Assembly (NCBI RefSeq): GCF_003991155.1
Contig: NZ_CP031293.1
Strand: one strand, 5' to 3'
DNA: 64,000 nt
DNA from: Escherichia coli
Lineage (GTDB): Bacteria > Pseudomonadota > Gammaproteobacteria > Enterobacterales > Enterobacteriaceae
In this document: positions 1-64,000 of the stretch, one piece after another
How the letters are laid out: each line of letters begins with the position of its first letter
How positions within the stretch are numbered: the first letter of the stretch is position 1
Translations under genes and position numbers: made by a program
Notes under the pieces: model-generated
The model's input: the letters and a program-made list of their open reading frames with translations, nothing else
The model's database searches: none
Told to the model about the DNA's origin: nothing

Positions 1-249
1 TATTTTTAAAATTATGCCTAAGACTGAATAACTCGTTATATTTAAAACCGTTAGTAATAATTTTACGCCTTACTTTTTCCAGTTTCATTTATTATCACTC
101 CTTGAGATCTTTAAATTATTATAGTGTATTTTTTAAGTGAGTCAATGCATCAGAGAAAGATCATCAGAAGAACTCTTTTTGTACTAAATAATTCGCATTT
201 TATGTTTAAAAATTGAGATATTCCTCATTGTCTGAAGCTGTTTTTTATT

Positions 250-1450
250 GCTTATACATGATCAAATACTCCTTACATAATTAAGGAGAACAAAATGGAA
301 CTTAAAAAATTGATGGAACATATTTCTATTATTCCCGATTACAGACAAGTCTGGAAAGTGGAACATAAATTGTCTGATATTCTACTGCTGACTATTTGTG
401 CCGTTATTTCGGGTGCAGAAGGTTGGGAAGATATAGAGGATTTTGGGGAAACACATCTCGATTTTTTAAAACAATACGGTGATTTTGAAAATGGTATTCC
501 TGTTCACGATACCATTGCCAGAGTTGTATCCTGTATCAGTCCTGCAAAATTTCACGAGTGCTTTATTAACTGGATGCGTGACTGCCATTCTTCAGATGAT
601 AAAGACGTCATCGTAATTGATGGAAAAACACTCTGGCATTATTATGACAAGAGTCGCCGCAAGGGAGCGATTCATGTCATTAGTGCGTTCTCAACAATGC
701 ACAGTCTGGTCATCGGACAGATCAAGACGGATGAGAAATCCAATGAGATTACAGCTATCCCAGAACTTCTTAACATGCTGGATATTAAAGGAAAAATCAT
801 CACAACTGATGCGATGGGTTGCCAGAAAGATATTGCAGAGAAGATACAAAACAGGGAGGTGATTATTTATTCGCTGTAAAAGGAAACCAGGGGCGGCTAA
901 ATAAAGCCTTCGAGGAAAAATTTCCGCTGAAAGAATTAAATAATCCAGAGCATGACAGTTACGCAATGAGTGAAAAGAGTCACGGCAGAGAAGAAATCCG
1001 TCTTCACATTGTTTGCGATGTCCCTGATGAACTTATTGATTTCACGTTTGAATGGAAAGGTCTGAAGAAATTATGCGTGGCAGTCTCCTTTCGGTCAATA
1101 ATAGCAGAACAAAAGAAAGAGCCAGAAATGACGGTCAGATATTATATCAGTTCTGCTGATTTAACCGCAGAGAAGTTCGCCACAGCAATCCGAAACCACT
1201 GGCACGTGGAGAATAAGCTGCACTGGCGTCTGGACGTGGTAATGAATGAAGACGACTGCAAAATAAGAAGAGGAAACGCCGCAGAATTATTTTCAGGGAT
1301 ACGGCACATCGCTATTAATATTTTAACGAATGATAAGGTATTCAAGGCAGGGTTAAGACGTAAGATGCGAAAAGCTGCCATGGACAGAAACTATCTCGCG
1401 TCAGTCCTTGCGGGGAGCGGGCTTTCGTAATCTTTCCCTGGAGTGAGTAT
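250..1450 (+). mobile_element. ISAs1-family (H-repeat) insertion element; boundaries approximate
   Basis: Contains the H-repeat-associated transposase reading frame (295-1430); flanks are AT-rich non-coding DNA on the left and a 5'-truncated gene on the right. Terminal inverted repeats not mapped. Confidence 0.55.
295..1430 (+). pseudogene. ISAs1-family / H-repeat-associated transposase, frameshifted
   Basis: ORFs 295-879 ([18 protein letters not shown]...) and 819-1430 ([23 protein letters not shown]...) together match the ~378-aa H-repeat protein family (YhhI/YdcC type). The frame breaks in the A-run at 848-851 (caaaac), consistent with a 1-bp deletion. Confidence 0.8.
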
Positions 1451-1603
1451 TTTGATTTACTGAAATATCTTATTAGAAACGGATATATTGATGAAACATA
1501 TAATGACTATATAACATATTTCTATGAAAACAGTTTAAACCGGAGTGACAAAGCTTTTTTAAGAAGTATTTCCGATAAAAAAGGGAAAGATTTTTCTTAT
1601 GCT

Positions 1604-3448
1604 TTGAATAACCCCTCATTAATAGCAAGTCGATTACAACTTTATGATTATAGCCAGCAAGAAACGTTAAATTTTGATTTGTTGGATCACCTCTTGGATT
1701 CATTGACTCAACATACAACACAACTTAAGACATTTATATCTCAACTGAAAAAAGATAAAAATCTCCGATTTATTAAAGAGTACATGGACACTGAACGTAA
1801 TATTTCAAGGTTAATCCCTTTATTAAATCAGCAGTGGAGTGATTTTTTTCAATTGATGTTGAATGAAAAATTATATACACAACAACAAATAAAATCATAT
1901 TCCCTGGACAGTCTTTATTTTTCAAATCAAGACACTTTATTAAAAGTCAACCATAATGGCTGTCTATCACAGTATATATCTGAACATAAAACATATCTAA
2001 ATATAGAACAGCCTCAAATTCAAATGCTAATAGATAAGTTTAAATGTTTAGATATTTTATTTAAGAATTTATCATATAACAACTCAGAAGCATCTTTATT
2101 TTCAGCCGTATATAAAGAGTCACTTTATGAACTTAATTATCATAATTTAAAAGAGCTTATTTGCTATGAATACAAATGTGCAGACGAAGATAAAATCAAA
2201 CACCAAAACTTCACCATATTACTAAGCAATGCATCAACATATCTTTATAAAAAGATAGATAAAAATATCGAAAAATATATAGCTATAGTTCTCGAAAATT
2301 GTGAGAATAGTATAGCTGATGCTGAAAATGCAGTTGTTGTAATTATTAATAAATCAGGAATTGATGAGGAAATAAAAAAATCATACATAGCAAAACTCAA
2401 TAATAGATTGAGTGACTTAAGTAAAATAGATGAATCAAATATGTGGTCTTACTTATTAGACCAACGAAAAATAGAGTATACTGCTGAGAATATTATTTTT
2501 TATTTTTCTCAGCATAGTGAATTAGATGAAACAATAATTAAATTTATAGATAGCGAAAAATCTATTACACTAGACTATTATAGTGGGTTTACAGACGATA
2601 TCAAAGAGAGATTTTTCGACAAGGTCATCATTTGTGAACAAATTAGCGATAACAAATACTTCGAGATATTATCTTCATTAGACTATTGCTATGAATCATT
2701 TGATATATCCGGTTTGCAGGATGCGAAGATAAAAGTACTTATCGACACTAATATAATTCGAATGTCCATTCTGAATCTAGAGTTTCTAAGAACTACATAT
2801 CCTAATAACCTTATGCATTATATAAATAAAAATATAATCGACTATATTAAACTACAGACAGGTGAATCTGCTGTTAGTGACACAAATGAAATTTTGAACG
2901 TCTTAGAATTAGATATTGATGATTCACAAAAAGAAAAGCTATCAATGATAGTAGATACTCCAATCTCTATTCAAAATAATAAATACTCAACTCTCTTTAA
3001 GAAACACATCCTCACAAATAAATTAGATATAAATGACATCCCTTATCTCATAGAAAATTATGGCACATTAGTAGCACTTCAATCGACAATTCTAATCATT
3101 TTAAGTGGTCACGTCAATGAGGTAAAAGATCATGCTGATAAATTATCGATTAACTTGTTAGAGGTCTTAATAAAGGATGCTCATTTTATCCATGATGATA
3201 ATGTAGAATTATTTGTAAAGCAGATAACTAACATGAATAAAATACAAATCAAGAAGTTTCTAAAACTGATTAATTCTTCTGAGTTAACTATCTTATTAGA
3301 TAAAAAATTGGCATCGATAAAAATAAGCTCGTCTAATGAAAAAATACTTAAGAGTTTCATAACAAATGGATTAATAAAATCCTACAGCCAAAGTACTGAA
3401 GATCCTGAATCATACATAATAGATTTCCCTGAGGAGTTTCTTGATTAA
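1604..3448 (+). CDS. Hypothetical protein, very AT-rich (N/K/I/L-rich); reading frame is open upstream to 1358, so likely 5'-truncated by the IS
   Basis: 614-aa ORF starting at a TTG. The same frame stays open back through the 3' end of the ISAs1 element to a stop at 1355-1357. No recognisable motifs. Confidence 0.5.
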   Translation: MNNPSLIASRLQLYDYSQQETLNFDLLDHLLDSLTQHTTQLKTFISQLKKDKNLRFIKEYMDTERNISRLIPLLNQQWSDFFQLMLNEKLYTQQQIKSYSLDSLYFSNQDTLLKVNHNGCLSQYISEHKTYLNIEQPQIQMLIDKFKCLDILFKNLSYNNSEASLFSAVYKESLYELNYHNLKELICYEYKCADEDKIKHQNFTILLSNASTYLYKKIDKNIEKYIAIVLENCENSIADAENAVVVIINKSGIDEEIKKSYIAKLNNRLSDLSKIDESNMWSYLLDQRKIEYTAENIIFYFSQHSELDETIIKFIDSEKSITLDYYSGFTDDIKERFFDKVIICEQISDNKYFEILSSLDYCYESFDISGLQDAKIKVLIDTNIIRMSILNLEFLRTTYPNNLMHYINKNIIDYIKLQTGESAVSDTNEILNVLELDIDDSQKEKLSMIVDTPISIQNNKYSTLFKKHILTNKLDINDIPYLIENYGTLVALQSTILIILSGHVNEVKDHADKLSINLLEVLIKDAHFIHDDNVELFVKQITNMNKIQIKKFLKLINSSELTILLDKKLASIKISSSNEKILKSFITNGLIKSYSQSTEDPESYIIDFPEEFLD

Positions 3449-3492
3449 TGCTAATCTTTAACAAGATGTCATAAATACACTTCAACAAAGAA

Positions 3493-3528
3493 AAAACCAC
3501 CAGCATCTCAATTGCTGGTGGTTTTTCT
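3493..3528 (+). terminator. Rho-independent terminator downstream of the AT-rich gene
   Basis: aaaaaaccaccagcatctcaattgctggtggtttttc: GC stem ccaccagca/tgctggtgg followed by a T-run. Confidence 0.6.
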
Positions 3529-3577
3529 TCTCCTAATTATCAGGAATCACCTCACGTAGCGGTCGGATGCAGTAGAA

Positions 3578-3677
3578 AAATTGGTGGTCATTCTGGTGGT
3601 CTTGACAATCTCGATTTTTTGTTTTAGCTTACCAATCAGCCAGTTAATGGCTACGGCGATCCCAGTCAGAGGAGCCC
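3578..3677 (+). repeat. att-like repeat copy A (about 70 bp of island arm plus the last ~17 nt of tRNA-Asn)
   Basis: ttggtggtcattctggtggtcttgacaatctcgattttttgttttagcttaccaatcagccagttaatggctacggcgatcccagtcagaggagcc; the 3' end matches the tRNA-Asn acceptor/T-arm end (cagtcagaggagcc). Confidence 0.75.
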
Positions 3678-3683
3678 AATTTC

Positions 3684-3710
3684 TGAAAAACCCGCTTTTA
3701 TAGCGGGCTT
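3684..3710 (-). terminator. Hairpin terminator downstream of cbl
   Basis: cccgcttttatagcggg stem with flanking A/T runs, immediately 3' of the cbl stop on the minus strand. Confidence 0.5.
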
Positions 3711-3714
3711 TTCG

Positions 3715-4665
3715 CTATATCTGATAATCAATTTCCTCTTCACTGTTTTCCATCACCTGGCGCTTGATATCCTCAACTGACAGTCCTGCATTACAAAGTT
3801 CCAGAAAGCGCCAGACATAGTTACGTTGAAGTTGCCCTCGCTTCAGTCCCAACCAGACAGTATTAGCATCGAAAAGATGCCTCGTATCCAGACGGATTAA
3901 ATTCTTTTCCTCTTGTTCACCACTGGATTGTTCGGCAACTAATCCGATCCCCAGCCCAAGAGCAACATAGGTTTTAATGACATCAGAATCCTGCGCACTT
4001 AATACAATATCTGCCAGCAAACCTTTGCGGGCAAATGCGTCATCAATACGTGAGCGCCCCGTAATCCCCTGTCGGTAAGTAATTAACGGCCACTTCGCTA
4101 TTGATTCCAGCGTCAACGGTGTAATTTGCGTCAAGGGATGATCGAGTGGAACAAGCAAACTATGGTGCCAACGAAACCACGGGAAGGCGACGAGCTGCGG
4201 GTCATTACTCAAACGCTCGCTGGCGATACCAATATCAGCTTCGCCATTTTGCAACAACGTCGCAATTTCCTGTGGTGTACCCTGGATTAGCTCCAGCCGA
4301 ACCTCCGGGAAAAGTTCGCGAAAAGCTTTAATGACCTCAGGCAAGCTATAACGTGCCTGAGTATGCGTCGTTGCAATAGTGAGAACGCCAGACGTATCGT
4401 TGGTAAACAGGTCTGCAAGCCGACGAACATTACTGGCTTCATTCAGAATACGTTCTGCAATGACCAGTAATGCTTTGCCCGGTTCAGTCATGCCCAGCAG
4501 TCGCTTACCTCGTCGAACAAATATTTCGATGCCAAGTTCATCCTCCAGTTCCCGAATATGACGGCTAACGCCTGACTGTGAGGTAAAAAGCATATTCGCA
4601 ACCTCTGTCAGGTTGTAATCCTGACGTGCAGCCTCGCGGATTATCTTTAGTTGTTGGAAATTCAC
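3715..4665 (-). CDS. cbl: LysR-family regulator Cbl (CysB-like)
   Basis: 316-aa ORF MNFQQLKIIREAARQDYNLTEVANMLFTSQSGVSRHIRELEDELGIEIFVRRGKR...; N-terminal HTH plus LysR substrate-binding region; sits next to nac as in E. coli. Confidence 0.85.
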   Translation of the reverse strand: MNFQQLKIIREAARQDYNLTEVANMLFTSQSGVSRHIRELEDELGIEIFVRRGKRLLGMTEPGKALLVIAERILNEASNVRRLADLFTNDTSGVLTIATTHTQARYSLPEVIKAFRELFPEVRLELIQGTPQEIATLLQNGEADIGIASERLSNDPQLVAFPWFRWHHSLLVPLDHPLTQITPLTLESIAKWPLITYRQGITGRSRIDDAFARKGLLADIVLSAQDSDVIKTYVALGLGIGLVAEQSSGEQEEKNLIRLDTRHLFDANTVWLGLKRGQLQRNYVWRFLELCNAGLSVEDIKRQVMENSEEEIDYQI

Positions 4666-4766
4666 GGTAAACTCCGGGCAGTTCAGATATCCCGTTATTG
4701 TTAAAGTCTAATGCCCGGCATAACAAATAATAAAAACCCGCATCTTATTCCATCCCGATATAACGC

Positions 4767-5684
4767 TTAGCTCACCAATTGCCACTGCCTTTTTTCCATC
4801 ACTGGAGAATTCATCACTGACATTAACAACTCTTTCACTGCTTGCGCCTGTGGTGATAAGTTCGCTCTGGCGGGTAAATTTAATGACAAAGAGAGACTCA
4901 TGGAAGGAGTGGTAATGCGTGACATCCAACCATTTACTGCGCCACATAACGAACGCGCGGCCGATTCGGGTAATACTGCAACGCCCATGCCGCTGGCAAT
5001 CGCTGCGGTAAGCGTGGCAATAGACTCAATTTCACCAATGACTTTTGCCGTGAGTCGCCGTAGGGAAAAAGCCTCATCAACACGAAGTCTAATAGCACTG
5101 TAATCACTTGGGAGAAAAAGGTTCATTTGCGCAATAGCATTAACATCAACGCTTTGCCCCGGGCAATCTTGAGTTCCTACCAGAAAAAGATCTTCTTTCA
5201 GTAAAGCCTGACTGGATACACCAGCCACAGGGGAATGCTCATAAATCACCGCCATATCGAGTTGGTGATTTATCAGTTTTTCGTTAAGTACTGCACCGCT
5301 ATTTTCATGAAGATAAATAACGACCTCCGGGAATTCAGCGCGAACCGCCTGTAATAAGGGCATGGTGATGGATGACGCAGCGGTTCCTGGCGCAAAGCCA
5401 ATCGAGACTTGCCCCGATAATGCCTGACCAACGTTATGCACCGCCAGTTGGGCCTGCTCACACTGACGTAAAATGGCCCGCGCATGGGTATAGAGAATTT
5501 TTCCGGCGTCAGTTGGCGTAACACCCCGTTTTGTGCGAATCAAAAGTTGTTGATTTAACTCACCTTCCAGTGTGGCAACCTGCTGACTGAGCGCTGGTTG
5601 TGCGATATGCAATACTTCAGCAGCCTGGGTCAGGCTACCAATATCTACAATTTTTACGAAGTATTTCAGGCGTCTGAAGTTCAT
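4767..5684 (-). CDS. nac: Nitrogen assimilation control protein Nac (LysR family)
   Basis: ORF 4767-5714; likely start at MNFRRLKYFVKIVDIGSLTQAAEVLHIAQPALSQQV... (5684); LysR HTH. Confidence 0.85.
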   Translation of the reverse strand: MNFRRLKYFVKIVDIGSLTQAAEVLHIAQPALSQQVATLEGELNQQLLIRTKRGVTPTDAGKILYTHARAILRQCEQAQLAVHNVGQALSGQVSIGFAPGTAASSITMPLLQAVRAEFPEVVIYLHENSGAVLNEKLINHQLDMAVIYEHSPVAGVSSQALLKEDLFLVGTQDCPGQSVDVNAIAQMNLFLPSDYSAIRLRVDEAFSLRRLTAKVIGEIESIATLTAAIASGMGVAVLPESAARSLCGAVNGWMSRITTPSMSLSLSLNLPARANLSPQAQAVKELLMSVMNSPVMEKRQWQLVS

Positions 5685-5961
5685 GTTGCCTCCGGTTTTT
5701 AAGAATCGGCCCAAGTGCCGCCATTACTTACAACCAGATTGCAAGATGCTTGCCAGTTTTATTTTGGCGTTGATGTACAAGCTAACCAACTGTCAAATAA
5801 GAGATTATGATAGTTTTGTCACTCGATCTTTTTATTAGAACTCGCGTTCTCTGCCCCAAGACATAAAGGTATGCACCACGATGGTTCATTACCAAAAAGA
5901 TTGAAAGCTCACCATTTTGTCGAAATTGGCAGCAAACAAACAAAAAAATGCATTTCACCCT

Positions 5962-5990
5962 TTGACATCACCATGCACTGCCATTAATAT
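5962..5990 (+). promoter_or_regulatory. Sigma70-like promoter for tRNA-Asn
   Basis: TTGACA (5962-5967), 17-bp spacer, TAATAT (5985-5990), about 18 bp upstream of the tRNA 5' end. Confidence 0.55.
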
Positions 5991-6008
5991 GCGCCCCGTT
6001 CACACGAT

Positions 6009-6084
6009 TCCTCTGTAGTTCAGTCGGTAGAACGGCGGACTGTTAATCCGTATGTCACTGGTTCGAGTCCAGTCAGAGGAGCCA
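6009..6084 (+). tRNA. tRNA-Asn (GTT anticodon)
   Basis: tcctctgtagttcagtcggtagaacggcggactgttaatccgtatgtcactggttcgagtccagtcagaggagcca; 76 nt, anticodon loop ctGTTaa. By recalled K-12 layout this is asnT-like by its downstream context and asnV-like by its upstream context. Confidence 0.95.
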
Positions 6085-6226
6085 AATTTTAGTCTTGAGA
6101 CATCTCTATAAGTCTCAGGATAGTTAAAAAACAAGAACTTATCTTTACCCGGTTGTCTCGCAAGAGGCTGCTGGGTTTCTTGACATCCATAGTTTTTAGG
6201 GGCCTAATCAGGGGCCTCACGGTTCG

Positions 6227-7513
6227 GTGAGCAAACGGAGCCCCCACGCTATGGCATTAACAGACACCGCTATTCGCAAGACTAAACCCTCTGACAAACC
6301 CTTCAAAATGACGGACAGTTCTGGACTGTACCTGTTGATCAAACCTAACGGCTCAAAACTCTGGTATATGAAGTACCGCATCGACGGCAAAGAGAAGAAA
6401 CTGGCCTTTGGCCCCTACCCGGAGATCTCCCTGTTGCAGGCTCGCCGCCTGCGCGAAACAGCACGCAATAACATTCATGCAGGCGTCGATCCGGCTGCGG
6501 TGAAGCAAACCGAGAAACAGAAGAGGAAAAACGGGCAGACGTTCAGCCAGATCGCCATCAACTGGCATAGCGAGCATAAACGCTGGTCTGAGCATTACGC
6601 GAAAACGGTTATGCGCAGGCTGGAAATGTACGTTTTCCCGGATATCGGGGATCGCCTTATCGAGGAGATCGAAACGGAGGATTTGTTATTCACGTTGCGC
6701 AAGGTAGAGAGTAAAGGCTTTCTGGAAATCACCGCGCGGCTGAAAAACTACGTCACCGATATCATGCACTACGCGATGAAAAAGAAACTGCTCAAAGCGA
6801 ACCCGGCGCTGTATCTGGACGGTGAGTTTGCCGCGCCAGAAACCAGTCACTACCCGGCCCTGTCGCTGGACAAATTGCCTGAGCTTTTAACCCGGACGGA
6901 TAGCTACTGCGGCAGGCTGCTGACAAAATACGCGCTTAAGCTGTCGCTGATTTTTTTTGTGCGCTCCAGCGAACTACGCTTTGCGCGCTGGAGTGAGATC
7001 GACTGGCAGCAGAAGTTATGGATAATCCCGGAAGAGCGCGAACAGATCGAAAACGTGCGCTTCTCTTACCGGGGGTCGAAAATGAAAATCCAGCACATTG
7101 TGCCGCTGTCGGATCAGGCGATTGCGATACTGAAACAGATCGAGGCCCTCTCCGGGCATCTGGCCTTTATTTTTCCCGGCGAATACGACCAGGACAAGTG
7201 CATGAGCGACAACACCGTCAACAAGGCGCTGCGCGTGATGGGTTACGACACCAAAAAGGATATCTGCGGGCATGGCTTCCGGGCAATGGCCTGTAGTGCG
7301 CTGAGCGAATCGGGATTATGGAGCAAAGAAGCCATTGAAAAGCAGATGAGCCACCAGGAAAGAAACAGCGTCCGTGCTGCCTATATTCACAAGGCTGAAT
7401 ATCTGGAGGAACGGATCGAGATGATGCAGTGGTGGTCAGATTATCTTGATGCAAACAGTGACGGGTATGTCTCGGCTTACCAGTATGCCCGCCGCCTAAA
7501 ACAGGCGTCGTAA
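6227..7513 (+). CDS. P4-type tyrosine integrase, island-associated
   Basis: 428-aa ORF directly 3' of tRNA-Asn. C-terminal ...HGFRAMACSALSESGLWSKEAIEKQMSHQERNSVRAAYIHKAEYLEERI... carries the catalytic H-x-x-R ... Y region. Possible alternative start at MALTDTAIRK (6251). Confidence 0.85.
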   Translation: MSKRSPHAMALTDTAIRKTKPSDKPFKMTDSSGLYLLIKPNGSKLWYMKYRIDGKEKKLAFGPYPEISLLQARRLRETARNNIHAGVDPAAVKQTEKQKRKNGQTFSQIAINWHSEHKRWSEHYAKTVMRRLEMYVFPDIGDRLIEEIETEDLLFTLRKVESKGFLEITARLKNYVTDIMHYAMKKKLLKANPALYLDGEFAAPETSHYPALSLDKLPELLTRTDSYCGRLLTKYALKLSLIFFVRSSELRFARWSEIDWQQKLWIIPEEREQIENVRFSYRGSKMKIQHIVPLSDQAIAILKQIEALSGHLAFIFPGEYDQDKCMSDNTVNKALRVMGYDTKKDICGHGFRAMACSALSESGLWSKEAIEKQMSHQERNSVRAAYIHKAEYLEERIEMMQWWSDYLDANSDGYVSAYQYARRLKQAS

Positions 7514-7636
7514 GTTAACAAAGCATCAGAGGGGGAAAAGGTATATTCCCCCTTTGTGCGTTTCAAATGTCGATGCTGACTGTAGCTTTTAAACTAAATT
7601 ACTGGATAAAAAGTAGCTTTTAAGCTACTATCTTTT

Positions 7637-7954
7637 ATGAAAACGATAAAGACCTACATAACTGCCGACGGGCGAGATCTGTATGCAGAGTTTTTTAAAG
7701 GGTTACGCGACCCCATCGCGAAGGCAAAGATCGCTTCCCGGATCAACCGGATGGCTTCGGACAATTTTGGCGACCATAAGCCCTGCCGGGAAGGTGTCTG
7801 GGAACTCAGGATAGATCAAGGGGCTGGGTATCGGGTTTATTACAGCCTGGTGGATGGAGAAGTCGTCCTGTTGATTCTGGCTGGCGACAAGCGTACGCAG
7901 GATGCAGATATAGATGAGGCTATTCGCTGCCTCAAAGACTATTTGAAGAGGTGA
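7637..7954 (+). CDS. Type II toxin, RelE/ParE superfamily (addiction module killer protein)
   Basis: 105-aa ORF MKTIKTYITADGRDLYAEFFKGLRDPIAKAKIASRINRMASDNFGDHKPCREGVWELRIDQGAGYRVYYSLVDGEVVLLILAGDKRTQ...; upstream of and 3 nt from an HTH antitoxin gene. Confidence 0.7.
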   Translation: MKTIKTYITADGRDLYAEFFKGLRDPIAKAKIASRINRMASDNFGDHKPCREGVWELRIDQGAGYRVYYSLVDGEVVLLILAGDKRTQDADIDEAIRCLKDYLKR

Positions 7955-7957
7955 TGT

Positions 7958-8266
7958 ATGGCGAAAGAACGTTTATATGATGATGTCATGGTGGAAGCGC
8001 TCCGGGAAGATCCTGCTTTTGCTCAGGCCTATCTGCATCAGGCATTTCTGGATATGGATGAAGATGGCGGTCAGGAAGCTTTTTTACTCGCGTTACGCCA
8101 TGTTGTTGAAGCGCGGGGAGGAATGGCGACGGTTGCCCAGAAAGCCGGTGTATCGCGTGAATCACTGTACCGCACGCTCTCCCCGACCGGCAACCCGACA
8201 CTGAAAACACTCCGCAGCGTCGTCCACGCCGCAGGTTTTCAGTTCTCTGCGCTGGCAAGTGCCTGA
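7958..8266 (+). CDS. HTH-type antitoxin (addiction module antidote protein)
   Basis: 102-aa ORF with C-terminal HTH (ATVAQKAGVSRESLYRTLSPTGNPTLKTLRSVVHAAG); adjacent to the toxin gene. Confidence 0.7.
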   Translation: MAKERLYDDVMVEALREDPAFAQAYLHQAFLDMDEDGGQEAFLLALRHVVEARGGMATVAQKAGVSRESLYRTLSPTGNPTLKTLRSVVHAAGFQFSALASA

Positions 8267-8388
8267 GTAGTTTTACATTTTGCAGCGATAATATAAATTG
8301 TAAATCATAATCCCTCCGTTGCTCTGTTCTGAGCAACGGATTACTTTGCATATTATCTGCTTTGCTAATCCATCAATTTTTAATTACC

Positions 8389-8682
8389 TTACATGGAAGC
8401 AACATACTCCATTAAATTATCTAATAAAAAATCAACCTTACTTATACCTTCATTTACATTATCGGCATAGATAAGTTCTACGAGCTTCATCCAACTTAAA
8501 TTGGAACGTACATTGTATTGTAAAAGGAGCCACTCTCTAAATCCCTCTAACATTTTACCGTCAAAGGAAAAATCCATCCCTAGTATAAAAGCCACAGTGT
8601 TTTCATAGTTATTTTCAAGTAGATACATATCGATATGCTTCTTAAAAAAAACAATTTTTTTTAGGAGGATATTTTTATTCAT
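8389..8682 (-). CDS. Putative immunity protein for the orphan Rhs C-terminal toxin
   Basis: 97-aa AT-rich ORF immediately 3' of the orphan Rhs toxin fragment (2-nt gap). Confidence 0.5.
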   Translation of the reverse strand: MNKNILLKKIVFFKKHIDMYLLENNYENTVAFILGMDFSFDGKMLEGFREWLLLQYNVRSNLSWMKLVELIYADNVNEGISKVDFLLDNLMEYVASM

Positions 8683-8684
8683 AA

Positions 8685-9299
8685 TTAAAATCCAAAATTG
8701 ATTGCATCAGGATATTGCCATAACTCTTTATATTCTTGTAATGGTAAACCGTCTGAGCCAGTAAAGGCATCATAAACCCGACCATCTTTTACTACAACGT
8801 CGTGATATGCCCAACCGGGATTCGTGCCTCTGTATTTACCTAATGAAGGAGCTCCGAAATCAGGTCTAATTCTTGCAATATCACCACCGATTTTCTTTTG
8901 TACCCACAATGCAAAATCTTCACAACCATTCCAGTTCTCAGAATTTTTAATATCCGCAGCCTTCCATACACAATCAGCGTTAAGGCCTAATGGATCAATC
9001 CAATTTAACGGATCTTTGACGTAACTGTATGGATTAATACCTCCCAACACCCCGGTTGGATCTGCCGAAATATACTGCGCAGTATCAGGATCATAGTACC
9101 GGAACCGGTTATAGTACAGTCCTGATTCGGCATCTTCATACTGCCCCGGAAAACGCAGGCGGCAGTCAGGTGCATCATCCCTGTTCCTGCCTTCTTCCCG
9201 GCCCCAGAGCTGTTGTTTTCCCCGCCAGACAATGGTGCCGCCCTCGGTCAGCAGTTCCTGGACACGGCCGACCGTATCCGTCACCGCGTAATGCAACAA
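8685..9299 (-). CDS. Orphan Rhs C-terminal fragment with a distinct toxin tip
   Basis: 204 aa: conserved end of the Rhs core (GRVQELLTE...RLRFPGQYED.ESGLYYNRFRYYDPDTAQYISADPTGVLGGINPYSYVKDPLNWIDPLGL) followed by a divergent ~95-aa C-terminus. About 300 bp (9000-9300) nearly identical to 10140-10440 in the main Rhs gene. Confidence 0.8.
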   Translation of the reverse strand: MLHYAVTDTVGRVQELLTEGGTIVWRGKQQLWGREEGRNRDDAPDCRLRFPGQYEDAESGLYYNRFRYYDPDTAQYISADPTGVLGGINPYSYVKDPLNWIDPLGLNADCVWKAADIKNSENWNGCEDFALWVQKKIGGDIARIRPDFGAPSLGKYRGTNPGWAYHDVVVKDGRVYDAFTGSDGLPLQEYKELWQYPDAINFGF

Positions 9300-9442
9300 G
9301 CCTTTCTCATAACGCGCCAGCGGTGTAAAACTTCCCGGTTCGTATATCCAGCGGATGGCGTTTTCATCATCTGGCTTGCCGTCCTGGCTGACCGGAATTT
9401 CTTGGTTAGATGACCGTCAGTTAAATGGATATTATCATTCCA

Positions 9443-9784
9443 TTAAAAATCGGAATGATCCATATATTCTATATGCTCATCAGAAAGTCCATCTGGATAT
9501 AACTCTCTTGGATAATCACTATCTAAAATTGCTAGGAAGTTATTTATAGTATTTTCCAATGCCTCATCTACTGTTTTTCCCCAGCCAATAGCACCTTCGG
9601 GACAATCATCAAATTTCCGTTTAATCATTACATTTGTAATCCCCATGTAACTCCCATCCTGAGACTCTCGTATTTTTATTTTTACTTTTGCGCTAGGGAT
9701 AACACCAAACATCCAAATTACAAACTCGGCTTCAACTTTCTCTACTTTAGATACACTGCGTATTTTCATTTGATGCCAGCCCAT
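9443..9784 (-). CDS. Putative immunity protein for the main Rhs toxin
   Basis: Small ORF 10 nt 3' of the Rhs stop; likely start at MGWHQMKIRS (9784). No motif-based support. Confidence 0.5.
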   Translation of the reverse strand: MGWHQMKIRSVSKVEKVEAEFVIWMFGVIPSAKVKIKIRESQDGSYMGITNVMIKRKFDDCPEGAIGWGKTVDEALENTINNFLAILDSDYPRELYPDGLSDEHIEYMDHSDF

Positions 9785-9794
9785 ATCTTTTCCT

Positions 9795-12700
9795 CTATAA
9801 ACGACCAAAAGAGACAATTTCCCCTGTATCTACCGCAACATCAATATATCTTCCGTTCTTTCTATATCTCCACACATTTTCAGTATAACCAGAAACTTTG
9901 GTTGGTTTTATTCTTCTCAAGTTCTCAGAAAAAACCTTAGCTTTATTTAGATATTGCTCTACCGTTTCTGCACCAACTTCACGACCATGTTTTCTGAAGT
10001 GCTCCAGTAATGACTCTGCCGGAGTATCCCAACTTCCTTTACTCCATAGTTTTTTACAATTTACTTCTTGCAGGAATGCAAATAATGCCGATAAACCTAA
10101 AGGGTCAATATAACTAAATGGGTTCTGTACATATGAATATGGATTTAATCCCCCAAGTAACCCAATGGGATCTGCCGAAATATACTGCGCCGTATCAGGA
10201 TCATAGTACCTGAACCGGTTATAGTACAGTCCTGATTCCGTATCTTCGTACTGCCCCGGAAAACGCAGGCGGCAGTCAGGCGCATCATCCTTGTTTCTGC
10301 CTTCTTCCCGGCCCCAAAGTTGCTGTTTTCCCCGCCAGACAATCGTGCCGTCTTCGGTCAGCAACTCCTGGACACGACCGACCGTATCCGTCACCGCGTA
10401 ATGCAGCAAGCCTTTCTCATAACGTGCCAGCGGTGTAAAACTTCCCGGTTCATATATCCAGCGAATGGCATTTTCATATTCTGGTTTGCCATCAGTACCA
10501 ACAGGAATTTCTTCGGTTAACTGATCGCCATTCCAGTGGAAATCCATTCCGGACTTATCACGGTTGGTACACCGTTTGCTGATGCGCCTGCCAAACGGGT
10601 CGTATTTATACTCCCAGCGTTCCCCCTCCGGCGTTTCAAGCCCGGTAAGCTGACTTCTGGCATCCCAGCGATAGCGCCATTCGAGCGGACGATAGCCGCC
10701 TTTATCGACCAGTTTCTCCACCAGGCGACCATTAGCATCGTACGTCCAGGTAATATTGTGCTCATTCACCACCCGGACAAATTTTCCCTCTTCCGGCTTT
10801 CCTGTGTCCGGGTTGATGCGGTGTGTCTGATGCCGCCAGCCTTTGTGCTCTCTGGAAACAACTCTTCCATGCCGCAACTGCTGGTGTGTCTCGCTTTCCA
10901 GCACCTCATTTACCCATGTCTGGCGGCGGGCAATATTCAGGTTTTTGTCATAAGTGAACAGTTCCTCACACAGCGGAAACTCCCGGGAATCGCCCGTCCA
11001 GGTGGCATGGCTTACCTGGTCGTTAACCGTCATATTGTTGAAGGCTGATCCCCGCAGCGAGTCTGATATTACCGTCAGGTTGTACGCCTTGTCATACAGC
11101 CACTGGCGCTCCAGGCTTTTGTTCCGTTCGTACGGCCCGGCCTGGTGGTCCCCGGCATTCTGCTTCGCTGGCATCCCTGTGCGCGTGTATGCCAGCGTCT
11201 GGTAAAACCCGGCCTCGCTCCGCCTGGACGTTTCCAGGCCGCGCAGGTCGTGCTCAAATGTCAGCGGGGCATGGTCCGCTATCTGCCAGGATGCCAGATG
11301 CCCCATCAGGTTTCGGGTAAAGCGTTCTGTGATACCTGCTGTGGTGCGCTGTGTGACCGTATCCAGGTCAGGGTCGTAACGGTATTCTGTGCGCCTGCCG
11401 TTCAGCGTTTCGGCAACAATCTGGTTTGCATCGTTATATTCAAATGTAACGGTGGCATCGTCATTCTTCGCTTCCACCAGACGACGCTGCGTGTCGTAAC
11501 GAAATGTGGTGACACTCAGAGTTCGGTCACTGTTGCCCTGTGTGACTTCCTCGTCCGTCACCTGGTCATTCACGTTGTAGCGGCGGTTAAGGTGAGTGCC
11601 GTCCGGGAAGCTGGTGCGAATACAACGCCCGACGGCATCGTAGGTGTAGTTCAGCGTGCGTCCGGTGAAGTCTGTTTCTGCTACAAGCTGCCCGGCTTTA
11701 TCATATTTAAGACGGTAGCGCTCGCCTTCGGCGTTGGTAATTTCGGTCAGGCGGGTCAGTTTATCGTAGCGACACGCCAGCCGCTCGCCGTCAGGACGCA
11801 CCAGAGCCGTGAGCAGATCGAATGCACCGTATTCGTAACGGGTGGTTTTGCCCTCGCCATCGGTAAAGCTTTCCGGTAGCTTTTCGCTGTTCTGGCGCAT
11901 CAGTTCCCGCACGCCGTCCGGGCGCTGGATTTCTTCCACGCAGCCCTGTGGCCCGGCGTGGATTTTGCTGTGACGAAACTGCGTGGTGAAGCCAAGTGGG
12001 TCTTTCACACTTAACAGTCGGCCCAGCATATCCTGTTCGGTCTGCGTGATGCCGCCGTCTGGCGCAACAGTCTCGCGCACCTGATGCAGGGCGTCATGAC
12101 TCCAGCACCAGGTGGCCCCGCCCGGCAGAATCCGTGCAAGCAAATCACCCTGTTCACTGTAGCTGAACTGCTGTTTCCGGCCCTGAGGGTCGATCAGGCT
12201 GATTATGCTGCCCCGATCATCATAGACCCATTGCCACGCCTGATTATCAGTTGTCGACAGCCGGGTTAACTGACCGGTATCATTATACTCGTAGAACAGG
12301 CCATAGCCGCCCGGCAGGGCAACCTGGATAACCTCACCTTCCCGGTTATAGCGGTACGCCGTGGTACGCCCCAGCGCATCGGTGCGTGACTGAAGCCGGG
12401 CATTATTCCAGACGGTAATTTCTTCCCGCCCCAGCGGATCGATACAGCGGGTGACCAGGCCGTCCTCGTTATACCAGTAACGGGTTTCGCCCCCTTCTGC
12501 ATCCAGGTAGGTGGTGCATTTTTCATCATCGTTATAGATAAAGCGGTCATCGAAGTAGCCTTCCGTTGACAGTGTGCTGACAGCGCGCCCCTGCGGATCA
12601 TAGCGGATATCCACACAGGTTTTGTCCGTATCCCGCCAGCGGGTCATAAAGCCTTCTGATGTGTACTCATGCCATAAATGCGAGAACTGGAAGGTATCGC

Positions 12701-13883
12701 ATTCTGCCATAAAACCATTGTCATCATACTGGCAGGTCACAAGACGCTGACGCTGCGGCGTTGCCAGGTCAATGCTCATCAGCTGAGCCTGTTGCCAGGC
12801 AAGGGCGAGCATATAGCCATCGCTGTGACGGATTTCTGTCAGCAGACCATCAGTGCGGATAAAATCAATCCGGTTGCCATAATTATCGAAGACAGCGGAC
12901 AACCGCCAGACGCCATTGCCTGCCGGGGAAAAGAGCTGTGTCTGCTGCGAACGGCGATCGAAAACGCTCACGCCATCGCGCAGGCTTCCCGTCAGCCGGT
13001 AGTACGCCTGGCGTGAGTTCACTGCACCGCGAAAGATACCGTCCTGCGGCAGGCGGTAATACAGTACAACGCCTTCACTGTCGGTAAAATGCAGCCGGTT
13101 ACCCTGTATCGTCAGCGACGCTGACCACTCATCGGTCCATTTCGGGCCGAAAATCCCGGTCCCCCTGGCCTGTGAGCGGTAAAAACGCGAGAGCGTCAGC
13201 GGCAGGGAACCCGGCAGCGAAAGCACGCTGAAATGCTGGAGAAAATCGCCGGTGCCAATATCCACAGGCTCACCGGGTTTGGTGCACAACTGAGCACCAA
13301 CACATTTACTCTGATCACCAGTTCCCTCGGTTTCACCTTTAATATTTGCGCCATCCTGGCCTTCGGGTATGACATCATCCGCCAACTTTTCTGCGTCACT
13401 GACAACATCGTCTGCTTTGTTTACCTTCAGCAGATCGGCGGTGAATTTCCCCGCCGCTGCTTCTTCTCGTGCCAGTTTACTGGCAGTCCGCATCGCTCTA
13501 AGACCCACGAACCCGCCTCGGGCCAGACCATATCCTCCCAGCGCCAGCGAGCCATGGTCATAAATCATGCCGCCAATTTCCTGGTTCCTGTTGCTCATTT
13601 CCAGACGGTACATGTCCAGATTGAAATCTCCCGCATGCTCCCGGAGATCTCCGCCCATGTTGTACATATCCTCGCCAATATCATCCATGCCCATCGCAGA
13701 AAGCATGGCGCCGTTCATCTGCATTTCTCCGGCATACTGCATGGTGGCCCCCTGGCCTATCATCGTCGCCATATCCGGGAACTGGTTCCAGAATGCTTTG
13801 GCAGCACCAATAGCCAAATCAAGCTGGACTGCCGAAGCTTCAATTTTCGCCCGACTTTCATCCATCTGGATCATCAACATCAT
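9795..13883 (-). CDS. Rhs-family YD-repeat toxin (core plus variable C-terminal toxin domain); frame open upstream to the IS boundary at 13994
   Basis: 1362-aa ORF with many YD repeats (YRYDxxGRL, YxYDxxGxL), the core-terminating ...RYYDPDTAQYISADPIGLLGGLNPYSYVQNPFSYIDPLGL motif, then a ~95-aa unrelated tip. N-terminus is not the canonical E. coli Rhs MSGKPAARQGD start and is Gly/Ala/Met-rich. Confidence 0.9.
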   Translation of the reverse strand: MMLMIQMDESRAKIEASAVQLDLAIGAAKAFWNQFPDMATMIGQGATMQYAGEMQMNGAMLSAMGMDDIGEDMYNMGGDLREHAGDFNLDMYRLEMSNRNQEIGGMIYDHGSLALGGYGLARGGFVGLRAMRTASKLAREEAAAGKFTADLLKVNKADDVVSDAEKLADDVIPEGQDGANIKGETEGTGDQSKCVGAQLCTKPGEPVDIGTGDFLQHFSVLSLPGSLPLTLSRFYRSQARGTGIFGPKWTDEWSASLTIQGNRLHFTDSEGVVLYYRLPQDGIFRGAVNSRQAYYRLTGSLRDGVSVFDRRSQQTQLFSPAGNGVWRLSAVFDNYGNRIDFIRTDGLLTEIRHSDGYMLALAWQQAQLMSIDLATPQRQRLVTCQYDDNGFMAECDTFQFSHLWHEYTSEGFMTRWRDTDKTCVDIRYDPQGRAVSTLSTEGYFDDRFIYNDDEKCTTYLDAEGGETRYWYNEDGLVTRCIDPLGREEITVWNNARLQSRTDALGRTTAYRYNREGEVIQVALPGGYGLFYEYNDTGQLTRLSTTDNQAWQWVYDDRGSIISLIDPQGRKQQFSYSEQGDLLARILPGGATWCWSHDALHQVRETVAPDGGITQTEQDMLGRLLSVKDPLGFTTQFRHSKIHAGPQGCVEEIQRPDGVRELMRQNSEKLPESFTDGEGKTTRYEYGAFDLLTALVRPDGERLACRYDKLTRLTEITNAEGERYRLKYDKAGQLVAETDFTGRTLNYTYDAVGRCIRTSFPDGTHLNRRYNVNDQVTDEEVTQGNSDRTLSVTTFRYDTQRRLVEAKNDDATVTFEYNDANQIVAETLNGRRTEYRYDPDLDTVTQRTTAGITERFTRNLMGHLASWQIADHAPLTFEHDLRGLETSRRSEAGFYQTLAYTRTGMPAKQNAGDHQAGPYERNKSLERQWLYDKAYNLTVISDSLRGSAFNNMTVNDQVSHATWTGDSREFPLCEELFTYDKNLNIARRQTWVNEVLESETHQQLRHGRVVSREHKGWRHQTHRINPDTGKPEEGKFVRVVNEHNITWTYDANGRLVEKLVDKGGYRPLEWRYRWDARSQLTGLETPEGERWEYKYDPFGRRISKRCTNRDKSGMDFHWNGDQLTEEIPVGTDGKPEYENAIRWIYEPGSFTPLARYEKGLLHYAVTDTVGRVQELLTEDGTIVWRGKQQLWGREEGRNKDDAPDCRLRFPGQYEDTESGLYYNRFRYYDPDTAQYISADPIGLLGGLNPYSYVQNPFSYIDPLGLSALFAFLQEVNCKKLWSKGSWDTPAESLLEHFRKHGREVGAETVEQYLNKAKVFSENLRRIKPTKVSGYTENVWRYRKNGRYIDVAVDTGEIVSFGRL

Positions 13884-13992
13884 GTCCCAGATACTTTGCT
13901 CTTCTTTTGTTTCTGGCTCTGGCGCAGGGTCAGCTTCGCTGGCGGAAATAGCGGCTTCAGGGGGCTGACCGATAATTAAACCCGTCGTATTA

Positions 13993-15244
<1,252 letters not shown>

Positions 15245-15252
15245 CCACTACA

Positions 15253-15453
15253 CATAGCAAGGGGAAAAGGTGGATGGGAGCCAACTAAGTTACAAAATTT
15301 TGATCCTGAATTTGGCAGAAAACTACAAGCAATAAATAACGCGTTAAGGAATGGACGGATAGAATTTGCTCATGCACAGGTTTTTTTACGCAATGATGGC
15401 TCTGTTAATGCTGCAGTAGGCATTGGTAGCGGAATACAGTGGAATACCTGGTA
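15253..15453 (+). pseudogene. C-terminal remnant of an unidentified gene truncated by IS3 copy 1
   Basis: Frame open from the IS boundary: ...KLQNFDPEFGRKLQAINNALRNGRIEFAHAQVFLRNDGSVNAAVGIGSGIQWNTW*, with no start codon. Confidence 0.45.
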
Positions 15454-15463
15454 ATAATAGTAT

Positions 15464-16426
15464 GTGTATATAACGAATAAAGGAGTCCATTTTATGGCAG
15501 CAAGCAAAACAAAAAACAGACTGGAAAAAATGCTTCCTCGCGTTTATAGCTGGGCACAGAGCGGCAGCCAATCAGTAACCGCCCCTGAGTTTAACTATAT
15601 GGAACAATATATTAATGGTCAATCTGAACTTTTCATGGCATTAATTCATTTATATGGACTTGGCATGAGTGAAGCTGCATTAAGCTTACTGGAAGCCAAA
15701 CAGTCTATGGCTTCTTCTGTTATCCATATGAGTTATGGATTCTCTCGAATGCTTCATTCTGATGGCATTAATATATTGAGTTTAAAAGAAAGCAAGGCAA
15801 CTATTACTTCAGGCTTGGATTTCGTCACACATAGTATGCTTGGAGCAATTGCGCTGGGTATGCCCGCTCTGACGAAAAAATTTCACCAGATTGTTTTTAC
15901 TGCTCTTGAGAAAGGGTATGGCATTGTAAATGCGCATGAAGATCCTGGCCCAGAAACTTTACGCTATGCTGCTATGGGACTTTCCATCATTAATGACTGG
16001 CTACAGATCCCCCTGGATTTAGATAAGCTGGGACTGCCACGCGATCCGGCCTGGGGGCTTCTGGTCAAACACTGGAATAACCCTGATCCCGTTAAATTAC
16101 AATCGGTTCTGTATGATGCCTGTGATATCCATATAGAACGTATCGCGTTAACAGAACGTGAAGTTTATACCGGTAACTTTGAATTTGGCTCTCCGTTTGA
16201 AGCCGTTCACCCAACAGAGATTCTGGCGGTATTGCGCCTGAGAGACATGCTGAATCTGCCCAATCCGACATTAGACCATCCGCTGATGAACACACCTTAT
16301 GCCCAAATCACCACCACTCCGGGCCAGGTCACTCAGCCGGACAGTCTGCTAGAAACCTTTCTGGCTAAGGCCCGTGAACGGGATCCAGAGGTCATGGCCG
16401 AATGGGATCGGGTTCAGGTGGATTAA
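15464..16426 (+). CDS. Hypothetical protein encoded upstream of a PAAR gene (possible T6SS effector-associated protein)
   Basis: 320-aa ORF; no recognisable catalytic motif; 27 nt upstream of the PAAR gene. Confidence 0.5.
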   Translation: MYITNKGVHFMAASKTKNRLEKMLPRVYSWAQSGSQSVTAPEFNYMEQYINGQSELFMALIHLYGLGMSEAALSLLEAKQSMASSVIHMSYGFSRMLHSDGINILSLKESKATITSGLDFVTHSMLGAIALGMPALTKKFHQIVFTALEKGYGIVNAHEDPGPETLRYAAMGLSIINDWLQIPLDLDKLGLPRDPAWGLLVKHWNNPDPVKLQSVLYDACDIHIERIALTEREVYTGNFEFGSPFEAVHPTEILAVLRLRDMLNLPNPTLDHPLMNTPYAQITTTPGQVTQPDSLLETFLAKARERDPEVMAEWDRVQVD

Positions 16427-16453
16427 TTTGGTACTGGATACAAAGGATAGATA

Positions 16454-16717
16454 ATGAAACCATTAATAACGCTTGGGGATAAAACATCTCATGGTGGTGT
16501 TGTAATTAGTGCCAGTGCAAATTTTTTGCATGAGGGACAGCCTGTCGCCTGTGATGGTGACCAGGTAACTTGTCCGATAGAAGGCCATGGGCCAGCAAAA
16601 ATCATAGCATCTGGACAGGGGTTTTCTATAAATGGGAAACAGGCTGCACATGATGGCGATAAAACAACCTGTGGGGCAACGCTGATAGCCAGTCATTTTA
16701 TTGTGCGTCATAAGTAA
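16454..16717 (+). CDS. PAAR-domain protein (type VI secretion spike tip)
   Basis: 87 aa: MKPLITLGDKTSHGGVVISASANFLHEGQPVACDGDQVTCPIEGHGPAKIIASGQGFSINGKQAAHDGDKTTCGATLIAS; three PAAR-like repeats (GD..HGG, CDGD...CP, HDGD..TCG). Confidence 0.8.
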   Translation: MKPLITLGDKTSHGGVVISASANFLHEGQPVACDGDQVTCPIEGHGPAKIIASGQGFSINGKQAAHDGDKTTCGATLIASHFIVRHK

Positions 16718-16841
16718 CTAATACCAAAATAACTCTATGATTAAAAAGGCTGATATATATGCTGGAAGTAGACAGACTACCGGAAACAGTACGACGGTGA
16801 CAGGGTGAACCAAAGGGTTAGGCGCATTTTAAAAAGGTGGT

Positions 16842-16928
16842 CATTCTGGTGGTCTTGACAAACTCGATTTTTTGTTTTAGCTTATCAATCAGCCTGTTAA
16901 AGGCTAAGGCGATCCCAGTCAGAGGAGC
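16842..16928 (+). repeat. att-like repeat copy B (island right end next to yeeJ)
   Basis: aaaaaggtggtcattctggtggtcttgacaaactcgattttttgttttagcttatcaatcagcctgttaaaggctaaggcgatcccagtcagaggagc; sits where asnT lies in recalled K-12 order (about 250 bp upstream of yeeJ). Confidence 0.75.
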
Positions 16929-17168
16929 AAAATTCTAAAAATTCGCTTTTTTAGCGCAATATCACTGACCTTAGTTGAGCATTGCTTTTTAATGGATAGC
17001 GGGTTTTTGACATCTTAAGCGCCCTCGACCTTTATGGTTGAGGGCGTTTTGCTATGAACGCCATCACCATTTTCCCCTCGATTATAAAACTTGAGTAATT
17101 CAGTAGTCTCCCCTCTTGCAACTCACACCCAAAACTGCTTAACGAAAAGTTATTAATTTTCAATCATA

Positions 17169-25223
<8,055 letters not shown>

Positions 25224-25483
25224 TTTTCCGCTATAATTTCTTAAAGAGTGCTCCATTCGGGGCACTCTTTTTTACATTCCCTCTACAGAACTTGCCCTTC
25301 TCTCACAGAAAATGAATAAATAAAAATGCGATACCGCCAGATTCGCGTTCGGTGTGACTATGGTTGTATCCGGTGAGTACAGCTTTGATCCAAAGGCTGG
25401 CTTCTGTGATGATTAACCAGCCTCAGGGTATTGATGACACCACCGTTCATAACAGATCGGCATTACTTTGCATACGTACTGCT

Positions 25484-26599
25484 TCATATTCTCGCCAAAA
25501 CACTTTTTAATGCCTTTGCGAATTCATCCAGACTTATATTGTCAATTTTTTGCCCAACGACGACTGACTCCGAAACATCGGCCATTGCTGGCCATCGCGT
25601 TTTGTAATCAGCATAAATTGCAACAACGGGGGTATTATAGGCACTTGCCATATGTAATATTGAGGTGTCAGGAGTTATTGCGATATAAGCATCTTTTATG
25701 ATTGCTGCTGAACGTTTAATCGAGGGTGATAAGGATAAACGGTAGACATTATTATAACAATCCACTAACACCCTGGCTTTTTCTTCCCCTTTTGGTCCAT
25801 GAACGATCACTATTGGTATATCTGTTTCACTTTGAATTTTTTCTATTATATTTTCTGCAATCGATAATAAAAATGTACGTTCCTGCGAGCTACCTTCTAA
25901 ATTAAGCGCAATGTAAGATCCTAACGATCGCATTTCCTCGCGCACCTCATCGAGTACATCCTTACTTAGTGGCAATTCATATATTGGCCTGACTGCTGGA
26001 AAACCCGCCTCACGCATCATAAATGCCCATGTCATGGGCACAGGAGCCCGGAGATTCTGATCCATCCGGGACGCGCTCTTACACAAAGGGGAATAGCACT
26101 TCATGGTTAAACCAACAACCTGAAAATTCGTTTTTGCTTTCAACTGACTGATAAATATCATCGTTTTCAGGTTCTTTTTACGCATCGCCTCTATACAAAG
26201 ATCCGGCGTACCGTATTGCTGTGTTATGTTCTTCGCTAAATCTTTTATTTCTTTTAATGTTGCGTGATCCTGCATAGTCATTGTGACTAATGTTAATTTA
26301 GTCTGTTCAAGTTTGAGCGCGTTAAAGACTTCTAAATTAATTGTCGACGTAACAATTAAAAGATGCTTAATTTTATGCAATTCAAGCGCCCTAATAACTG
26401 GAAAGATGGCCATAGCATCGCCAATCTGATCGGGAATATGGATAACAACAAACTCTGTTTTTTCAATATTGAAATTAAAAGCTTTATAATCGTAGTAACT
26501 AAATGCAATACGTCTCAACAATGATGCTAAAAACATAACTAACCCCGCTTCCCTACTGGTTATAATGCAATGCAGTTTATCAGACTCATCAGGGCGCAA
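25484..26599 (-). CDS. yeeL: Glycosyltransferase family 9 (heptosyltransferase-like)
   Basis: 371-aa ORF at the yeeL position downstream of yeeJ; appears uninterrupted here. Probable start at MFLASLLRR. Confidence 0.6.
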   Translation of the reverse strand: MRPDESDKLHCIITSREAGLVMFLASLLRRIAFSYYDYKAFNFNIEKTEFVVIHIPDQIGDAMAIFPVIRALELHKIKHLLIVTSTINLEVFNALKLEQTKLTLVTMTMQDHATLKEIKDLAKNITQQYGTPDLCIEAMRKKNLKTMIFISQLKAKTNFQVVGLTMKCYSPLCKSASRMDQNLRAPVPMTWAFMMREAGFPAVRPIYELPLSKDVLDEVREEMRSLGSYIALNLEGSSQERTFLLSIAENIIEKIQSETDIPIVIVHGPKGEEKARVLVDCYNNVYRLSLSPSIKRSAAIIKDAYIAITPDTSILHMASAYNTPVVAIYADYKTRWPAMADVSESVVVGQKIDNISLDEFAKALKSVLARI

Positions 26600-26850
26600 T
26601 TTTGTGCATATGCGGACTTTTATGTTTCATATCTCGAATCTGTGGATCCTCTGCTTAATCCTTAAACAACACCAGCAACTCCTGCGCTTTCATCTACCAT
26701 CGAATTTTTCATGTTGCCGTTAATCAGCCATAAAATCATTTGCAGATGCGCTCTGTCGAGGTAGTCTCATAAGGTTCGTTTATAGATCGACGGCAATGTG
26801 AGTTACCTTTTCCATACTAATTATAAAAAGACAGTACAAACAGGATCATT

Positions 26851-28167
26851 ATGGACTCCACGCTCATCTCCACTCGTCCCGATGAAGGGACGCTTTCGTT
26901 AAGTCGCGCCCGACGAGCTGCGTTAGGCAGTTTCGCTGGTGCCGTCGTCGACTGGTATGATTTTTTACTCTATGGCATTACCGCCGCACTGGTGTTTAAT
27001 CGCGAGTTTTTCCCGCAAGTAAGCCCGGCTATGGGAACGCTCGCCGCATTTGCCACCTTTGGTGTCGGATTCCTGTTCCGTCCGCTCGGCGGTGTCATTT
27101 TCGGTCACTTTGGCGACCGACTGGGACGTAAGCGCATGTTAATGCTGACCGTCTGGATGATGGGTATCGCGACAGCCTTGATTGGTATTCTTCCTTCATT
27201 CTCGACTATTGGGTGGTGGGCCCCCATTTTACTGGTGACGCTGCGTGCCATTCAGGGATTTGCCGTCGGCGGCGAATGGGGAGGCGCGGCGTTACTTTCC
27301 GTTGAAAGTGCACCGAAAAATAAAAAAGCCTTTTACAGTAGCGGTGTACAAGTTGGCTACGGAGTAGGTTTACTGCTTTCGACAGGACTGGTTTCATTGA
27401 TCAGTATGATGACGACTGACGAACAGTTTTTAAGCTGGGGCTGGCGGATTCCTTTCCTGTTTAGCATCGTACTGGTACTGGGGGCATTGTGGGTGCGTAA
27501 TGGCATGGAGGAGTCCGCGGAATTTGAACAACAGCAACATAATCAAGCGGCCGCGAAAAAACGCATCCCGGTTATCGAAGCACTATTACGACATCCCGGT
27601 GCTTTCCTGAAGATTATTGCGCTACGACTGTGCGAGTTGCTGACGATGTACATCGTTACCGCCTTTGCACTTAATTATTCAACCCAGAATATGGGGTTAC
27701 CGCGCGAACTTTTCCTTAATATTGGTTTGCTGGTCGGTGGATTAAGCTGCCTGACAATTCCCTGTTTTGCCTGGCTTGCCGATCGTTTTGGTCGCCGCAG
27801 GGTTTATATCACAGGCGCGTTGATCGGAACGTTGAGCGCATTTCCTTTCTTTATGGCGCTTGAAGCACAATCTATTTTCTGGATAGTTTTCTTCTCCATA
27901 ATGCTGGCAAACATTGCGCATGACATGGTGGTGTGCGTGCAACAACCGATGTTTACCGAAATGTTTGGTGCCAGTTATCGCTATAGTGGCGCTGGAGTCG
28001 GATATCAGGTTGCCAGTGTGGTTGGCGGTGGATTTACACCTTTTATTGCCGCTGCACTCATCACTTACTTTGCCGGGAACTGGCATAGCGTCGCTATTTA
28101 TTTGCTGGCTGGATGCCTGATTTCCGCAATGACCGCTTTGTTGATGAAAGACAATCAACGCGCTTAA
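26851..28167 (+). CDS. shiA: Shikimate transporter, MFS family
   Basis: 438-aa ORF with 12 predicted hydrophobic spans; MFS signature GHFGDRLGRKR; conserved position. Confidence 0.85.
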   Translation: MDSTLISTRPDEGTLSLSRARRAALGSFAGAVVDWYDFLLYGITAALVFNREFFPQVSPAMGTLAAFATFGVGFLFRPLGGVIFGHFGDRLGRKRMLMLTVWMMGIATALIGILPSFSTIGWWAPILLVTLRAIQGFAVGGEWGGAALLSVESAPKNKKAFYSSGVQVGYGVGLLLSTGLVSLISMMTTDEQFLSWGWRIPFLFSIVLVLGALWVRNGMEESAEFEQQQHNQAAAKKRIPVIEALLRHPGAFLKIIALRLCELLTMYIVTAFALNYSTQNMGLPRELFLNIGLLVGGLSCLTIPCFAWLADRFGRRRVYITGALIGTLSAFPFFMALEAQSIFWIVFFSIMLANIAHDMVVCVQQPMFTEMFGASYRYSGAGVGYQVASVVGGGFTPFIAAALITYFAGNWHSVAIYLLAGCLISAMTALLMKDNQRA

Positions 28168-28268
28168 TAGCCTGGCGAAGATCATCCGATCTTCGCCTTA
28201 CACTTTTGTTTCACATTCCTGTGACATACTATCGGAAGTGCGGTAATTGTATGGAACAGGAGACACAC

Positions 28269-29723
28269 ATGAATAATAAGGGCTCCGGTCTGACCCCAGC
28301 TCAGGCACTGGATAAACTCGACGCGCTGTATGAGCAATCTGTAGTCGCATTACGCAACGCCATTGGCAAATATATTAGAAGTGGCGAATTACCTGATGAA
28401 AACGCCCGCAAACAAGGTCTTTTTGTCTATCCATCACTGACCGTAACCTGGGACGGTAGCACAACCAATCCCCCCAAAACGCGCGCATTTGGTCGTTTTA
28501 CTCACGCAGGCAGCTACACCACCACGATTACTCGCCCTACTCTCTTTCGTTCGTATCTTAATGAACAACTTACGTTGCTGTATCAGGATTATGGTGCGCA
28601 TATCTCGGTGCAACCCTCGCAGCATGAAATCCCTTATCCTTATGTCATCGATGGCTCTGAATTGACACTTGATCGCTCAATGAGCGCTGGGTTAACTCGC
28701 TACTTCCCGACAACAGAACTGGCGCAAATTGGCGATGAAACTGCAGACGGCATTTATCATCCAACTGAATTCTCCCCGCTATCGCATTTTGATGCGCGCC
28801 GCGTCGATTTTTCCCTCGCGCGGTTGCGCCATTATACCGGTACGCCAGTTGAACATTTTCAGCCGTTCGTCTTGTTTACCAACTACACACGTTATGTGGA
28901 TGAATTCGTTCGTTGGGGATGCAGCCAGATCCTCGATCCTGATAGTCCCTACATTGCCCTTTCTTGTGCTGGCGGGAACTGGATCACCGCCGAAACCGAA
29001 GCGCCAGAAGAAGCCATTTCCGACCTTGCATGGAAAAAACACCAGATGCCAGCATGGCATTTAATTACCGCCGATGGTCAGGGTATTACTCTGGTGAATA
29101 TTGGCGTGGGACCGTCAAATGCTAAAACCATCTGCGATCATCTGGCGGTGCTACGCCCGGATGTCTGGTTGATGATTGGTCACTGTGGTGGCTTACGTGA
29201 AAGCCAGGCCATTGGAGATTATGTACTTGCACACGCTTATTTACGCGATGACCACGTTCTTGATGCGGTACTGCCGCCCGATATTCCTATTCCGAGCATT
29301 GCTGAAGTGCAACGTGCGCTTTATGACGCTACCAAGTTAGTCAGCGGCAGGCCCGGAGAGGAAGTTAAACAGAGGCTACGTACTGGCACTGTGGTAACCA
29401 CAGATGACAGGAACTGGGAATTACGTTACTCAGCTTCTGCACTTCGTTTTAACTTAAGCCGGGCCGTAGCAATTGATATGGAAAGTGCAACCATTGCCGC
29501 GCAAGGATATCGTTTCCGCGTGCCATACGGGACACTACTGTGTGTTTCAGATAAACCGTTGCATGGTGAGATTAAACTTCCCGGTCAGGCTAACCGTTTT
29601 TATGAAGGCGCTATTTCCGAACACCTGCAAATTGGCATTCGGGCGATCGATTTGCTGCGCGCAGAAGGCGACCGACTGCATTCACGTAAATTACGAACCT
29701 TTAATGAACCGCCGTTCCGGTAA
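28269..29723 (+). CDS. amn: AMP nucleosidase
   Basis: ORF 28113-29723; likely start at MNNKGSGLTPAQALDKLDALYEQSV (28269), giving about 484 aa. Confidence 0.85.
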   Translation: MNNKGSGLTPAQALDKLDALYEQSVVALRNAIGKYIRSGELPDENARKQGLFVYPSLTVTWDGSTTNPPKTRAFGRFTHAGSYTTTITRPTLFRSYLNEQLTLLYQDYGAHISVQPSQHEIPYPYVIDGSELTLDRSMSAGLTRYFPTTELAQIGDETADGIYHPTEFSPLSHFDARRVDFSLARLRHYTGTPVEHFQPFVLFTNYTRYVDEFVRWGCSQILDPDSPYIALSCAGGNWITAETEAPEEAISDLAWKKHQMPAWHLITADGQGITLVNIGVGPSNAKTICDHLAVLRPDVWLMIGHCGGLRESQAIGDYVLAHAYLRDDHVLDAVLPPDIPIPSIAEVQRALYDATKLVSGRPGEEVKQRLRTGTVVTTDDRNWELRYSASALRFNLSRAVAIDMESATIAAQGYRFRVPYGTLLCVSDKPLHGEIKLPGQANRFYEGAISEHLQIGIRAIDLLRAEGDRLHSRKLRTFNEPPFR

Positions 29724-29784
29724 TAAGTTCTGTTCCTTTTTATCAGGAATAGATGTGAAGGATTTAGTAAGTCATCCAGCAAAT

Positions 29785-29812
29785 AGCCTGCAATAAAGCA
29801 GGCTGTTTGCTT
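29785..29812 (+). terminator. Rho-independent terminator after amn
   Basis: agcctgcaataaagcaggct hairpin followed by gtttgctt. Confidence 0.5.
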
Positions 29813-30064
29813 CCTGGGGCGGATACGAGTTTTATTATAGCCTTAATGATTTCCATATATTAAAAGCAAGTATGCTTTCAAAACACAATTATAAAAAAAT
29901 CCGCCAACGACATTAGTTTTTATGAGATTAAATATAATATTATGGCTTTAGAATATTTTTATTTCTAATAGACGAGATTTTTCCTGTTATGATATAATAT
30001 GCCGAATTAACACATGTTAACGATTTACCAGTAATGTAAATAAATTTTCGAGGAGATCATTCCA

Positions 30065-30781
30065 GTGGGACGTAAATGGGCCAATATTGTTGCTAAAAAA
30101 ACGGCTAAAGACGGTGCAACGTCTAAAATTTATGCAAAATTCGGTGTAGAAATCTATGCTGCTGCTAAACAAGGTGAACCCGATCCAGAATTAAACACAT
30201 CTTTAAAATTCGTTATTGAACGAGCAAAGCAGGCACAAGTTCCAAAGCATGTTATTGATAAAGCAATTGATAAAGCCAAAGGCGGCGGAGATGAAACGTT
30301 CGTGCAGGGCCGTTATGAAGGCTTTGGTCCTAATGGCTCAATGATTATCGCCGAGACCTTGACTTCAAATGTTAACCGTACGATTGCTAACGTTCGCACA
30401 ATTTTCAATAAAAAAGGCGGCAATATCGGAGCGGCAGGTTCTGTCAGCTATATGTTTGACAATACGGGTGTGATTGTATTTAAAGGAACAGACCCTGACC
30501 ATATTTTTGAAATTTTACTTGAAGCTGAAGTTGATGTTCGTGATGTGACTGAAGAAGAAGGTAATATTGTTATTTATACTGAACCTACTGACCTTCATAA
30601 AGGAATCGCGGCTCTAAAAGCAGCTGGAATCACTGAGTTCTCAACAACAGAATTAGAAATGATTGCTCAATCTGAAGTTGAGCTTTCCCCAGAAGATTTA
30701 GAAATCTTTGAAGGGCTTGTTGATGCCCTTGAAGATGACGACGATGTTCAAAAAGTTTATCATAACGTCGCAAATCTCTAA
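30065..30781 (+). CDS. yeeN: YebC/PmpR-family transcriptional regulator
   Basis: 238-aa ORF with GTG start: [27 protein letters not shown]... Confidence 0.85.
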
Positions 30782-31238
30782 TTATATTTTAAAGAAATCT
30801 GTCTTTATGGCAGATTTCTTTAATCTCATATAATTCTTATAAAGAATATAATATCCAGCTCGTCATATTGATTATAAAACCCACGCTCCCAGAGAAATAA
30901 TATTTATTAAAATTCCAGGCCTTCTTTTTCTGATTACAGAAGGCAAAGTGGCAATTACGTATAGTTTCCCGATAAAGACGTGACAGCAACATCCCGCATA
31001 AGGCATTTTTCTCTTTATCTTTGTACGGTGCTTCATGGAACAGAGTTTTTGACCTTGCGAATCGTGATGTCTGTTGGGGGGCAATTTGCTCACTGAAGCG
31101 TGAGACTCGATTAAGCACACGAAACACAGAAATCAAAAAACCCGGTCACTTTTTTACAAGGTAACCGGGTAAAAATGATTTTATTTTTTAACTGTCTTGA
31201 GACTCATAGAGATGTCTCAAAACTAAAATTTGGCTCCT

Positions 31239-31338
31239 CTGACTGGGATCGCCGTAGCCTTTAACAGGCTGATTGATAAGCTAAAACAAAAAATCGAGTT
31301 TGTCAAGACCACCAGACTGACCACCATTTTTATTAGCG
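31239..31338 (-). repeat. att-like repeat copy C (tRNA-Asn 3' fragment plus island arm) bounding the defence-like cassette
   Basis: Minus-strand reading: tggtggtcagtctggtggtcttgacaaactcgattttttgttttagcttatcaatcagcctgttaaaggctacggcgatcccagtcagaggagccaaa. The adjacent 31196-31238 matches the hairpin downstream of the tRNA at 6085-6120. Confidence 0.75.
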
Positions 31339-31496
31339 TATATTTTCGCTATGGGCATACTGTCTATTCATTTAACACATGCACGTCTTATTAGAGCGAA
31401 AAGTGTACATTTCAAAAATGCTTTAATAGGATTTCTAGCTATGATGCTAAAGTATCACTACTTTTATGGATATAAACTAGACAGGAATGATGTGTT

Positions 31497-32414
31497 ATGA
31501 AGTCCAGATTTGGACCAAATGGGGTGCATTTATTCGACCGAAATACAGGTCTGAACGTCCTCCTGGAGGAGTTACGCCCAAAGGAATCTGTTTGGTCCAT
31601 TTCTCCACGCCAGGTCTCGATTGCACTTACCAATCTTTGTGACCTTCGCTGCGCACATTGTTTTGCGCCCAAGCATAAGGCATTGCTACATACTGACCAA
31701 GTGCTTACTTGGTTAAAAGAACTGGATACTGAAGGATGCCTCGGTATCGGATTTGGTGGTGGAGAACCAACACTGCATCCTGATTTCGTCGAAATATGTA
31801 AACGGGCTGCTGGGGAAACTCATCTTGCAGTCACATTTACGACTCATGGTCACCGTCTGACCCAGCCATTGGTTAAAAAACTCAAAGGCTCGATCCACTT
31901 TGCGCGCATTAGCGTTGACGGGATAGGTCATACCTACGAAGAACAACGTGGAAGGCAGTTTTCAAGTTTACTCAGAGGCATTGAGTCGATCGCGAAATTG
32001 TCGTCTTTTGGGATCAATGTCGTGATAAACGAGCGTACGATTTTTGAGCTTGACGCAGTGGCTGAGCTGGCGCAACAGTTTGGTGCTAGTGAATTGCTGT
32101 TGTTGCCTCAGCAAGCAACTAATGCAGTCGCAAGTATGGACGAATTGGTCGGCCGAGAGCTTCAAAACTGGGTCTCTAGCTATAGAGGAAAGGTTCGACT
32201 TGCAGTAAGTGAGGTGGGAGCGTCAGGGCTCCCCATATGTGACCCTCTTCCTAATGAAACAGGCCTTCAAGCCTACGCGCATATAGACGCTTCCGGGATA
32301 TTGCGCACGAGTTCTTATTCAACCACAGGTATGGATATTGAAGAAACTGGTGTTATGTCCGCGCTTAAACGGCTTAGAAATACCTTAGAGATTAAACAAG
32401 GGACACAATCATGA
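31497..32414 (+). CDS. Radical SAM enzyme (single 4Fe-4S cluster type, no SPASM extension)
   Basis: 305-aa ORF; CDLRCAHCF (CxxxCxxC, nt 31635-31658), GFGGGEPTLHP (GGEP SAM-binding motif), ARISVDG; stop overlaps the next start (ATGA at 32411-32414). Confidence 0.8.
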   Translation: MKSRFGPNGVHLFDRNTGLNVLLEELRPKESVWSISPRQVSIALTNLCDLRCAHCFAPKHKALLHTDQVLTWLKELDTEGCLGIGFGGGEPTLHPDFVEICKRAAGETHLAVTFTTHGHRLTQPLVKKLKGSIHFARISVDGIGHTYEEQRGRQFSSLLRGIESIAKLSSFGINVVINERTIFELDAVAELAQQFGASELLLLPQQATNAVASMDELVGRELQNWVSSYRGKVRLAVSEVGASGLPICDPLPNETGLQAYAHIDASGILRTSSYSTTGMDIEETGVMSALKRLRNTLEIKQGTQS

Positions 32415-32818
32415 AAATTTGGAACGGATACGGATCTGAGCATTCGATGAACTTAGTTCTCATCGGAAAATTCAAGCAAGAGCAAGATGCAGTGAAGGTC
32501 GAGAAGGATATTAAAACGCTCAGTACTCAGGCTGAGAAAGATGAATGTTACTCGATCCCTTTTGATGAGCCAGAGAATCAACGGTTTTCATATGAAATGC
32601 TCTCATTACTATGCAGCCTAAAACTCCACACTTTAGGACCAACCGATCTTGGTCAATTGGTGTCAGATCATCATCTAGATCGCGAAGGCGATAGAATAAC
32701 AATAACTACTGATGAGGCAGAGGTATCCGCGTTCGTGAAGCTGTTTGTCGAGGCTGGAGCAAAGGTCGAGATTTTCTCAGCGCATGACTATCCGTCCGAT
32801 TCCAGCGATGCCAGTTGA
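32411..32818 (+). CDS. Hypothetical 135-aa protein, translationally coupled between the radical SAM and NTPase genes
   Basis: Start overlaps the radical SAM stop; its own stop TGA overlaps the TTG at 32815. No recognisable motifs. Confidence 0.6.
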   Translation: MKIWNGYGSEHSMNLVLIGKFKQEQDAVKVEKDIKTLSTQAEKDECYSIPFDEPENQRFSYEMLSLLCSLKLHTLGPTDLGQLVSDHHLDREGDRITITTDEAEVSAFVKLFVEAGAKVEIFSAHDYPSDSSDAS

Positions 32819-35800
32819 CAGAGGATGCATTGATGCCTGAAGTAAATTGGAAAGTATTCAACGAACTGCCCGGTGCAGCAGATGTGAACTTCGAAAACCT
32901 TTGCCGCGCTCTGGTACGCCGACACTATGGTCGTTTCGGTCGCTTTAAGCAACTCGCAAATCAGCCTGGGGTGGAGTTTCACCTCGAGCTGACGGAGCCT
33001 TGTGATCTCGGTGCGCCACCAGGTTGGATTGGTTGGCAATGCAAGTGGTATGAACTGGTGAATGGACAAGATTTGGGAGCCTCCCGCCGCAACAAGATCA
33101 TCGAAGGTATCGAAAAGACGCGTAAGCATGTCCCTGGAGTGACCAATTGGAAGCTTTGGACTCATCACACGTTAACAAAAGGTGATCAAGAGTGGTTTTT
33201 CGCGCTAGAGCAAGACCGCTTCCCAGAATTGAAGTTAGAACTGCTCACAGCTACGGATATCGAAGATCTTTTGGTCGGACCGGGAGCGCTTTTACGAGAA
33301 ACCTACTTTGGTGAACTGGTTCTAACTCCAGAGCTAATTGCTGAGCAGTATAAGCTTGCAGTGGCCCCATTTAAGAACCGCTACCAGCCAGATGTTCATG
33401 TAGCGGTGGGGGCTGAGGAGAATATATTCAGGCATCTGTGCAGCCAAAACGCATGGGAATCTCTGGAAGAACTCTCAAACGCTTTAAAAAAGAATCATAC
33501 GAGCATTGCTTCGGTTACTGAGCAACTCAAAACTGAGCTCAGGGCTGAAGTTGAATTACTCCTGGCCCGGGTTATTGGGTTGACTGAGTTTATTGATGGC
33601 TTACACGCGGCGCTCGGCAAAGGTGACTTTAACTCTGTATATCAAGCGTTGGTTTCAAATCCGCGTCAGCCGGTACGTTATGACAGGCTACTTTCGAAAT
33701 TGCGTGGAGCGCGCTTTGACGGGGCTCCGTTAACCGCTAATTTGGTTGCAGATATCCACGCGGTTTCGTCAGTTCTCCGCAGTCTGGAGCAATCGATTAG
33801 TGCTCGGGCGGTTGCTGTTCTTGCGGCGGCGGGGGAAGGTAAGTCTGAACTTGCAGTCAAGGTAACACAGCCAGAAGGGGCGTTCCTAGGGGGAATCCTC
33901 CTATTAGGCAAGAATCTTCATTCAGGCCAGGGGCTTGATGATCTCGTATCTGCCTTCAAGATTTCTGGGAGACCAGCAGAAAGTTTTGACCGCCTGATTG
34001 AGGCCGTAGATGCGGCAGGCCAGCGTGCAGGTAAACGCATACCTATTGTTATTGACGGTCTGAATGAGGCGGAAGATCCGAGAAATTGGAAGGATGAATT
34101 ATCCCGAGTGGATGAGCTTCTAAAGAATTTTCCTTATGTCTTGTTAGTTGTCACTCTTCGCAATGAATTCGCCCAGATGTGTCTGCCTGAGGGGTTTCCC
34201 CAAGTTGAACATAATGGGTTTCAGGAAGATCCGAAGACAGCATTTGACAAGTATTTTGAGTACTACAAGATCGATGCTACTGATGCGGATCTACCAGTCG
34301 AACTCTTGCAGCACCCCTTAACACTGAGAATTTTTTGCGAAGTAGCAAATTCTCCTCGTCAGCATATTGTCGGAGTGGAAGCATTGCCCCGTTCGCTTGC
34401 AAGCCTGTTCGAAGCTCACTTTAACAAGGTTGCAGCACGAGTCGCTGAGCTTTCACCGACGATGCATCGCATTTATCAAGATGACGTTCAGGATGCACTA
34501 CTAACGATCGCGGGTCTTCTTTGGGATAACAATGCGAGAAGTGTGGATTTTCAGGCTACACGGATGGCAGTTCGGGATATGGGGTGGGACGACAGTATTA
34601 TTCGTGCACTGGAGTCTGAAGGCATTCTCGTTCGGACTATTTCTCCAGAAGGTAGGCAAGGAGTTGCGTTTGCATACGACCTAATGGCCGGACATATGAT
34701 GGCGCGCAACCTGCTTATGAAGCCTGAACTGGTGCAATGGCTACAAAGCGATGAAGGGAACGCAAAATTTAAATCTCATGGACCTGATTCGCATACCTTC
34801 GCTTATGACGTATTACGGGCTCTGGTTGATCTGTATCCGCAACACTCTGGTAGGCGGCAGCTTTGGCAAGACTTGTCGGATGATATACTCGTTATGAACG
34901 CTCTGCTATTGACGACGCAATCGGATCCAAGATATATCGGGCGGGCTACTGTTGAACGATTTGCTCAAGCTATGCAGGAGTCGAAGCGGTTTGCACAACT
35001 TGCCTTCGAGAGACTACGGAGCACTAGGGCTGCGCTGGCACATCCGTTTGATATGAGCTTTTTGCATGATGTGCTAATGGCTATGTCCAACACTCAGCGC
35101 GATCTTTTTTGGTCAGAGTGGATTCGTCAGAAATCTGAACAAGTTAAAGACGACTTAAAATTCTTGTCGACGAGATGGAAATCGGGTCATCTGGATGAGC
35201 GTGAACTTCGAAGAGTTCGCTGGGTAATGTGGACACTGACGACGACATCCAGAGCTTTGCGGGATATGGCTACCAAAGCCCTGTATGAATTTGCCATCAG
35301 GCGGCCAGAAGAGTTTTTCCGGTTAGCGACGGAGACAATTGTAGTTTCAGACCCATATGTCCCCGAGCGAGTGTTCGCCGCAGCCTACGGTGCAGTCCTG
35401 ACCACTTGGTCGGATATCGATGCGGTAGAGTTACATGATGCGTTGCCACGGTTCGCTCGTGAGATTTACCAAACCATGTTTGCACCTGGCGCTACAGCCC
35501 CTACCTGGCATGCATTACATCAGCAGTACTGTTTGGGAATCATTGCCATTGCGAGGATGGTCGATCCAAATTGTTTTTCAGAGGACGAAGCTGTTTATCT
35601 TCTTCCGCCATTTAGCCATCTGCCTAACGTATTTGAAAGCATTCAACCGTACGATCCAGAGATGATTGGGCGAGCGGAGAGCGCAGCGATTCAAATGGAC
35701 TTTGGTAACTATACGATTGGTGGACTTATTCCAGACAGAGCGAACTACGATGACAGTAATCCGGAGTACCAACAGGTGTTGCAGGCCATTGTTTCTCGAA

Positions 35801-36891
35801 TGCTGATGCTTGGTTATGACCCTGAGCAGTTTGAAGCTGTTGATCGGCAAATGTACTCCGGTTCTCGTATGGGAGATGACAAGCACAAAATCGATCGATA
35901 TGGCAAAAAGTACGGCTGGATAGCTTACTTCGAGATGTGGGGGATACGATACGCGCAGGGCCTCCTTTCCGAAGAACGCAGTGCTCGCCCATCAGATGCT
36001 GATATCGATCCAACGTTTCCGCAAAAAGTAGAGAGTATTAGTTTGTCACTCCCAGTCTTATTTAACGATCCGTCTGTGGATGATGGTGACTGGATCGTGG
36101 GAGGCCCGCTACCTGACTACCGTAGCATCCTTGAGATTACGGAGGTTGATGGTCTGACGGGGCCATGGATCCTACTTGACGGTTTTGTTGAGCAAAATGC
36201 TACCTCGGATGACCGACAGATTTTCACTTTCCTGCGAGGAGTATTCGTAGATAGCCAAGAAGTTGACAATCTATGTAGGTTGTTCATTGATCTTGAATAT
36301 CCTGGCAATAGCGCCATCCCTGATGCTCCTGGCTACTATTACACCTATGCGGGTGAGATGCCTTTCCCGACTATTCCGGGGCTGCTAGTCGCTAATGAAC
36401 AAGAGGATGATAGCGATGAAAATTTGGTGTTCGCAGAAAGATGGTCAGGCAATGGCGTTGCGGTAGATATCACAGTGCAGGACTACAACTGGGAGAGCTA
36501 CCATAGCGTGGAGAACCAAAGCAGCGGTGCGAGCCTGCCCTCAAAGCAACTTTGTGAGGCTTTGAATCTCAGATACTGTGCAAACAAATGGGATTTGCAT
36601 GATGCTGCAGGTGTAGCGTCACTTTACCGCAAAATTGACGAAAATGGTTCGGACGTCAGTGGCTCTGTCAGCTATCTACGTCGTGATCTACTTGACCGCT
36701 ATTTGATGCAATCCGGTAAGGTATTGGTATGGCTTATGTGGGGAGAGCGTGGTTTTCATTACCGGTCCAACAAGACACGCAATTTGCACAGGTATTACGT
36801 GAATCACCAACATATTCACAAGCGTATTCATATCCATCAGATAGCTTCGAGTACTAGTAACCCAAATATTGCGGATGGAGTCGCTATATGA
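32815..36891 (+). CDS. NACHT-like STAND NTPase with an N-terminal Mrr-like nuclease-fold domain and a long C-terminal region (NLR/Avs-like)
   Basis: 1358-aa ORF (TTG at 32815 or ATG at 32833). N-terminus FENLCRALVRRHYG...EPCDLGAPPGWIGWQCKWY resembles an Mrr-cat type D...QxK nuclease. Walker A VLAAAGEGKSE (nt 33823-33849, aa ~340); Walker B IPIVIDGLNEAED (aa ~410) then LLVVTLR. About 850 aa of C-terminus without enzymatic motifs. Confidence 0.8.
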   Translation: MTEDALMPEVNWKVFNELPGAADVNFENLCRALVRRHYGRFGRFKQLANQPGVEFHLELTEPCDLGAPPGWIGWQCKWYELVNGQDLGASRRNKIIEGIEKTRKHVPGVTNWKLWTHHTLTKGDQEWFFALEQDRFPELKLELLTATDIEDLLVGPGALLRETYFGELVLTPELIAEQYKLAVAPFKNRYQPDVHVAVGAEENIFRHLCSQNAWESLEELSNALKKNHTSIASVTEQLKTELRAEVELLLARVIGLTEFIDGLHAALGKGDFNSVYQALVSNPRQPVRYDRLLSKLRGARFDGAPLTANLVADIHAVSSVLRSLEQSISARAVAVLAAAGEGKSELAVKVTQPEGAFLGGILLLGKNLHSGQGLDDLVSAFKISGRPAESFDRLIEAVDAAGQRAGKRIPIVIDGLNEAEDPRNWKDELSRVDELLKNFPYVLLVVTLRNEFAQMCLPEGFPQVEHNGFQEDPKTAFDKYFEYYKIDATDADLPVELLQHPLTLRIFCEVANSPRQHIVGVEALPRSLASLFEAHFNKVAARVAELSPTMHRIYQDDVQDALLTIAGLLWDNNARSVDFQATRMAVRDMGWDDSIIRALESEGILVRTISPEGRQGVAFAYDLMAGHMMARNLLMKPELVQWLQSDEGNAKFKSHGPDSHTFAYDVLRALVDLYPQHSGRRQLWQDLSDDILVMNALLLTTQSDPRYIGRATVERFAQAMQESKRFAQLAFERLRSTRAALAHPFDMSFLHDVLMAMSNTQRDLFWSEWIRQKSEQVKDDLKFLSTRWKSGHLDERELRRVRWVMWTLTTTSRALRDMATKALYEFAIRRPEEFFRLATETIVVSDPYVPERVFAAAYGAVLTTWSDIDAVELHDALPRFAREIYQTMFAPGATAPTWHALHQQYCLGIIAIARMVDPNCFSEDEAVYLLPPFSHLPNVFESIQPYDPEMIGRAESAAIQMDFGNYTIGGLIPDRANYDDSNPEYQQVLQAIVSRMLMLGYDPEQFEAVDRQMYSGSRMGDDKHKIDRYGKKYGWIAYFEMWGIRYAQGLLSEERSARPSDADIDPTFPQKVESISLSLPVLFNDPSVDDGDWIVGGPLPDYRSILEITEVDGLTGPWILLDGFVEQNATSDDRQIFTFLRGVFVDSQEVDNLCRLFIDLEYPGNSAIPDAPGYYYTYAGEMPFPTIPGLLVANEQEDDSDENLVFAERWSGNGVAVDITVQDYNWESYHSVENQSSGASLPSKQLCEALNLRYCANKWDLHDAAGVASLYRKIDENGSDVSGSVSYLRRDLLDRYLMQSGKVLVWLMWGERGFHYRSNKTRNLHRYYVNHQHIHKRIHIHQIASSTSNPNIADGVAI

Positions 36892-37052
36892 GTTACGACT
36901 TCAGAAATCTTTCATCCGCAAACTTTGAGGATCTTGTGCGGGATCTTATCGAAAAAGAAGAAGGGTTCGCTTCGAAGCATTCTCTGTGGGGGCTGATAAT
37001 GATATTGATGGCCGACACGCACATGCTGGAGGGAATGTCAGTTTATAGGTAA
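36888..37052 (+). pseudogene. Short ORF resembling an Mrr-like N-terminal fragment (possible remnant of a further gene)
   Basis: 54 codons overlapping the NTPase stop (ATGA): MSYDFRNLSSANFEDLVRDLIEKEEGFASKH...; the FEDLV..L motif echoes the N-terminus of the NTPase protein; followed by ~1 kb with no ORF. Confidence 0.3.
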
Positions 37053-38005
37053 AACCTTATGAAGGGGCGTCGTTTAGTATACTGATGGCTATTATGAAGT
37101 GTGAGTGGTTGTCTAAAGATAAGCTAGCCCTCACACGCTGTATCAAGCGACCTCTTGTTAGCTTACTCCAGCTAGCAAGAGTAAACTTTCCCCACTCATA
37201 GGGCTATGTTTGAAGTCCGAGTCGGAAATTGGGGGGCAGAAGACATAAAAGGTCTCCTTAAGAAGTCTTCTTGTCTGTACAAAAACTCTTATTTTGACAA
37301 AGAGCATTGTAGTTATTAACAGGCTGATTAATAAATTTAAAAATAAGTCGTCAGGAACACCAGATTAGCTACCCAAATTCTCATGCCGTGGAAGCGGAAG
37401 AAAAATACTCCCCTGAATATCTTCATATCGGATATACATAATAAGCTTGAGGTTGTATATTTGAAGAATTGAGTAGCCAGAGCCTTGTTGACATAAAGCG
37501 ACACGAACAACATGTTACTTAAAATATCACGAGTATATATTCAGACTTGTTTATGTTGCGACATGGATTCTACAGGCAGCTGGCTGAAACAGTGAGTCAG
37601 AAAAATTTACAGGAGCGCCATAGTCATTAATGGATATCCGTAATATGCTGATGCAAAAGGGTAAGGAGTTTGCCGGTAATCTGCGGTGTTAGACGACAAT
37701 TACAAAACGACCTTAGGCGTCAATTACCGCTGAAAAAAGTGACAGATCACTTTCTATAAAATGCTGCCGTATGACCGACAGATTTATTCCGCTTTATAGC
37801 CATGACTGTTCGGTGCTCACTTCGCTGCGCTCCGCCTCAGTCCTGCCTAAAAAGCGTTGCAGGTTAGTTTGTATCGGCCTAATGAAAGGCTGTTTTAGCG
37901 AAGCGTAAATGTGACATCTTATCTGGTCTAATCTCTTTGCGATAATTGACGCAAAAGCATGGGCTGTAATTGTCACGCAATACTGCGGCAAGTCTCATGA
38001 TGATG

Positions 38006-38100
38006 CCTCTGACAGGGATCTCCGTAGCCATTAACTGGTCGATTGGTAAGCTAAAACAAAAAAATTGAATTTGTCAAGACAGCCATAATGACTACCATTT
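38006..38100 (-). repeat. att-like repeat copy D (degenerate), internal boundary of the composite island
   Basis: Minus-strand reading: tggtagtcattatggctgtcttgacaaattcaatttttttgttttagcttaccaatcgaccagttaatggctacggagatccctgtcagagg; the tRNA-derived end is truncated and diverged. Confidence 0.65.
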
Positions 38101-38264
38101 TCGTCTCTGCTTTTCCATCCTGAAATTAATGGCTATCATATTCGCAATAGACAACATCATCTTACTTGCACTCAACTATAACTAATGCTGAGTGCAAGAA
38201 ACGGGGATTATATCCCCTATCAAGGACCTGTTGAAATATTAGTCTGGAATTTCGAGGCTGTAAT

Positions 38265-38789
38265 TTAAATTGCTCCATTTGCCTTAGCATCAAGAATGAA
38301 TTTTTCATACTCGCGTTCTGCAACAACAACAGGGACTGTTTTGCGATTATATAATTGCATTAATAACAATGTACGATGCCTTCCATCAGAAACACCAAAT
38401 TCACTGTTAGATGCCTCTGGATATTCAACATACCCTTTTGATATATATTTTTTGATTTTATGCCATCTACGCGGATCAATGCAGAATGCTCCATCTCCTA
38501 ATTTTTTAAGAAAGGCTAGCCCATCGACATATACAATCCTGGTAGGACAATGCCGATAGCGTACAGGAAGGGTAAAGATAATATTTTCAAAAACAGGGAA
38601 AGTAAGACCTGAATCATCTTTAGGTATTGACTCAAAGGAATCAAAAGGATATTTTGTCATGTAATCATTTAGTTTTTCAATATCCATATTGGAAAACCAC
38701 GATACTTCCGGGAGAAATTTTTTATCTCTTTCTCTAATTTCTTTGATCGAATCTCCAAATATATCATCTAACCTCCACCCCTCTTTCAT
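38265..38789 (-). CDS. Hypothetical protein with a DGxHR motif (ParB/Srx-like fold suspected)
   Basis: 174-aa AT-rich ORF; ...EFGVSDGRHRTLLLMQL... resembles the DG(Q/H)HR core of ParB-like nuclease-domain proteins; last gene of the orphan Rhs array. Confidence 0.4.
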   Translation of the reverse strand: MKEGWRLDDIFGDSIKEIRERDKKFLPEVSWFSNMDIEKLNDYMTKYPFDSFESIPKDDSGLTFPVFENIIFTLPVRYRHCPTRIVYVDGLAFLKKLGDGAFCIDPRRWHKIKKYISKGYVEYPEASNSEFGVSDGRHRTLLLMQLYNRKTVPVVVAEREYEKFILDAKANGAI

Positions 38790-38833
38790 TTATGCTCCTA
38801 AAATAATGTGATATTAAAAATTCTGTTAATAAG

Positions 38834-39349
38834 TCAAATTTTATGAATACTAATAAGGGGTTTGCACCACTCAACCGAGAGAATATCTTCCATTTTATAA
38901 AAAACGCCATAATCACTTTGATTATAATGCTCAATTTTATCAGCCATTTGTAATCTAATTTTGTCTTTGTAAATTCTACTTCGGATCAAACTGGCGAAAT
39001 TATATATATCAACCCTCAGATTGATAATATTATTTCTATCTGGGCGTCTTTCATGTAACATATCACGAAAAGAAACAAGTAACGTAATTAATTTTTTAGC
39101 CTCATTATTTTTAATATATCCTTTTTTAAAGATGCATAATATTAATTTTGAAATTAAGCTGATTTTTATTTGTAAATTATAGATAGCATTATCGTTTGTC
39201 AGGCAGGTTATGACTTCAATTACTTCACGTGAGCGAATATAATTGTCCAGTGCTTCCCATTCATCCATTCCTCGATGCATTGAAAGTTCCAATTGCCTTA
39301 AAAAAGCATATAACCCCAATAAGAAGTCGCTATTGCAGTATATTTTCAT
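38834..39349 (-). CDS. Putative immunity protein for Rhs fragment B
   Basis: 171-aa AT-rich ORF overlapping by 4 nt the stop of the Rhs C-terminal fragment. Confidence 0.5.
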   Translation of the reverse strand: MKIYCNSDFLLGLYAFLRQLELSMHRGMDEWEALDNYIRSREVIEVITCLTNDNAIYNLQIKISLISKLILCIFKKGYIKNNEAKKLITLLVSFRDMLHERRPDRNNIINLRVDIYNFASLIRSRIYKDKIRLQMADKIEHYNQSDYGVFYKMEDILSVEWCKPLISIHKI

Positions 39350-40835
39350 GAATCACATCCTTTAATAAAACTCATTATTCGTGACCAAAAAGAGTCTTTT
39401 TTGTATATAGGGTTTTTATCGTTTAATGGTAAAGGATCGTCTGTTGGTATAACGGCTGTATTTCTTGGCCCAACATTTGTTTTAGTAAGTGAATCTTTGG
39501 AAGCATCAAACTCTACATAAGAACCATTCTTCCATGCCCCTGTTTCTGCACCTGCCGTTTTAGGATCTCCAAATGGCTCCACCTCAACGTGTACACCAAC
39601 AGGATTGCCTCTGGCAGGGTTGATAGACCCATCCTTGCTAATTCCATCAATACCCTCTGTTGAAGTATGATGTCTAACTCTAACAGTATCGTCACCAGTT
39701 AACCCTAACGGATCAATAATTTTTAGCGGATTAAATACATATCCATACAGGCAATCCCCACCTCTCAGCCCCATCGGATCAGCACACAGATACTGCCCCG
39801 TATCGCAATCATAATACCTGAATCGGTTATAGTACAGGCCTGACTCAACATCCTCGTACTGCCCCGGAAAACGTAACCGGCATGTGGGCGCATCTTCTTT
39901 ACTGATGCCTTCCTCACGCCCCCAGAGCTGCTGCTTGCCTTTCCAGACTATCAGACCCTCTTCGGTCAGCAGTTCTTGTACGCGGCCAGTTGTGTCTGTT
40001 ACCGCATAATGCAGTTGCCCCTTTTCATAACGCGCAAACGGCGTGAAATCTCCCGGCTCGTATATCCAGCGGATGGCGTTTTCATCTTCCGGTTTGCCGT
40101 CAGCGCCAACCGGAATTTCCGCCGTCAACTGGTCGCCGTTCCAGTGAAAATCCATGCCGCGTTTGTCGCGGCTGGTACAGCGCTTGCTGATGCGCCTGCC
40201 GAACGGGTCATACTTATATTCCCAGCGTTCGCCCTCCGGTGTTTCCAGTCCGGTCAACTGGCTGCGTGCATCCCATTTATAACGCCATTCCAGTGGGCGA
40301 TAACCCCCTTTATCCACCAGTTTCTGTACCAGCCTGCCGTTAACATCATATTTCCAGGTGATGTTGTGCGCATTCACCACCCGGACAAATCTCCCGTCTT
40401 CCCCTTTTCCGGTGTCCGGGTTGATGCGATGCGTCGAGTGCCGCCAGCCTTCATGTTCCCGCGATACCACACGACCATGCTGCTGTTGCTGGTGCGTCTC
40501 GCTTTCCAGTACGTTATTCACCCTGATCTGGCGACGGGTAATGTTCAGGTTTTTATCGTAAGTGAACAGCTCCTCGCACAGCGGAAACTGGCTGGAATCA
40601 CCCGTCCAGGTGGCGTGGCTTATCTGGTCGTTTGCCGTGATGGTGTTGAACATGGAGCCGCGCAGCGAGTCGGCGATTGCGGTGAGGTTATACGCTTTGT
40701 CGTAGCTTCGCTGCGTCGGGAGGTTTCCATGCCGCACAGGTCGTGCTCAAATGTCAGCGGGGCATGGTCCGCTATTCGCCATGACGTAAGATGCCCCATC
40801 AGGTCGCGGGTGAAGCGTTCTGTGATACCCTCAGC
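39346..40835 (-). pseudogene. 5'-truncated Rhs fragment B (last ~350 aa of core plus a distinct C-terminal toxin tip)
   Basis: ORF 39346-40737: ...GLYYNRFRYYDCDTGQYLCADPMGLRGGDCLYGYVFNPLKIIDPLGL then a unique ~120-aa tip. DNA 39690-40835 is homologous to 10150-11340 of the main Rhs gene, with a frame disruption near 40700-40760. Confidence 0.8.
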
Positions 40836-40850
40836 CTGTAATTTTACAGG

Positions 40851-41303
40851 TTAAATGGGGAATTTTTCTTCAATGAGCTTCAAGCCAAGTAATGCCATAT
40901 CATGAATATCTTCATCATGCGATTGAGCCGAAATTTTCAACCCGTTTACCATTCTTTTATCTGGGAAAGACATTGTTAATATAGTACACCAAAGCCTAAC
41001 GCTTTTTATTGTGTTAGGATTTTCGAGTATGTTAACGATATTTATAACAACATCATTAAAATCACACTTATAGAGAAAATCCTCAACAATTTGATATACT
41101 CCAAGACCATCACCCTCACCAAAAGATCGCAAAAATAAAGGTATTGCATCTTTATCGGGATGGGAAAGAAAGTAAATTCGTACCTCATCGTATTTATCTA
41201 TAAGATCCTGAGTAATATCACAATCCGCGGGCATTGGTTGATGTAGTGACAGGAACTCTAATGCTTCTTTTTTATTCATATTCATATATTTAATGATTCC
41301 CAA
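40851..41303 (-). CDS. Putative immunity protein for Rhs fragment A
   Basis: 150-aa ORF immediately 3' of Rhs C-terminal fragment A. Confidence 0.5.
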   Translation of the reverse strand: MGIIKYMNMNKKEALEFLSLHQPMPADCDITQDLIDKYDEVRIYFLSHPDKDAIPLFLRSFGEGDGLGVYQIVEDFLYKCDFNDVVINIVNILENPNTIKSVRLWCTILTMSFPDKRMVNGLKISAQSHDEDIHDMALLGLKLIEEKFPI

Positions 41304-41763
41304 AGTTTTTTATTCTGTCTGGCTAACTCATATAGTTGTTCAGTGATGACCTTTTTATCATAGCCTGCATTTGTTAAGATTTTTCTTAGGTCATCTATAT
41401 CCCTTTTCAAATATTGTTCTTTTGTCAAACCTCGAACAAATGCTCGTCTGAATGTCCAGGTAAGAGCATGTAAATCTTTACGCAGATTTATCGTAATTCC
41501 CTTACATTTTGTTGTGGGGCTTACCGCATCCTGAATGGCATGATGAGGTGTATGAGTTGCATTAAGCCCTGTTTTACCATTCGCATAAATTGAAGAACCA
41601 TATGTACCAACGTATAAATCTTCTCCTGGACCAGCTAACAATCCCAAGGGATCAATCCATACCAGTGGATTTGGAGCGTAATTGTAAAGGTTTACTCCCC
41701 CCGACAGTCCAATCGGATCAGCACACAGATACTGTCCTGTCTCGCAATCATAGTACCGGAACC
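41282..41763 (-). pseudogene. Rhs C-terminal fragment A, truncated at its 5' end by IS3 copy 2
   Basis: ORF 41282-41812 runs into the IS; ...YRFRYYDCETGQYLCADPIGLSGGVNLYNYAPNPLVWIDPLGL then a unique ~130-aa tip. Confidence 0.8.
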
Positions 41764-43013
<1,250 letters not shown>

Positions 43014-43016
43014 CCA

Positions 43017-43385
43017 CTACAATGAGAGCATAAGTACACCTGCCGTCATTTCTGGTACGGCAACGCCCCCCGGTGTATAAGCTGTCCCGTTAATGATGAT
43101 GTCACAGGCGGGTTTCAGGGGGGCGAGGTCGCTTTCGCGCAGTACCGGAGATGTGTTCATCTCCCCGGCATACTCATCTTCCACACACAGCGGTAGCGGC
43201 GGGTTTTCGATAAGTTGGGTTTGCCACTGACCATTTTCGTCCCGTTGCAGCCGGAAGCCCGTTTTCATGGCGATAACGCGGTGACGTTCGCTATGTTTAT
43301 CATCCATCGCATATTCTATCGCTGAAAACGGCGTCAGGTTACGAAATTCCATATTGCACCCCGATCCCGTCTGTACCTGTCGCAA
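43017..43385 (-). CDS. Hypothetical 121-aa protein (possible effector-associated adaptor); last codons now replaced by IS sequence
   Basis: MEFRNLTPFSAIEYAMDDKHSERHRVIAMKTGFRLQRDENGQWQ...; the reading frame runs 5 nt into IS copy 2. Confidence 0.5.
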   Translation of the reverse strand: MRQVQTGSGCNMEFRNLTPFSAIEYAMDDKHSERHRVIAMKTGFRLQRDENGQWQTQLIENPPLPLCVEDEYAGEMNTSPVLRESDLAPLKPACDIIINGTAYTPGGVAVPEMTAGVLMLSL

Positions 43386-43964
43386 AACATAATTCTACAG
43401 ATGGCACAGTATCCCCCTGATACAGGTAAAAACTTATTTCACGGAAACCGGCATAGCAAACTGGATGACACAATACCGGGCAAAACGATAAGTATGGTTA
43501 CTATATGAAACGGAATACTCCCGTTTCGTATTATTTTTTTTGACTGATATCAACGGGACGAATTAACTGACAGGATATTTACTGGAAAGTGTCTGCATAT
43601 TGCTCAATATATTTTTAATGGAAATGTATTCTCCATTAATATTTATGGTGTGATTGTGTTTCCCTGTGTGTCAGCTTCCGCTAAACCCCTTGCTGCAAAT
43701 TACCGATCATTGTATTGTTGCGCCGCGCCTGCAAAATCAGGCGTCGGGATTGGAACCCTGATAAGTGTTACAGGCGACATATAGCGCATTTTGCGTCTTT
43801 TTTATGTCGTGCGTCTGGCTGCATCTCAATGGTGGGCTGGACGGGGGCGTCGCAAGACGCGCCGGTTTCCTGTAACACCGGTAGTTCCAACCCCGTTCAG
43901 TTCACCACCAATGAGATTGGAACCTCTGGTGGTGGAATTACCACCCGTTACAGGAGGCTATCCT

Positions 43965-44426
43965 ATGGTTATCATCCTTTCCCCTGACTGCGACTTACTT
44001 TCCATCCCCTTCAGTGCCACCACGGATTTCACCGATCTGGCCGACTACTGCGATCGCTTCGCTGAAACCCTGATCGAATGCCACGATCCGGCGCTGAAAA
44101 TGGCGCTTTATGGCAGGATCAACGCCAGCCTTGCGCTGCTGCGTCCCTCGTTGGGCGAGCCGATCCCGCTGCACCTGATCGACCGTTTCATTGTGGACAC
44201 GCTTCCCGACGTTTCACCGCGCTTTGAACCCGGCGCAGGGCTGCTCTGTGACTACTGTCTGGCGCTGACGCAGGTATTAAGCGGGCGGTCGCTGCTGCCG
44301 GAAACCGAAACCACACTGACCGGGTTGCTGTGCGAACTGGTCTGGTATTTTGCCGCCGACCTTAAAGCGCCGCAGTGGCTGCGCACCGCTGATGGCTTAC
44401 AGGTTATTGACGGGGGGACGGTATGA
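43965..44426 (+). CDS. Hypothetical protein of the P4-like module
   Basis: ORF 43791-44426; probable start at 43965 (MVIILSPDCDLLS...) preceded by AGGAGG at 43952-43957. Confidence 0.5.
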   Translation: MVIILSPDCDLLSIPFSATTDFTDLADYCDRFAETLIECHDPALKMALYGRINASLALLRPSLGEPIPLHLIDRFIVDTLPDVSPRFEPGAGLLCDYCLALTQVLSGRSLLPETETTLTGLLCELVWYFAADLKAPQWLRTADGLQVIDGGTV

Positions 44427-44677
44427 TGCAACCGGACTGGCATCCCGCCGATATCATGGCAGCACTGCGAAAACGTGGTACGTCGCTGGCAGCGGTTTCC
44501 CGCAAAGCGGGACTGGCGTCCGCCACACTGGCAAACGCGCTGAGCCGCTCCTGGCCGCGTGGCGAAAAACTCATTGCGGATGCGCTGGAAACATCACCGG
44601 AAATTATCTGGCCGTCCAGATATTTCGATGATCAGGGCAACCGTATTGTAAGGCTCATGCGAAAGCAGTGCTCCTGA
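44423..44677 (+). CDS. Ner/Nlp-family small DNA-binding regulator
   Basis: 84 aa: ...WHPADIMAALRKRGTSLAAVSRKAGLASATLANALSRSWPRGEKLIADALETSPEIIWPSRY... Confidence 0.7.
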   Translation: MMQPDWHPADIMAALRKRGTSLAAVSRKAGLASATLANALSRSWPRGEKLIADALETSPEIIWPSRYFDDQGNRIVRLMRKQCS

Positions 44678-44826
44678 TGACAGAAGTGTCAGAAACACGA
44701 TTACAGTAAAATCAGGCTCTCCCGGCTCTCTGCCTGCTTCTGCTGGCGGAGAGCCGGGAGAAGACAAGCGAAGCGCGGCAGGATGCCATCCCGCTGTTGA
44801 TAACAGTCACAACCGGAGTCGTTTTT

Positions 44827-45099
44827 ATGCACATGTTTAATCCACCCCATCCGGGTGACGTCCTTCGCGATTATCTGGACGGCGTGAGCATCACGCAGGC
44901 CGCTTCCCGGCTTCAGGTATCGCGCTCGCGGTTATCCCGTATCCTCAATGGACATGCACCAGTGACGGCTGATATGGCGCTACGTCTGGCGGCGCTGCTG
45001 AATACCCGCGCTGAACTGTGGACGGGGATGCAGTCTGAGTATGGCCTCTGGCAGGCGTCACAAAAACCACGACCCGTTATCCGGTCATTGCGGGGTTAA
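44827..45099 (+). CDS. HigA/VapI-like HTH (XRE-family) protein
   Basis: MHMFNPPHPGDVLRDYLDGVSITQAASRLQVSRSRLSRILNGHAPVTADMALRLAALL...; no partner toxin ORF found. Confidence 0.65.
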   Translation: MHMFNPPHPGDVLRDYLDGVSITQAASRLQVSRSRLSRILNGHAPVTADMALRLAALLNTRAELWTGMQSEYGLWQASQKPRPVIRSLRG

Positions 45100-45864
45100 C
45101 TCAGCATTTTACATTCACAAATACACGATAAAATCAGGGGGAAAACCAATATCCAGAAAAATGAGTTTCCCCTTTCTGCGCCAGAAATAACGGTGTAATC
45201 TCCCTCCTGCATTGTCGCCTTCGGGCACCCTTTGGCTTCATGGTCTGCAAGAAGCCCCTGATTTATCAGGATGACCAGCCCTTACTACCGGTACGACCTC
45301 CGCAATACCGGAACGCGAAAGCGTTTGAGGCTAAGAGTACATACACCCGAACGGCTTCATCGTCATTGCTTAACGGCAACAGTCTTCACCGGCTGAACGG
45401 CTTTTCTTTGCCGGAATTTCCCGACTGCCCCATACCCAGCTGAAAACAGCGCCCTTTACATGACGGGCTGCGGCCTGCATTGCCGTCAGGCTTTGCTGCC
45501 GCGTGACCGTCATTCTGCACCAGAAACGCAACGTTTACCCCCTGCACCAGATGAGGCGTCACTTTGGTCGCGCCAGCGAAAAAGCAAAGTGACGCCGTAC
45601 AACATACCGCCGCAAGCCGCGCCAGTTCTGGCCTGCGTCCTGTTTCCGCCGTCTGACATGCCCTTTGGGGCGCTGTCAGTCCAGAGTAAAGGAGAAAAAG
45701 ATCGATACCGAGGGGGGCACGACGCCCCGGAGATACCCCTGCTTCGTCAGGCAGTCTGTACCGCGTACAGCCTGAAACTCCCTAAACCTCAACAATCAGC
45801 CACTCCGGCGTGAAGGTATCGTTCTGGCGCAGCCAAAAAGCACACGCCGGAGACTGTTTGTTTT

Positions 45865-46767
45865 TTGTTGCAGGGGGTAGTTATGAGCAAATTAAGCAGT
45901 GAAATGAAGGCGCTGGCGAAAAAAGCAGGCGGTAGTTTCAGAACGGTGGACTACCGTATCCATGCCACGAAGCGGTTCAGTCAGCATTTACGCGAACTGA
46001 ATATTCAGATCCAGCGGGTGGAGCAGATCAAAGTTCGCCATATCGAATGCTATATTCAGGAGCGGCTGGAGCAGGATATTGGCCTGCGCACGCTGCAAAA
46101 CGAAATGGCGGCGCTGCGGGCCGTGCTGAGGCTGGCGGGACGCCGGCAGGTGGTGGAGCATCCGCGCCTGACCAATAAGGCGCTGGGGCTGTCAGGTGCT
46201 TCGCGCAACGGCACGCGTCGCGCCATCACGCCGGAACATTATGAAAAAGTGATGGAGAACGCCCGCGCACAGGATGCGGGGCTGGCGGCAGCGGTGGAGA
46301 TCGCGCGACTGATGGGATTACGCTCGCAGGAGGCGGTACAGAGTTCACAGTCGCTGAAAACGTGGCTGAAAGCCATTTCCCGCGGCGAAACCCGGCTGAA
46401 AGTGGTGTTTGGCACCAAAGGCGGGCGTCCGCGTTACACGACGCTCCTGGACGCTGGCGCAGTCAGGAAGGCGGTGGAAAACGCATTACCGATCGCCAGA
46501 CAGCGCAATGGCAGGCTGATCGACAAGCCAGACCTTAAAACGGCGCTGGAGAGCTGGCACAAACAGGCCATTAAGGCGGGGCTGAAAGGGGAATTTTCCC
46601 CGCACTCGCTGCGTTATGCGTGGGCGCAGGACGCGATCCGCCATTATCTGGCGCAGGGATTCAGCGAAAAGGAATCGCTGGCGCTGACGGCGACGGATCT
46701 GGGTCATGGCGACGGTCGCGGCCGCTGGGTGAAACAGGTGTACGGCTACCGCTGGAAGGAGGAATAA
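45865..46767 (+). CDS. Integrase-like protein (putative tyrosine recombinase domain)
   Basis: 300-aa ORF; C-terminal ...FSPHSLRYAWAQDAIRHYLAQG...VYGYRW has an R/H/Y arrangement suggestive of a recombinase catalytic region. Start may be MSKLSSEM (45883). Confidence 0.45.
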   Translation: MLQGVVMSKLSSEMKALAKKAGGSFRTVDYRIHATKRFSQHLRELNIQIQRVEQIKVRHIECYIQERLEQDIGLRTLQNEMAALRAVLRLAGRRQVVEHPRLTNKALGLSGASRNGTRRAITPEHYEKVMENARAQDAGLAAAVEIARLMGLRSQEAVQSSQSLKTWLKAISRGETRLKVVFGTKGGRPRYTTLLDAGAVRKAVENALPIARQRNGRLIDKPDLKTALESWHKQAIKAGLKGEFSPHSLRYAWAQDAIRHYLAQGFSEKESLALTATDLGHGDGRGRWVKQVYGYRWKEE

Positions 46768-46841
46768 CGGCTTTCATGAATGGCGCAAAATAGTACGTTA
46801 CTGCGTAACGACAGCGATTTATCGTACCCTCTGTACCGGAT

Positions 46842-47520
46842 CTGGCGCAGGGGGCGAGCGGGTTTGTATTGTGAAAATATCGTTACAGCATGACGAATAA
46901 ATATCAATAGCTCAGATTTTCCTGCTGAACCAATGTAGCTCGCCGGAATATTATAGTGATTACCCGGTAATCACTCGAAACGATCCCGATTAATAGCTGG
47001 TGTTTCAATCGTTTTACCGATATTACAGGTACAGGGTCGGGAAATTTTAAAATGTAAACTCACCGAGGCATCACATTAATTCTGGCGCAGGATTATATCT
47101 GAATAATTCTCTCTGTGTTTTCCTGCATCCTGTGACATATATTGCATGGTCACAGAATGTCTCATGATTTTATAAAAAATGCTGCGACGGTTTTTGACAT
47201 CATAACCTGCTGCATATAGATTAATAATTTTCGGTGCTTCATGTTATTTTTTTGCGCTCTGTGATCGTTATCTGGTGGTGAAAATACAATCTGGTGCAGA
47301 CTGTCATGGTGCATTTCTGAATAAACTGGTTGCGCCAGAAAGGGAAAGGGCCATAAAGGTTAAGGGGCGATAAGGGTAACAGCGCCTGACCGGAAAGGGC
47401 CGAAAACCAAAGAGCCAGAAACTGGCGCAGTCCTGAATGTGTGAAGTGGCGAGACGCTGGCGCAGATAACCGATCTTCCGGGGCTGGTGCAGATTATTTC
47501 GTCTCTGTATATCTGGTGCA
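46842..47520. repeat. Iteron-like direct repeats CTGG(C/T)GCAG (at least 7 copies) in a 1.2-kb non-coding region
   Basis: Copies near 46842, 47082, 47291, 47422, 47455, 47483, 47512; short palindromes at 46964-46982 (gtgattacccggtaatcac) and 47129-47155. Confidence 0.6.
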
Positions 47521-47625
47521 GTTATAATATGTATCAGGGAAGGCTGTCCGGTATTTTATGACGCCTCTTTTAGAGTATATTAATTGGTATTTCCGTGAAA
47601 ATATCGCTTATTGATAGTTTTTCAT

Positions 47626-47655
47626 CTTCCGTGATTAACGCGTTAATCACGGAAG
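47626..47655. promoter_or_regulatory. Perfect 30-bp palindrome (operator-like) upstream of the integrase
   Basis: cttccgtgattaacgcgttaatcacggaag; followed by a second inverted repeat acctatcaa(N11)ttgataggt at 47662-47690. Confidence 0.55.
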
Positions 47656-47841
47656 ACTGTTACCTATCAAAAAAAGATATATTGATAGGTAACGGTCAAA
47701 TTTTATTTGGGGCCAAATAATTGTAGATACTTTCCGATTGGTAATAAAAAAGAACAACGGCAATACCTCTCAATACAAAAAAGCAGATCCCGGCCAATCA
47801 GGATCTGCTTTTCCATTTTAATGATTTCAGCTATTTATGAC

Positions 47842-49104
47842 TCAGGCTGCCTTATGCTGCCGCGCATAAATATACGGCGCGACATACCCCTCGCGGCACA
47901 CATCCAGATAATCCGACCACCACTGCATCATGGCCTTTCTGGCCTCCAGATGCTCCGCTTTATGCACATAGGCCGCCCGCACGCTGTTACGCTCCTAGTG
48001 GCTCATTTGCCGTTCCACCGTATCGCGTGACCAGAGATCCGACTCTACCAGGGCGCTACAGGCCATTGCGCGAAGTCCATGTCCGCACACATCGGTTTTC
48101 GTATCATACCCCATCAGGCGCAGCGCCCGGTTGGTTGTGTTTTCGCTCATTGGCTTGTACGGGTTATGGTCGCCGGGGAATACCAGATCCAGATGGCCGG
48201 AAAGCTCCTGTATCTGTTTCAGAATGGCAATCGCCTGGCGGGAGAGTGGCACGATATGCGGACTACGCATTTTTGCGCCACGCCCCGAAAACCGTACTTT
48301 GTCGATGGCCTCGCGGGTGGCGGGGATGGTCCAGATTTTGTGCCTGAAATCAATCTCGCTCCAGCGGGCGAAACGCAGTTCGCTGGAACGGATGAACAGG
48401 TGCAGTGTCAGCACCACCGCCAGCCGGGTTAACTCCCGGCCCTGCCGGTAATCGCCAATACGATCGAGCAATTCAGGCAACCGCTCCAGCGGTAAAGCGG
48501 GATAGTGATTCTTGACGGGAGAGGCGACTACACCATCCAGATGCTGCGCCGGGTTGCTTTCGGTCAGTCCCTGCTGAACGGCATAGCGCATGATGTTGCT
48601 GAGTTGCTGCCGGGTTCGGGACGCGACTTCCAGAAAGCCCTTATCCTCAATAACCCGCAGCAAAGCCGTGAAATCCTGCGTTTTAAGCGCAGCAACGGGC
48701 AGATGACCAATCGCCGGGAAGATATGGTTTTCCATACTGGCGAGAATACGGGCGGCATAATCAGCCGACCATTTTTTGTTGGTTTTGTGCCAGGCCAGCG
48801 CCACCGCCTTAAAGCACTTTTCAGGGGAGCAGGCGGATTTCTCTGCCATACGCTGTTGCGCCGGGTTGATATTCTGCGCCAGTAGCTTGCGGATACCGTC
48901 GCGCTGTTGCCTGGCTTCTGCCAATGAGACAAGCGGATATGCGCCAAGACTGACTCTGGATTCTTTTCCGTTGAAACGATATTTGAGATACCAGATGCGT
49001 GAACCACCCGGATTGACGAGCAGATACAGACCCTGAGAGTCGGAGAGTTTTACCGGACGGGAAGAAGACTTTAACTTGCGGATTTTAGAATCGTTTAAAG
49101 ACAT
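47842..49104 (-). pseudogene. P4-type integrase with an in-frame amber codon before the catalytic tyrosine
   Basis: ORF 47995-49206 ends ...VERQMSH at TAG (47995-47997); the same frame continues ERNSVRAAYVHKAEHLEARKAMMQWWSDYLD... to 47842. The integrase at 6227-7513 has CAG (Q) at the equivalent codon. Adjacent to tRNA-Asn. Confidence 0.8.
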
Positions 49105-49265
49105 TTGGGGGTCACTCCAGAATCGAACCAAACTGACCCCAGATCTGACCACCAAATTATCCCGATGCGGAGAGAAAATTAGATACGCACCGGGAAGGAT
49201 TTTCACGCTAACTTACTGAATCGTAAACAAATAGAGACGCATAGATAAGCATGAAAACTTGAATT

Positions 49266-49341
49266 TGGCTCCTCTGACTGGACTCGAACCAGTGACATAC
49301 GGATTAACAGTCCGCCGTTCTACCGACTGAACTACAGAGGA
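49266..49341 (-). tRNA. asnW: tRNA-Asn (GTT)
   Basis: Reverse complement is identical to the tRNA-Asn at 6009-6084; lies between the integrase and yeeO. Gene symbol from recalled K-12 synteny. Confidence 0.9.
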
Positions 49342-49354
49342 ATCGTGAGAACGA

Positions 49355-49385
49355 GGCGAATATTAGCGACGCTCATCCACAATGT
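49355..49385 (-). promoter_or_regulatory. Sigma70-like promoter for tRNA-Asn (minus strand)
   Basis: Minus-strand reading ctttgacattgtggatgagcgtcgctaatattcgcc: TTGACA, 17-bp spacer, TAATAT. Confidence 0.5.
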
Positions 49386-49441
49386 CAAAGCCTGTTTTTT
49401 AAATTTGAAATCGTTTGCTGAAATAATCTGCACTTTGTCGT

Positions 49442-50929
49442 TTATTCCGACACAACTGGCTTTTTTTCACACTTTTGCGGCTCAGGTCGAGGATATTTCC
49501 ACAGCCAACGTCCAGTAACCATTCGCCAGTAAAACAGCACGGCCCGCACAGCCCAGTCGGCAAACATTCCCATCCAGACACCAACTACACCCCAGCCAAG
49601 CATGATTCCCAGCACATAACCGACTACAACCCGGCAACCCCACATGCTCAACATAGAAACCCACATGGCGTAACGTGCATCGCGAGCACCCTTAAATCCA
49701 GCGGGTAGCACCCATGAGGCAGACCAAATAGGCATAAATAAAGCATTTAGCCAAATCAGAATCACAACGACATGTTTAACCTGTGGATCCTGGGTGTAAA
49801 ACGATGCCATAACCCCGGCAAAGGGAGCCGTTAGCCAGGCGATGGCCGTTAATCCAAGAGTGGACAGCCAGAACACATGCCGCAACTGAATCTCTGCTTG
49901 CGCTATCTGCCCTACCCCCAACCTTCGGCCTGTAATGATCGTAGAAGCAGAGCCGAGCGCACTTCCGGGTAAGTTGATAAGAGCCGCAATTGAAAACGCG
50001 ATAAAATTTCCGGCAATAACACTGGTCCCCATCCCGGCAACGAACATTTGGGTTAATAACCGACCACTGGTAAATAACACTGATTCGACACTCGCTGGAA
50101 TACCAATCCCCATGACTTCCCAGATAATGCTAAAATTCAGCGGGTTAAAATAGCTCTTTAACGAAATTCTTAGCGCAGGATTAAAACCAATCGCCAGCAC
50201 CCACAAAATTGCAACTGCGCCAATATAACGAGAAATGGTTAAACCCAACCCAGCCCCGACAAATCCCAGTCCCGGCCAGGAGAAAAGGCCGTAAATCAAT
50301 ATGCCGCTAATAATAATATTAAGAATATTCAGGCTACCGTTAATCAGTAGCGGTATTTTCGTATTCCCTGCACCACGAAGTGCCCCGCTACCAATCAAAG
50401 TGATGGCAGCTGCTGGATAACTGAGTACCGTCAGCTCCAGATAAGTCAACGCCAGTGCTTTAACTTCTGTCGTGGCATCACCCGCGACGAAATCAATAAT
50501 TTGTTCGCCAAAATGATGAATAAGCGTTGCCAACAGTACGGCAAACAACGTCATGATCACCAATGACTGCCGCGTCGCCACCCTCGCTCGTCGTCGATCC
50601 CGCTTACCGAGACAAAATGCCACAACGACAGTAGTACCAAGATCGATAGCAGCAAAAAAAGCCATAATGACCATATTGAAGCTGTCCGCCAATCCCACGC
50701 CGGCCATCGCATCTTTTCCCAGCCAGCTGACCAGAAAAGTGCTCAGGACCCCCATCAACAGGACACAGGCATTCTCCATGAAGATAGGAACAGCAAGCGG
50801 GGTTATCTCGCGCCAGAACAACACTTTGTAGCTCTTGCGTTTAGCGTGCCAGCGAGTGCCGTGAACAACCTGGCGTAAAGCAGAGGAGATATTCAAAGCC
50901 GACCTTAATTGCAGAAAGTGAAACCACAT
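49442..50929 (-). CDS. yeeO: MATE-family efflux transporter
   Basis: ORF 49442-51088; probable start at MWFHFLQLRSALNISSALRQ (50929); multiple transmembrane segments. Confidence 0.8.
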   Translation of the reverse strand: MWFHFLQLRSALNISSALRQVVHGTRWHAKRKSYKVLFWREITPLAVPIFMENACVLLMGVLSTFLVSWLGKDAMAGVGLADSFNMVIMAFFAAIDLGTTVVVAFCLGKRDRRRARVATRQSLVIMTLFAVLLATLIHHFGEQIIDFVAGDATTEVKALALTYLELTVLSYPAAAITLIGSGALRGAGNTKIPLLINGSLNILNIIISGILIYGLFSWPGLGFVGAGLGLTISRYIGAVAILWVLAIGFNPALRISLKSYFNPLNFSIIWEVMGIGIPASVESVLFTSGRLLTQMFVAGMGTSVIAGNFIAFSIAALINLPGSALGSASTIITGRRLGVGQIAQAEIQLRHVFWLSTLGLTAIAWLTAPFAGVMASFYTQDPQVKHVVVILIWLNALFMPIWSASWVLPAGFKGARDARYAMWVSMLSMWGCRVVVGYVLGIMLGWGVVGVWMGMFADWAVRAVLFYWRMVTGRWLWKYPRPEPQKCEKKPVVSE

Positions 50930-51045
50930 TTCAAATAATGAGGGAGAATCAGCAAAGCTGCAAAGATTTTCGCCAACAAATTGTCTGCAAATGCAACAAA
51001 CTGTTGATAGAAACGGCAAACGGTTGGGAAATTTAAAAATCGGGT

Positions 51046-51073
51046 TTGACAAAAGATTTTTCGCCGTTAAGAT
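51046..51073 (+). promoter_or_regulatory. Sigma70-like promoter for tRNA-Asn
   Basis: TTGACA (51046-51051), about 16-bp spacer, TAAGAT. Confidence 0.5.
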
Positions 51074-51089
51074 GTGCCTCAACAGCAAT

Positions 51090-51165
51090 TCCTCTGTAGT
51101 TCAGTCGGTAGAACGGCGGACTGTTAATCCGTATGTCACTGGTTCGAGTCCAGTCAGAGGAGCCA
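51090..51165 (+). tRNA. tRNA-Asn (GTT)
   Basis: Identical 76-nt sequence; upstream context yeeO (asnU-like), downstream context ldtA (asnV-like) by recalled K-12 order. Confidence 0.95.
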
Positions 51166-51171
51166 AATTCA

Positions 51172-51199
51172 AAAAAGCCTGCTTTCAAGCAGGCTTTTT
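51172..51199 (+). terminator. Rho-independent terminator after tRNA-Asn
   Basis: aaaaaagcctgctttcaagcaggctttttgc. Confidence 0.7.
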
Positions 51200-51220
51200 G
51201 CTTTCTAATTACCAACGCTC

Positions 51221-52156
51221 TTAAAACATCTGTCTTGAACCAGAACTAATTTGCACAGGCATTCCCGATCGACGTTGCAACGCAGCATTTGCGCGATTTA
51301 CATCAACTTCTTGCCCGTTGATAAACGCCCGCAAAGATGGGGTTACCGGCAATGGTACTTTTCGGTCAGACTCATATTCTGCACGATTGCGCGACAGCGG
51401 CTCATGAACTTCCAGCCACTTTGAACCATCCGGTTCCGTTGTGTATTTCACTGGCTGATCAATAATTTGTACACGAGTGCCTACAGGAACATTATCAAAC
51501 AGATATTTGATATCGTCATTGCGCAGACGAATACAGCCCTGACTTACCCGGAGCCCAATACCAAAATTGGCATTGGTACCGTGGATGGCATATAGCCTGC
51601 CAATATAAATCGCATACAGCCCCATGGGATTATCAGGCCCCGCAGGAACAAATGCGGGCAAACTCTCCCCTCGTTTCGCATATTCGCGCCGAGTGTTCGG
51701 CGTTGGCGTCCAGGTTGGAGCTTCTTGTTTACGTTCAACGGTAGTCACCCAGTTACGCGGGGTTTCTCGCCCAGCCTGGCCGATACCAATAGGAAAGACT
51801 TCCACAGTATTACTGTCTGGTGGGTAGTAATAAAGACGCATCTCAGCGACGTTAACCACAATCCCTTTACGAACAGTGGCGGGCAAAATCAGTTGCTGCG
51901 GAATGGTGAGTTGCGAACCTGACTTCGGCAAGAAAACATCAGCGCCCGGATTCGCTTCCAGCATGTTACTTAACCCTTGCCCGTATTGTGCGGCAAAAGT
52001 CTCCAGCGGCTGGGTATTGTGATCAGGAACAGTTACAGTAAACGACTGCCCCACTAAACGGCTACCCTCTGGAGGTAATGGATAAGTTACCGCCAGGCTA
52101 GTATGGCTGGCAAAAAGCAGAGCAAATGAGCAAAGAATATTTACACGACGCATCAT
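51221..52156 (-). CDS. ldtA: L,D-transpeptidase (YkuD domain)
   Basis: 311-aa ORF with signal peptide and catalytic region ...[29 protein letters not shown]...; synonym erfK. Confidence 0.85.
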
Positions 52157-52217
52157 GTCCCTTTCCTATGTCGCGAAAGCTATCCATTAAGTATAGCTTT
52201 TATCAGACTTTTCGTTT

Positions 52218-53297
52218 TTAACTGTTCAAATCAGAAGTCGTATTCCCCGGTAGAACAATATTACTGGCAGCAAGTTCGCCCATGTTGTTGTATATCGCAC
52301 AAGCAGCTTCGATGATGGGCATCGCCAGAGCTGCGCCACTCCCCTCACCTAAACGCATCTCCATATTGAGATAAGGCTCCAGCCCCAAATGCGACAGCGC
52401 TATACGCGCCCCTTTTTCTGCCGACAGGTGAGAAGGAATGAGATACGGTTTGATTGCAGGAGACATCTGGCAGGCTGCGAGCGCAGCAGCATAAGAAAGA
52501 AATCCATCCAGCAACACGGGTAAACCGCAGGAAGCAGCGCCTAACATCACGCCAGCCATTCCGACCAAATCAAATCCACCCACTTTTGCCAGAACATTAA
52601 CGCCATCCTGCGGATTTGGCTGATTCAACGTAATCGCCCGGCGCACAACATCAATTTTATTAGCCAGTTTATCTGTCGGCAGGTTTGCGCCAATCCCAAC
52701 CACTTCTTCAGGATCCCGGCCAGTGATTGTGCTGACTATTGCTGCTGCCGGTGTCGTGTTTGCCATCCCCAGTTCACCTACACCAAACAGCGTGACACCG
52801 TTTTTTGCCAGCTCCCGCGTATAACATATGACGTCCAAAAGCAACTTTTCAGCCTGACGGCGACTCATTGCCGGAGCTGAAGCAATATTGCCGCTACCTC
52901 GTGCGACACGCATGTTGATAAGCCCGGGGATAGGCTCAGCAGTATCAATACCAACATCAATTACGTGGACGTTAGCGCCCGCTTGTGCTGCCAGCACACA
53001 CACGCCGGTTGTTCCGCGGGTCATATTTTCAGCCTGAATGGCTGTGACTTCTTTTGGGGAAATAGCGACCCCTTCCTCCCAGACGCCGTGATCGGCACAC
53101 ATAACCAGTACCGCTTTTTTGCCCACATGCGGTATGCCATTCAACCCCGGCATTCCCGCCAGTTGTACGCCAAGCGCCTCCAGCCTTCCCAGGCTACCAA
53201 CAGGTTTGAGTAACCCGTCAATATGCCGTTGTGCACGCGACATAGCGGCAGGATCGATGGCAGGGATCGTATTCAGTAAATTGGCAAGTGTTTGCAT
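52218..53297 (-). CDS. cobT: Nicotinate-nucleotide--dimethylbenzimidazole phosphoribosyltransferase
   Basis: 359-aa [43 protein letters not shown]... Confidence 0.85.
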
Positions 53298-53308
53298 GTC
53301 ACGTCTCT

Positions 53309-54052
53309 TTATAGCAGTGCCAGCAGGAAGACCAGTTCACCAAGCTCTATGGCTGCTCCCAGCGTATCGCCGGTTTGCCCGCCCAGCGTACGTTTGAGAA
53401 GCTGACCGAGGATGAAAATCGCCACCATCGTCACCACCATAGCAGCCACACCATGCATACCCGGCAATAATACGGCAGCAAAAATAGCGGCTAAGCCGAG
53501 TGTGACGCAGGTTTGTCGCCCATCAATTTTGCCAATGAACACATTGCCAAGCCCTTCTTCCCGCGCATAACGATGACGATACATCAATAATGCGGCAGTC
53601 CCGCGGCTGACCGCACATGCTGCCGCCAGCGATGCAAGGATCGGTTCGCCACGCAGAGCCAACTCGCTTAACACCAGAATCTTTGCCAGTACCACAAAAA
53701 TCAATGCCAGACCGCCGTGGGTGCCTAAACGGCTATCACGCATGATTTCCAACATGCGATCGCGGCTACGTGCAGAAAATACGCCATCACAGGTATCAGC
53801 GAGGCCGTCCAGGTGGAATCCCCCGGTCATCAGCGCCAGCATAAGTACGCTAAACAGTGCCGCCAGTGGTACGTCACACCATGCCTGCAGCACCATGAAG
53901 ACCAGCCCGCTAATCGCGCCAAGCAATAATCCAATCAAAGGAAAAGTAATAATACCGCGAGAATAATGCTCGAAATCCAGTCCCTGGGACCAGCGACGCG
54001 GTACAGGCAGACGCGTAATAAATGAGAGCATCGCCCAAAATAATTTACTCAT
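53309..54052 (-). CDS. cobS: Adenosylcobinamide-GDP ribazoletransferase (cobalamin synthase)
   Basis: ORF 53309-54088; start likely [18 protein letters not shown] (54052); polytopic membrane protein. Confidence 0.85.
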
Positions 54053-54594
54053 TTGATTTTTACTCCAATACACGAAACCACCAGCCATACTTCATTTGCC
54101 GCAGCGGCCAACTGCTGGTTTACCCGCCCGGCAATATCACGAAAATGTCGTGCCAGACGACTCTCCGGCACAATCCCCATTCCCACTTCGTTAGTCACTA
54201 ATACAACCTTTGCGGGGCAACGTTGGCAGGCAGCAATCAACGACTGAATCTCAGCATTAATCGCCTGTTCCATCGCCTGATAATCCCATTCATCAGGGTC
54301 TTTATCGCCGCCATAATCAAACAACAGATTAGTCACCATTGTGGTAACGCATTCCAGCAACACAGCCTCATTCGGGTTAATGTCTGCATGAATTAATTCA
54401 TCAAGATGTTGCCAGCGCTCCACTGTGCGCCAGTGCGCCGGGCGGCCTTTCCGATGATGTTCTATCCGTGCAGCCATCTCATCATCAAGGATTTGCGAGG
54501 TGGCGATATACAGAACCTGTGAAGAGTCCCCAATAAGCGCTTCTGCGTGGCGACTCTTCCCGCTCCGTGCTCCACCTGTCACCAAAATCATCAT
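54049..54594 (-). CDS. cobU: Adenosylcobinamide kinase / adenosylcobinamide-phosphate guanylyltransferase
   Basis: 181 aa; P-loop [11 protein letters not shown]. Confidence 0.85.
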
Positions 54595-54727
54595 ACCGAC
54601 TCCTGATTCAATTGTATGATGGTATTCATTGAACAGAACAATGGATCCCCCACCGTTGCTGACCGCAAAACATTTACGCGATTAATACTGCGCGTAATAT
54701 AATTAAAAATCCAGCATTCTCAATCCA

Positions 54728-55234
54728 TTACGAAAGAAGATGGCATTGCGGAATAGCCAGACTTCCTCGTGTTAACGTCCGACAAAATGCGTCATTGACA
54801 GCGGTTTCTCTGGCATGACAGATTTCATTCAGATAATGGATTAATGCTACAGCCCCACCAGCCGGACCAGTCAGCAAACGGGCATTGTGTTCTGTAATCA
54901 AAATTACCGTCGTTCCCTCAGAATGAGCGAGCCATTCTGGTACGGATATCTCGCTTTCAGCTGCTATCAATAGCAGCACTGAATAATCGCTATACGCATC
55001 TGATAACGATTGCACAGGCCCACCGTCAAAAGGCTGGAAATCTTGCTGCCAGTCCTCACCAACCAAACAGGTTATTGGCAATATTTCCGCCAGATGTTTC
55101 GCCAGATCCACATCTCCAGATAAGAGGCAAAAAAGAGCTATCGATTCGGGTTTTATCGTTTTCATGCCCCTCGCCCTCCACTTAATTTCCTGTAATGGCG
55201 GTCTGGTTGATAAGCCATGAAACAAGATTGCCAC
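54728..55234 (-). CDS. Hypothetical protein at the position where the cbi operon would begin
   Basis: 168-aa ORF immediately downstream of a cobalamin riboswitch; no P-loop or other CbiA-like motif recognised. Confidence 0.35.
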   Translation of the reverse strand: MAILFHGLSTRPPLQEIKWRARGMKTIKPESIALFCLLSGDVDLAKHLAEILPITCLVGEDWQQDFQPFDGGPVQSLSDAYSDYSVLLLIAAESEISVPEWLAHSEGTTVILITEHNARLLTGPAGGAVALIHYLNEICHARETAVNDAFCRTLTRGSLAIPQCHLLS

Positions 55235-55299
55235 ACCTTAAGTGCAGCCCTGGTGCCTGTCGGCACTGCGATGAAAGAACTAAATGATGCCGCCATACC

Positions 55300-55530
55300 C
55301 TGATCCTTTCAGGGTGGTAGGGGTATAAAGACGCGCCTGTACTCTACCGGACGCTTCCGGGCAACCCACTTCCCACCGAAGTTGTTGGTATTGACTGACT
55401 GGCTGGTCTTCTGGCTTAGCGTCATCCTCTCCCGACCTTCCCAATCTCGCGATCAGTGGCATTTTCGGGTTTGTCAGCATTACAGCAGCGGGGGCTGCGA
55501 GGGATTTTCACCCTCTTCCCAGGCACAAAT
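55300..55530 (-). promoter_or_regulatory. Cobalamin (B12) riboswitch
   Basis: Minus-strand reading contains GGTGAAAATCCC, GCAGCCCCCGCTGCTGTAA and a B12-box-like AAGCCAGAAGACCAGCC (14 of 16 to consensus). Confidence 0.6.
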
Positions 55531-55649
55531 GTGCCACACCTGTCAGCGTATGTTATGAGCTGATTTCACTTTTCCCATAACAGGGAAATAACGTTAATTA
55601 TTCATTCCAGAGTTTATTTAAACCGTCCTCTTTTTTTGGGGCATTTACT

Positions 55650-56564
55650 CTATACCGTTTCCATCGCCGCATTATCACTCACTTGCTGTCGATACACCTG
55701 CGGCGTAACCTGATAAGTCTGACGGAAAACTTTGCAAAAATAACTTGTTTGCGAAAAACCTAAATTACGCGCAATGCTGGCGATGCTCCAGTCACTATGG
55801 CACAGTAACTCACGAGCGCTGGCCATCCGTTGTTGGTTTACCCACGCATTAAACCCGATTCCATGGTATTTCTTAAATAACTTACTGAAATAATAAGGGC
55901 TTAGATAAACGTGCGAGGCGACATCTTCCAGACGCAAATCGTCTGATAAATGCGCATCAATATAACGTAAAGCTTTTTTCATTTTATTGTCGTGGGGACC
56001 AGGCGCACGAGTCTGGCGCAACGAATCTGACTGAGATTTGTTCTCTTTAATAACCACAAAATTGAGTTGTTTTTTTAGGCAATTTTCTACAATCAACTTC
56101 AACAAATCCGCAGAGGCCATAACTCTTGAGTAATCCATCTCAGGGACTTTGCGAAATTCATTAAGTAATTCGGGATCTGCCTGCCAGCAATCATCGACAT
56201 TCAGAATATCGACCAAATCGACATCATCATTACGCAGACGAACTTGCCCGCACAATACAAAACCAACTAAATGTCCGGCGATTACCAGTGGAATAGAGAA
56301 ATCGGTTAATCCGGCATGACAGCGATAAATACAAGGCTGATCGGATTTAGAGGCTTCCAGCCCCCCACAACGATCGCTCATGCGACATCGAGTGCTCATC
56401 TGAGGGTGTTGCCGCATCATCTGACAAAATGGAGTGAAGTTAAACAGCTCGGAAATTTCATCGCCGTGAATATTGACCACGACAACCGCAAGGCTGGTCG
56501 CCTGCGCAAAATCCTGCGCGATTTTATTAATGAGTTCTGAATTAAGTGTCGCCGCAGAAATCAT
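55650..56564 (-). CDS. pocR: AraC-family regulator of the pdu/cob regulon
   Basis: 304-aa ORF with C-terminal AraC HTH (...LRLEDVASHVYLSPYYFSKLFKKYHGIGFNAWVNQQRMASARELL...); divergent from the pdu operon. Confidence 0.8.
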   Translation of the reverse strand: MISAATLNSELINKIAQDFAQATSLAVVVVNIHGDEISELFNFTPFCQMMRQHPQMSTRCRMSDRCGGLEASKSDQPCIYRCHAGLTDFSIPLVIAGHLVGFVLCGQVRLRNDDVDLVDILNVDDCWQADPELLNEFRKVPEMDYSRVMASADLLKLIVENCLKKQLNFVVIKENKSQSDSLRQTRAPGPHDNKMKKALRYIDAHLSDDLRLEDVASHVYLSPYYFSKLFKKYHGIGFNAWVNQQRMASARELLCHSDWSIASIARNLGFSQTSYFCKVFRQTYQVTPQVYRQQVSDNAAMETV

Positions 56565-56766
56565 GATAAAACCTCCCAGTTAATTTATTGTTATAGCAAA
56601 ACAATTGTTTTACATTTAATCTTCACATCATCCTTGATGATTTACTGACGAGAAGCACAAAGGACAATAACAAAAGCCTCCGTGAAGCGGGAGACTTTTT
56701 AATAAGTTCGGAAAGCAGATCACAAACAGTAAAAAAATAAACGTTTATAACTGCCAGATTATTTCA

Positions 56767-57576
56767 TTATTCGCTGATTTCTTTAGGCGTTACACTATTG
56801 ACAGGTAAATTCTTTGCAATGAGATAGCGATAAATCGCCGCACCAACACATGCCCCAATGATCGGTGCAATAATGGGTACAATGAAATAAGGAATATTGC
56901 GTCCACCAGTCATCGCAATTTCCCCCCAACCCGCAAACCAGGTGAAAATTTTAGGTCCAAAATCACGCGCTGGATTCATGGCAAAACCGGTTAATGGTCC
57001 GGTAGAAGCACCAATAACAGCAACCAGAATACCAATAAGTAAAGGCGCAAGCGGTCCTTTGGGTACGCCATTACCGTCATCGGTCAACGCCATAATCAAC
57101 CCCATTAACATGGACGTTATGACCACTTCGACCAACGCAGCTTGCCATACATTAATCGCCGCTGCTGGATAAGTACTGAAGATACTGGCGAGTTGTAAAC
57201 TTTCTGCGCTACCACGCACTATATTGTGAGCAGATTCAAAATCGATAAACAAACTGCTGTAGAGAGAATATGCCAGAACCGCACCACCAAAGGCACCCGC
57301 TAATTGCGCCACACAAAATGGCAGCACTTTACGGGCTGGGAAAGAGGCAAACAGCCACAGAGCAATGGTAACTGCCGGGTTGAGATGAGCGCCGGAAATA
57401 CCTGCCGTAAGGTAAACAGCAAGCGAAATCCCTAACCCCCATATGATACAAATTTCCCACAGTCCCAGACTTGCCCCGGCAACTTTCAGGGCGCACAAAC
57501 AACCAATGCCAAAAAAGAGGAACAGTCCGGTGCCCAAAAACTCGGCAACGCATTGCGCCTTGAGTGAATCATTCAT
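56767..57576 (-). CDS. pduF: Propanediol diffusion facilitator (MIP/aquaglyceroporin family)
   Basis: ORF 56767-57615; start likely MNDSLKAQ (57576); two NPA motifs (HLNPAVT, MNPARD). Confidence 0.8.
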   Translation of the reverse strand: MNDSLKAQCVAEFLGTGLFLFFGIGCLCALKVAGASLGLWEICIIWGLGISLAVYLTAGISGAHLNPAVTIALWLFASFPARKVLPFCVAQLAGAFGGAVLAYSLYSSLFIDFESAHNIVRGSAESLQLASIFSTYPAAAINVWQAALVEVVITSMLMGLIMALTDDGNGVPKGPLAPLLIGILVAVIGASTGPLTGFAMNPARDFGPKIFTWFAGWGEIAMTGGRNIPYFIVPIIAPIIGACVGAAIYRYLIAKNLPVNSVTPKEISE

Positions 57577-58009
57577 AGTGACACCTTCTTTACGGAGTTT
57601 TTCTTTATCAGCCAACTATGCGCTGATTGTTGTGTATACCGAGCGCAACTATAAAAAATTGCTCTGCAGAAAATATTGCCAACATGCATGACAGACTCGT
57701 GTAAAAATCGTGCTAACATAACAAATTATTGTCATTGCCGAATCATGCAACACAGCTTTAATCAGTGTTGAAGTAATAATTTCCACCAAACTTTTACAAT
57801 AAAAAATTGCCATCATGACATAATAAAATTGAAACAAATATCACAGTTCCTTCCTCGAACCAAACTCAACGAAATATTATTCGCGATTAAACTCACTAGC
57901 CAACGCAATTAATTCACATTGAAACATCCACAAAACAACCAATAAATTAACAACATATAGTTCATAAAAGCAATTTTATTATATTTGTTCTCTAGGTAAT
58001 GACTCCAAC

Positions 58010-58513
58010 TTATTGATAGTGTTTTATGTTCAGATAATGCCCGATGACTTTGTCATGCAGCTCCACCGATTTTGAAAACGACAGCGACTTCCGTCCCAGC
58101 CGTGCCAGGTGCTGCCTCAGATTCAGGTTATGCCGCTCAATTCGCTGCGTATATCGCTTGCTGATTACGTGCAGCTTTCCCTTCAGGCGGGATTCATACA
58201 GCGGCCAGCCATCCGTCATCCATATCACCACGTCAAAGGGTGACAGCAGGCTCATAAGACGCCCCAGCGTCGCCATAGTGCGTTCACCGAATACGTGCGC
58301 AACAACCGTCTTCCGGAGCCTGTCATACGCGTAAAACAGCCAGCGCTGGCGCGATTTAGCCCCGACGTATCCCCACTGTTCGTCCATTTCCGCGCAGACG
58401 ATGACGTCACTGCCCGGCTGTATGCGCGAGGTTACCGACTGCGGCCTGAGTTTTTTAAATGGCGGAAAATCGTGTTGAGGCCAACGCCCATAATGCGGGC
58501 GGTTGCCCGGCAT
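58010..58513 (-). CDS. insB: IS1 InsB (transposase catalytic part)
   Basis: 167 aa: [64 protein letters not shown]... Confidence 0.9.
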
Positions 58514-58707
58514 CCAACGCCATTCATGGCCATATCAATGATTTTCTGGTGCGTACCGGGTTGAGAAGCGGTGTAAGTGAACTGCAGTTGCCATGTTTTA
58601 CGGCAATGAGAGCAGAGATAGCGCTGATGTCCGGCGGTGCTTTTGCCGTTACGCACCACTCCGTCAGTAGCTGAACAGGAGGGACAGCTGATAGAAACAG
58701 AAGCCAC
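58432..58707 (-). CDS. insA: IS1 InsA
   Basis: 91 aa: [43 protein letters not shown]... Confidence 0.9.
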
Positions 58708-58863
58708 TGGAGCACCTCAAAAACACCATCATACACTAAATCAGTAAGTTGGCAGCATCACCTGTTCTCTATTAATTTTTCTCATTAGCCGAGTAAGTCA
58801 GCCATTCTTTTTCCTCGCTTTTTTTTATAGTCATATCGTCAAAAAAATCCAGGCGAGGTCTTT

Positions 58864-59148
58864 ATGCAACAAGAAGCGTTAGGAATGGTAGAAACCAAAG
58901 GCTTAACTGCCGCCATAGAGGCCGCAGATGCCATGGTGAAGTCGGCAAATGTTTTGCTGGTCGGCTACGAAAAAATAGGTTCCGGGCTGGTGACCGTCAT
59001 CGTTCGTGGTGATGTCGGGGCGGTAAAAGCGGCAACAGACGCGGGTGCCGCAGCTGCGCGTAACGTCGGCGAAGTAAAAGCCGTACACGTTATTCCCCGC
59101 CCACATACCGATGTCGAAAAAATCTTACCAAAGGGAATTAACCCATGA
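58864..59148 (+). CDS. pduA: Bacterial microcompartment shell protein (BMC domain)
   Basis: 94 aa: [57 protein letters not shown]... Confidence 0.9.
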
Positions 59149-59957
59149 GCAGCAATGAACTGGTCGAACAGATCATGGCGCAGGTCATCGCTCGCGTAGC
59201 GACGCCAGAGCATGAGGTTCTCCCGAAAACCACTCATCAAATACGAGAGACGGCTATGGCAGAAAAAAGCTGCACGTTAACAGAATTTGTTGGCACCGCT
59301 ATTGGCGACACTGTAGGTCTGGTCATTGCGAACGTTGATAGCGCCCTGTTGGACGCGATGAAACTTGAAAAACGCTATCGTTCCATTGGCATTCTGGGGG
59401 CGCGTATTGGCGCAGGGCCACACATTATGGCCGCTGATGAAGCGGTAAAAGCCACCAACACTGAAGTTATTAGCATTGAACTTCCTCGCGATACTAAAGG
59501 CGGTGCCGGACACGGCTCATTGATCCTCTTAGGTGGCAACGATGTTTCCGACGTGAAACGCGGTATTGAAGTTGCCCTGAAAGAACTCGATCGGACCTTT
59601 GGTGATGTCTATGCCAACGAAGCCGGGCATCTTGAACTGCAATACACCGCCCGCGCCAGCTATGCACTGGAAAAAGCGTTTGGCGCTCCACTGGGACGGG
59701 CTTGCGGCGTTATTGTCGGCGCTCCGGCTGCGGTGGGTGTTCTGATGGCCGACACCGCGCTGAAGTCCGCCAATGTGGATGTCGTGGCATACAGCTCCCC
59801 CGCTCAAGGCACCAGCTACAGCAACGAAGTCATTCTGATTATCTCGGGTGACTCCGGCGCAGTCCGCCAGGCGGTCATCTCCGCACGCGCAATCGGTAAA
59901 ACCGTGCTTTCGACTCTCGGCGATACACCGAAAAACGATCGCCCTTCCTACATCTGA
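59145..59957 (+). CDS. pduB: Microcompartment shell protein, tandem BMC domains
   Basis: 270-aa ORF overlapping the pduA stop; [24 protein letters not shown]... Confidence 0.85.
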
Positions 59958-59975
59958 ATTCTCTGAGGCAGATTT

Positions 59976-61640
59976 ATGAGATCGAAAAGATTTGAAGCAC
60001 TGGCAAAACGCCCGGTCAACCAGGACGGTTTCGTTAAAGAGTGGATTGAAGAAGGCTTCATTGCGATGGAAAGCCCGAACGATCCTAAACCGTCAATCAA
60101 AATTGTTAACGGCGTCGTTACCGAACTGGATGGAAAACCCGCCAGTCAGTTTGACCTGATCGACCACTTTATCGCCCGCTACGGCATCAATCTCGCGCGC
60201 GCAGAAGAAGTCATCGCGATGGATTCGGTAAAACTTGCCAATATGTTGTGCGATCCAAATGTCAAACGTAGCGATATCGTTCCCCTTACCACAGCAATGA
60301 CGCCTGCAAAAATCGTCGAAGTGGTTTCGCAGATGAACGTGGTAGAGATGATGATGGCGATGCAGAAAATGCGCGCCCGTCGAACACCATCACAACAGGC
60401 TCACGTCACCAACATCAAAGATAACCCGGTACAAATTGCCGCCGACGCAGCTGAAGGCGCATGGCGCGGGTTTGATGAACAGGAAACCACTGTTGCCGTT
60501 GCTCGCTATGCACCGTTCAACGCCATCGCCCTGCTGGTCGGCTCACAGGTGGGACGTCCGGGCGTCTTGACCCAGTGTTCACTGGAAGAAGCCACCGAAC
60601 TGAAACTCGGTATGTTAGGCCACACCTGTTACGCCGAAACAATTTCTGTCTATGGTACAGAACCTGTTTTCACCGATGGCGATGATACCCCGTGGTCAAA
60701 AGGATTTCTCGCGTCATCCTATGCTTCTCGCGGCTTAAAAATGCGCTTTACTTCCGGCTCCGGCTCTGAAGTACAGATGGGTTACGCGGAAGGCAAATCA
60801 ATGCTTTATCTCGAGGCTCGATGCATTTACATCACCAAAGCCGCAGGCGTTCAGGGTCTGCAGAATGGTTCGGTAAGCTGCATCGGTGTTCCATCAGCTG
60901 TGCCATCAGGCATCCGCGCAGTATTAGCGGAAAACTTAATTTGCTCATCGCTGGATCTGGAATGCGCCTCCAGTAATGACCAGACCTTTACCCACTCGGA
61001 TATGCGCCGTACCGCACGTTTCCTGATGCAATTTCTGCCGGGTACCGACTTTATCTCGTCCGGTTTTTCCGCTGTGCCGAACTACGACAACATGTTTGCT
61101 GGTTCAAACGAAGATGCTGAAGACTTCGATGATTACAACGTCATTCAGCGTGACCTGAAGGTTGATGGCGGGCTGCGACCAGTACGCGAAGAAGATGTTA
61201 TCGCAATCCGCAATAAAGCCGCTCGCGCTTTACAGGCTGTCTTTGCCGGTATGGGACTACCGCCAATTACCGATGAAGAAGTCGAAGCGGCAACCTATGC
61301 CCACGGTTCGAAAGATATGCCTGAGCGCAATATTGTGGAAGACATCAAGTTCGCCCAGGAGATTATCAATAAAAACCGTAACAGCCTGGAAGTGGTGAAA
61401 GCCCTGGCGCAAGGCGGTTTTACCGATGTCGCCCAGGACATGCTCAACATGCAAAAAGCAAAACTGACCGGCGATTATCTCCATACCTCAGCCATCATCG
61501 TCGATGACGGACAAGTGCTCTCAGCGGTCAATGACATCAATGATTACGCCGGACCAGCTACAGGTTACCGCCTGCAAGGGGAACGCTGGGAAGAGATCAA
61601 AAATATTCCCGGTGCACTTGATCCCAACGAAATTGACTAA
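59976..61640 (+). CDS. pduC: B12-dependent propanediol dehydratase, large subunit
   Basis: 554 aa: MRSKRFEALAKRPVNQDGFVKEWIEEGFIAMESPNDPKPSIKIVNGVVTELDGK... Confidence 0.9.
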   Translation: MRSKRFEALAKRPVNQDGFVKEWIEEGFIAMESPNDPKPSIKIVNGVVTELDGKPASQFDLIDHFIARYGINLARAEEVIAMDSVKLANMLCDPNVKRSDIVPLTTAMTPAKIVEVVSQMNVVEMMMAMQKMRARRTPSQQAHVTNIKDNPVQIAADAAEGAWRGFDEQETTVAVARYAPFNAIALLVGSQVGRPGVLTQCSLEEATELKLGMLGHTCYAETISVYGTEPVFTDGDDTPWSKGFLASSYASRGLKMRFTSGSGSEVQMGYAEGKSMLYLEARCIYITKAAGVQGLQNGSVSCIGVPSAVPSGIRAVLAENLICSSLDLECASSNDQTFTHSDMRRTARFLMQFLPGTDFISSGFSAVPNYDNMFAGSNEDAEDFDDYNVIQRDLKVDGGLRPVREEDVIAIRNKAARALQAVFAGMGLPPITDEEVEAATYAHGSKDMPERNIVEDIKFAQEIINKNRNSLEVVKALAQGGFTDVAQDMLNMQKAKLTGDYLHTSAIIVDDGQVLSAVNDINDYAGPATGYRLQGERWEEIKNIPGALDPNEID

Positions 61641-61649
61641 GGGTGAGAA

Positions 61650-62318
61650 ATGGAAATTAACGAAAAATTACTGCGTCAGATTATCGAAGGCGTGCTGGCA
61701 GAAATGCAAACCAGCGACAAGTCCGTTTCATTTCGTGCACCTGTCTCTGCAACTGTCTCTTCAGTGCCAGATACCGGAAATTTTCTGACCGAAATTGGCG
61801 AAGCCCAACAAGGCACTCAGCAAGATGAAGTCATTATTGCTGTAGGCCCGGCGTTCGGCCTGGCGCAAACCGTCAATATCATCGGTATTCCGCATAAAAA
61901 CATTTTGCGCGAAGTGATTGCCGGTATCGAAGAAGAAGGCATTAAAGCCCGTGTGATTCGCTGCTTTAAATCGTCCGATGTCGCATTCGTAGCAGTCGAA
62001 GGCGATCGTCTTAGTGGTTCAGGTATTGCTATCGGTATTCAGTCGAAAGGCACAACGGTTATCCACCAGCAGGGACTTCCCCCCTTGTCTAACCTGGAAC
62101 TTTTCCCACAAGCGCCTTTGTTGACGCTGGATACTTATCGTCAGATTGGCAAAAACGCCGCGCGTTATGCGAAGCGCGAGTCTCCACAACCGGTGCCGAC
62201 CCTCAACGATCAAATGGCGCGACCGAAATACCAGGCCAAATCTGCCATTTTGCATATTAAAGAGACGAAGTACGTGGTCACTGGCAAAAAACCGCAAGAA
62301 CTGCGCGTGACGTTTTAA
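61650..62318 (+). CDS. pduD: Propanediol dehydratase, medium subunit
   Basis: 222-aa ORF following pduC. Confidence 0.85.
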
Positions 62319-62332
62319 CAAAGGAAACCTTC

Positions 62333-62851
62333 ATGAATACCGATGCAATTGAGTCGATGGTCAGGGACGTGTTGAACCGCATGAACAGTTTACAGGGTGC
62401 AGCTCCTGTTTCTGCGGTCCCCAGCGCGTCAATACAGAGCGCCAAAGTGACGGATTACCCGCTGGCAAATAAACATCCGGAATGGGTTAAAACAGCAACC
62501 AATAAAACGCTCGACGATTTCACTCTGGAAAATGTGCTCAGCGATAACGTCACCGCCCAGGATATGCGCATTACCCCTGAAACATTGCGTATTCAGGCCG
62601 CGATTGCCAGAGATGCTGGTCGCGATCGCCTGGCGATGAATTTCGAACGCGCCGCTGAGCTTACCTCAGTACCGGATGATCGCATCCTCGAAATCTACAA
62701 TGCGTTACGCCCTTATCGTTCGACTAAGCAAGAACTTATTGCCATTGCTGACGATCTTGAACGGCGTTATCAGGCCAAAATTTGTGCTGCATTTGTCCGT
62801 GAAGCTGCGGAACTTTATGTCGAGCGCAAAAAACTGAAAGGCGACGATTAA
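62333..62851 (+). CDS. pduE: Propanediol dehydratase, small subunit
   Basis: 172-aa ORF following pduD. Confidence 0.85.
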   Translation: MNTDAIESMVRDVLNRMNSLQGAAPVSAVPSASIQSAKVTDYPLANKHPEWVKTATNKTLDDFTLENVLSDNVTAQDMRITPETLRIQAAIARDAGRDRLAMNFERAAELTSVPDDRILEIYNALRPYRSTKQELIAIADDLERRYQAKICAAFVREAAELYVERKKLKGDD

Positions 62852-62887
62852 GGACGAACTATGCGATATGACGATTAAGGACGAACT

Positions 62888-64000
62888 ATGCGATATATAG
62901 CAGGCATTGATATCGGCAACTCATCAACAGAGGTTGCGCTGGCAACGCTCAGTGCAACTGGAGAGTTGTCGTTCGTGAGTAGCGCCCTGGCGGAAACCAC
63001 CGGAATTAAAGGTACGTTGCGTAACGTCCATGGTATTCAGGAGGCGCTCGCACAGGCAACGAAAAAAGTCGGCATCAATGTTAGCGATATTTCGCTTATT
63101 CGTATCAACGAAGCAACTCCGGTCATTGGTGATGTGGCGATGGAAACCATCACTGAAACTATCATCACCGAATCAACCATGATCGGTCACAACCCGAAAA
63201 CGCCGGGCGGAGTGGGGCTGGGCGTAGGGCTCACCATCACTCCGCAAGAGTTATTAACATGCCCGGCGGACACACCCTACATTCTGGTGGTGTCATCGGC
63301 ATTTGATTTTGCCGATATCGCAACAATGATAAACGCCTCCGTACGCGCCGGATATCAGCTGACTGGCGTTATTCTGCAACGCGACGATGGCGTACTGGTC
63401 AATAACCGCCTGGAAATTCCTCTCCCTATTGTTGATGAAGTCCTCTACATCGATCGTATTCCGCTCGGCATGCTGGCTGCGATTGAAGTTGCCGTTCCCG
63501 GGAAAGTTATCGAAACCCTGTCTAACCCGTATGGGATTGCCACCGTTTTCGCCCTCAATGCTGAAGAGACTAAAAATATTGTTCCTGTCGCGCGGGCGCT
63601 AATCGGCAACCGTTCAGCAGTGGTAGTGAAAACGCCTTCTGGCGACGTTAAAGCCCGTTCGATACCCGCCGGAAATATCGAACTGCTTTCTGCCGGGCGC
63701 ACAACGCGGGTTGATGTAGCTGCTGGTGCCGATGCCATTATGAAAGCGGTCGGTGAGTGCCCAAAACTGGAAAACGTGACGGGAGAACCTGGCTCCAACA
63801 TCGGCGGAATGCTGGAACATGTTCGCCAGACCATGGCTGAACTGACCAACAAACCCAGCCACGAAATTTTTATTCAGGATTTGCTGGCGATAGATACCTC
63901 TGTCCCCGTCAACGTAACCGGTGGTCTGGCAGGTGAATTTTCACTGGAACAGGCTGTGGGTATTGCCTCTATGGTGAAATCCGACCGTCTGCAAATGGCG
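62888..64000 (+). CDS. pduG: Diol dehydratase reactivase, large subunit (3' partial, runs off the window)
   Basis: Frame open from ATG 62888 (MRYIAGIDIGNSSTEVALATL...) to the window end; position after pduE. Opposite-strand ORFs here are judged spurious. Confidence 0.75.
   Translation, partial: MRYIAGIDIGNSSTEVALATLSATGELSFVSSALAETTGIKGTLRNVHGIQEALAQATKKVGINVSDISLIRINEATPVIGDVAMETITETIITESTMIGHNPKTPGGVGLGVGLTITPQELLTCPADTPYILVVSSAFDFADIATMINASVRAGYQLTGVILQRDDGVLVNNRLEIPLPIVDEVLYIDRIPLGMLAAIEVAVPGKVIETLSNPYGIATVFALNAEETKNIVPVARALIGNRSAVVVKTPSGDVKARSIPAGNIELLSAGRTTRVDVAAGADAIMKAVGECPKLENVTGEPGSNIGGMLEHVRQTMAELTNKPSHEIFIQDLLAIDTSVPVNVTGGLAGEFSLEQAVGIASMVKSDRLQMA

Follow-up and report, generated by a model that had tools for sequence, protein, structure and literature searches.

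The three genes studied here, within a stretch of 64,000 nucleotides of Escherichia coli DNA (the window), form an antiphage operon whose core is an NLR-like nuclease-STAND protein, joined by a radical SAM enzyme as its obligate companion in the genomes, and this operon is very probably the orthologue, in E. coli, of the avap1-avap2-avs2 ("KpAvs2") operon published from Klebsiella pneumoniae S_15PV (Béchon et al., Nat Commun 2024; PMC11564622), in which a radical SAM protein, Avap1 (defined by PF04055), and a DUF6375 protein, Avap2 (defined by PF19902), accompany an Mrr-nuclease/STAND protein, Avs2. An earlier sequence-only reading had put the operon forward as a candidate for an undescribed defence system; it was right about the type of operon, but a paper of 2024 had already described and named the three-gene system and taken it apart by experiment, and the claim of a discovery does not stand. 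What is left has a modest value: a near-identical allele in E. coli together with its mobility, and leads on the roles of Avap1 and Avap2, namely a protein substrate and an invariant flexible tail, both of which are testable ideas.

Kinship with the KpAvs2 operon

The open reading frames that had been proposed on the + strand, of 305 aa (31497-32414), 135 aa (32411-32818) and, as the longest frame read from TTG 32815, 1358 aa (32815-36891), were all found, and of the two 4-nt overlaps said to join them the ATGA at 32411-32414, between avap1 and avap2, is present in the sequence and is seen again in about 33 of the 54 homologous loci that are intact, which belong to many phyla. The second overlap, between TTG 32815 and a TGA, is an artefact of taking the longest frame, as the most likely start of Avs2 is ATG 32833: a GAGGA Shine-Dalgarno lies 6 nt before this codon, which is the start given by PGAP, yields a protein of 1352 aa in which K71 and K337 fall at their published positions, and implies an avap2-avs2 gap of 14-15 nt, which is the commonest spacing (9 of the 12 loci with at least 75% identity). 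A scan for promoters and terminators over 30700-38200 returned sites no more numerous than in shuffled sequence.

Table 1. Features of the operon, its flanks and its island, in window positions.
Feature	Position	Strand	Description
avap1	31497..32414	+	305-aa radical SAM protein; CxxxCxxC C48/C52/C55, GGGEP SAM motif, invariant C101
avap2	32411..32818	+	135-aa DUF6375 (PF19902) protein; start overlaps avap1 stop (ATGA)
avs2	32833..36891	+	1352-aa Avs2-type STAND NTPase; N-terminal PD-(D/E)xK (Mrr-like) nuclease, C-terminal sensor region
PDC-S73-like REase/P-loop gene	36888..37266	+	decayed 5' remnant; start overlaps avs2 stop (ATGA)
att-like direct repeat, copy 1	31231..31330	.	marks distal end of tRNA-Asn island
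att-like repeat, weak third copy	37291..37348	.	64% identity; just past the end of the PDC-S73 remnant
att-like direct repeat, copy 2	38006..38101	.	tRNA-derived end degenerate
Island anchor	47995..49341	-	tRNA-Asn (49266-49341) and adjacent tyrosine integrase pseudogene

The first protein, which had been taken for a radical SAM enzyme, is indeed one (Pfam Radical_SAM PF04055, E 3.9e-15, with the cysteine motif of Table 1), and the second, which was said to lack any recognisable motif, in fact matches Pfam DUF6375/PF19902 over residues 1-133 (E 9.8e-60). When the three proteins were compared with models of defence systems, as the sequence-only reading had advised, the large one matched PADLOC Avs2 (PDLC02164, E 7.7e-116, residues 8-969), and through its NTPase/TPR region (residues 331-964, E 2e-36) it also matches the solved EcAvs2 chain, PDB 9o4e. 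On the NCBIfam Avs2 equivalog it obtains 276 bits where the cutoff is 1000, and thus it belongs to a divergent Avs2 subclade. Its architecture had been read as a nuclease-like head followed by a NACHT-type P-loop; the nuclease residues and the Walker A are there, but the NTPase is of the Avs2-type STAND class, with a non-significant result for Pfam NACHT (PF05729, E 1.1, 9.5 bits). Some PGAP records label the protein "NACHT domain-containing".

The nuclease domain went undetected by Pfam, which gave nothing significant when run on residues 1-1199 of Avs2, and the N-terminal nuclease model of Avs4 matches residues 7-124 weakly (E 5.6e-5). The nuclease residues are E21, E48 and Q69-x-K71 (codon of K71 at 33043-33045), while the Walker A lysine is K337 (codon 33841-33843) and the Walker B aspartate D408; among 53 homologues E21, E48, K337 and D408 are invariant, Q69 is kept in 51, and residue 71 is a lysine in 45 and an arginine in the other 8. 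G334, G336, K337, D408 and E412 are all invariant or at least 95% conserved. K71, in a GWQCKW motif, and K337, in GEGK337S, are the residues mutated in the Klebsiella work (PMC11564622), and both are present in the window protein.

The identity to K. pneumoniae homologues (305, 135 and 1352 aa) is 94% for Avap1, 98% for Avap2 and 96% for Avs2, and the window proteins share 90%-identity clusters with K. pneumoniae proteins of equal length; the likeness to the tested S_15PV operon is drawn through these other K. pneumoniae members of the same clusters, their equal lengths and the matching residue numbers. The two operons thus compared agree in their three families and in the order of these, in the protein lengths, in the positions of K71 and K337, and in the succession of Mrr nuclease, STAND and C-terminal sensor in Avs2; they differ in that the window copy is found in E. 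coli, within a tRNA-Asn island, and has a decayed PDC-S73 gene after avs2. Avs2 differs by about 4% from its Klebsiella homologues, in some variants with the differences clustered at residues 901-1100, and a divergence of this size could have changed the phage specificity.

The co-occurrence of the triad in other genomes, which had been set as a check, is borne out: Avap2 as query against 100,044 species genomes gave 63 loci, from Proteobacteria, Actinobacteria, Cyanobacteria, Planctomycetes, Verrucomicrobia, Nitrospirae and Paenibacillus, and the order and strand of avap1-avap2-avs2 are kept in all except three, in which a gene is cut by the end of a contig. One of these loci, from Nitrospirae JdFR-85, belongs to a genome shown in Fig. 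1B of PMC11564622. No Avap2 homologue was present in 50,697 phage records.

Mechanism of defence in the Klebsiella orthologue and in relatives

In E. coli the KpAvs2 operon gives protection from SECphi18, T2, lambda-vir and a number of BASEL phages, and it does so by abortive infection, with the Avs2 nuclease as effector (PMC11564622). The C-terminal domain of KpAvs2 binds a phage protein, whether Ksap1 (Dhillonvirus), Ksap2 (Bas60) or the large terminase, and defence needs K337, for the binding of ATP, as well as K71, in the N-terminal Mrr-like nuclease; the DNA is broken down, and arrest of the infected cell sets in before any phage is released (PMC11564622). The mutants tested were K71A, K337A and a C-terminal deletion, such that the Walker A experiment suggested from the sequence had already been done on the Klebsiella operon, as K337A, whereas Avap1 was stopped there by a premature stop codon and not by cysteine mutants (PMC11564622). 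As for the partners, full defence requires Avap2, which co-immunoprecipitates with KpAvs2, is bound constitutively, before and after infection, and is predicted by AlphaFold-Multimer to contact a helical bundle that lies between nuclease and NTPase. The need for Avap1 varies with the phage: it is required against T2, for example, and dispensable against SECphi18. By itself Avap1 gives no defence, and KpAvs2 without its partners has weak activity (PMC11564622).

Following this model, the window Avs2 would be a pattern-recognition STAND NTPase whose C-terminal sensor would bind a phage protein, upon which the molecule would tetramerise and bring its nuclease heads together, and the nuclease would then fire, leading to degradation of the DNA and arrest of the cell before the phage is released, that is to say, to abortive infection. 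The tetramerisation step is proposed because of the relatives of Avs2, which now have cryo-EM structures, namely because of that of EcAvs2 (preprint 10.64898/2026.04.30.721860) and of the SeAvs3 and EcAvs4 tetramers that this preprint describes. EcAvs2 (AVAST type 2) has a homologous STAND NTPase and TPR sensor region, and both it and KpAvs2 recognise the large terminase and are activated by Ksap1; however, EcAvs2 acts as a single gene, without Avap1 or Avap2, and its N-terminal effector is non-enzymatic and uncharacterised, in contrast to the Mrr-like nuclease of the window protein. SeAvs3 and EcAvs4 (Gao et al., Science 2022) likewise unite a nuclease, a STAND module and a sensor, form tetramers once a phage protein is bound, and degrade DNA, although with other sensor domains and targets (Avs4 senses the portal), and as single genes with neither radical SAM nor DUF6375 partners.

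Possible roles of Avap1 and Avap2

The closest structural relatives of the Avap1 model (AF2, pLDDT 92.9) are RiPP maturases, and the fold as a whole, N- and C-terminal extensions included, resembles that of the SPASM/twitch peptide maturases; SkfB is also the top match in a profile search of PDB sequences. In contrast to SkfB (6efn) and SuiB (5v1q), Avap1 has neither the auxiliary-cluster (SPASM/twitch) cysteines nor a full RRE domain, nor any known peptide product: in the alignment of homologues the only invariant cysteines are the three of the radical SAM motif and C101, and the C-terminal extension holds no conserved cysteine, the SPASM/twitch auxiliary-cluster set being missing. From the conservation and the modelled structure, which suggest a protein and not a nucleotide as substrate, we infer that Avap1 would be a protein- or peptide-modifying radical SAM enzyme and not a viperin-like nucleotide modifier. 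In Avap2, the residues W4, S9, E10, H11, S12, N14, L15, V16, G19 and F21 are invariant across phyla, and residues 1-9 are modelled with a pLDDT of 41, such that the N-terminal tail is apparently both invariant and disordered. In our view the likeliest substrate of Avap1 would be this flexible tail, or else Avs2 itself, and the modification would tune or license the Avs2 sensor. The full proposal, in which Avap1 installs a post-translational modification on the tail or on Avs2 and thereby sets how readily the sensor fires, is a tentative one with a rather low probability; if true, it would be the first radical-SAM modification to regulate a STAND/NLR immune receptor. The disordered tail could also be no more than an element for binding Avs2, and this, like the missing auxiliary-cluster cysteines, speaks against a modification of Avap2 by Avap1. 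A literature search for later papers on the function of Avap1 or Avap2 found none.

Other roles may be supposed for the two partners. Avap1 and Avap2 could form a regulatory guard module, in which Avap2 would restrain Avs2 or a toxic state dependent on Avap1, and Avap1 would sense a change in SAM or in Fe-S/redox status induced by the phage, and would free Avs2 against those phages that the C-terminal sensor binds poorly. This is possible but doubtful. It accords with the fact that Avap2 could not be deleted in the presence of Avap1 and KpAvs2, which suggests toxicity, with its presence on Avs2 before and after infection, with the need for Avap1 against some phages only (PMC11564622), and with the greater conservation of Avap1 at long evolutionary distance, the highest of the three (46-55% identity, as opposed to 30-38% for Avs2); yet a failed deletion is a negative result, and KpAvs2 alone is weakly active and not hyperactive (PMC11564622).

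More distant is the supposition that Avap1, like the prokaryotic viperins (pVips), makes a chain-terminating nucleotide analogue, and would thus be a second effector, independent of the Avs2 nuclease. The pVips, too, are radical SAM enzymes linked to defence, some 300 aa long and with the same core fold, but Avap1 reaches only 58.5 bits on the NCBIfam prokaryotic viperin model (NF038283, cutoff 180), the match covers the generic radical SAM core alone, and the alignments with RiPP maturases reach further along the protein and score higher. Furthermore, nucleotides of the pVip type (ddh-nucleotides) were undetected during infection and the AF2 model has no NTP pocket (Béchon et al., PMC11564622), and Avap1, which by itself gives no defence, always occurs with Avap2 and Avs2; with the family score, the better maturase alignment and the nucleotide negative taken together, this reading is very unlikely and was set aside. 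Finally, avap1-avap2 might be a separate RiPP-like biosynthetic or metabolic cassette that merely adjoins an Avs2 gene, as the kinship of Avap1 with RiPP maturases and the small downstream gene, which resembles a precursor or partner arrangement, would allow. The constancy of the triad and the overlap of avap1 with avap2 in most loci, the co-immunoprecipitation of Avap2 with KpAvs2 and its requirement in defence (PMC11564622), together with an unsystematic look in which no transporter, protease or other RiPP gene was conserved beside the triad, make it extremely improbable.

The tRNA-Asn island and the mobility of the cassette

The operon was very probably acquired horizontally, as a cassette, and it lies at the distal end of a tRNA-Asn island of about 18 kb. 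The att-like repeats and the tRNA-Asn island that had been noticed are both real: the direct repeats 31236-31330 and 38006-38101 are 81-88% identical, and 31231-31246 (TGGCTCCTCTGACTGG) is identical to the 3' end of the minus-strand tRNA-Asn at 49266-49341. The description as integrase-less holds for the cassette, but not for the island, which has its integrase pseudogene beside the tRNA (Table 1). The neighbours had been correctly recognised as well: Rhs toxin/immunity modules and P4-like satellite RNAs adjoin the cassette.

The three genes were thought to form one unit, and the triad does so in its conserved order and strand, but here it is followed by the ATGA-coupled, frameshifted remnant of a fourth gene, PDC-S73, which has suffered three 1-nt deletions and an early stop and which is intact, with 762 aa, in E. 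coli MLI107. A literature search on PDC-S73 found no publication among the papers covered, and its candidacy as a conserved fourth component was rejected, given that only one of the 63 loci, in Xenorhabdus, has even a remnant of it.

A near-identical E. coli allele of the operon is found in 25 of 5426 complete genomes, and none was found in the plasmids searched; it occupies three different tRNA islands, and hence the cassette moves. In two genomes an IS100 element has inserted into avs2 and has presumably inactivated the gene.

The operon and its published counterpart

The sequence-only reading had proposed that the three genes encode an undescribed defence system. The defence interpretation was right and the claim of novelty wrong, because the system is already known and experimentally characterised as the antiphage KpAvs2 operon (Avap1-Avap2-Avs2) of Klebsiella pneumoniae (Béchon et al., Nat Commun 2024, PMC11564622); subject to this and the corrections below, the observation was largely correct. 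The Klebsiella operon comprises a radical SAM protein (Avap1), a protein matched to PF19902 by HHpred (Avap2), and KpAvs2, in which a nuclease of the Mrr family is combined with a STAND NTPase and a C-terminal sensor. Placed in E. coli, the operon defends against SECphi18, T2, lambda-vir and BASEL phages through abortive infection with DNA degradation; defence requires Avap2, and it is lost with K71A, K337A or the deletion of residues 1066-1352, while Avap1 is required against T2 but dispensable against SECphi18 (PMC11564622).

Avap1, Avap2 and Avs2 of the window share their 90%-identity clusters with proteins of K. pneumoniae that are 305, 135 and 1352 aa long, the identities being 94, 98 and 96%, respectively; since these cluster members are not S_15PV itself, it is through them that the operon is judged very likely to be orthologous to the tested S_15PV construct. 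Counted from ATG 32833, the window Avs2 carries K71 within GWQCKW and K337 within GEGKS.

At the family level, Avap1 was rightly read as a radical SAM enzyme (Pfam Radical_SAM, E 3.9e-15, with the CxxxCxxC motif), but Avap2, thought to be devoid of recognisable motifs, is a full-length match to DUF6375/PF19902 (E 9.8e-60), and the NACHT-type assignment of the third protein did not hold, the Pfam NACHT match being non-significant (E 1.1). Instead, it matches PADLOC Avs2 (E 7.7e-116) and the solved Avs2 chain 9o4e (E 2e-36), with a weak N-terminal match to the Avs4 nuclease head. As it scores 276 bits, far under the NCBIfam Avs2 equivalog cutoff of 1000, its sequence places it in a divergent Avs2 subclade.

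Features of the operon and of the islands
Feature	Coordinates	Strand	Remark
ORF 1 (avap1)	31497-32414	+	305 aa
ORF 2 (avap2)	32411-32818	+	135 aa
ORF 3 (avs2), longest ORF	32815-36891	+	1358 aa
avs2 from ATG 32833	32833-36891	+	1352 aa
PDC-S73-like remnant	36888-37266		includes a 54-aa ORF, 36888-37052
att-like repeats	31236-31330, 38006-38101		~95 nt, 81-88% identical
att-like repeat, weak third copy	37291-37348		64% identity
tRNA-Asn bordering the operon island	49266-49341	-	integrase pseudogene adjoining
174-aa ORF	38265-38789	-	'DGRHR' motif
Orphan Rhs C-terminal toxin tips	39346-40737, 41282-41812	-	within 38265-41812
Rfam matches	41832-41954, 43725-43912, 45697-45825		isrC, isrK, C4 antisense RNA, EFASI
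tRNA-Asn bordering another island	6009-6084		intact integrase

ORF calling found the three same-strand genes where they had been placed, and the ATGA overlap of avap1 and avap2 (32411-32414) is genuine. The second 4-nt overlap, in which TTG 32815 overlaps the avap2 stop, is most likely an artefact of choosing the longest ORF: a GAGGA Shine-Dalgarno sits 6 nt 5′ of ATG 32833, this ATG is the start in the PGAP annotation of identical genomes, and a gap of 14-15 nt is the commonest among close homologues (9/12 loci, identity >=75%), those with this gap having no in-frame start further upstream. Even without this overlap, the genes are tightly packed and operonic.

Conservation and the role of Avap1 and Avap2

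Avap2 forms 729 clusters at 90% identity in a large protein collection, and a scan with its alignment, covering a single genome from each of 100,044 species, gave 63 loci, distributed among Gamma-, Beta-, Alpha- and Deltaproteobacteria, Actinobacteria, Cyanobacteria, Planctomycetes, Verrucomicrobia, Nitrospirae, Gemmatimonadetes, Bacteroidetes and Paenibacillus. The suggested co-occurrence of the triad was borne out, with the same order on a single strand everywhere except in three loci (L019, L029, L065) where one gene was lost to a contig end; the 4-nt avap1/avap2 overlap is found again in about 33 of the 54 intact loci. One locus, L040 (Nitrospirae JdFR-85), belongs to a genome appearing in Fig. 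1B of PMC11564622. Over long distances, Avap1 is the most conserved (46-55% identity), followed by Avap2 (37-50%) and Avs2 (30-38%). Across 53 Avs2 homologues E21, E48, K337, D408 and E412 are invariant, Q69 occurs in 51, and the residue at position 71 is either K (45 homologues) or R (8).

Some side observations concern variation. In four of the 63 loci avap1 is broken into two ORFs (L008, L013, L018, L035), and in two of these avs2 also, which may represent pseudogenes or MAG assembly errors. Among Enterobacterales alleles, Avs2 substitutions are concentrated in residues 901-1100 (about 35533-36132), with up to 19-21 per 100 residues versus 0-8 elsewhere, a clustering that suggests mosaic exchange inside the sensor region. 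Avap2 of enterobacteria, Pseudomonas and Burkholderia is still 76-83% identical and its C-terminal 'FSAHDYP' is highly conserved, while that of Acinetobacter carries a long low-complexity (PEN)n tail, absent elsewhere (L027:10001-10513, L030:6321-6845).

In the Klebsiella orthologue, defence is triggered by Ksap1, Ksap2 or the large terminase; the C-terminal domain binds phage proteins directly, the Walker A and nuclease lysines are both needed, plasmid and cell DNA are degraded, growth is arrested at high multiplicity of infection, and Avap2 binds Avs2 constitutively (PMC11564622). By analogy with its relatives, activation would proceed through a tetramerisation that draws the N-terminal effectors close to one another, as in the cryo-EM structure of EcAvs2 (AVAST type 2) with terminase and as described for SeAvs3 and EcAvs4 (10.64898/2026.04.30.721860). 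A 'helical extension' likewise links the effector of EcAvs2 to its ATPase, and in KpAvs2 this is the predicted binding region of Avap2.

The remaining interest lies in the role of Avap1 and Avap2. In the homologue alignment Avap1 has no SPASM/twitch cysteines, its invariant cysteines being only the cluster triad and C101, a pattern that agrees with the published finding of neither a pVip-type product nor an NTP pocket (PMC11564622). Avap2 has a modelled ferredoxin-like core, for which structural comparison gave no informative relatives, and an N-terminal segment, MKIWNGYGSEHSMNLV (residues 1-16, window 32411-32460), which shows almost no variation from E. coli through to Actinobacteria, yet whose residues 1-9 are disordered in the AlphaFold model (pLDDT 41). 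Such a combination suggests a segment that would fold only against a partner. This tail may simply be an Avs2-binding element; nevertheless, from the Avap1 cysteines, the lack of a pVip-type product and the invariant, flexible tail, we favour the reading in which the substrate of Avap1 would be a protein, the Avap2 tail or else Avs2.

A decayed fourth gene and the island

The sequence-only reading had overlooked a decayed, frameshifted PDC-S73-like remnant (REase-like head and P-loop), which begins with a 54-aa ORF whose start overlaps the avs2 stop (ATGA) and which matches the N-terminus of PADLOC PDC-S73. E. coli MLI107 has, in the same position and ATGA-coupled, an intact 762-aa PDC-S73 gene (L002:13474-15762, E 5e-146); the remnant shares 84% DNA identity with it but has lost 1 nt at three points and runs into an early stop. 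Since the third att-like copy begins just past the end of this homology, the sequence suggests that the gene was cut by an additional att-site insertion. PDC-S73 is a PADLOC 'candidate' only, and no mention of it was found in the literature searched; as a conserved partner it was rejected, a trace being present in just a single further locus among the 63.

The chromosomal setting is cbl-nac, tRNA-Asn, amn-yeeN, yeeO and cobUST-pdu, and 16 bases (31231-31246) are identical to the 3′ end of the minus-strand tRNA-Asn, which delimits an island of about 18 kb from 31231 to this tRNA. The flanking repeats previously noticed were confirmed, and the copies look like the outcome of successive insertions into one att site; no gene was identified between them at 37349-38005.

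The operon is carried by 25 of 5426 complete E. coli genomes, 23 of them with copies at this site and >99% identical, the other two lying in a tRNA-Thr island (MLI107) and a tRNA-Phe island (APEC20/16). In two of the 23, EC0585 (NZ_CP195049.1) and CREC-544 (NZ_CP024826.1), otherwise identical operons have avs2 split by IS100 (IS21-family), presumably inactivating the system. The plasmids searched held no near-identical copy and the phage records searched no Avap2; divergent copies are found on Vibrio conjugative, Deinococcus and cyanobacterial plasmids.

The same island contains a P4-like satellite remnant, marked by the Rfam-matched RNAs and by ash, HTH, HigA and integrase-domain genes, as well as the orphan Rhs tips, each with small ORFs, probably immunity genes, after it; no Pfam or NCBIfam match was obtained for the 174-aa ORF. 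Two of the three tRNA-Asn genes in the window anchor islands, the second of which, according to the annotation of an identical genome, also bears a RelE/ParE pair, a full Rhs with immunity, PAAR and IS3.

Follow-up and report, generated by a model that had tools for sequence, protein, structure and literature searches.

The window, a stretch of 64,000 nucleotides of Escherichia coli DNA, carries an operon on the plus strand in which the gene of a radical SAM protein is followed by a DUF6375 gene and by the gene of an Avs2-type STAND NTPase. The locus has the following features:

31231..31246 (+): 16-nt copy of the 3' end of the tRNA-Asn gene, the distal attachment-site repeat; exact match to TGGCTCCTCTGACTGG, with 0 expected by chance
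31317..31344 (+): weak sigma-70-like promoter match about 150 nt 5' of avap1; 9 of 12 positions in a consensus scan
31497..32414 (+): avap1, radical SAM gene with an ATG start, 305 amino acids
31638..31661 (+): codons of C48-x3-C52-x2-C55, the predicted [4Fe-4S] cluster ligands for SAM
31758..31769 (+): codons of G88-G89-E90-P91, the GGE SAM-binding motif, invariant in a 43-sequence alignment
32411..32818 (+): avap2, DUF6375 protein of 135 amino acids; Pfam PF19902, E 9.8e-60
32833..36891 (+): Avs2-type STAND NTPase of 1352 amino acids; PADLOC Avs2, E 7.7e-116, and NCBIfam Avs2
49266..49341 (-): intact tRNA-Asn gene found with ARAGORN, at which the island is integrated and has its proximal end

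The start of avap2 and the stop of avap1 share four nucleotides (ATGA), and the ATG of the Avs2 gene at 32833, which is also the RefSeq start, is preceded by GAGGA. In the consensus scan, the region upstream of avap1 has no more sigma-70-like matches than its own shuffles, and neither terminator scans nor a composition profile of the operon were informative. An island of about 18 kb, bounded by the tRNA-Asn gene and its 16-nt repeat, carries the operon at its far end. In an identical genome, the annotation of this island includes an integrase-domain gene towards the tRNA end, and the flanking host genes are the E. coli genes shiA, amn and yeeN. Among 5426 complete E. coli genomes, 25 carry the operon. 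The sequence-only reading had coupled the radical SAM gene to an NTPase, and this association holds, as the NTPase is the next gene but one, with the DUF6375 gene between them. The 1352-residue Avs2 protein consists of an Mrr-like nuclease at about residues 1-125 (with K71), a helical linker, an NTPase (Walker A motif GEGKS, K337) and a C-terminal sensor; its N-terminus matches the Avs4 nuclease region in PADLOC.

An operon of this kind is already in the literature. In Klebsiella pneumoniae S_15PV, the KpAvs2 operon comprises Avap1 (radical SAM), Avap2 (DUF6375) and KpAvs2 (Béchon et al., Nat Commun 2024, PMC11564622), the last with an Mrr nuclease, a STAND NTPase and a C-terminal sensor. The order of the genes is the same in E. 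coli, down to an Avs2 with an Mrr-like nuclease; the host differs, as the operon described here sits in an E. coli tRNA-Asn island. All three E. coli proteins cluster at 90% identity or more with many K. pneumoniae proteins, and K. pneumoniae copies (S_15PV's own sequence not among them) are 94% identical for Avap1 and 96% identical for Avs2, without gaps. With 1352 amino acids, K71 and K337, the Avs2 of the window matches both the length and the mutated residues of KpAvs2 (PMC11564622). Two genomes from Fig. 1B of that paper, Nitrospirae JdFR-85 and Syntrophobacterales Delta_02, were found again in our own locus scan. The gene at 31497..32414 is almost certainly avap1, which encodes the radical SAM accessory in an anti-phage Avs2 operon of the KpAvs2 type.

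Avap1 has been known since 2024 as an accessory of the NLR-like anti-phage protein Avs2. Avs2 detects phage proteins and degrades DNA via its Mrr-like nuclease; Avap2 binds KpAvs2 at the helical bundle between nuclease and NTPase, and full defence requires Avap2 (PMC11564622). Defence against T2 needs the contribution of Avap1, and defence against SECphi18 works without it (PMC11564622). The sequence-only reading had allowed that it could fail if the gene proved dispensable for any phenotype of the operon, and the need for Avap1 against T2 speaks against such dispensability. No deletion of avap2 could be obtained while avap1 and KpAvs2 were present (PMC11564622), which suggests toxicity. The same authors looked for pVip-type (ddh-) nucleotides during infection and detected none with the KpAvs2 operon, and their model of Avap1 contains no NTP-sized pocket. 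Avap1 and Avap2 are defined in that paper only as neighbours of Avs2, and no pairs lacking Avs2 are reported there.

Avap1 contains six cysteines in all (48, 52, 55, 81, 101 and 248). The sequence-only reading had placed the CDLRCAHC motif at residues 47-54 and GGEP about 25 residues later; both motifs are present, the first at residues 48-55 and the second at 88-91, 33 residues after C55. Pfam Radical_SAM (PF04055) matches residues 44-182 with an E-value of 3.9e-15, and 2551 proteins match at E<=1e-5, well above what chance would give. The three marks of the radical SAM superfamily, namely CX3CX2C, GGE and a partial TIM-barrel core, are all found in the protein. C48, C52 and C55 are unchanged in 43 aligned family members and in the stand-alone pairs considered below, and over the 25-88% identity spanned by the alignment GGEP, T115/T116 and R137/S139 are likewise invariant. 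Beyond cluster and SAM binding, the family also keeps R137/S139, R151, H262 and the sheet residues R4, G9, R15 and G18. Conservation close to invariance thus marks both ends of the protein, namely the N-terminal residues R4, G9, R15, G18 and E25 and, in the C-terminal hairpin, H262.

An AlphaFold2 model of Avap1 (mean pLDDT 94.5, pTM 0.91) begins with a three-stranded beta-sheet (residues 2-23) ahead of the barrel. Strands alternate with helices in the core, a partial TIM-barrel spanning residues ~39-237. The C-terminus (260-304) is structured and free of cysteines, with a beta-hairpin (260-263/268-270) and a long helix (286-304). After residue 101 the only cysteine is C248, and the last 100 residues of the 43-sequence alignment contain no cysteine that is conserved, so that the SPASM/twitch cysteine extension is absent, as the sequence-only reading had maintained. 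Its description of a minimal, catalytically competent enzyme also agrees with the motif residues being invariant across 25-88% identity. Judging from its sequence, Avap1 keeps each residue required for [4Fe-4S] cluster and SAM binding, and it looks like a compact and catalytically competent radical SAM enzyme.

Among radical SAM enzymes, Avap1 belongs to the MoaA/PqqE/SkfB/viperin branch. Foldseek comparison of the model with the PDB gives TMq values of 0.74-0.76 for SkfB and SuiB and 0.62-0.68 for viperins, and the SkfB and SuiB alignments span 280-289 of the 305 Avap1 residues. Neither QueE nor an activase is among the top 50 PDB matches. Searched against PDB sequences, the Avap1 family profile finds SkfB at 9e-21 and viperin-like enzymes at 3e-19 to 4e-18, with lower matches to SuiB (2e-14), MoaA (1e-13) and PqqE (3e-13), and finds no QueE or activase at E<=1e-3. 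In another comparison with PDB sequences, PqqE is the second-best match. In NCBIfam the best model is MftC (7.6e-18), followed by viperin (5.6e-16), with NirJ1 and MoaA also present, and all of these matches are far under the cut-offs. The sequence matches all end near residue 200-215, which implies that the C-terminal third is specific to the Avap1 family.

Several identities were set aside on these grounds. Housekeeping MoaA is ruled out, as Avap1 reaches 53.4 bits with TIGR02666, whose cut-off is 284, and the operon occurs in only 25 of the 5426 E. coli genomes; orthology to a housekeeping enzyme, the other way in which the sequence-only reading could have failed, was thus not found. QueE and the activases (PflA, NrdG) are ruled out by the fold and profile comparisons, since Avap1 has close sequence or fold similarity to neither. 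The earlier preference for a QueE-, viperin- or activase-like enzyme over a peptide maturase therefore survives only for viperin, and there only for the core, with SkfB and SuiB nearest.

SkfB and SuiB are RiPP maturases of the SPASM/twitch group, which Avap1 resembles in its core and overall fold. The likeness has clear limits. Identity is only 12-20%, and Avap1 has neither auxiliary Fe-S cysteines nor a full RRE domain. SkfB and SuiB act on a short precursor peptide, whereas the partner of Avap1 is a folded protein of 120-135 amino acids. MftC and PqqE function with small partner proteins from adjacent genes, and in this arrangement MftC/MftB and PqqE/PqqD are like Avap1 with its neighbour. 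However, MftB and PqqD are winged-helix (RRE) peptide chaperones and MftC and PqqE have SPASM clusters, and neither feature is found in Avap1 or Avap2.

The main alternative to a protein substrate is that Avap1 resembles viperin in making a small molecule with an antiviral or signalling role, be it a nucleotide analogue different from the ddh-nucleotides that were looked for or some other metabolite, with Avap2 as a regulator or receptor that signals to Avs2. The PADLOC pVip models match at 5e-20 and the NCBIfam viperin model at the value given above, and Avap1 is compact and lacks an auxiliary cluster, as viperin does. Avap2 is predicted to be a small beta-alpha-beta-beta-alpha-beta domain, a fold that is common in ligand-binding regulatory modules. 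The viperin matches are nevertheless confined to the core: NF038283, with a cut-off of 180 bits, reaches 58.5 and covers only residues ~40-180, the pVip matches extend over profile positions 2-150 of 257, and the C-terminal, NTP-binding half of viperins, which holds the substrate, is unmatched in Avap1. Both SkfB and SuiB resemble Avap1 more closely, with alignments that take in a larger part of it. The published work found neither pVip-type nucleotides in infection nor an NTP-sized pocket (PMC11564622). The company of the enzyme differs as well, pVips working alone or with kinases and Avap1 with DUF6375 and Avs2. We regard a small-molecule product as unlikely, while noting that stand-alone pairs could act as single-gene viperins plus a regulator.

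The conservation of the operon was examined in a locus scan that took one genome per species and used 11 closer Avap1 sequences as seed, and the best 80 of 173 stretches were kept. The Avap1 relatives in these 80 loci are 46-87% identical and come from Proteobacteria, Actinobacteria, Cyanobacteria, Planctomycetes, Verrucomicrobia, Firmicutes, Nitrospirae, Acidobacteria and other phyla. Wherever enough downstream DNA was present in the 80, the order was Avap1, Avap2, Avs2 on one strand, and in about 60 of 72 loci the stop of Avap1 and the start of Avap2 share 4 nt. In 57 complete operons, the mean pairwise identity of distant pairs is 49.9% for Avap1, 43.4% for Avap2 and 37.5% for Avs2; within Avs2 the nuclease, at 53%, is comparable to Avap1, and the sensor stands at 25.5%. 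Avap1 thus shows the strongest conservation among the three proteins, as would be expected of an enzyme under strong constraint rather than of a decaying passenger. Distances correlate among the operon proteins (Spearman 0.54 for Avap1-Avs2 and 0.40 for Avap1-Avap2), although these correlations reflect common inheritance and say nothing on which partner Avap1 contacts.

These figures bear on the idea that Avap1 is non-catalytic, a SAM- or redox-sensing subunit or a decoy attacked by phage, and provides a second trigger for Avs2. The SAM- and cluster-binding residues would stay conserved in a sensor too, and the need for Avap1 against some phages only is as expected for an extra sensor input (PMC11564622). 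We consider this role improbable. The residues invariant beyond cluster and SAM binding fit an enzyme with a defined substrate, and we know of no radical SAM sensor of this kind that has been described. Sensor surfaces of defence systems usually diverge fast, as the low conservation of the Avs2 sensor domain illustrates, whereas Avap1 is the most conserved component of the operon.

The full-length Avap1 family extends well beyond the Avs2 operons, down to 25-30% identity in a search of 1.84 billion representative proteins. Among distant relatives (25-32% identity), a DUF6375 gene adjoins the radical SAM gene in all cases where the contig has room for a neighbour. In L089/L090, the pair is followed by an opposite-strand gene and then by HEPN/Polbeta pairs and transposases. 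In L093 its neighbours are toxin-antitoxin genes (HigB, VapBC, Gp49) and a PD-Lambda-2_B homologue. In L088 and L092 DUF6375 comes first and the radical SAM gene second, the two sharing 4 nt here as well, and the pair in L092 adjoins PDC-M30A. The pair of L095 belongs to a contig of 58 kb that is predicted to be viral. When 57 Avs2 proteins served as tblastn queries, no Avs2 was found within 8 kb of the pair in any of these loci (L088, L089/L090, L092, L093 and L095). Pairs of this kind often have defence genes around them, in defence islands.

Stand-alone DUF6375 sequences, used as the seed for a scan of metagenomes, gave 19 loci, in 18 of which a radical SAM gene of the family is directly upstream of DUF6375. 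One of the 19 has an Avs2 match, and at least 10 have no Avs2 in 1.4-8 kb of downstream DNA; two carry tandem DUF6375 copies. Two short AT-rich contigs (L082, L087) show no Avs2 N-terminus downstream, but their length does not allow them to be taken as firm examples of stand-alone pairs. A DUF6375 scan of viral contigs returned only two loci. The two genes of stand-alone pairs meet at -4, -17 or +1 to +4 nt, in genomes of 25% to 61% G+C. Their nearest neighbours receive varied assignments from PADLOC and NCBIfam, and all-against-all BLASTP of 4 kb on each side found no recurrent third gene, except in two near-identical contigs. In a quick neighbour-joining distance tree, the Avs2-linked radical SAM proteins group in a single clade that excludes the stand-alone ones, with the catalytic residues kept in all.

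Given that the pair is kept with or without Avs2, we conclude that the functional unit is the radical SAM protein together with DUF6375, and that one lineage of this unit joined Avs2. As far as the genomes compared here can tell, Avap1 and Avap2 are an obligate, translationally coupled pair that is older than its link to Avs2. The searchable literature does not appear to contain any report of the stand-alone radical SAM and DUF6375 module.

The most conserved stretch of Avap2 is residues 1-21, and its N-terminal peptide, MKIWxGYGSEHS, is nearly invariant. M1, W4, H11, S12, G19 and F21 are invariant in DUF6375 proteins with and without Avs2 nearby, and K2, G8, E10 and L15 are near-invariant in both kinds of loci. 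Since the peptide is conserved also in loci without Avs2, binding to Avs2 cannot be its constraint, and the radical SAM enzyme would be its only other constant partner. The family profile of DUF6375 matches nothing among PDB sequences below E 0.3. A fused AlphaFold2 model, Avap1-(G4S)7-Avap2 (30 paired sequences, pTM 0.63), predicts for Avap2 a beta-alpha-(alpha-alpha)-beta-beta-alpha-beta domain with good confidence. Residues 1-13 lie outside this domain at pLDDT <50, in a construct whose linker blocks the invariant free N-terminus. This crude test, with the N-terminus occupied by the linker, gave no confident Avap1-Avap2 interface or placement of the Avap2 N-terminus.

We suspect that Avap1 acts on or through Avap2, and that the likeliest mode is protein- or peptide-directed radical chemistry, a view that we hold tentatively and with somewhat less than even confidence. 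In this scenario, Avap1 would generate the 5'-deoxyadenosyl radical, and its radical chemistry would be directed on or through Avap2. The invariant 13-residue N-terminal peptide of Avap2 would be the best candidate for a modification site or docking element. In the Avs2 operon, the role of the pair would be to adjust Avs2 or to give it a further input, and not to make nucleotides of the viperin type. Protein-directed chemistry is suggested by the closest folds, SkfB and SuiB, and by MftC as the best NCBIfam match, as well as by the exceptional conservation of Avap2 residues 1-21, whose motif is kept without Avs2. The lack of ddh-nucleotides and of an NTP pocket points in the same direction (PMC11564622).

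Other evidence argues against a protein-directed mechanism. Avap1 has no auxiliary clusters, and to our knowledge nearly all crosslink-forming peptide maturases characterised so far have SPASM/twitch clusters. By profile, viperins are nearly as close to Avap1 as SkfB is. Because defence against SECphi18 dispenses with Avap1 and requires Avap2, a modification of Avap2, if there is one, cannot be essential to its basic role. The fused-chain model, although a weak test, showed no confident interface between the two proteins. Taken as a whole, with the firm identity of avap1 and the proposed mechanism blended, we judge this explanation slightly more probable than not.

A different target is conceivable, with Avap1 modifying Avs2 or a nucleic acid. 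Avap2 would then be an adaptor that brings Avap1 to Avs2, or else Avap1 would act on phage DNA that is already modified and so open T-even genomes to the Mrr-like nuclease. T2 DNA contains glucosyl-hydroxymethylcytosine. PqqD and MftB present substrates to PqqE and MftC, the closest NCBIfam relatives of Avap1, which use such small partners encoded next to them. The binding of Avap2 to the helical bundle of KpAvs2, the importance of Avap1 for T2, and the suspected toxicity of avap1 and KpAvs2 when avap2 is removed would also be in keeping with such a role (PMC11564622). On the other hand, stand-alone pairs without Avs2 within 8 kb imply that Avs2 was not the ancestral substrate, and the predicted secondary structure of Avap2 is unlike the winged-helix RRE pattern. 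We therefore think it quite doubtful that Avs2 or nucleic acid is the target.

Returning to chemistry directed on or through Avap2, a bolder version is that the pair is an autonomous and widespread module, serving stand-alone defence or protein modification, that predates Avs2 and works by radical chemistry on, or gating by, the N-terminal peptide of DUF6375. In Avs2 operons, it would provide a second, phage-specific input. This is a possibility that we put forward with considerable reserve.

As Avap1 is already published as an accessory of an NLR-like receptor, the finding as the sequence-only reading stated it is no discovery. For anti-phage immunity, the point of interest is that a pattern-recognition receptor has a radical SAM enzyme attached to it, one that is apparently active and required against some phages only. 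Given that the conserved unit is the pair, the search for the substrate should centre on Avap2 and its surroundings, and pairs without Avs2 are worth testing for an activity of their own. If the pair is self-contained, it would represent a second kind of radical SAM immunity besides the viperins.

The Avs2 operon, in which genes for a radical SAM enzyme (Avap1) and a DUF6375 protein (Avap2) precede that of the STAND NTPase Avs2, lies in a genomic island of about 18 kb integrated at a tRNA-Asn gene. The window holds the following elements of the island and other tRNA-Asn sites:

31231-49341, genomic island
31231-31246, 16-nt direct repeat of the tRNA-Asn 3' end
49266-49341, minus strand, tRNA-Asn gene at the island end
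6009-6084 and 51090-51165, two further intact tRNA-Asn genes
3662-3677 and 16915-16930, two 16-nt copies of the tRNA-Asn 3' end, with one mismatch

The additional tRNA-Asn genes and the one-mismatch copies suggest that further islands have inserted near tRNA-Asn genes in this region and left remnants. According to the annotation of an identical genome, cargo beyond the Avs2 operon comprises fragments of RHS toxins with small ORFs 3' of them, an IS3 element, and genes for a HigA-like antitoxin and an integrase-domain protein.

Within the operon, a mechanical ORF list begins Avs2 at 32815 with a TTG overlapping the stop codon of avap2; the RefSeq start is an ATG at 32833, just preceded by GAGGA. 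The ATG agrees with the N-terminus kept in homologues, and the gaps in close relatives are 13-15 nt.

The segment of DUF6375 that is best conserved, across all lineages, is the N-terminal peptide of Avap2:

32411-32449, Avap2 residues 1-13, MKIWxGYGSEHS

These residues fall outside the predicted beta-alpha-beta-beta-alpha-beta core and are modelled with low confidence. The DUF6375 sequence profile found no relative in the PDB.

Pairs of radical SAM and DUF6375 genes also occur with no Avs2 within up to 8 kb (loci L089, L093, L095, L100, L102, L106 and L108-L110 of our genome, viral-contig and metagenome scans); in 16-kb loci such a stand-alone pair sits at about position 8000. Toxin-antitoxin and defence genes are often among their neighbours, such as HEPN/Polbeta, HigB, VapBC, a PD-Lambda-2_B homologue, a type IIG restriction-methylase and PDC-M30A, and one pair is carried by a predicted viral contig of 58 kb. 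In a metagenomic locus (L103, 32-863), frameshifts split the stand-alone radical SAM gene into three pieces. The neighbouring DUF6375 gene is intact, and the split copy is a pseudogene or the product of a sequencing error.

Some distant family members (L088, 7594-8891; L092, 501-1771) have the inverted order, DUF6375 then radical SAM, and keep a 4-nt overlap; two other loci (L097, 6709-8366; L098, 645-2278), with no Avs2 nearby, have a radical SAM gene followed by two tandem DUF6375 genes.

Outside the Avap1 family, AlphaFold DB matches ranked 16-30 are uncharacterised radical SAM proteins of about 290-370 aa, such as A0A662J4L2 and A0A2S9TR76 from Aliarcobacter. Their identity to Avap1 is 19-24%, at a whole-length TM-score of about 0.8, and they may represent a sister family that shares the Avap1 architecture.

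Follow-up and report, generated by a model that had tools for sequence, protein, structure and literature searches.

Organization of the locus

The window analysed here, a 64,000-nucleotide stretch of Escherichia coli DNA, contains an uninterrupted plus-strand ORF of 1358 codons that runs from a TTG at 32815 to position 36891. The initial annotation was right that this ORF is real, but its start had been placed 18 nt too far upstream. Translation of avs2 almost certainly starts from the ATG at 32833 and yields a product of 1352 aa, since this codon has a GAGGA Shine-Dalgarno sequence 7 nt 5′ of it, is the start in the RefSeq annotation, coincides with the point (residue 1) at which the alignment with homologues begins, and is the only start compatible with the published numbering of KpAvs2 (K71, K337, 1352 aa). 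It is confirmed that avs2 is a genuine gene and not a chance ORF: the identical protein is recorded on 342 contigs, full-length homologues with 75-79% identity are found in Pseudomonas, Burkholderia, Xanthomonas and Halomonas, and the N-terminal 320 aa are common to 302 clusters (50% identity level; E<=0.001).

The avs2 gene is the last of a translationally coupled three-gene operon, being directly preceded by a Radical_SAM (PF04055) gene, avap1, and a DUF6375 (PF19902) gene, avap2, whose start overlaps the avap1 stop (ATGA). These two accessory genes had been missed by the initial annotation. Avap1 carries the CxxxCxxC motif at C48-C55 (CDLRCAHC from aa 48) and is named 'radical SAM protein' in RefSeq; its top NCBIfam matches are generic SPASM/MoaA-type radical-SAM models, all under their cut-offs. 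We also considered whether Avap1 is a prokaryotic viperin (pVip), with which it shares the radical-SAM core and the CxxxCxxC motif, and rejected this assignment: the PADLOC pVip model matched partially (E 5e-20 over aa 40-182), and NF038283 scored 58.5 bits, well short of its cut-off (180). For the Avap1 of the KpAvs2 operon, no modified nucleotides were detected and no NTP pocket was seen (PMC11564622).

The operon lies on a small islet, bounded by two att-like repeats, within a tRNA-Asn island array beside yeeN. Immediately downstream of avs2 is the remnant of a fourth gene, of the PDC-S73 type, which is split over two frames in tblastn and is not functional at this locus; its ORF overlaps the avs2 stop. 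In E. coli MLI107 the PDC-S73-type gene is intact and coupled to the operon, and its 762-aa product matches PADLOC PDC-S73 (E 5e-146) and Pfam nSTAND3 (2e-48).

Table 1. Positions of the genes, protein domains, motifs and islet boundaries at the avs2 locus
Feature	Position	Strand	Description	Basis
att-like repeat	31224..31330	+	left islet boundary	tRNA-Asn 3′ end reverse complement and conserved arm of ~85 nt
avap1	31497..32414	+	radical-SAM, 305 aa	Pfam Radical_SAM E 3.9e-15
avap2	32411..32818	+	DUF6375, 135 aa	Pfam DUF6375 E 9.8e-60, end to end
avs2	32833..36891	+	1352 aa, very probably Avs2 (AVAST type 2) of the KpAvs2 type	PADLOC, PDB 9o4e, Klebsiella matches
Mrr-like PD-(D/E)xK nuclease effector	32833..33312	+	aa 1-160	fold model, conserved residues
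Proposed nuclease catalytic residues	E21 32893-32895; E48 32974-32976; Q69-C-K71 33037-33045	+		
Alpha-helical bundle ('helical extension')	33313..33792	+	aa 161-320, between nuclease and NTPase	
STAND P-loop NTPase core	33793..34392	+	about aa 321-520 (approximate boundaries)	
Walker A GEGKS	33832-33846	+	aa 334-338, K337	
Walker B VIDGLNE	34048-34068	+	aa 406-412, D408	
TLR	34153-34161	+	aa 441-443; sensor-1-like R443 34159-34161	
Alpha-helical TPR-like domain	34393..35961	+	about aa 521-1043 (approximate boundaries)	
C-terminal sensor	35962..36888	+	about aa 1044-1352	
Decayed 5′ remnant	36888..37265	+	PDC-S73-type Mrr_cat and nSTAND3 NTPase gene	54-aa ORF, tblastn
att-like repeat, second copy	38006..38101	+	right boundary of 6.8-kb islet	84% identical

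Domain anatomy of the Avs2 protein

The protein is composed of an Mrr-like nuclease, a helical bundle, a STAND NTPase, a TPR-like helical domain and a beta-rich C-terminal sensor. An AF2 model of aa 1-330 (pLDDT 91.8) gave a restriction-endonuclease fold with an alpha-beta-beta-beta-alpha-beta core (H16-35, E36-40, E49-53, E64-71, H83-99, E105-110), and its fold matches were EcAvs4 (8dgf), MspJI, FokI, LlaBIII, EcoT38I, AF1548 and AspBHI, the nearest being the Mrr-like nuclease of EcAvs4. Among 63 homologues, E48 and Q69 were invariant and E21, which lies in the FENLC motif at aa 20-24 (nt 32890-32904), was near-invariant. These results bear out the proposal in the initial annotation of a nuclease-fold head with an acidic residue followed by a QxK motif. 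Position 71, a lysine in the E. coli protein, is also K in 33 of the 63 homologues but R in the remaining 30, an alternation that is unusual for a catalytic PD-(D/E)xK lysine, and a search of the protein with the Pfam Mrr_cat model gave no match. In KpAvs2, the K71A substitution led to loss of defence, and a DNA smear was seen on infection (PMC11564622), so that by analogy the nuclease head of the E. coli protein would probably cleave DNA. The nuclease is followed by helices at 166-323 in the AF2 model, and from position 161 onward the family profile aligns with EcAvs2, beginning at residue 166.

The NTPase motifs had been proposed from their letters, and both were recovered: the Walker A motif lies within the interval 33823-33849 originally given for it, and DGLNE is followed by TLR. 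The G, G, K, D, E and R of Walker A, Walker B and TLR were invariant in 14 diverse homologues. The fold matches of the NTPase model comprised Avs4, the NACHT domains of NLRP3/7/9 and Apaf-1, with AAA+ proteins interleaved. Together with the alignment of the family profile to EcAvs2, the Avs4 and NLRP3 matches uphold the reading of this region as a STAND switch, whereas the narrower label of a NACHT-type ATPase is weakly supported: Pfam NACHT (PF05729) scored E 0.88 and 0.11 on the protein and reached E<=0.001 in 3 of the 14 homologues, where nSTAND1 and AAA_22 match too. The DGLNE of the Walker B motif resembles the NACHT DGxDE signature. Replacement of the Walker A lysine (K337A) in KpAvs2 resulted in loss of defence (PMC11564622).

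The TPR-like region aligns to 9o4e, the solved structure of EcAvs2, up to residue 989 and then again at 1099-1159; the domains of EcAvs2 are named here as published (bioRxiv 10.64898/2026.04.30.721860). A Pfam search of the C-terminal sensor gave no match; nevertheless, profile positions 943-1321 align with EcAvs2 1058-1448 (E 4e-27). The sensor is the most variable domain, with 89.6-95.5% identity to close orthologues compared to 97.5-100% in the nuclease. In KpAvs2, deletion of the C-terminal domain led to loss of defence, and Ksap1 binding was assayed with a variant lacking residues 1066-1352 (PMC11564622). The assignment of a sensor to the long C-terminal region is thus in line with what has been shown experimentally for the orthologous protein.

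Family membership and relation to characterized Avs systems

The PADLOC Avs2 model PDLC02164 matches the protein over aa 2-963 (E 7.5e-116), as do five more PADLOC Avs2 models. The NCBIfam Avs2 model NF041813 gave E 5e-82, although its 276 bits are far under the curated equivalog cut-off of 1000. PDB 9o4e was matched at E 2e-36 with the single sequence and at E 7.4e-93 with the family profile, of which positions 161-965 align with EcAvs2 166-989. The Avs2-specific sensor, made up of the TPR-like and the beta-rich C-terminal domains, is homologous to that of the solved EcAvs2. We conclude that the product of the E. coli gene is very probably an antiviral STAND receptor that belongs to the Avs2 family and, within it, to the KpAvs2 subtype; the gene sits in a three-gene operon avap1-avap2-avs2. 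The initial annotation had seen effector, switch and sensor in one chain; all three parts are present, but the system is not a single-chain one.

The Avs2 system of this locus is already known, and this type of operon has been studied in genetic and biochemical experiments. In the KpAvs2 operon of Klebsiella pneumoniae S_15PV (Béchon et al., Nat Commun 2024, PMC11564622), gene content and gene order are those seen here, and KpAvs2 matches the E. coli protein in length (1352 aa) and in the positions of K71 and K337. The 90% cluster to which the E. coli protein belongs also includes 1352-aa proteins of K. pneumoniae, which align with it gap-free at 95.3-96.1% identity. Length, residue numbering and these cluster members together suggest that the E. 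coli protein is close to the tested KpAvs2; the domain anatomy, conservation of catalytic residues, operon structure and close Klebsiella orthology were all computed here. The two operons differ in host and in the islet setting of the E. coli copy, and about 4% of residues differ from the Klebsiella cluster proteins, most densely in the C-terminal sensor.

Like the E. coli protein, EcAvs2 (9o4e) has a helical extension, a STAND NTPase, a TPR-like domain and a C-terminal sensor, all homologous. However, its N-terminal effector is different and uncharacterised, whereas the E. coli protein described here has an Mrr-like nuclease, as do most Avs2 proteins, which use Mrr-like dsDNA nucleases (bioRxiv 10.64898/2026.04.30.721860). 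EcAvs2 also acts on its own, with neither Avap1 nor Avap2 as a partner, and is longer at 1484 aa, with additional sequence near residues 990-1058. EcAvs4 (8dgf) likewise has an Mrr-like nuclease but senses the portal protein; its sensor family and trigger are different, and its sequence similarity is weak and confined to the first ~118 residues (PADLOC Avs4 E 5.7e-5).

Proposed mechanism and alternative readings

KpAvs2 is an Mrr-STAND-sensor protein that causes abortive infection and DNA smearing (PMC11564622), and the abortive-infection trigger anticipated in the initial annotation thus has an experimental counterpart in the ortholog. For trigger binding, oligomerisation, DNA degradation and the need for Avap2 and, against some phages, Avap1, we draw on experiments with KpAvs2 and EcAvs2. 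At rest, the E. coli Avs2 would be an inactive monomer with Avap2 on its helical bundle; for KpAvs2 this docking was predicted by AlphaFold-Multimer, the binding of Avap2 (DUF6375/PF19902) itself was confirmed by co-immunoprecipitation, and Avap2 was needed for defence (PMC11564622). On infection, a phage protein would dock into a pocket to which the TPR-like domain and the C-terminal sensor both contribute. Triggers known so far are the large subunit of the terminase or, in the case of some phages, two small proteins, Ksap1 and Ksap2. KpAvs2 responds to terminases as well as to Ksap1 and Ksap2, and EcAvs2 is a tetramer-forming sensor of terminase and Ksap1 (bioRxiv 10.64898/2026.04.30.721860). 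Binding would then lead the ATP-bound STAND module to oligomerise, possibly as a tetramer like the related EcAvs2, SeAvs3 and EcAvs4, bringing the N-terminal nucleases together for non-specific degradation of dsDNA, so that growth would stop before phage progeny are released. It seems probable that the E. coli allele, too, is activated by a phage protein that it binds, with oligomerisation as the next step.

A tentative variant of this scheme, which we regard as unlikely but as the most credible of the alternatives, retains the system as described but gives the E. coli allele a trigger range different from that of KpAvs2, for instance terminase only or other phage proteins, through its diverged sensor. 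The range may differ from that of the Klebsiella alleles because the sensor differs from theirs at 14-26 of 309 positions; moreover, a few substitutions in Ksap1 suffice to escape KpAvs2 (PMC11564622), and EcAvs2 and KpAvs2 differ on Ksap2 (bioRxiv 10.64898/2026.04.30.721860). On the other hand, overall identity to the Klebsiella alleles is still 95-96%, and Avs sensors read folds rather than sequences (bioRxiv 10.64898/2026.04.30.721860). It is very improbable that the locus is a decaying relic, inactive as a defence in this strain. The adjoining PDC-S73-type gene has decayed to 380 nt, the tRNA-proximal integrase of the island is a pseudogene and in 1 of 25 genomes the matched segment contains an inserted IS100, yet none of the three ORFs is disrupted, their junctions overlap, all catalytic residues are kept, and 23 complete genomes of unrelated origin carry the locus at >=99% identity.

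We consider it more improbable still that the N-terminal PD-(D/E)xK fold is not a killing nuclease but a DNA-binding or oligomerisation module, with the toxicity residing elsewhere, such as in the radical-SAM chemistry of Avap1. The lysine/arginine alternation and the missing Mrr_cat match would fit such a module, as would the need for Avap1 against some phages (PMC11564622). However, defence against SECphi18 did not require Avap1 and no nucleotides of the viperin type were detected, while KpAvs2 lost its defence activity with K71A and DNA degradation was seen in infected cells (PMC11564622); the invariance of E48 and Q69 and the active nuclease of EcAvs4 as closest fold also speak for a nuclease.

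An Avs2 receptor with an Mrr-like nuclease effector remains our reading. That an NLR-like bacterial immune receptor was called correctly from sequence alone adds little that is new, given that a cryo-EM structure at 2.3 Å is available for a related Avs2. What value remains lies in the setting of the operon, a small islet with att-like ends inside the tRNA-Asn island array, in the coupling of the operon, in a different E. coli strain, to PDC-S73 as a second nuclease-STAND gene, and in the roles of Avap1 and Avap2. Three broader readings, to which we give little probability, are that the allele senses differently from KpAvs2, that the translationally coupled PDC-S73-type gene belonged to an ancestral four-gene module, or that the K/R split marks two subclasses of effector. 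On the second of these, two nuclease-STAND receptors would have shared accessory proteins; on the third, the near-even split at the lysine of QxK might separate two mechanistic subclasses of this effector.

Reading frame and operon of avs2

The reading frame reported in the initial annotation is open without a break from 32815 to 36891 on the plus strand, although its start needs an 18-nt correction. The sequence GAGGA lies 7 nt ahead of an ATG at 32833, RefSeq places the start at this ATG, and the alignment of avs2 homologues begins at the first residue of the resulting protein. Together these favour ATG 32833 over TTG 32815, an unlikely start, and hence a product of 1352 aa. In this numbering, all the motifs quoted initially were found where they had been placed (see the table). 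The identical protein is on record in 342 contigs, and Pseudomonas, Burkholderia, Xanthomonas and Halomonas are among the genera with full-length homologues at 75-79% identity, so that, judged from this sequence record, avs2 is not a chance ORF.

Directly upstream of avs2 lie avap1 and then avap2. The former encodes a 305-aa radical-SAM protein (Pfam, 3.9e-15) with CDLRCAHC at residue 48, and the latter a 135-aa DUF6375 protein (Pfam, 9.8e-60). These two genes overlap at ATGA, which holds the stop of avap1 and the start of avap2, and 14 nt separate the avap2 stop from the avs2 ATG. A promoter and terminator scan gave nothing above the shuffled-sequence level. An identification of Avap1 as viperin was rejected, as it scored 58.5 bits against an NCBIfam cut-off of 180 and the metabolite result of Béchon et al. 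was negative (PMC11564622).

Of 5426 complete genomes, 25 carry the 5.5-kb avap1-avap2-avs2 locus, in every case on the chromosome; the window itself is E. coli chromosome. RefSeq labels the first product 'radical SAM protein', the second 'DUF6375 family protein' and the third either 'hypothetical protein' or 'NACHT domain-containing protein'. E. coli EC0585 (NZ_CP195049.1, 2981452-2988961), one of these 25, has its matched 5.5-kb segment interrupted by IS100 (IS21-family istA/istB), which may be a natural operon knock-out.

A 54-aa ORF (MSYDFRNLSSANFEDLVRDL...) overlaps the avs2 stop at 36888, within the remnant of a fourth gene, and has no match in NCBIfam. E. coli MLI107 has an intact copy of this gene (8009-10297 of the MLI107 locus), which encodes 762 aa comprising Mrr_cat and an nSTAND3 NTPase, matches the PADLOC candidate PDC-S73 (E 5e-146) and is translationally coupled to avs2.

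The islet and its island

The operon is carried on a 6.8-kb islet between direct repeats of a ~106-nt element, of which the window holds four copies with 84-95% identity. Each consists of the 3'-terminal ~16 nt of tRNA-Asn (TGGCTCCTCTGACTGG in the plus orientation, as the reverse complement) followed by a conserved ~85-nt arm, and none belongs to an Rfam family at the gathering threshold. The repeats look like att remnants left as integrative elements accumulated in tandem at tRNA-Asn.

The surrounding ~18-kb genomic island (31200-49341) lies between yeeN and tRNA-Asn, with integrase genes at its tRNA-proximal end, where a pseudogenised tyrosine recombinase adjoins the tRNA. It also carries a HigA-like antitoxin. 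Rfam found two identical matches to the isrC sRNA on the plus strand (14063-14185 and 41832-41954, 145 bits each); since the second falls within the IS3-family transposase region, both probably mark copies of one IS element. Downstream of the Rhs toxin-immunity pair, a 174-aa ORF (38265-38789, minus strand) contains a DGRHR motif that recalls ParB/sulfiredoxin-like domains; neither of the two small ORFs on the minus strand at 38265-39349 had a match in NCBIfam.

Coordinates of the operon, the avs2 motifs and the island features in the window
Feature	Position	Strand	Remark
avap1	31497-32414	+	
avap2	32411-32818	+	
avs2	32833-36891	+	
FENLC	32890-32904	+	avs2 motif
Q-C-K	33037-33045	+	avs2 motif; Lys is residue 71
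GEGKS	33832-33846	+	Walker A, G334-S338, K337; within 33823-33849 of the initial annotation
VIDGLNE	34048-34068	+	Walker B, D408
TLR	34153-34161	+	contains R443
Fourth-gene remnant	36888-37265	+	decayed, frameshifted 5' end
att-like repeat	31224-31330	+	left islet edge
att-like repeat	38006-38101	+	right islet edge
Further repeat copy	16831-16937	-	
Further repeat copy	3577-3682	-	
Rhs C-terminal toxin and immunity fragments	38265-41812	-	island cargo
IS3-family element	41800-43013		island cargo
P4-like C4 and isrK RNAs	43725-43912		island cargo
Integrase-domain gene	45865-46767		island cargo
tRNA-Asn	49266-49341	-	island end

Domain architecture of the avs2 protein

Pfam gave NACHT alone for residues 1-1000 (E 0.88), with Mrr_cat absent, and zero matches for residues 901-1352. 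Sequence-level Pfam comparison is thus uninformative for this protein, and fold and profile searches were required. The AlphaFold2 model of residues 1-330, built from 63 aligned sequences (pLDDT 91.8), has an alpha-beta-beta-beta-alpha-beta core (H16-35, E36-40, E49-53, E64-71, H83-99, E105-110) and, beyond it, a helical bundle (166-323). E48 and Q69 do not vary among the 63 homologues, and E21 hardly does. The nuclease pattern proposed from the sequence, an acidic residue and then QxK on the next strand, therefore corresponds in both alignment and model to E48 on beta-2 and Q69-x-K71 on beta-3. Position 71 (33043-33045), a lysine in avs2, alternates among the 63 sequences between Lys (33) and Arg (30), which is unusual for the catalytic lysine of a PD-(D/E)xK enzyme.

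Walker A, the Walker B aspartate and R443 show no variation across 14 diverse homologues. In a fold search with the model of residues 304-563 (pLDDT 86.9), Avs4 came top, and the NLRP3 NACHT domain, in third place, had the best TM-score; NLRP7, NLRP9 and Apaf-1 appeared further down, mixed among AAA+ proteins. Pfam NACHT was not significant for the avs2 protein (E 0.88 and 0.11) and, though the commonest family among its homologues, reached E<=0.001 in 3 of 14. Given the fold matches and invariant motifs, membership of STAND is secure; of the NACHT-type ATPase originally proposed, the 'NACHT-type' part is no more than suggestive.

PADLOC assigned residues 2-963 to Avs2 (PDLC02164, E 7.5e-116), and residues 1-118 matched the N-terminus of Avs4 weakly (E 5.7e-5); the NCBIfam Avs2 model covered residues 304-937 (E 5e-82) at a score under its equivalog cut-off. 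EcAvs2 (PDB 9o4e) is the sole solved relative by sequence, and a single-sequence PDB search yielded no alignment for the N-terminus or the final 300 residues. A profile of 63 homologues matched it at E 7.4e-93, pairing profile positions 161-965 with chain residues 166-989 and 943-1321 with 1058-1448. Using the profile brought the C-terminal sensor, though not the effector, into the alignment, and the first 160 residues have no counterpart in EcAvs2; because of this alignment, the part from the helical extension through the C-terminal sensor is of Avs2 type.

Correspondence with characterised Avs2 systems

The system is not new: it has been characterised by experiment. The operon of KpAvs2 from Klebsiella pneumoniae S_15PV has exactly the same arrangement, Avap1 being a radical-SAM protein and Avap2 a DUF6375 protein (PMC11564622). 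KpAvs2 defence is lost with K71A, K337A or deletion of the C-terminal domain, and infected cells undergo non-specific DNA degradation and growth arrest, that is, abortive infection (PMC11564622). Ksap1 binds the KpAvs2 C-terminus (construct without residues 1066-1352), and the end point of this deletion gives KpAvs2 a length of 1352 aa (PMC11564622). The avs2 protein shares this length, the QCK lysine at 71 and the Walker A lysine at 337, and K. pneumoniae proteins in its 90% cluster align gaplessly at 95.3-96.1% identity. From these coincidences we infer that avs2 is orthologous to the tested S_15PV protein.

Avap2 is required for KpAvs2 defence and binds KpAvs2 by co-immunoprecipitation, with docking predicted at the helical bundle that separates the nuclease from the NTPase; defence against T2 depends on Avap1, defence against SECphi18 does not (PMC11564622). 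Avs2 proteins mostly use Mrr-like dsDNA nucleases, and many terminases, along with Ksap1 and Ksap2, activate KpAvs2 (10.64898/2026.04.30.721860). EcAvs2 is a C4 tetramer in which each protomer binds one terminase ATPase domain, gripping it via the helical extension, TPR domain and C-terminal sensor (10.64898/2026.04.30.721860).

These findings support the overall interpretation of the initial annotation, an effector, switch and sensor of abortive-infection type in one chain. By inference from steps shown for relatives, a phage protein would dock in the pocket of the TPR domain and C-terminal sensor of the window allele, whereupon the STAND module would oligomerise in an ATP-dependent manner and gather the Mrr-like nuclease domains together; indiscriminate DNA cleavage would then abort the infection. 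Avap2 would be constitutively bound. In the comparison with close orthologues, conservation is highest in the nuclease (97.5-100%) and lowest in the C-terminal sensor (89.6-95.5%). Such a pattern is what one would expect of an immune receptor, and it allows for trigger ranges that are allele-specific.

Follow-up and report, generated by a model that had tools for sequence, protein, structure and literature searches.

The window analysed here (i.e., the whole stretch of 64,000 nucleotides of Escherichia coli DNA) covers the asnT-yeeJ-yeeN-asnW region, and the asn-tRNA loci of E. coli are classic genomic-island sites. The interval under study, from 36888 to 38005, had been described in an earlier note as a small open reading frame (ORF) at the end of an NTPase gene, followed by coding-free DNA. 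The features in and around this interval are listed below in window coordinates.

31236..31330, + strand: repeat C, a ~96-nt asn-tRNA-island end repeat
31497..32414, + strand: avap1, radical SAM gene, first of the KpAvs2-type operon
32411..32818, + strand: avap2, DUF6375 gene, second in the operon (name from RefSeq; PF19902 on homologues)
32833..36891, + strand: avs2 (the "NTPase gene"), 1352 aa from the RefSeq start; PADLOC Avs2, E = 7.7e-116
36888..37052, + strand: mini-ORF of 54 codons, product MSYDFRNLSSANFEDLVRDLIEKEEGFASKHSLWGLIMILMADTHMLEGMSVYR
36888..37266, + strand: pseudogene stump, ~127 of the 762 codons of a Mrr_cat-nSTAND3 (PDC-S73 family) gene
36966, + strand: stump lesion, –1 deletion at codon 27
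37046-37048, + strand: stump lesion, TAG at codon 54, the invariant Q of the QxK motif
~37143, + strand: stump lesion, –1 deletion at codon 86
37159-37161, + strand: stump lesion, TAG at codon 92
~37226, + strand: stump lesion, –1 deletion at codon 114
37291..37381, + strand: repeat E, a degenerate fifth end-repeat copy, oriented as C and D
37382..38005, no strand: non-coding DNA between repeats E and D, ~620 nt, 38–44% G+C
37805..37855, no strand: plasmid-shared motif GACTGTTCGGTGCTCACTnnGnTGCGCTCCGCCTCAGTCnTG, ~50 nt
38006..38101, + strand: repeat D, a well-conserved island end repeat
49266-49341, minus strand: asnW, tRNA-Asn gene, the island insertion site

The published KpAvs2 anti-phage operon (Bechon et al. 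2024, Nat Commun, PMC11564622) consists of three genes, i.e., Avap1 (radical SAM), Avap2 (DUF6375), and Avs2, and is operationally defined by radical SAM and DUF6375 genes located directly upstream of an Avs2 homologue. The window has the same three genes in the same order and with overlapping stops and starts, the radical SAM and DUF6375 genes lying directly ahead of the Avs2 homologue, and what the earlier note called a cassette is this published operon. The avap1 product matched the PADLOC pVip-like radical SAM profile (E = 5e-20), while PF04055 and PF19902 were found on the homologous operon genes of related loci. The avs2 gene, whose ORF opens at a TTG at 32815 (1358 codons vs. 1352 from the RefSeq start), is apparently intact, and its product is Mrr-like at the N-terminus, contains a STAND NTPase, and ends in a long sensor. 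Window Avs2 did not reach the NCBIfam Avs2 equivalog cut-off (276 bits vs. 1000), and a divergent Avs2 subtype, such as this one, is likewise described in PMC11564622. Whereas the published operon comprises three genes, the window additionally carries a stump that derives from a fourth.

As the earlier note had pointed out, a 54-codon ORF starts on the ATGA that ends avs2, with its ATG (36888-36890) overlapping the avs2 stop codon TGA (36889-36891) and with a GGAG located 7 nt upstream. The length of this mini-ORF is in itself unremarkable (120 ORFs of at least 30 aa were listed in 12 kb), but it stands above chance because the region 36888-37266 aligns at 83–84% nucleotide identity to the 5′ end of intact 761–762-codon genes in four other loci. 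These intact genes, which occur in E. coli MLI107, Klebsiella aerogenes, Kosakonia radicincitans, and one metagenome contig, follow avs2 and start from the same ATGA, bearing out the earlier suggestion of a decayed start of a further gene. In K. aerogenes, Kosakonia, and the metagenome contig, the order is rSAM, DUF6375, a 1352-aa gene, and then the 761–762-aa gene with a 4-nt overlap.

Compared to the intact frame, the stump retains about the first sixth (~17%) of its parent gene and carries three 1-nt deletions and two in-frame TAG codons. Codons 1–26 of the mini-ORF correspond to the true N-terminus of the PDC-S73-family gene, codons 27–54 are out-of-frame read-through after the 1-nt deletion at 36965/36966, and the PADLOC PDC-S73 match of the mini-ORF is limited to residues 1–27. 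After frameshift correction, the stump matched positions 1–130 of the PDC-S73 profile PDLC05079 (E = 5e-21). The alignment of every intact homologue stops at 37259/37266, and none extends further. With these lesions and the end of homology at codon ~127, the ~760-codon open frame of PDC-S73 is absent from the window, as is the nSTAND3 domain, since tblastn with the full protein yielded nothing beyond residue ~127 in 37200-38300 and no later PDC-S73 parts downstream of the stump.

Codon differences in the stump were mostly non-synonymous (34 non-synonymous vs. 15 synonymous, compared to 83 vs. 132 in avs2; Fisher p = 1.1e-4), and of the 60 columns with a conservation of at least 95% in 112 full-length homologues, the stump deviates at 18, among them Q54 (now TAG), G22, G39, H57, and D114. 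Among the nuclease residues that are invariant in these 112 homologues (i.e., G39, D41, Q54-A-K56, and H57), the stump has lost Q54 to the TAG codon and carries the substitutions G39D, A55V, and H57P. The divergence of the stump from the intact copies (83–84% nucleotide identity vs. 94% for avs2) exceeds a simple neutral-decay expectation, and part of it may result from recombination with a more distant allele instead of decay. Two further stumps, each truncated separately, differ from the window in lesions and end points: that of Xenorhabdus griffiniae has a TGA at codon 22 and stays homologous up to about codon 83, and that of E. coli APEC20/16 loses homology after 46 nt, beyond which lies an IS remnant.

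Because the start codon, the Shine-Dalgarno sequence, and the stop/start overlap survive in the window, some translation of the 54-aa product may persist. The earlier note had indeed considered a short regulatory peptide, and a functional small protein translationally coupled to avs2 could, for example, adjust how strongly Avs2 is expressed or imitate the N-terminal helix of the Mrr domain. The intact ATG, GGAG, and ATGA overlap would suit such a role, and the exact 54-aa sequence is present on 393 contigs, being called a hypothetical protein in some GenBank records (and left unannotated in RefSeq). However, these contigs represent a single near-identical island lineage, in which three single-residue variants were seen, all within one lineage. 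Moreover, only residues 1–26 have homologues, the remainder being the ancestral gene read out of frame; substitutions in the stump are relaxed; and the intact operons of 23 other species lack such an ORF. Comparison with the Xenorhabdus and APEC20/16 stumps, which end elsewhere (after 21 codons and after 15 homologous codons, respectively), also revealed no conservation of the peptide across independently evolving lineages. The mini-ORF lacks the nuclease catalytic residues and the entire NTPase, and no activity would be expected from it. A functional small protein or regulatory peptide is therefore highly improbable, and the decayed gene start is preferred.

The earlier note had regarded this decayed gene as paralogous to the NTPase gene, based on an FE(N/D)L motif shared by both N-termini. 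This motif exists (NFENLCRALV in the mini-ORF vs. NFEDLVRDLI at the N-terminus of Avs2), but the resemblance is not significant (BLASTP E = 0.16–0.22) and reflects the common Mrr-type nuclease fold, not close paralogy. If the stump were what remains of a tandem duplicate (i.e., a true paralogue) of avs2, the Mrr-type nuclease helix with this motif at the start of both proteins would be accounted for, and the N-terminus of Avs2 indeed matches the Avs4 nuclease profile while the intact fourth protein matches Mrr_cat. Nevertheless, a full-length BLASTP of Avs2 against the intact fourth protein gave a best E-value of 0.16, the NTPase modules differ (PADLOC Avs2 vs. Pfam nSTAND3 / PADLOC PDC-S73), and members of the fourth-gene family are also found apart from Avs2, as neighbours of PDC-S06 ATPases. 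Close paralogy with Avs2 is thus rejected by BLASTP, and a tandem duplicate is highly improbable; what the two proteins share is the type of N-terminal nuclease domain.

The intact protein of MLI107 matched PADLOC PDC-S73 over its full length (E = 5e-146), and Pfam assigned it nSTAND3 (PF20720, E = 2e-48; residues 172–327, with the Walker A motif GPPGVGKT) and Mrr_cat (PF04471, E = 5.6e-4). The fourth protein (~760 aa) begins with a PD-(D/E)xK nuclease of the Mrr type, continues with an nSTAND3 NTPase, and is helical towards its C-terminus, and its more than 1,900 PDC-S73 homologues are very uniform in length. While the MLI107 gene matches this family end to end and the corrected window stump matches the start of the profile, the window copy is frameshifted and nonsense-mutated, and its NTPase and C-terminal parts are gone. 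A search of solved structures with the intact protein returned P-loop-level matches to Lon protease only. Since our literature search found no paper naming PDC-S73, the intact gene is considered a candidate defence gene only.

Among the Avs (antiviral STAND) proteins, a close counterpart is Avs5, which consists of SIR2, nSTAND3, and repeats (bioRxiv 10.1101/2025.07.08.663546). The fourth protein has the same tripartite effector-STAND-helical layout and the same nSTAND3 NTPase subtype, but its predicted effector is a Mrr-type nuclease instead of SIR2, and the intact protein did not match the PADLOC Avs5 profiles at E ≤ 0.01. By analogy with Avs proteins, the intact ancestor would have been a STAND sensor with a nuclease switched on by a phage protein.

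The fourth gene is not a constant part of the operon, being absent from 23 of the 24 informative loci of other species (tblastn, E ≤ 1e-5), with the Xenorhabdus stump as the sole exception and with the intact gene confined to close enterobacterial relatives. Regarding the possibility, raised in the earlier note, that related cassettes simply end without an extra gene, the distant ones do end after avs2, whereas the closest relatives keep the fourth gene intact. It could be proposed that the Enterobacterales KpAvs2 operon is a four-gene unit with a coupled PDC-S73-type STAND nuclease, resembling paired NLRs, in which the second STAND nuclease would cooperate with, back up, or counterbalance Avs2, and in which its repeated loss would stem from a recurrent cost or incompatibility and not from random decay. 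In line with this proposal, the nearest relatives of the gene always follow avs2 with the 4-nt overlap, and inactivation occurred in at least three separate lineages (i.e., the window, APEC20/16, and Xenorhabdus). On the other hand, distant homologues of the fourth gene sit away from Avs2, beside unrelated PDC-S06 ATPases, and most Avs2 operons lack the gene. A four-gene unit thus appears unlikely, and simple co-location in defence islands fits better.

Downstream of the stump, the structure of the interval is set by island end repeats. Four good copies of a ~96-nt asn-tRNA-island end repeat were found in the window (38006-38101 on the + strand, 31236-31330 on the + strand, 16831-16925 on the – strand, and 3578-3672 on the – strand), where chance would be expected to yield none, and the att-like repeat D of the earlier note is therefore real. 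When aligned, copies A–D start with the tRNA-Asn 3′ end and continue into an island terminus of ~85 nt, which is conserved. At 31230-31246, just ahead of repeat C, the tRNA-Asn 3′ end is present in a further copy (TGGCTCCTCTGACTGG); repeat C itself delimits, on the yeeN side, the island that is inserted at asnW. In repeat D, the tRNA-Asn core is only partial (CCTCTGACAGG), with 11 nt retained and 1 mismatch, and the next island module opens there, with Rhs orphan toxin/immunity genes and IS3, up to an integrase pseudogene and asnW.

A fifth copy, repeat E, lies inside the interval of the earlier note, where it had been overlooked. Its core (TTAACAGGCTGATTAATAA, at 37316-37334) has no mismatches, and the corresponding 19-nt degenerate core search gave 5 matches in the window vs. 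0 in 100 shuffles. Repeat E sets in 25 nt past the pseudogene breakpoint. As in other tRNA-gene-associated island arrays, successive modules are bounded by direct repeats (C, E, and D) that begin with the 3′ end of tRNA-Asn, and the tRNA-proximal (asnW-adjacent) integrase of the window is a pseudogene; in contrast to such arrays, two of the three window modules lack any integrase trace, and repeat E has degenerated strongly. Tandem accretion of island modules is suggested by how repeats C, E, and D are oriented and placed, and no integrase remnant supports it.

The earlier report of about 1 kb without an ORF before repeat D holds, as the longest ORF on either strand in 37053-38264 counts 65 codons and none longer appears before 38265. 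In the ~620 nt that separate repeat E from repeat D, neither a gene nor an integrase remnant was recognised, nor did this DNA match any Rfam family or phage. This stretch is restricted to the present island type, with 23 carriers among 5426 complete E. coli genomes and two metagenome contigs: a BLAST of 37267-38005 against the complete E. coli genomes returned the same 23 strains (plus the D repeat elsewhere), and the two contigs obtained from a metagenome scan both contained the same island. The 23 carrier genomes are 100% identical here and thus provide no independent evolutionary evidence. Among six-frame open segments of at least 35 aa, NCBIfam recognised none and PHROGs gave one chance-level match (E = 0.32), and a phage search with 37267-38005 gave no match.

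The earlier note had placed this DNA where the integrase of the cassette would be expected, and this position fits both Kosakonia, in which an integrase and tRNA-Arg come after the four genes, and APEC20/16, in which the decayed cassette copy is followed by the IS remnant, an integrase, and a tRNA. Since repeat D is, moreover, positioned as the tRNA-proximal att site of such an island, the coding-free DNA might be a decayed integrase or another decayed gene of the original island of the cassette. Nevertheless, tblastn with five tyrosine integrases (two of the window itself and those of MLI107, APEC20/16, and Kosakonia) against 36800-38300 left no integrase trace in 37267-38005 (best E = 0.26–9, over 7–39 residues). 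Likewise, the neighbours from the intact loci found nothing in 36800-38300, and none of these queries, the rest of PDC-S73 included, scored below E ~0.02–0.3. Given also that no NCBIfam or PHROGs family could be assigned to any open segment, and that repeat E near the start of the stretch points to a different module, a decayed integrase or other island gene is judged very unlikely.

It is also quite unlikely that the ~620 nt between E and D serve a non-coding function, be it as an sRNA, as the arm-binding region of an integrase, or as a target of the IS110 type. The ~50-nt motif at 37805-37855 recurs at ~80–84% in 42 plasmids of Klebsiella and Salmonella, most of them conjugative, where it lies in unannotated DNA and adjoins IS110-family transposase genes in two cases, and several promoter-like sites are present. 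However, the number of these sites (8) is close to that in shuffled DNA (5.3 ± 2.4), the fold energy of the motif is ordinary (z = –0.04 and –1.8), and Rfam at E ≤ 1 gave two chance-level matches only in 36500-38500, the best (E = 0.68) far below gathering; the invariance among carriers adds no comparative signal. The plasmid match of the coding-free DNA was limited to this ~50–75-nt motif, and no + strand terminators were found after avs2. An IS110 remnant beside the motif was also considered and dropped, as tblastx matched the motif alone.

Taken together, we conclude with a probability of about 0.9 that the interval contains no working gene, but a frameshifted 5′ stump of a PDC-S73-family gene followed by a junction scar between island remnants. 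A fragment of a defence gene that is intact elsewhere, together with such a scar, amounts to ordinary gene decay. In the Enterobacterales version of the KpAvs2-type operon, the fourth gene immediately follows avs2, whose stop codon overlaps the ATG of the fourth gene. In the window lineage, this gene has the three 1-nt deletions and the two nonsense codons, and a deletion removed codons 128–762. The same deletion or later ones may also have taken the DNA up to the tRNA-proximal att site, probably including an integrase as in the Kosakonia island. The breakpoint would now be joined to the degenerate repeat E, which is followed by ~620 nt of orphan non-coding DNA and then by repeat D. The ORF-free stretch would thus consist of the remainder of the stump (37053-37266) and a putative junction scar (37267-38005), where island modules that lack integrases and were accreted in tandem at asnW meet.

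The finding has little biological import, and its use lies in annotation: the 54-codon ORF should be recorded as a PDC-S73-family pseudogene (5′ fragment), and the ORF-free stretch as pseudogene remainder plus island-remnant junction at asnW, not as territory for new genes. For the antiviral STAND field, it indicates that the KpAvs2 operon has a candidate fourth gene, encoding a second nuclease-STAND protein, in several enterobacterial genera, and that this candidate has been lost or inactivated in several lineages.

The 54-codon ORF at 36888-37052 (+), described in the earlier note as overlapping the preceding gene and followed by coding-free DNA, was confirmed by ORF scan and translation. 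Its translation was as stated, its ATG overlaps the TGA of the gene for a 1352-aa protein (avs2), a GGAG is located 7 nt upstream, and from 37053 to 38264 the longest ORF on either strand has at most 65 codons. Since 120 ORFs of at least 30 aa were found in 12 kb, a length of 54 codons is common by chance here, and the significance of the mini-ORF hangs on homology.

The avs2 gene is the third of a cassette preceded by two smaller genes:

31497-32414, radical SAM gene (Avap1)
32411-32818, DUF6375 gene (Avap2)

In E. coli MLI107, an intact gene of 762 codons, starting from the same ATGA, lies downstream of the same cassette, and this four-gene layout with its 4-nt overlap also occurs at three further loci (i.e., in Klebsiella aerogenes, Kosakonia radicincitans and one metagenome contig). 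The intact fourth protein carries the Pfam domains Mrr_cat (residues 6-72) and nSTAND3 (residues 172-327; E = 2e-48), and matches the PADLOC candidate PDC-S73 over its full length (E = 5e-146). The first ~380 nt of these intact genes align with the window at 83-84% identity, with all alignments ending at 37259-37266. When read in the ancestral frame, the following lesions were identified:

36965/36966, 1-nt deletion at codon 27
37046-37048, TAG at codon 54
~37143, 1-nt deletion at codon 86
37159-37161, TAG at codon 92
~37226, 1-nt deletion at codon 114

Because of these lesions, the mini-ORF consists of 26 genuine and 28 out-of-frame codons. Its PADLOC match is confined to residues 1-27, whereas PDC-S73 positions 1-130 are matched by the stump (127 residues) once its frameshifts are corrected (E = 5e-21). 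The region 36888-37266 is the stump of a pseudogenised PDC-S73-family gene that breaks off at codon ~127. The homology to an intact gene on the same ATGA, together with the lesions, bears out the earlier proposal of a decayed start of a further gene, and the proposed regulatory peptide finds no support in an ORF of which only 26 codons are genuine. A close paralogue of the upstream NTPase was likewise unsupported, as full-length BLASTP against Avs2 yielded nothing better than E = 0.16; the FE(N/D)L motif shared by both proteins reflects the first helix of the common Mrr-type fold.

Compared to MLI107, the ratio of non-synonymous to synonymous codon differences was 34:15 in the stump vs. 83:132 in avs2 (Fisher p = 1.1e-4). 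Moreover, in an alignment of 112 full-length homologues, 60 columns show conservation of at least 95%, and the stump departs from 18 of these, including G22, G39, H57, D114 and the QxK motif's invariant Q54, which has become a stop. The stump's nucleotide divergence of 16-17% is higher than neutral decay alone would have produced since avs2 diverged, and mosaic recombination may have contributed. Any 54-aa product would be inert, as it lacks the catalytic residues and the NTPase.

The 1352-aa protein is matched by the PADLOC Avs2 profiles (E = 7.7e-116) and scores under the NCBIfam Avs2 equivalog cut-off. The arrangement in the window equals that of the published KpAvs2 operon (Avap1, Avap2 and Avs2; PMC11564622), which mounts abortive-infection phage defence requiring the Mrr-type nuclease and Avap2 (PMC11564622). 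Purely by analogy with Avs proteins, the stump's intact ancestor would be a STAND nuclease triggered by phage. The window and MLI107 share 94% nucleotide identity across avs2. Within the C-terminal sensor part (35470-36069), identity was 84-89% vs. ~96% elsewhere, with non-synonymous and synonymous differences at 34:35 (vs. 83:132 across the whole gene), which hints at diversifying change in the Avs2 recognition domain.

A cassette survey anchored on Avap2 (one genome per species) yielded 26 loci from Proteobacteria, Firmicutes, Cyanobacteria, Actinobacteria and other groups, and the three cassette genes were together in every locus where the retrieved contig spanned them. Among the non-E. coli loci with DNA downstream of avs2, a trace of the fourth gene was found only in Xenorhabdus griffiniae. 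This VH1 stump (locus L010, 8004-8290) is interrupted by a TGA at codon 22 and retains homology up to ~codon 83, its lesions differing from those in the window. In E. coli APEC20/16 (locus L003, 10178-10224), 46 nt of the fourth gene precede an IS remnant, and avs2 is also broken, being split into two ORFs. The fourth gene is not a core part of the cassette, and its inactivation has occurred separately in at least three lineages. More distant intact E. coli homologues (76-79% nucleotide identity) sit in other islands, paired with PDC-S06-family ATPases:

6752-11286, E. coli locus L005
6752-11286, E. coli locus L006
6013-11286, E. coli locus L004

This pair again shows a 4-nt stop/start overlap, in two integrative elements, and a PDC-S73-type gene thus recurs as the overlapping gene at the distal side of a large ATPase gene. 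Given the sparse traces with avs2 and the distant homologues in other islands, the fourth gene is a candidate defence gene in its own right that became linked to avs2 within a sub-lineage of enterobacteria.

The surrounding E. coli chromosome segment has the following landmarks:

6009-6084, asnT
between asnT and yeeN, yeeJ, yeeL, shiA and amn
30065-30781, yeeN, followed by the inserted island
47842-49206 (-), integrase adjoining asnW, a pseudogene in the RefSeq annotation of strain WW2 owing to an internal stop
49266-49341 (-), asnW, followed by yeeO and asnU

As the asnW-side integrase is a pseudogene, the composite island as a whole is probably immobile. The stretch 36700-38300 was present at 100% identity in 23 of 5426 complete E. 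coli genomes, and partially in two others. Copies of a ~96-nt repeat punctuate the segment:

3578-3672 (-), repeat A, good copy
16831-16925 (-), repeat B, good copy
31236-31330 (+), repeat C, good copy
37291-37381 (same orientation as C and D), repeat E, degenerate fifth copy, 25 nt past the stump breakpoint
38006-38101 (+), repeat D, good copy

A 19-nt degenerate core matched exactly these five sites, vs. none in 100 shuffles. Repeats A-C start with the tRNA-Asn 3′ end (TGGCTCCTCTGACTGG), of which repeat D retains only CCTCTGACAGG. Sequences resembling copy B occur in ~300 other E. coli genomes, and in the one examined (NCTC9087) it was located upstream of yeeJ. The repeats are distal ends of asn-tRNA islands, and the shared orientation of C, E and D is as expected for tandem accretion at asnW. 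Repeat A lies ~2.3 kb upstream of asnT and downstream of no tRNA gene in the window, and may stem from an older island or from a rearrangement; repeat E, absent from the earlier list of repeats, sits within the "coding-free" DNA.

We infer that the rest of the fourth gene was deleted during decay of this tandem island array, probably along with an integrase, which would have left repeats E and D with orphan DNA between them. Kosakonia has an integrase and tRNA-Arg downstream of the four genes, so that an integrase may once have stood left of repeat D. Between the stump and repeat D, tblastn found neither an integrase trace (five integrases as queries) nor the remainder of the PDC-S73 gene. The ~620 nt between repeats E and D (37382-38005) yielded no NCBIfam match, only a chance-level PHROGs match (E = 0.32), no Rfam match near gathering score, no match in phages, and no other context among complete E. 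coli genomes or metagenomes. The sole part found elsewhere is a ~50-nt motif:

37805-37855, GACTGTTCGGTGCTCACTnnGnTGCGCTCCGCCTCAGTCnTG

This motif, with no Rfam match and an ordinary fold, shows ~80-84% identity to unannotated DNA in 42 mostly conjugative Klebsiella/Salmonella plasmids. In two of these it adjoins IS110-family genes, i.e., directly after a transposase fragment (plasmid locus L007) or ~90 nt before a pseudogene (plasmid locus L009), and the motif may represent a target or end sequence of IS110-type elements.

Directly after repeat D, a row of Rhs C-terminal fragments and small hypothetical genes (38265-41812, minus strand) likely represents orphan toxin/immunity modules; G+C falls to 25-30% around 38800-39400, with a terminator-like hairpin at 38217-38203. 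The asnT and asnW islands each contain one of two identical IS3-family copies (13995-15252 and 41764-43021, respectively); these are in direct orientation, 27.8 kb apart and each adjoin Rhs sequences, and through them yeeJ-yeeN and the Avs2 operon could potentially be deleted or inverted. Further along, a 27-nt unit (GACGATTAAGGACGAACTATGCGATAT) is perfectly duplicated in tandem (62843-62896) at the end of, and just beyond, ORF 62333-62851.

The finding itself is ordinary. The only by-product of mild interest is the candidate fourth gene that some Enterobacterales carry on the KpAvs2 operon and that several lineages have lost or inactivated.

Follow-up and report, generated by a model that had tools for sequence, protein, structure and literature searches.

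Probable remainder of a T6SS Rhs effector operon at an Escherichia coli asnW island, with two predicted toxin tips and their candidate immunity genes

In a 64,000-nt stretch of Escherichia coli contig NZ_CP031293.1 (the window), an island of ~11 kb at tRNA-Asn (asnW) carries at its distal end an array that the sequence supports as two C-terminal Rhs toxin fragments, each with a small ORF behind it that behaves as its cognate immunity gene (Table 1). We read this locus as the 3′ remainder of a T6SS effector operon that has become, in one lineage of E. coli, a decaying store of toxin and immunity genes, and put the probability of this reading at about 0.78. Neither toxin is deliverable as encoded, because the array has no PAAR domain and no complete Rhs cage. 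The analysis demonstrates the anatomy of the locus, the folds of the toxin domains and, for each tip, a conserved association with the gene behind it; the locus itself is ordinary, since the end of a T6SS Rhs toxin–immunity operon is a well-known kind of locus.

Table 1. Features of the Rhs array and its surroundings, in positions of the window.
Feature	Position	Strand	Basis or remark
Degenerate att-type repeat	38006..38101		Distal end of the island
ORF3	38265-38789	minus	174 aa
Immunity B	38834-39349	minus	171 aa; ORF coordinates
Rhs fragment B	39346-40835	minus	Intact ORF 39346-40737 (463 aa)
Fragment B, tip B toxin domain (117 aa + stop)	39346..39699	minus	ADP-ribosyltransferase fold, closest to TreTu
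Fragment B, Rhs core (RHS/YD repeats and core end to DPLGL)	39700..40704	minus	blastn, Pfam, NCBIfam
Fragment B, 5′ core piece (~42 codons)	40705..40835	minus	blastn and sequence reading
Immunity A (144 aa)	40851..41285	minus	RefSeq CDS and sequence; RefSeq start 41285, ORF 40851-41303
Rhs tip A	41282-41763	minus	ORF 41282-41812, Rhs-derived from 41763
Tip A, toxin domain (118 aa + stop)	41282..41638	minus	Probable TseN-class DNase
Tip A, core-end remnant (42 codons, RFRYYD...PLVWIDPLGL)	41639..41763	minus	TIGR03696; junction read from sequence
IS3 copy 2, complete (1258 bp)	41764..43021	plus	Self-comparison and junction reading; RefSeq
DUF2169 T6SS adaptor gene, N-terminal 110 codons	43022..43352	minus	Truncated by IS3; RefSeq

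The genes follow each other on the minus strand in the order tip A, immunity A, fragment B, immunity B and a further small ORF (ORF3), as an earlier note on this DNA had described, and the coordinates agree with the ORFs. GC content is 54–57% in the Rhs core and drops to 25–38% across tips and immunity genes. When the window's four tips are aligned pair by pair with BLASTP, the alignments stop at the Rhs core end, the only part that the tips share, and the four small ORFs downstream of the tips have no significant mutual similarity; both comparisons had been proposed in the earlier note, and its count of at least four distinct Rhs tips in the window holds. Several traits of orphan cassettes are present: the variable C-terminal domains are unlike those of the other rhs genes of the genome, a small candidate immunity gene lies directly downstream of each tip, and tip A and fragment B are each a 5′-truncated rhs fragment that keeps the core end and PxxxxDPxGL motif. 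No complete rhs gene is found in the array's island, and the typical orphan context (downstream of, and co-oriented with, a main rhs) is absent. Searches of Pfam, NCBIfam, PADLOC, PHROGs and PDB sequences return no match for tips A and B, immunities A and B or ORF3 beyond the Rhs core parts, and the two tips of the first island (island 1) have no Pfam match either.

In tip A, the Rhs core is reduced to a short remnant: TIGR03696 (Rhs_assc_core, NCBIfam) covers aa 13–58 of the ORF (E = 6.5e-15), the translated motif PLVWIDPLGL precedes the toxin domain, and IS3 cuts the core at 41763/41764. The toxin domain is probably a TseN-class DNase, as predicted from its fold, which has the three-stranded sheet and helices of TseN-CT, and from its conserved residues. 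All invariant residues of the family are present (T28, H29, H32, H33, Q36, N51, H57, T60 and T62), and in an hhalign comparison of family profiles (E = 4e-4, with a probability of only 35%) H57 pairs with H254, the catalytic histidine of TseN, and H29 with H203. Foldseek and sequence searches with tip A do not recover the TseN link. Identity to TseN of the TseN–TsiN pair of Acidovorax (Paracidovorax) citrulli (PDB 9J9W; PMC12574953) is ~14%, detectable by structure and profile comparison only. Tip A sits on an Rhs end, whereas TseN is a FIX-motif effector with a nucleolar localisation signal, and immunity A has neither a family match nor sequence similarity to TsiN or to any solved protein. 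The ATG of immunity A overlaps the tip A stop codon (ATGA). In locus L004 (61% identity, E = 2e-55) and in loci L005–L007 (38% identity, E = 5e-30), a homologue of tip A has one of immunity A directly behind it, so that, by homologue synteny, pair A recurs in two unrelated contexts. Immunity A would neutralise tip A.

Judged by its fold and motifs, tip B is a probable TreTu-type ADP-ribosyltransferase, dependent on NAD. It has the split β-sheet of the ADP-ribosyltransferase (ART) fold, and its motifs RVRHHT, GVHVEVEPFG, YVEFD and GPRNTAVIP are intact. TreTu, the C-terminal toxin of Salmonella Rhs-main (TreTu–TriTu; PDB 7ZHL/7ZHM; PMC9825190), is likewise a small (~115 aa) ART-fold Rhs tip and shares the motif YVEFD-P-E-x-LVPTN; identity is 23% over 84 residues and the sequence signal is weak (E = 0.7). 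For the NAD-binding and catalytic residues, tip B was compared with TreTu R6, E12, S25, H31, F41 and W68. R9 (RxRHHT), H37 (GVHVE) and F43 (PFG) are conserved, and a strand-1 Arg, a strand-2 His and a Phe just after it come in the order of TreTu R6, H31 and F41; both order and spacing resemble TreTu, which makes these residues candidate equivalents. E15 of tip B is not conserved within its family, and TreTu E12 has no conserved equivalent. The tip B family differs from TreTu, an enzyme that modifies EF-Tu, in having an RHHT motif that recalls the H-H-h clade (CC0527, Tpt1). Immunity B is unrelated in sequence to TriTu. Its start codon shares bases with the stop codon of fragment B (ATGA), and L008 (E = 2e-34), L018 (E = 2e-23) and L017 (E = 1e-5, with the tip B homologue on a full-length Rhs) each have an immunity B homologue behind one of tip B; pair B thus recurs, by homologue synteny, in three unrelated loci. 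Immunity B would neutralise tip B. The earlier claim that the two tips each come with an immunity-like gene is borne out, as far as sequence can tell, by the ATGA overlaps and by the recurrence of both pairs in unrelated loci. Amid housekeeping genes, too, there are tip B homologues that stand alone with a small ORF behind them.

Tip B is carried by a much longer piece of Rhs core, ~390 codons in all. In fragment B, aa 241–346 match RHS repeats and Rhs_assc_core (NCBIfam), Pfam RHS and RHS_repeat are matched as well, and the translated core ends in PLKIIDPLGL. With blastn, 39769–40704 matches positions 10161–11096 of the window's main Rhs gene (78.1% over 936 nt, E = 0) and 40705–40829 matches 11212–11336 (87.2%, E = 8e-39). 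This homology is far beyond chance, and the two matches make up the ~1.1 kb of shared core (39690–40835 against 10150–11340) of the earlier note. Between them, at 40704/40705, fragment B lacks 115 bp of the main gene (11097–11211). Since 115 is not divisible by 3, the upstream piece of 42 core codons, which begins ~20 nt past the immunity A stop, is out of frame with the 463-aa ORF that begins at a GTG at 40737. The gap is the frame disruption that had been noted near 40700–40760 in a fragment of ~350 aa of core plus tip B.

Should fragment B recombine with a full-length rhs, its best partner would be the intact PAAR-like Rhs just outside the window rather than the window's main Rhs. The core is 87–88% identical to the Rhs cores just outside the window. 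With the PAAR-like Rhs (87%) it shares exact tracts of 50, 49 and 41 nt, all downstream of the deletion junction. With the window's main Rhs (78%) the longest useful exact tract is 20 nt, and the only longer one, of 39 nt, lies upstream of the frameshifting deletion. Fragment B and the PAAR-like Rhs lie ~45 kb apart in inverted orientation, so re-arming fragment B would need a ~45-kb inversion; no genome shows a rearrangement of this kind joining the two.

The array is bounded upstream, at tip A, by a complete IS3, on whose far side lie the first 110 codons of a DUF2169 gene. This copy, annotated in RefSeq as "IS3 family transposase, programmed frameshift", has TG...CA terminal inverted repeats and a two-ORF frameshifted transposase and differs by 1 base from copy 1 of the window (13995–15252). 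Neither copy has a 3-bp target-site duplication, the flanks being ACC / ATG for copy 2 and ATG / CAT for copy 1, which indicates IS-associated deletion or recombination and not simple insertion. The DUF2169 fragment is 90% identical to aa 1–110 of a 393-aa DUF2169 protein that precedes the PAAR-like Rhs in the same genome; we take this fragment as the head, and the array as the tail, of one operon. At the island's other end, tRNA-Asn (49266–49341) stands alongside a degenerate integrase pseudogene with an internal stop. The att-type repeat of ~95 nt at 38006–38101 is shared with 3578–3674, 16831–16927 and 31234–31330, and these last three begin with a partial tRNA-Asn 3′ end.

Tip A has only 125 nt of core for recombination (longest exact tract 31 nt), and no full-length Rhs gene carrying it is found among E. 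coli genomes. With 42 core codons left, abutting a complete IS3 with a truncated DUF2169 gene beyond, it fits a beheaded Rhs gene better than a classic orphan with a recombination handle. Of the "orphan array" of the earlier note, fragment B is a classic orphan cassette; the term does not fit tip A. Tip A may have been either the main-gene tip of the island or an upstream orphan.

A model for the lost parts is present in the same genome. Just left of the window, beside a full T6SS cluster, lies the intact operon vgrG – DUF2169 – PAAR-like Rhs – immunity – orphans (WP_077249119.1; L016), with a gene order equal to the one inferred here and with Rhs cores 87–88% identical to that of fragment B. 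By comparison, the window copy, on a separate tRNA-Asn island, has no vgrG, two thirds of DUF2169 are missing, and the PAAR-like domain and nearly the whole Rhs cage are gone. A complete DUF2169 – PAAR-Rhs operon comprises the adaptor, a PAAR or PAAR-like domain and a closed Rhs cage; left here are DUF2169 aa 1–110 and, of the core, the final 42 codons in tip A or ~390 in fragment B. The original order would have been DUF2169 adaptor, PAAR-Rhs toxin, immunity, orphan toxin and immunity. The complete IS3 would now occupy the place of the remaining DUF2169 sequence and of nearly all of the Rhs gene, with tip A and immunity A surviving, followed by a classic orphan cassette of fragment B, tip B and immunity B. 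Both immunity genes may still guard against relatives deploying toxins of the tip A or tip B kind, and recombination with the intact PAAR-like Rhs, whose 3′ end lies ~8 kb left of the window start, could re-arm fragment B.

The closest described arrangement is rhs-main / rhs-CT-orphan of Salmonella Typhimurium LT2 (STM0291/STM0292; PMC3967940, PMC7043789), which belongs to a T6SS PAAR-Rhs system and in which a 5′-truncated rhs likewise keeps the core end to PxxxxDPxGL with a different tip and its own immunity gene. Recombination between orphan and main Rhs has been shown in Salmonella (PMC3967940). Here, in contrast, the upstream full-length gene has been destroyed by IS3, and fragment B is 78% identical to the window's main gene, not 95% over 522 bp, with the frameshifting 115-bp deletion and its best partner far off and inverted.

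Among 5,426 complete E. coli genomes, the locus is present in 21–23, all copies being at least 99.9% identical. Within these genomes, tips A and B are confined to this one lineage and are never on a deliverable Rhs. Two genomes match only to window position 40511 and have neither the tip A–immunity A pair nor the 5′ portion of fragment B, and IS3 stands at this break point in the one of the two that was examined; in other genomes the whole array was lost by IS3 × IS3 deletion. We considered the arrangement of AR Bank #0349 (main Rhs – IS3 – DUF2169′) as the ancestral one. It would pair the DUF2169 fragment with the island-1 Rhs; its flanks match (ATG on both sides), with an implied gap of only ~1.2 kb. 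It is not the simpler history and was rejected, because strain CS6L has the island-1 junctions in the native mtfA–asnT–...–yeeJ context and because AR Bank follows directly from a deletion between two IS3 copies in direct orientation. This history does not account for the 3-bp ATG match, which chance would give in 1 of 64 cases.

The further small ORF downstream of immunity B exists as described in the earlier note, and its homologues place it outside the toxin–immunity cassettes. ORF3 has 54 homologues of 112–298 aa in Enterobacterales and Vibrionaceae, situated in plasmid ParA, recombinase or RelB-ParE regions and in one ICE and never adjoining Rhs; it has no counterpart in the related cassettes L004–L008 and no match in Pfam, PADLOC or PHROGs. 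ORF3 belongs to a conserved family of plasmid/ICE backbone genes and lies within the island, and these contexts, with its absence from related cassettes, led us to reject it as a third immunity gene or toxin. Its DGRHR motif might suggest something ParB/Srx-like, a reading that no tool supports.

The state of the locus also bears on whether it has any present role. One might regard the array as non-functional debris, a recently inactivated operon drifting to loss in which neither toxins nor immunity genes do anything. The IS3 truncation, the frameshifting deletion, the degenerate integrase, the further IS3-associated deletions in sub-lineages and the restriction to so few genomes all suit this idea, which we nevertheless hold unlikely: there are four consecutive intact ORFs with all conserved residues, and the wide retention of such cassettes in other species would be left unexplained. 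It is also compatible with our preferred reading, which already describes a decaying locus. To the same doubtful degree, only the immunity genes might matter, guarding against neighbours that deliver these toxins while the toxin fragments hitch-hike. Both immunity ORFs are full length relative to their homologues and both toxin genes lack delivery parts, as would be expected, and a report on Rhs systems (PMC10539506) describes orphan immunity genes that protect against non-self effectors. Local attackers are not evident, however, given that no complete E. coli genome has either tip on a deliverable Rhs, and the toxin domains, though free to decay, show no decay of their own. The near-identity of all copies makes the lineage too young to show selection either way.

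Less probable still is that the cassettes are live, internally expressed toxin–antitoxin-like modules, in which each tip is made in the cell and checked by its immunity protein, stabilising the island or modulating growth. Such activity has been shown for Salmonella main and orphan Rhs, where the internal promoter P2, found in E. coli too by its authors (PMC7043789), drives Rhs-CT/immunity expression. Both tips and both immunity genes are intact with every family-invariant residue, the start/stop overlaps suggest translational coupling, and the tip B homologues amid housekeeping genes stand alone. Moreover, an ORF from GTG 41812 in the IS3 end continues into tip A without a change of frame, and the IS3/tip A junction is spanned by a promoter-like match (GTGCCA-16-TATGAT, 41774–41747). 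P2 itself is not conserved, however: fragment B has AGGATG / TATAAC in its place and tip A has the IS3 end. Promoter-like matches are not above those of shuffled sequence (20 against 15.3 ± 3.7 expected), a terminator scan of the region likewise finds no enrichment over shuffled sequence, and the annotated ORF of fragment B starts at a GTG without an obvious ribosome-binding site. Tip A and immunity A were lost together in two genomes and the whole array in others, so any addiction would be weak. A bolder version, in which IS3 made a self-standing pair (an IS3-end ORF fused in frame with a DNase domain of the TseN class, under a hybrid IS3/Rhs promoter and translationally coupled to immunity A, as an addiction module for the asnW island) and tip A represents a large un-annotated DNase family across Gram-negative Rhs and Gram-positive PT-HINT/YD toxins, strikes us as very improbable.

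Taken as the decaying end of a T6SS effector operon, the locus adds no new concept, since orphan Rhs cassettes are a well-described means of storing and swapping contact-dependent toxins. Its value lies in annotation. An un-annotated E. coli Rhs tip family would be linked to the TseN DNase class, described in 2025, and a second tip family to TreTu-type ADP-ribosyltransferases, while two immunity families are defined through conserved synteny. As tips A and B and immunities A and B have no Pfam or NCBIfam family, they are candidates for new family models. Within one lineage, moreover, the stepwise dismantling of a T6SS effector operon by IS3 is visible.

The minus-strand gene order proposed in the earlier note matches the ORF coordinates that we find (see table): two Rhs tips, A and B, each followed by an immunity-like gene, and a further small ORF (ORF3). 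NCBIfam and Pfam detect the Rhs core end both in tip A and in fragment B (which carries tip B), with RHS repeats additionally in the latter. RefSeq labels the region, in turn, as hypothetical, hypothetical, 'RHS repeat domain-containing protein', hypothetical, 'RHS repeat-associated core domain-containing protein' (a pseudogene, N-terminus missing), IS3 transposase and 'DUF2169 domain-containing protein'. GC content drops from ~55% in the core to 25–38% in the tips and immunity genes. The suggested core homology between fragment B and the main Rhs gene of the first island resolves into two aligned blocks, 39769-40704 against 10161-11096 (78.1% identity) and 40705-40829 against 11212-11336 (87.2% identity). 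The 115 bases separating these blocks in the main gene are missing from fragment B, resulting in the frame disruption that had been noticed, because this gap is not a multiple of three. The window's four tips were said to be distinct, and indeed their pairwise alignments are confined to the core end, while the four downstream ORFs are mutually unrelated. Orphan Rhs arrays of this type have been described from Salmonella and E. coli, and nothing in the present one lies outside known biology; it differs from those arrays in lacking a main gene (lost to IS3) and in carrying an internal deletion.

Coordinates of the array and of the surrounding island features
Feature	Position	Strand	Basis or remark
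Tip A ORF	41812/41763-41282	minus	ORF reading
Immunity A	41285-40851	minus	ORF reading
Fragment B	40737-39346, plus out-of-frame leader back to ~40835	minus	ORF reading
Immunity B	39349-38834	minus	ORF reading
ORF3	38789-38265	minus	ORF reading
Main Rhs, first island	9795-13883
IS3 copy 1	13995-15252
IS3 copy 2	41764-43021
tRNA-Asn	6009
tRNA-Asn	49266	minus
tRNA-Asn	51090
~95-nt repeat	3578-3674; 16831-16927; 31234-31330		partial tRNA-Asn 3′ end at start: GATCCCAGTCAGAGGAG, 2 mismatches
~95-nt repeat	38006-38101		tRNA part degenerate
isrK and C4 antisense RNA	43725-43912		Rfam
EFASI RNA	45697-45825		Rfam

The claim of an immunity-like gene behind each tip is supported by gene overlaps and by homologous tip/ORF pairs elsewhere. 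Each immunity gene has a start codon that shares bases with the stop codon of the tip before it (ATGA). Immunity A homologues are found immediately 3′ of tip A homologues in a fragmented PAAR-DUF6531-Rhs gene (locus L004; 61% identity, E = 2e-55) and in a multi-cassette Rhs array (L005-L007; 38%, E = 5e-30). Homologues of immunity B follow tip B homologues on a plasmid-like contig (L008; E = 2e-34), in a non-Rhs fusion beside integrases (L018; E = 2e-23) and in a full-length 1039-aa Rhs protein (L017; E = 1e-5). The two immunity proteins represent two unnamed families, and a PDB search shows no sequence resemblance to any solved protein; we infer that they neutralise the adjacent tips.

The further small ORF is indeed present 3′ of immunity B, but it does not belong to the cassettes. 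ORF3 (174 aa) is part of a well-conserved family of mostly 171–196 aa, whose invariant positions include AFCIDPRRWH and the G-x-H-R-x-L-L inside a near-invariant DGRHRTLLLMQ motif, which seems to resemble the DGxHR motif of ParB/sulfiredoxin-fold domains. No library searched, Pfam included, returned a match. Its relatives (L010-L013) reside in plasmid ParA/recombinase/RelB-ParE regions and in one ICE, and in the neighbourhoods examined they are never found beside Rhs cassettes, which rules out ORF3 as a third cassette. ORF3 is island cargo.

The tip A domain (118 aa) has no match in Pfam, NCBIfam or PDB sequences. Its 32 homologues occur in Cronobacter, Lonsdalea, Shewanella, Pseudomonas, Clostridium and Metabacillus, fused to Rhs DPxGL ends, PT-HINT modules or Gram-positive YD-type ends, and share ten invariant positions (T28, H29, H32, H33, Q36, A38, N51, H57, T60 and T62). 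We compared this family with a profile of TseN, a DNase toxin of Acidovorax citrulli, built with the TseN homologue sequences from the supplement of PMC12574953. The profiles align over 73 columns (E = 4e-4), pairing T-H29-T-P with D-H203-T-P of TseN and D-L-H57-A-L with D-I-H254-A-L. Mutation of H254 abolishes TseN toxicity and DNase activity (PMC12574953), and the alignment of H57 to this residue makes tip A a probable TseN-class DNase.

The tip B domain (117 aa), likewise without a family annotation in Pfam or NCBIfam, has relatives in 194 representative clusters (exhaustive profile search). In every protein much longer than the domain (up to 3268 aa), the match runs to the C-terminus or stops a few residues short of it; of six long carriers examined, five are Rhs/YD proteins. 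The motifs conserved in the family (R-x-R-H-H-T, G-V-H-V-E and P-F-G) appear in the same order as R6, H31 and F41 of TreTu, the C-terminal ADP-ribosyltransferase (ART) toxin of Salmonella Rhs-main (PMC9825190), although TreTu E12 has no conserved counterpart in the tip B family. Tip B is probably an NAD-dependent ART-fold toxin. Both tips would probably be new members of toxin classes only recently characterised (TseN, 2025; TreTu, 2022). Stand-alone proteins of ~110 aa are numerous among the tip B relatives, frequently with a W-W-x-F-W tail, and at least one (P0051 contig) is followed, amid housekeeping genes, by an ORF of 181 aa. This hints that the ART domain may also exist as a free toxin-antitoxin-like pair outside Rhs systems.

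The head of the operon is missing. Tip A adjoins a complete, 1258-bp IS3 (copy 2), a direct repeat of the copy adjoining the first island's Rhs gene (copy 1), from which it differs by one base. Both copies lack a target-site duplication (flanks ATG|IS|CAT for copy 1 and ACC|IS|ATG for copy 2), so both underwent IS-associated rearrangement. ATG stands both to the left of copy 1 and to the right of copy 2, and these two flanks are the pair around the single IS3 of strain AR Bank #0349; the agreement might be coincidental (1 in 64) or reflect an older history. On the right-hand side of copy 2, a DUF2169 gene is represented by its first 110 codons. These share 90% identity with a DUF2169 protein of 393 aa that the same genome encodes intact, flanked by vgrG and by a PAAR-like Rhs gene (1472 aa), after which come immunity and orphan cassettes. 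This operon directly adjoins a full T6SS cluster a short way left of the window. In STEFF_1, the corresponding locus (L016), about 7–24 kb left of the window start, holds a complete cluster (tssB, C, E, F, G, J, K, tagH, hcp, vgrG), this operon in intact form (DUF2169–PAAR-like Rhs–immunity) and another two orphan cassettes. The genome thus has no fewer than seven different Rhs tips within about 65 kb, grouped around tRNA-Asn genes. In the simplest reading, the original island order would have been DUF2169–PAAR-Rhs–immunity A–orphan B–immunity B, from which IS3 would then have deleted everything between DUF2169 codon ~111 and the final 42 Rhs core codons. The main Rhs of the first island also lost its 5′ end to IS3 and lacks its PAAR-like head; the 111 nt between it and copy 1 (13884-13994) encode a match to residues 119–138 of the PAAR-like Rhs. 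Beyond copy 1, the opposite strand (15464-16717) carries a freestanding 87-aa PAAR gene along with an ORF of 320 aa.

The window is chromosomal E. coli DNA. Its region 37000-44000 has a full-length match in 21 of 5,426 complete genomes (≥99.9% identity; e.g. STEFF_1, MRY15-117), and decay of the array continues in related genomes. In strain 980-2, an inverted IS3 sits within fragment B, with tip A and immunity A lost; the match in UID2309220003 ends at the same point (window 40511). In AR Bank #0349, one IS3 links the first island's Rhs to the DUF2169 fragment, and the 27.8 kb between, array included, are missing. This arrangement was set aside as an ancestor and is read as a deletion derivative, because strain CS6L (L015) keeps the first island in its native mtfA-asnT-yeeJ setting.

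The ~95-nt repeats are read as distal att-type ends of islands inserted at tRNA-Asn genes. They would then bound four or more islands in the window and its surroundings, with the array at the distal end of an island of ~11 kb at asnW (38006-49266). An integrase pseudogene adjoins the tRNA-Asn at 49266, followed by HigA, HTH and ash genes. The isrK and C4 RNAs lie 5′ of and divergent from the DUF2169 fragment, overlapping an 'ash family' gene, with EFASI further right; all belong to the island backbone and are regulatory RNAs of a typical P4/prophage-like type. Rfam also matches isrC inside both IS3 copies. A second island in tandem at asnW (31234-38006) is read from its bounding partial tRNA-Asn repeats. 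It has no integrase and encodes a radical-SAM protein with partial PADLOC pVip (prokaryotic viperin) matches (E = 5e-20), a DUF6375 gene and a 1358-aa Avs2 STAND NTPase defence gene (E = 8e-116); the viperin-like gene adjoining Avs2 is a possible subject in its own right. Between Avs2 and the att-type repeat lies a 1.1-kb AT-rich stretch (36892-38005; GC 38–44%), in which ORFs do not exceed about 60 aa and Rfam finds nothing. At the first island (3715-6084), cbl and nac lie left of the tRNA-Asn, upstream of yeeJ, in this lineage; in CS6L, the tRNA-Asn carrying this island comes after mtfA, as in K-12. This suggests that cbl-nac moved via recombination between tRNA-Asn copies.

Lacking both a PAAR domain and a complete Rhs cage, the locus as encoded can deliver neither toxin. 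Orphan cassettes can serve by recombination into a full-length rhs gene (PMC3967940). With the window's truncated main Rhs, fragment B shares only one exact tract longer than 20 nt (39 nt), upstream of the frameshifting deletion; with the intact PAAR-like Rhs outside the window, the shared exact tracts measure 50, 49 and 41 nt and lie downstream of it. The latter two genes are in inverted orientation, and re-arming would therefore need an inversion, of which there is none among 23 genomes. Tip A retains only 125 nt of core. Orphan cassettes can also be expressed internally, in a toxin-antitoxin-like manner, from a P2 promoter (PMC7043789). Fragment B does not retain the P2 hexamers, and for tip A the position is taken by the IS3 end. 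In the stretch 41747-41812 (minus strand), an ORF that starts at GTG 41812, within the left end of this IS3, reads in frame into tip A, and a weak sigma-70-like match (GTGCCA, 16 nt, TATGAT; a consensus match only) spans the IS3/Rhs junction, its −10 hexamer being made up of the Tyr-Asp codons conserved in the RYYD motif of Rhs. The array is best read as a decaying toxin/immunity store, in which the immunity genes may still be useful and fragment B is possibly a spare tip, albeit an inefficient one.

Follow-up and report, generated by a model that had tools for sequence, protein, structure and literature searches.

Proteins of the ParB/sulfiredoxin (Srx) fold serve quite different reactions, among them ATP-dependent phosphotransfer by Srx, ATPase-regulated DNA degradation by Osa, the NTPase and nuclease activities of GmrS, and the CTPase activity of ParB (PMC4619093, PMC5512222, PMC3482391). 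The DGMTR loop of Osa is the site of both its ATPase and its DNase activity, and the equivalent loops are the FGGCHR ATP-binding signature of Srx, DGQQR in GmrS and DGQHR in DndB (PMC4619093). Osa and FiwA (PF22162, PFIN; PDB 4OVB) are fertility-inhibition factors of plasmids. Polymorphic toxins, Rhs proteins among them, that end in a ParB or ParBL1 toxin domain have also been documented (PMC3482391).

The stretch of DNA analyzed here (64,000 nucleotides, hereafter the window) is the segment of an Escherichia coli chromosome between yeeN and yeeO/tRNA-Asn. It encodes, at the end of an orphan Rhs toxin/immunity array, a 174-aa protein with the related loop sequence DGRHR, which on balance is probably a ParB/Srx enzyme of mobile-element origin and not an Rhs immunity protein. 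An earlier note had described the ORF and its DGxHR-type motif, and the ORF list together with a reading of the sequence returned the same coordinates, length and motif (Table 1). The gene is the last ORF on the minus strand and starts 44 nt past a 171-aa gene. Its GC content is 0.35-0.375, whereas the Rhs core and Avs2 genes on either side have 0.47-0.57. Comparison with the Salmonella, ICE and Vibrio copies gave dN/dS values of about 0.15-0.20, indicating purifying selection; the ORF is therefore a real coding gene. The RefSeq entry for the product, WP_223718426.1 in identical E. coli chromosomes, is named a hypothetical protein. A sigma-70-like site on the minus strand (38829-38800) is weak and not above chance expectation. 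The hairpins 3' of the stop codon comprise one with 13-nt arms at 38162-38201 and a second, GGGGATATAATCCCC, at 38203-38217, and the count of terminator-like sites in the region does not exceed shuffled expectation.

Table 1. Features at and around the 174-aa gene in the window.
Feature	Coordinates	Strand	Basis or remark
Degenerate att-like repeat D, core reads CCTGTCAGAGGCATCA	38006..38129	-	Repeat comparison; marks island end
Two hairpins 3' of the stop, terminator-like	38162..38217	-	Consensus matches only
174-aa ORF, predicted stand-alone ParB/Srx-fold protein	38265..38789	-	ORF list; ATG start
Predicted ParB/Srx core, residues ~100-160: FCIDPRRW...YPE...GVSDGRHRTLLLMQLYNRKTVPVVV	38310..38492	-	Most conserved block of the family
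Signature GVSDGRHRTLLLMQL, residues 132-146	38352..38396	-	Read from sequence
Shine-Dalgarno AGGAG, 5 nt 5' of the ATG	38795..38799	-	Read from sequence
171-aa gene, inferred cognate immunity of the Rhs tip just upstream	38834..39349	-	Context gene
Orphan Rhs fragment, 463 aa, core repeats and DPxGL boundary	39346..40737	-	RHS_repeat, RHS, Rhs_assc_core
tRNA-Asn gene	49266-49341		Other island end, with adjacent integrase pseudogene

The protein consists of a family-specific N-terminal part (residues 1 to ~99) followed by the predicted ParB/Srx core (~100-160). Searches of Pfam, NCBIfam, PADLOC and the PDB sequences, with the single sequence and with a profile, returned no usable match. The only PDB sequence matches were to mitoribosomal uL29m (E~0.09) and were judged to be due to chance. 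PF02195 (ParBc) and all other Pfam families gave nothing at E<=1 for the window protein, and PF02195 was also absent among 30 family members. Individual members of those 30 matched GmrSD_N (E 0.0073) and PFIN (PF22162; E 0.16), one member in each case, and a PHROG ParB-like profile matched residues 104-159 weakly (E 0.044). The AlphaFold2 model built on the alignment of the close family (A1) has a mean pLDDT of 88.9 and a pTM of 0.81, and shows a single compact domain with no helix-turn-helix (HTH) or dimerization domain. Foldseek against the PDB gave weak matches (E 0.5-4) with ParB-N and Srx ranked first, and against the viral models of BFVD the top matches were proteins annotated 'ParB/Sulfiredoxin domain' (best E 6e-4). 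The modeled alpha/beta core places the protein in the superfamily of ParB-N, Srx, Osa, SerK and PadC, and a conserved, predicted phosphate-binding loop of the Gly-x-x-Arg type lies at a strand-to-helix junction (D135-G136-R137-H138-R139). Thus, the ParB/Srx assignment is well supported, with the reservation that the structure behind it is a predicted one. The model, the structural matches and the conservation of the loop all bear out the likeness to the DG(Q/H)HR core of ParB/Srx-fold proteins that the earlier note had pointed to, and for which it had proposed a profile search and structure prediction.

Every protein of the family stands alone and is short, at about 110-230 aa. At 90% identity, 5.8 billion proteins yielded 54 clusters of the family; at 50% identity, a search of 1.84 billion representatives yielded about 50 at E<=1e-3. 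A pattern scan based on A1 found close relatives in only 2 of 100,044 species-representative genomes and in none of the IMG/VR entries, the second alignment (A2), which reaches down to 21-27% identity, being too divergent for such scans. A1 displays a near-invariant C-terminal block, CIDPRRWH...YPE...DGRHRTLLLMQ...PV, with F102, I104-W109, Y123, P124, G136, H138, R139 and P153 invariant. P56, P124 and G136-R137-H138-R139 are still invariant in A2, and R108 is nearly so (~22-60% identity). D135 is conserved in at least 90% of homologues, down to ~22% identity. The invariance of the Gly-Arg-His-Arg residues and the conservation of D135 show that the motif is not a chance resemblance. In the model, GVSDGRHRTLLLMQL corresponds to a predicted nucleotide-phosphate-binding loop and the start of the following helix.

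Among solved structures the nearest is Osa, with 99 residues aligned versus 72-78 for the other matches, so that the structural alignment extends past the minimal core of the fold. Two collinear blocks accompany it in sequence: IVYVDGLAF versus IVYVNGLAF of Osa, found by BLASTP, and DGRHRTLLLMQ..PVV versus DGMTRSMWLLA..FPV of Osa, found by hhalign, which pairs residues 132-161 with Osa 135-163. For these comparisons Osa was taken from R388, an alignment of the Osa family was built, and BLASTP, hhalign (default, permissive and global modes) and hmmsearch in both directions were run. Homology to the Osa family did not reach significance at the sequence level, with hhalign probabilities of 0.2-5% and hmmsearch scores of at most 6.6 bits in either direction. 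Filing under PF22162 was accordingly rejected, as the best E value was 0.16 in 1 of 30 members and the profile comparisons were not significant. The loops also differ, the 174-aa protein having DGRHR, in which the sulfiredoxin His-Arg pair is kept, versus DGMTR in Osa. As judged from the model, the protein looks most like Osa, a likeness that stops short of sequence-proven kinship.

At the position of the catalytic Cys of Srx the 174-aa protein has Arg137, and it differs from Srx further in being bacterial and borne on mobile elements, in its extra N-terminal part of ~100 residues, and in having no peroxiredoxin context. Compared with the partition proteins ParB, KorB and Noc, with PadC and with the ParB-N of pNOB8, it lacks a PF02195 match, an HTH and a C-terminal dimerization domain, and it carries DGRHR in place of the GERRxR(A) arginine patch of ParB-N. 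A centromere-binding partition ParB is impossible given the absence of an HTH and a dimerization domain. A canonical partition ParB was therefore rejected, there being no ParBc match and no cognate ParA either: the window gene is not paired with ParA, no ParA gene was found in the tRNA-Asn island, and the ParA locus of the plasmids, at a distance of 1.5-6 kb, encodes a small partner protein of its own. The loop closely resembles those of DndB and GmrS (DGQHR or DGQQR versus DGRHR, with a hydrophobic helix next), whose ParB-like NTPase-nuclease domains belong to defence systems, and chromosomal copies of the gene adjoin defence islands. Unlike in the DGQHR domain, however, the QR pair and the FxxxN motif are not conserved in A1 or A2, and unlike DndB and GmrS (DUF262), the protein is not fused to an HNH/DUF1524 domain, and dnd genes are absent. 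No DGQHR/DndB profile (TIGR03187/PF14072) in Pfam or NCBIfam matched, and the protein was not assigned to that family. The family is thus a previously unannotated one within a well-known superfamily, and it resembles a known kind of small plasmid protein.

A repeat of ~100 bp occurs in four copies in the window (3578-3682, 16831-16937, 31236-31330 and 38006-38129). The first three end in a core resembling the 3' end of tRNA-Asn, CCAGTCAGAGGAGCCA, and the fourth, the degenerate repeat D, lies 136 nt past the stop codon of the 174-aa gene, confirming that the gene adjoins an att-like repeat as the last gene of the array. With repeat D past the ORF, and tRNA-Asn and a decayed integrase at the opposite end, the ORF is the terminal cargo gene of the island. 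Also in the island are a DUF2169 fragment, an IS3 element, and a pair of orphan Rhs fragments together with the genes downstream of them. Past repeat D a second island contains genes for a radical-SAM protein, a DUF6375 protein and an Avs2-like protein (PADLOC E 7.7e-116 for the last). The same 23 complete E. coli genomes carry, at 99-100% identity, the 174-aa gene together with the tip/immunity pair and the spacer next to it; because these islands are near-identical, the complete E. coli genomes provide no independent evidence.

The family resides chiefly on mobile elements of Enterobacterales and Vibrionaceae, namely conjugative plasmids and ICEs. A tblastn search of PLSDB located it on 202 plasmids, 149 of which are predicted to be conjugative. 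On IncFII-like MOBF/MPF_F plasmids of Enterobacter, Klebsiella, Citrobacter, Pantoea and E. coli the gene order is a ParA locus, then the family gene, a 236-aa tyrosine recombinase, RelB/ParE and DUF2913, near repA; the family gene always lies 85-90 nt 5' of the recombinase and is co-directional with it. In the IncFII-like plasmid examined, the gene is in the stability region, past the partition locus and opposite to the leading-region genes, a placement and direction of transcription that fit maintenance about as well as conflict. A clade of 43% identity accounts for most of the 126 Escherichia plasmids. All four plasmids sampled from this clade, IncF of the ColBM type, have the order integrase-cmi-cma-cbi-cba-family gene-parR-parM, the family gene adjoining colicin genes, and a recombinase 46% identical to the IncFII-like one lies about 4 kb from the family gene. 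In the IncP-1-like plasmid pDS1 the gene is located between klcA and higBA, and on Providencia plasmids it is beside DUF2913 and an ATPase/UvrD pair. The ICE-like contig L016 encodes ArdC, DUF1281 and TraG_N, with an integrase convergent with the family gene, a Vibrio element carries the gene with TraI_2, AcaB and Dam, and a member of 37% identity is situated inside an MPF_G (ICEHin1056-type) T4SS cluster, adjoining the coupling-protein operon. No Rhs gene was present in any of the plasmid and ICE contexts examined. At the DNA level, the window matches the copies in Salmonella, ICEs and plasmids only over 38267-38770, within the ORF; the similarity stops at the ORF ends, and no homology of the flanking DNA marks a larger mobile module.

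These observations are best explained by a single-gene cassette stranded as the terminal cargo of the tRNA-Asn island, past the orphan Rhs toxin/immunity array. In the predicted structure, the invariant D-G-R-H-R loop, situated where the core helix begins, and the conserved IDPRRW strand would form the nucleotide-phosphate pocket typical of the fold, where an NTP could be bound or hydrolyzed. By analogy to Osa, Srx and GmrS, such a pocket may serve NTP-regulated nicking or degradation of DNA. For the family as a whole we infer NTP binding, nuclease activity and fertility inhibition only from these relatives. The biological role would most likely lie in conflict between elements or in maintenance of the carrying element, and a first guess is an Osa-like block of rival transfer. 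An Osa-like weapon against rival conjugative transfer must be considered tentative, the role of Osa and FiwA being proposed for the 174-aa family by analogy. A wider proposal is more doubtful still: that the family constitutes a sequence-distinct Osa-like class of fertility inhibition, with an NTP-regulated ParB/Srx nuclease directed against rival T4SS substrates, on IncF (ColBM and KPC-type IncFII-like), IncP-like and ICE backbones, and with the chromosomal copies at the edges of Rhs arrays and defence islands co-opted as anti-plasmid defence. Were the proteins Osa-like, a new family would be added to the few fertility-inhibition factors that influence which resistance plasmids a given host can pass on; otherwise, they would represent one more small ParB/Srx enzyme of mobile elements.

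A fold and a candidate active site (D135, R137, H138 and R139) are now proposed for a hypothetical protein on about 200 plasmids, three quarters of them conjugative, whose carriers include the common colicin B/M IncF plasmids of E. coli and IncFII-like plasmids of Enterobacter, Klebsiella and Citrobacter. This is a solid gain in annotation and a testable lead for plasmid biologists, and it will not surprise the specialist.

A plasmid-maintenance factor could also explain part of the data. The protein might be a small NTP-dependent switch that aids a tyrosine recombinase in multimer resolution or integration, or that aids partition, with the chromosomal copy a functionless or co-opted remnant. 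The gene's neighbors on IncFII-like plasmids (recombinase, RelB/ParE and nearby ParA locus) are consistent with this, as are the related recombinase and the adjacent parMR of ColBM plasmids, the convergent integrase of L016, and the position of the gene in the window and at locus L023, where it is last before an att-like site or an integrase. However, no recombinase adjoins the gene in pDS1, the Providencia plasmids, the Vibrio ICE, the MPF_G ICE, Salmonella or the window, and the recombinases that do occur come from different families. No remnants of the plasmid neighbors (tyrosine recombinase, RelB, ParE, DUF2913 and ParA) were detected by tblastn beside the window gene. In addition, the AlphaFold2 model has no predicted DNA-binding domain, and cargo genes of any sort tend to accumulate where mobile elements end. 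A maintenance role is rather unlikely and ranks somewhat below the Osa-like one, these two being the most plausible roles of the protein.

Within the island, the immediate neighbors of the 174-aa gene are the 463-aa Rhs fragment, whose C-terminal tip of ~117 aa has no Pfam match, and the 171-aa gene, the start of which overlaps the Rhs stop by 4 nt. The 171-aa protein has only 5 homologous clusters. At locus L022 a 52% identical homologue of the 171-aa gene follows a degraded copy of the same tip, with no ParB/Srx gene. Because of the 4-nt overlap and the arrangement at L022, the 171-aa protein is taken to be the cognate immunity protein of the tip. Another gene, also of 174 aa and overlapping an Rhs stop at L022, was considered as a family member and rejected as unrelated in sequence. 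Other E. coli have DUF2169, a full-length Rhs (1464 aa), a 181-aa immunity gene, the 171-aa gene, the 174-aa gene and an Avs2-like gene in this order, and a metagenomic variant has the 181-, 171- and 174-aa genes followed by an att-like repeat and a P4-type integrase.

The 174-aa protein itself might then be an orphan or second Rhs immunity protein that guards against a lost toxin or the adjacent tip, as is usual for the last genes of orphan arrays, which it resembles in being small, AT-rich (like typical tips and immunity genes) and at the array end. Its position on the same strand, close behind the immunity gene, would agree with such a function, and three variants of the array in E. coli retain the 171-aa and 174-aa genes as a pair. 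In Salmonella, family genes of 74-76% identity are likewise at the ends of Rhs arrays, followed by defence-like genes, and at one of these loci (L015) the gene starts only 3 bp past an Rhs fragment, the two ORFs being in different frames. That fragment, however, is a truncated core that ends at ...NGFELL, with no DPxGL boundary and no toxin tip; a full-length Salmonella Rhs runs on past ...NGFELL as ...NGFELLAQDEWW... At locus L018 an IS1 remnant precedes the family gene. Moreover, the local tip already has its overlapping cognate gene, L022 retains the tip remnant and the immunity gene without the 174-aa gene, most homologues are on plasmids and ICEs without Rhs, and an invariant GRHR of catalytic type in an enzyme fold is unexpected for a toxin-binding immunity protein. 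A cognate immunity gene is found directly 3' of its tip, in most cases overlapping it, and is co-inherited with it, an arrangement that the 174-aa gene does not show. An immunity function is improbable on these grounds. The earlier note had favored a separate accessory gene over an immunity gene, and had asked whether homologues are consistently paired with a particular Rhs tip and lack a ParB-like fold; the neighborhoods disclosed no consistent pairing with any specific tip, the more than 200 plasmid and ICE copies occur without Rhs, and the tip-coupled gene is the 171-aa one, so that its reading stands. With the 174-aa protein as a ParB/Srx enzyme of mobile-element origin, one gene leaves the Rhs toxin/immunity inventory of the island.

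Comparably improbable is an anti-defence or establishment factor of conjugative elements, which would deplete or sense nucleotides or nick host DNA upon entry, in the manner of the ParB-like domains of polyvalent proteins or of HerB/YfjB. ParB/Srx domains recur in early-acting plasmid and phage proteins (PMC5512222; PMC13370423), and genes for ArdA, ArdC, KlcA, a DNA methylase and DUF1380 are within a few kb in several of the elements. Against such a role, the IncFII-like copy is transcribed opposite to the leading-region genes and lies past the partition locus, no PADLOC or other defence-related profile matches, and there is no fusion to a domain of polyvalent proteins.

Least probable is a stand-alone ParB-type toxin cassette (Tox-ParB-like) kept as recombination stock for Rhs tips: toxins with such domains exist and the gene is at Rhs array ends in two genera, but no Rhs core or DPxGL segment stands in front of it, it has its own ATG and Shine-Dalgarno sequence, no ORF for an immunity protein is present in the 136 nt that separate its stop codon from the att-like repeat, no Pfam toxin domain matches, and a toxin encoded by a solitary gene on about 200 plasmids would poison its own host. 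Tox-ParB and Tox-ParBL1 domains form the tip of a large toxin or a core-bearing cassette with an immunity gene, and the 174-aa gene has neither form. Unlike Rhs immunity genes and Tox-ParB tips, it shows no coupling to a tip and no fusion with an Rhs core, lacks a partner gene and occurs mostly away from Rhs.

In both E. coli and Salmonella, the closest clade (at least 70% identity) nevertheless turns up repeatedly where Rhs arrays end. The E. coli island and the two Salmonella loci, which are the three nearest contexts on chromosomes, are all at the distal edge of such arrays, the ColBM copies adjoin colicin genes, and some functional tie of this clade to Rhs or toxin loci is possible.

Relatives of the plasmid-type ParB/Srx-fold protein encoded by the 174-aa ORF of the window are found on conjugative elements and plasmids. 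In an ICEHin1056-type element, a family member lies between a coupling-protein operon (TraG-D_C/DtrJ-like) and the MPF_G pilus/T4SS operon, a site that is suggestive of a protein acting on conjugation. A 43% identical clade, represented by the 170-aa protein WP_001027529.1, is flanked by cba, the gene for colicin B, on one side and parR/parM on the other in four E. coli IncF ColBM plasmids (L013, L030, L031 and L032). A tyrosine recombinase is encoded just past the colicin M/B genes of these four plasmids, and exhibits 46% identity to the recombinase adjoining the family gene on IncFII-like plasmids. An insertion of the colicin module may have separated the 43% clade gene from the tyrosine recombinase. 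DUF2913 is a repeated neighbour of the family across several plasmid types.

Genes with possible roles in defence also adjoin the family. The ATP-binding protein and UvrD-helicase genes on a Providencia plasmid may form a Gabija-like defence pair. The cluster conserved in the two Salmonella loci includes a CasE-like protein (a weak match to PF08798) and a DinG-type DEAD/Helicase_C_2 helicase, an arrangement that recalls the effector module of type IV CRISPR-Cas systems. One of these loci, L018, also encodes a ThsA_Macro protein together with a candidate partner.

Coordinates of features in the window and in comparison loci.
Feature	Locus	Position	Strand	Remarks
Family member, 37% identical	L028/L029 (ICEHin1056-type element)	6001-6519	opposite to flanking operons
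ATP-binding protein + UvrD-helicase gene pair	L014 (Providencia plasmid)	7733-10881		adjoins family member
Conserved cluster	L015; L018 (Salmonella)	3100-8100; 6600-11400		downstream of family homologues
Island-end repeat, ~100 bp, 4 copies	window	3578-3682; 16831-16937; 31236-31330 (C); 38006-38129 (D)	C and D, -
tRNA-Asn genes	window	6009; 49266; 51090		asn tRNA cluster
Radical-SAM + DUF6375 + Avs2-like NLR operon	window	31497-36891	+	PADLOC matches for the radical-SAM protein and the NLR
Short ORF, 54 aa	window	36888-37052	+	start overlaps Avs2-like gene stop
~280-bp segment	window	37695-37974		edges are 36-nt imperfect inverted repeats, 75% complementary
Putative immunity gene, 171 aa	window	38834-39349	-	overlaps Rhs tip gene
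Orphan Rhs C-terminal tip, ~117 aa	window	39346-39700	-

Each island-end repeat terminates in a core that resembles the tRNA-Asn 3' end, and the four copies thus indicate that several islands accreted in tandem at the asn tRNA cluster. The Avs2-like operon constitutes a separate tRNA-Asn island, with repeat C on one side and the degenerate repeat D on the other. Its radical-SAM protein is pVip-like according to PADLOC (E 5e-20), and the 1358-aa NLR matches PDLC02164 (E 7.7e-116). The association of Avs2 with a radical-SAM/DUF6375 pair may be an unusual accessory combination. The N-terminus of the 54-aa ORF that follows, MSYDFRNLSSANFEDLVRDLIEKEEGF, is similar to the N-terminal motif of the Avs2-like protein (…FENLCRALVRRHYG…), and this ORF is probably the truncated leftover of another nuclease-NTPase defence gene.

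Pfam and NCBIfam searches with the orphan Rhs tip and the putative 171-aa immunity protein returned no match, and the immunity family comprises only 5 clusters among 5.8 billion proteins. Together they look like an undescribed toxin/immunity pair.

The ~280-bp segment is missing from three E. coli loci (L019-L021) that are otherwise collinear with the window, and is therefore a MITE-like insertion or deletion polymorphism. It occurs as one copy per genome in the 23 island-bearing genomes.
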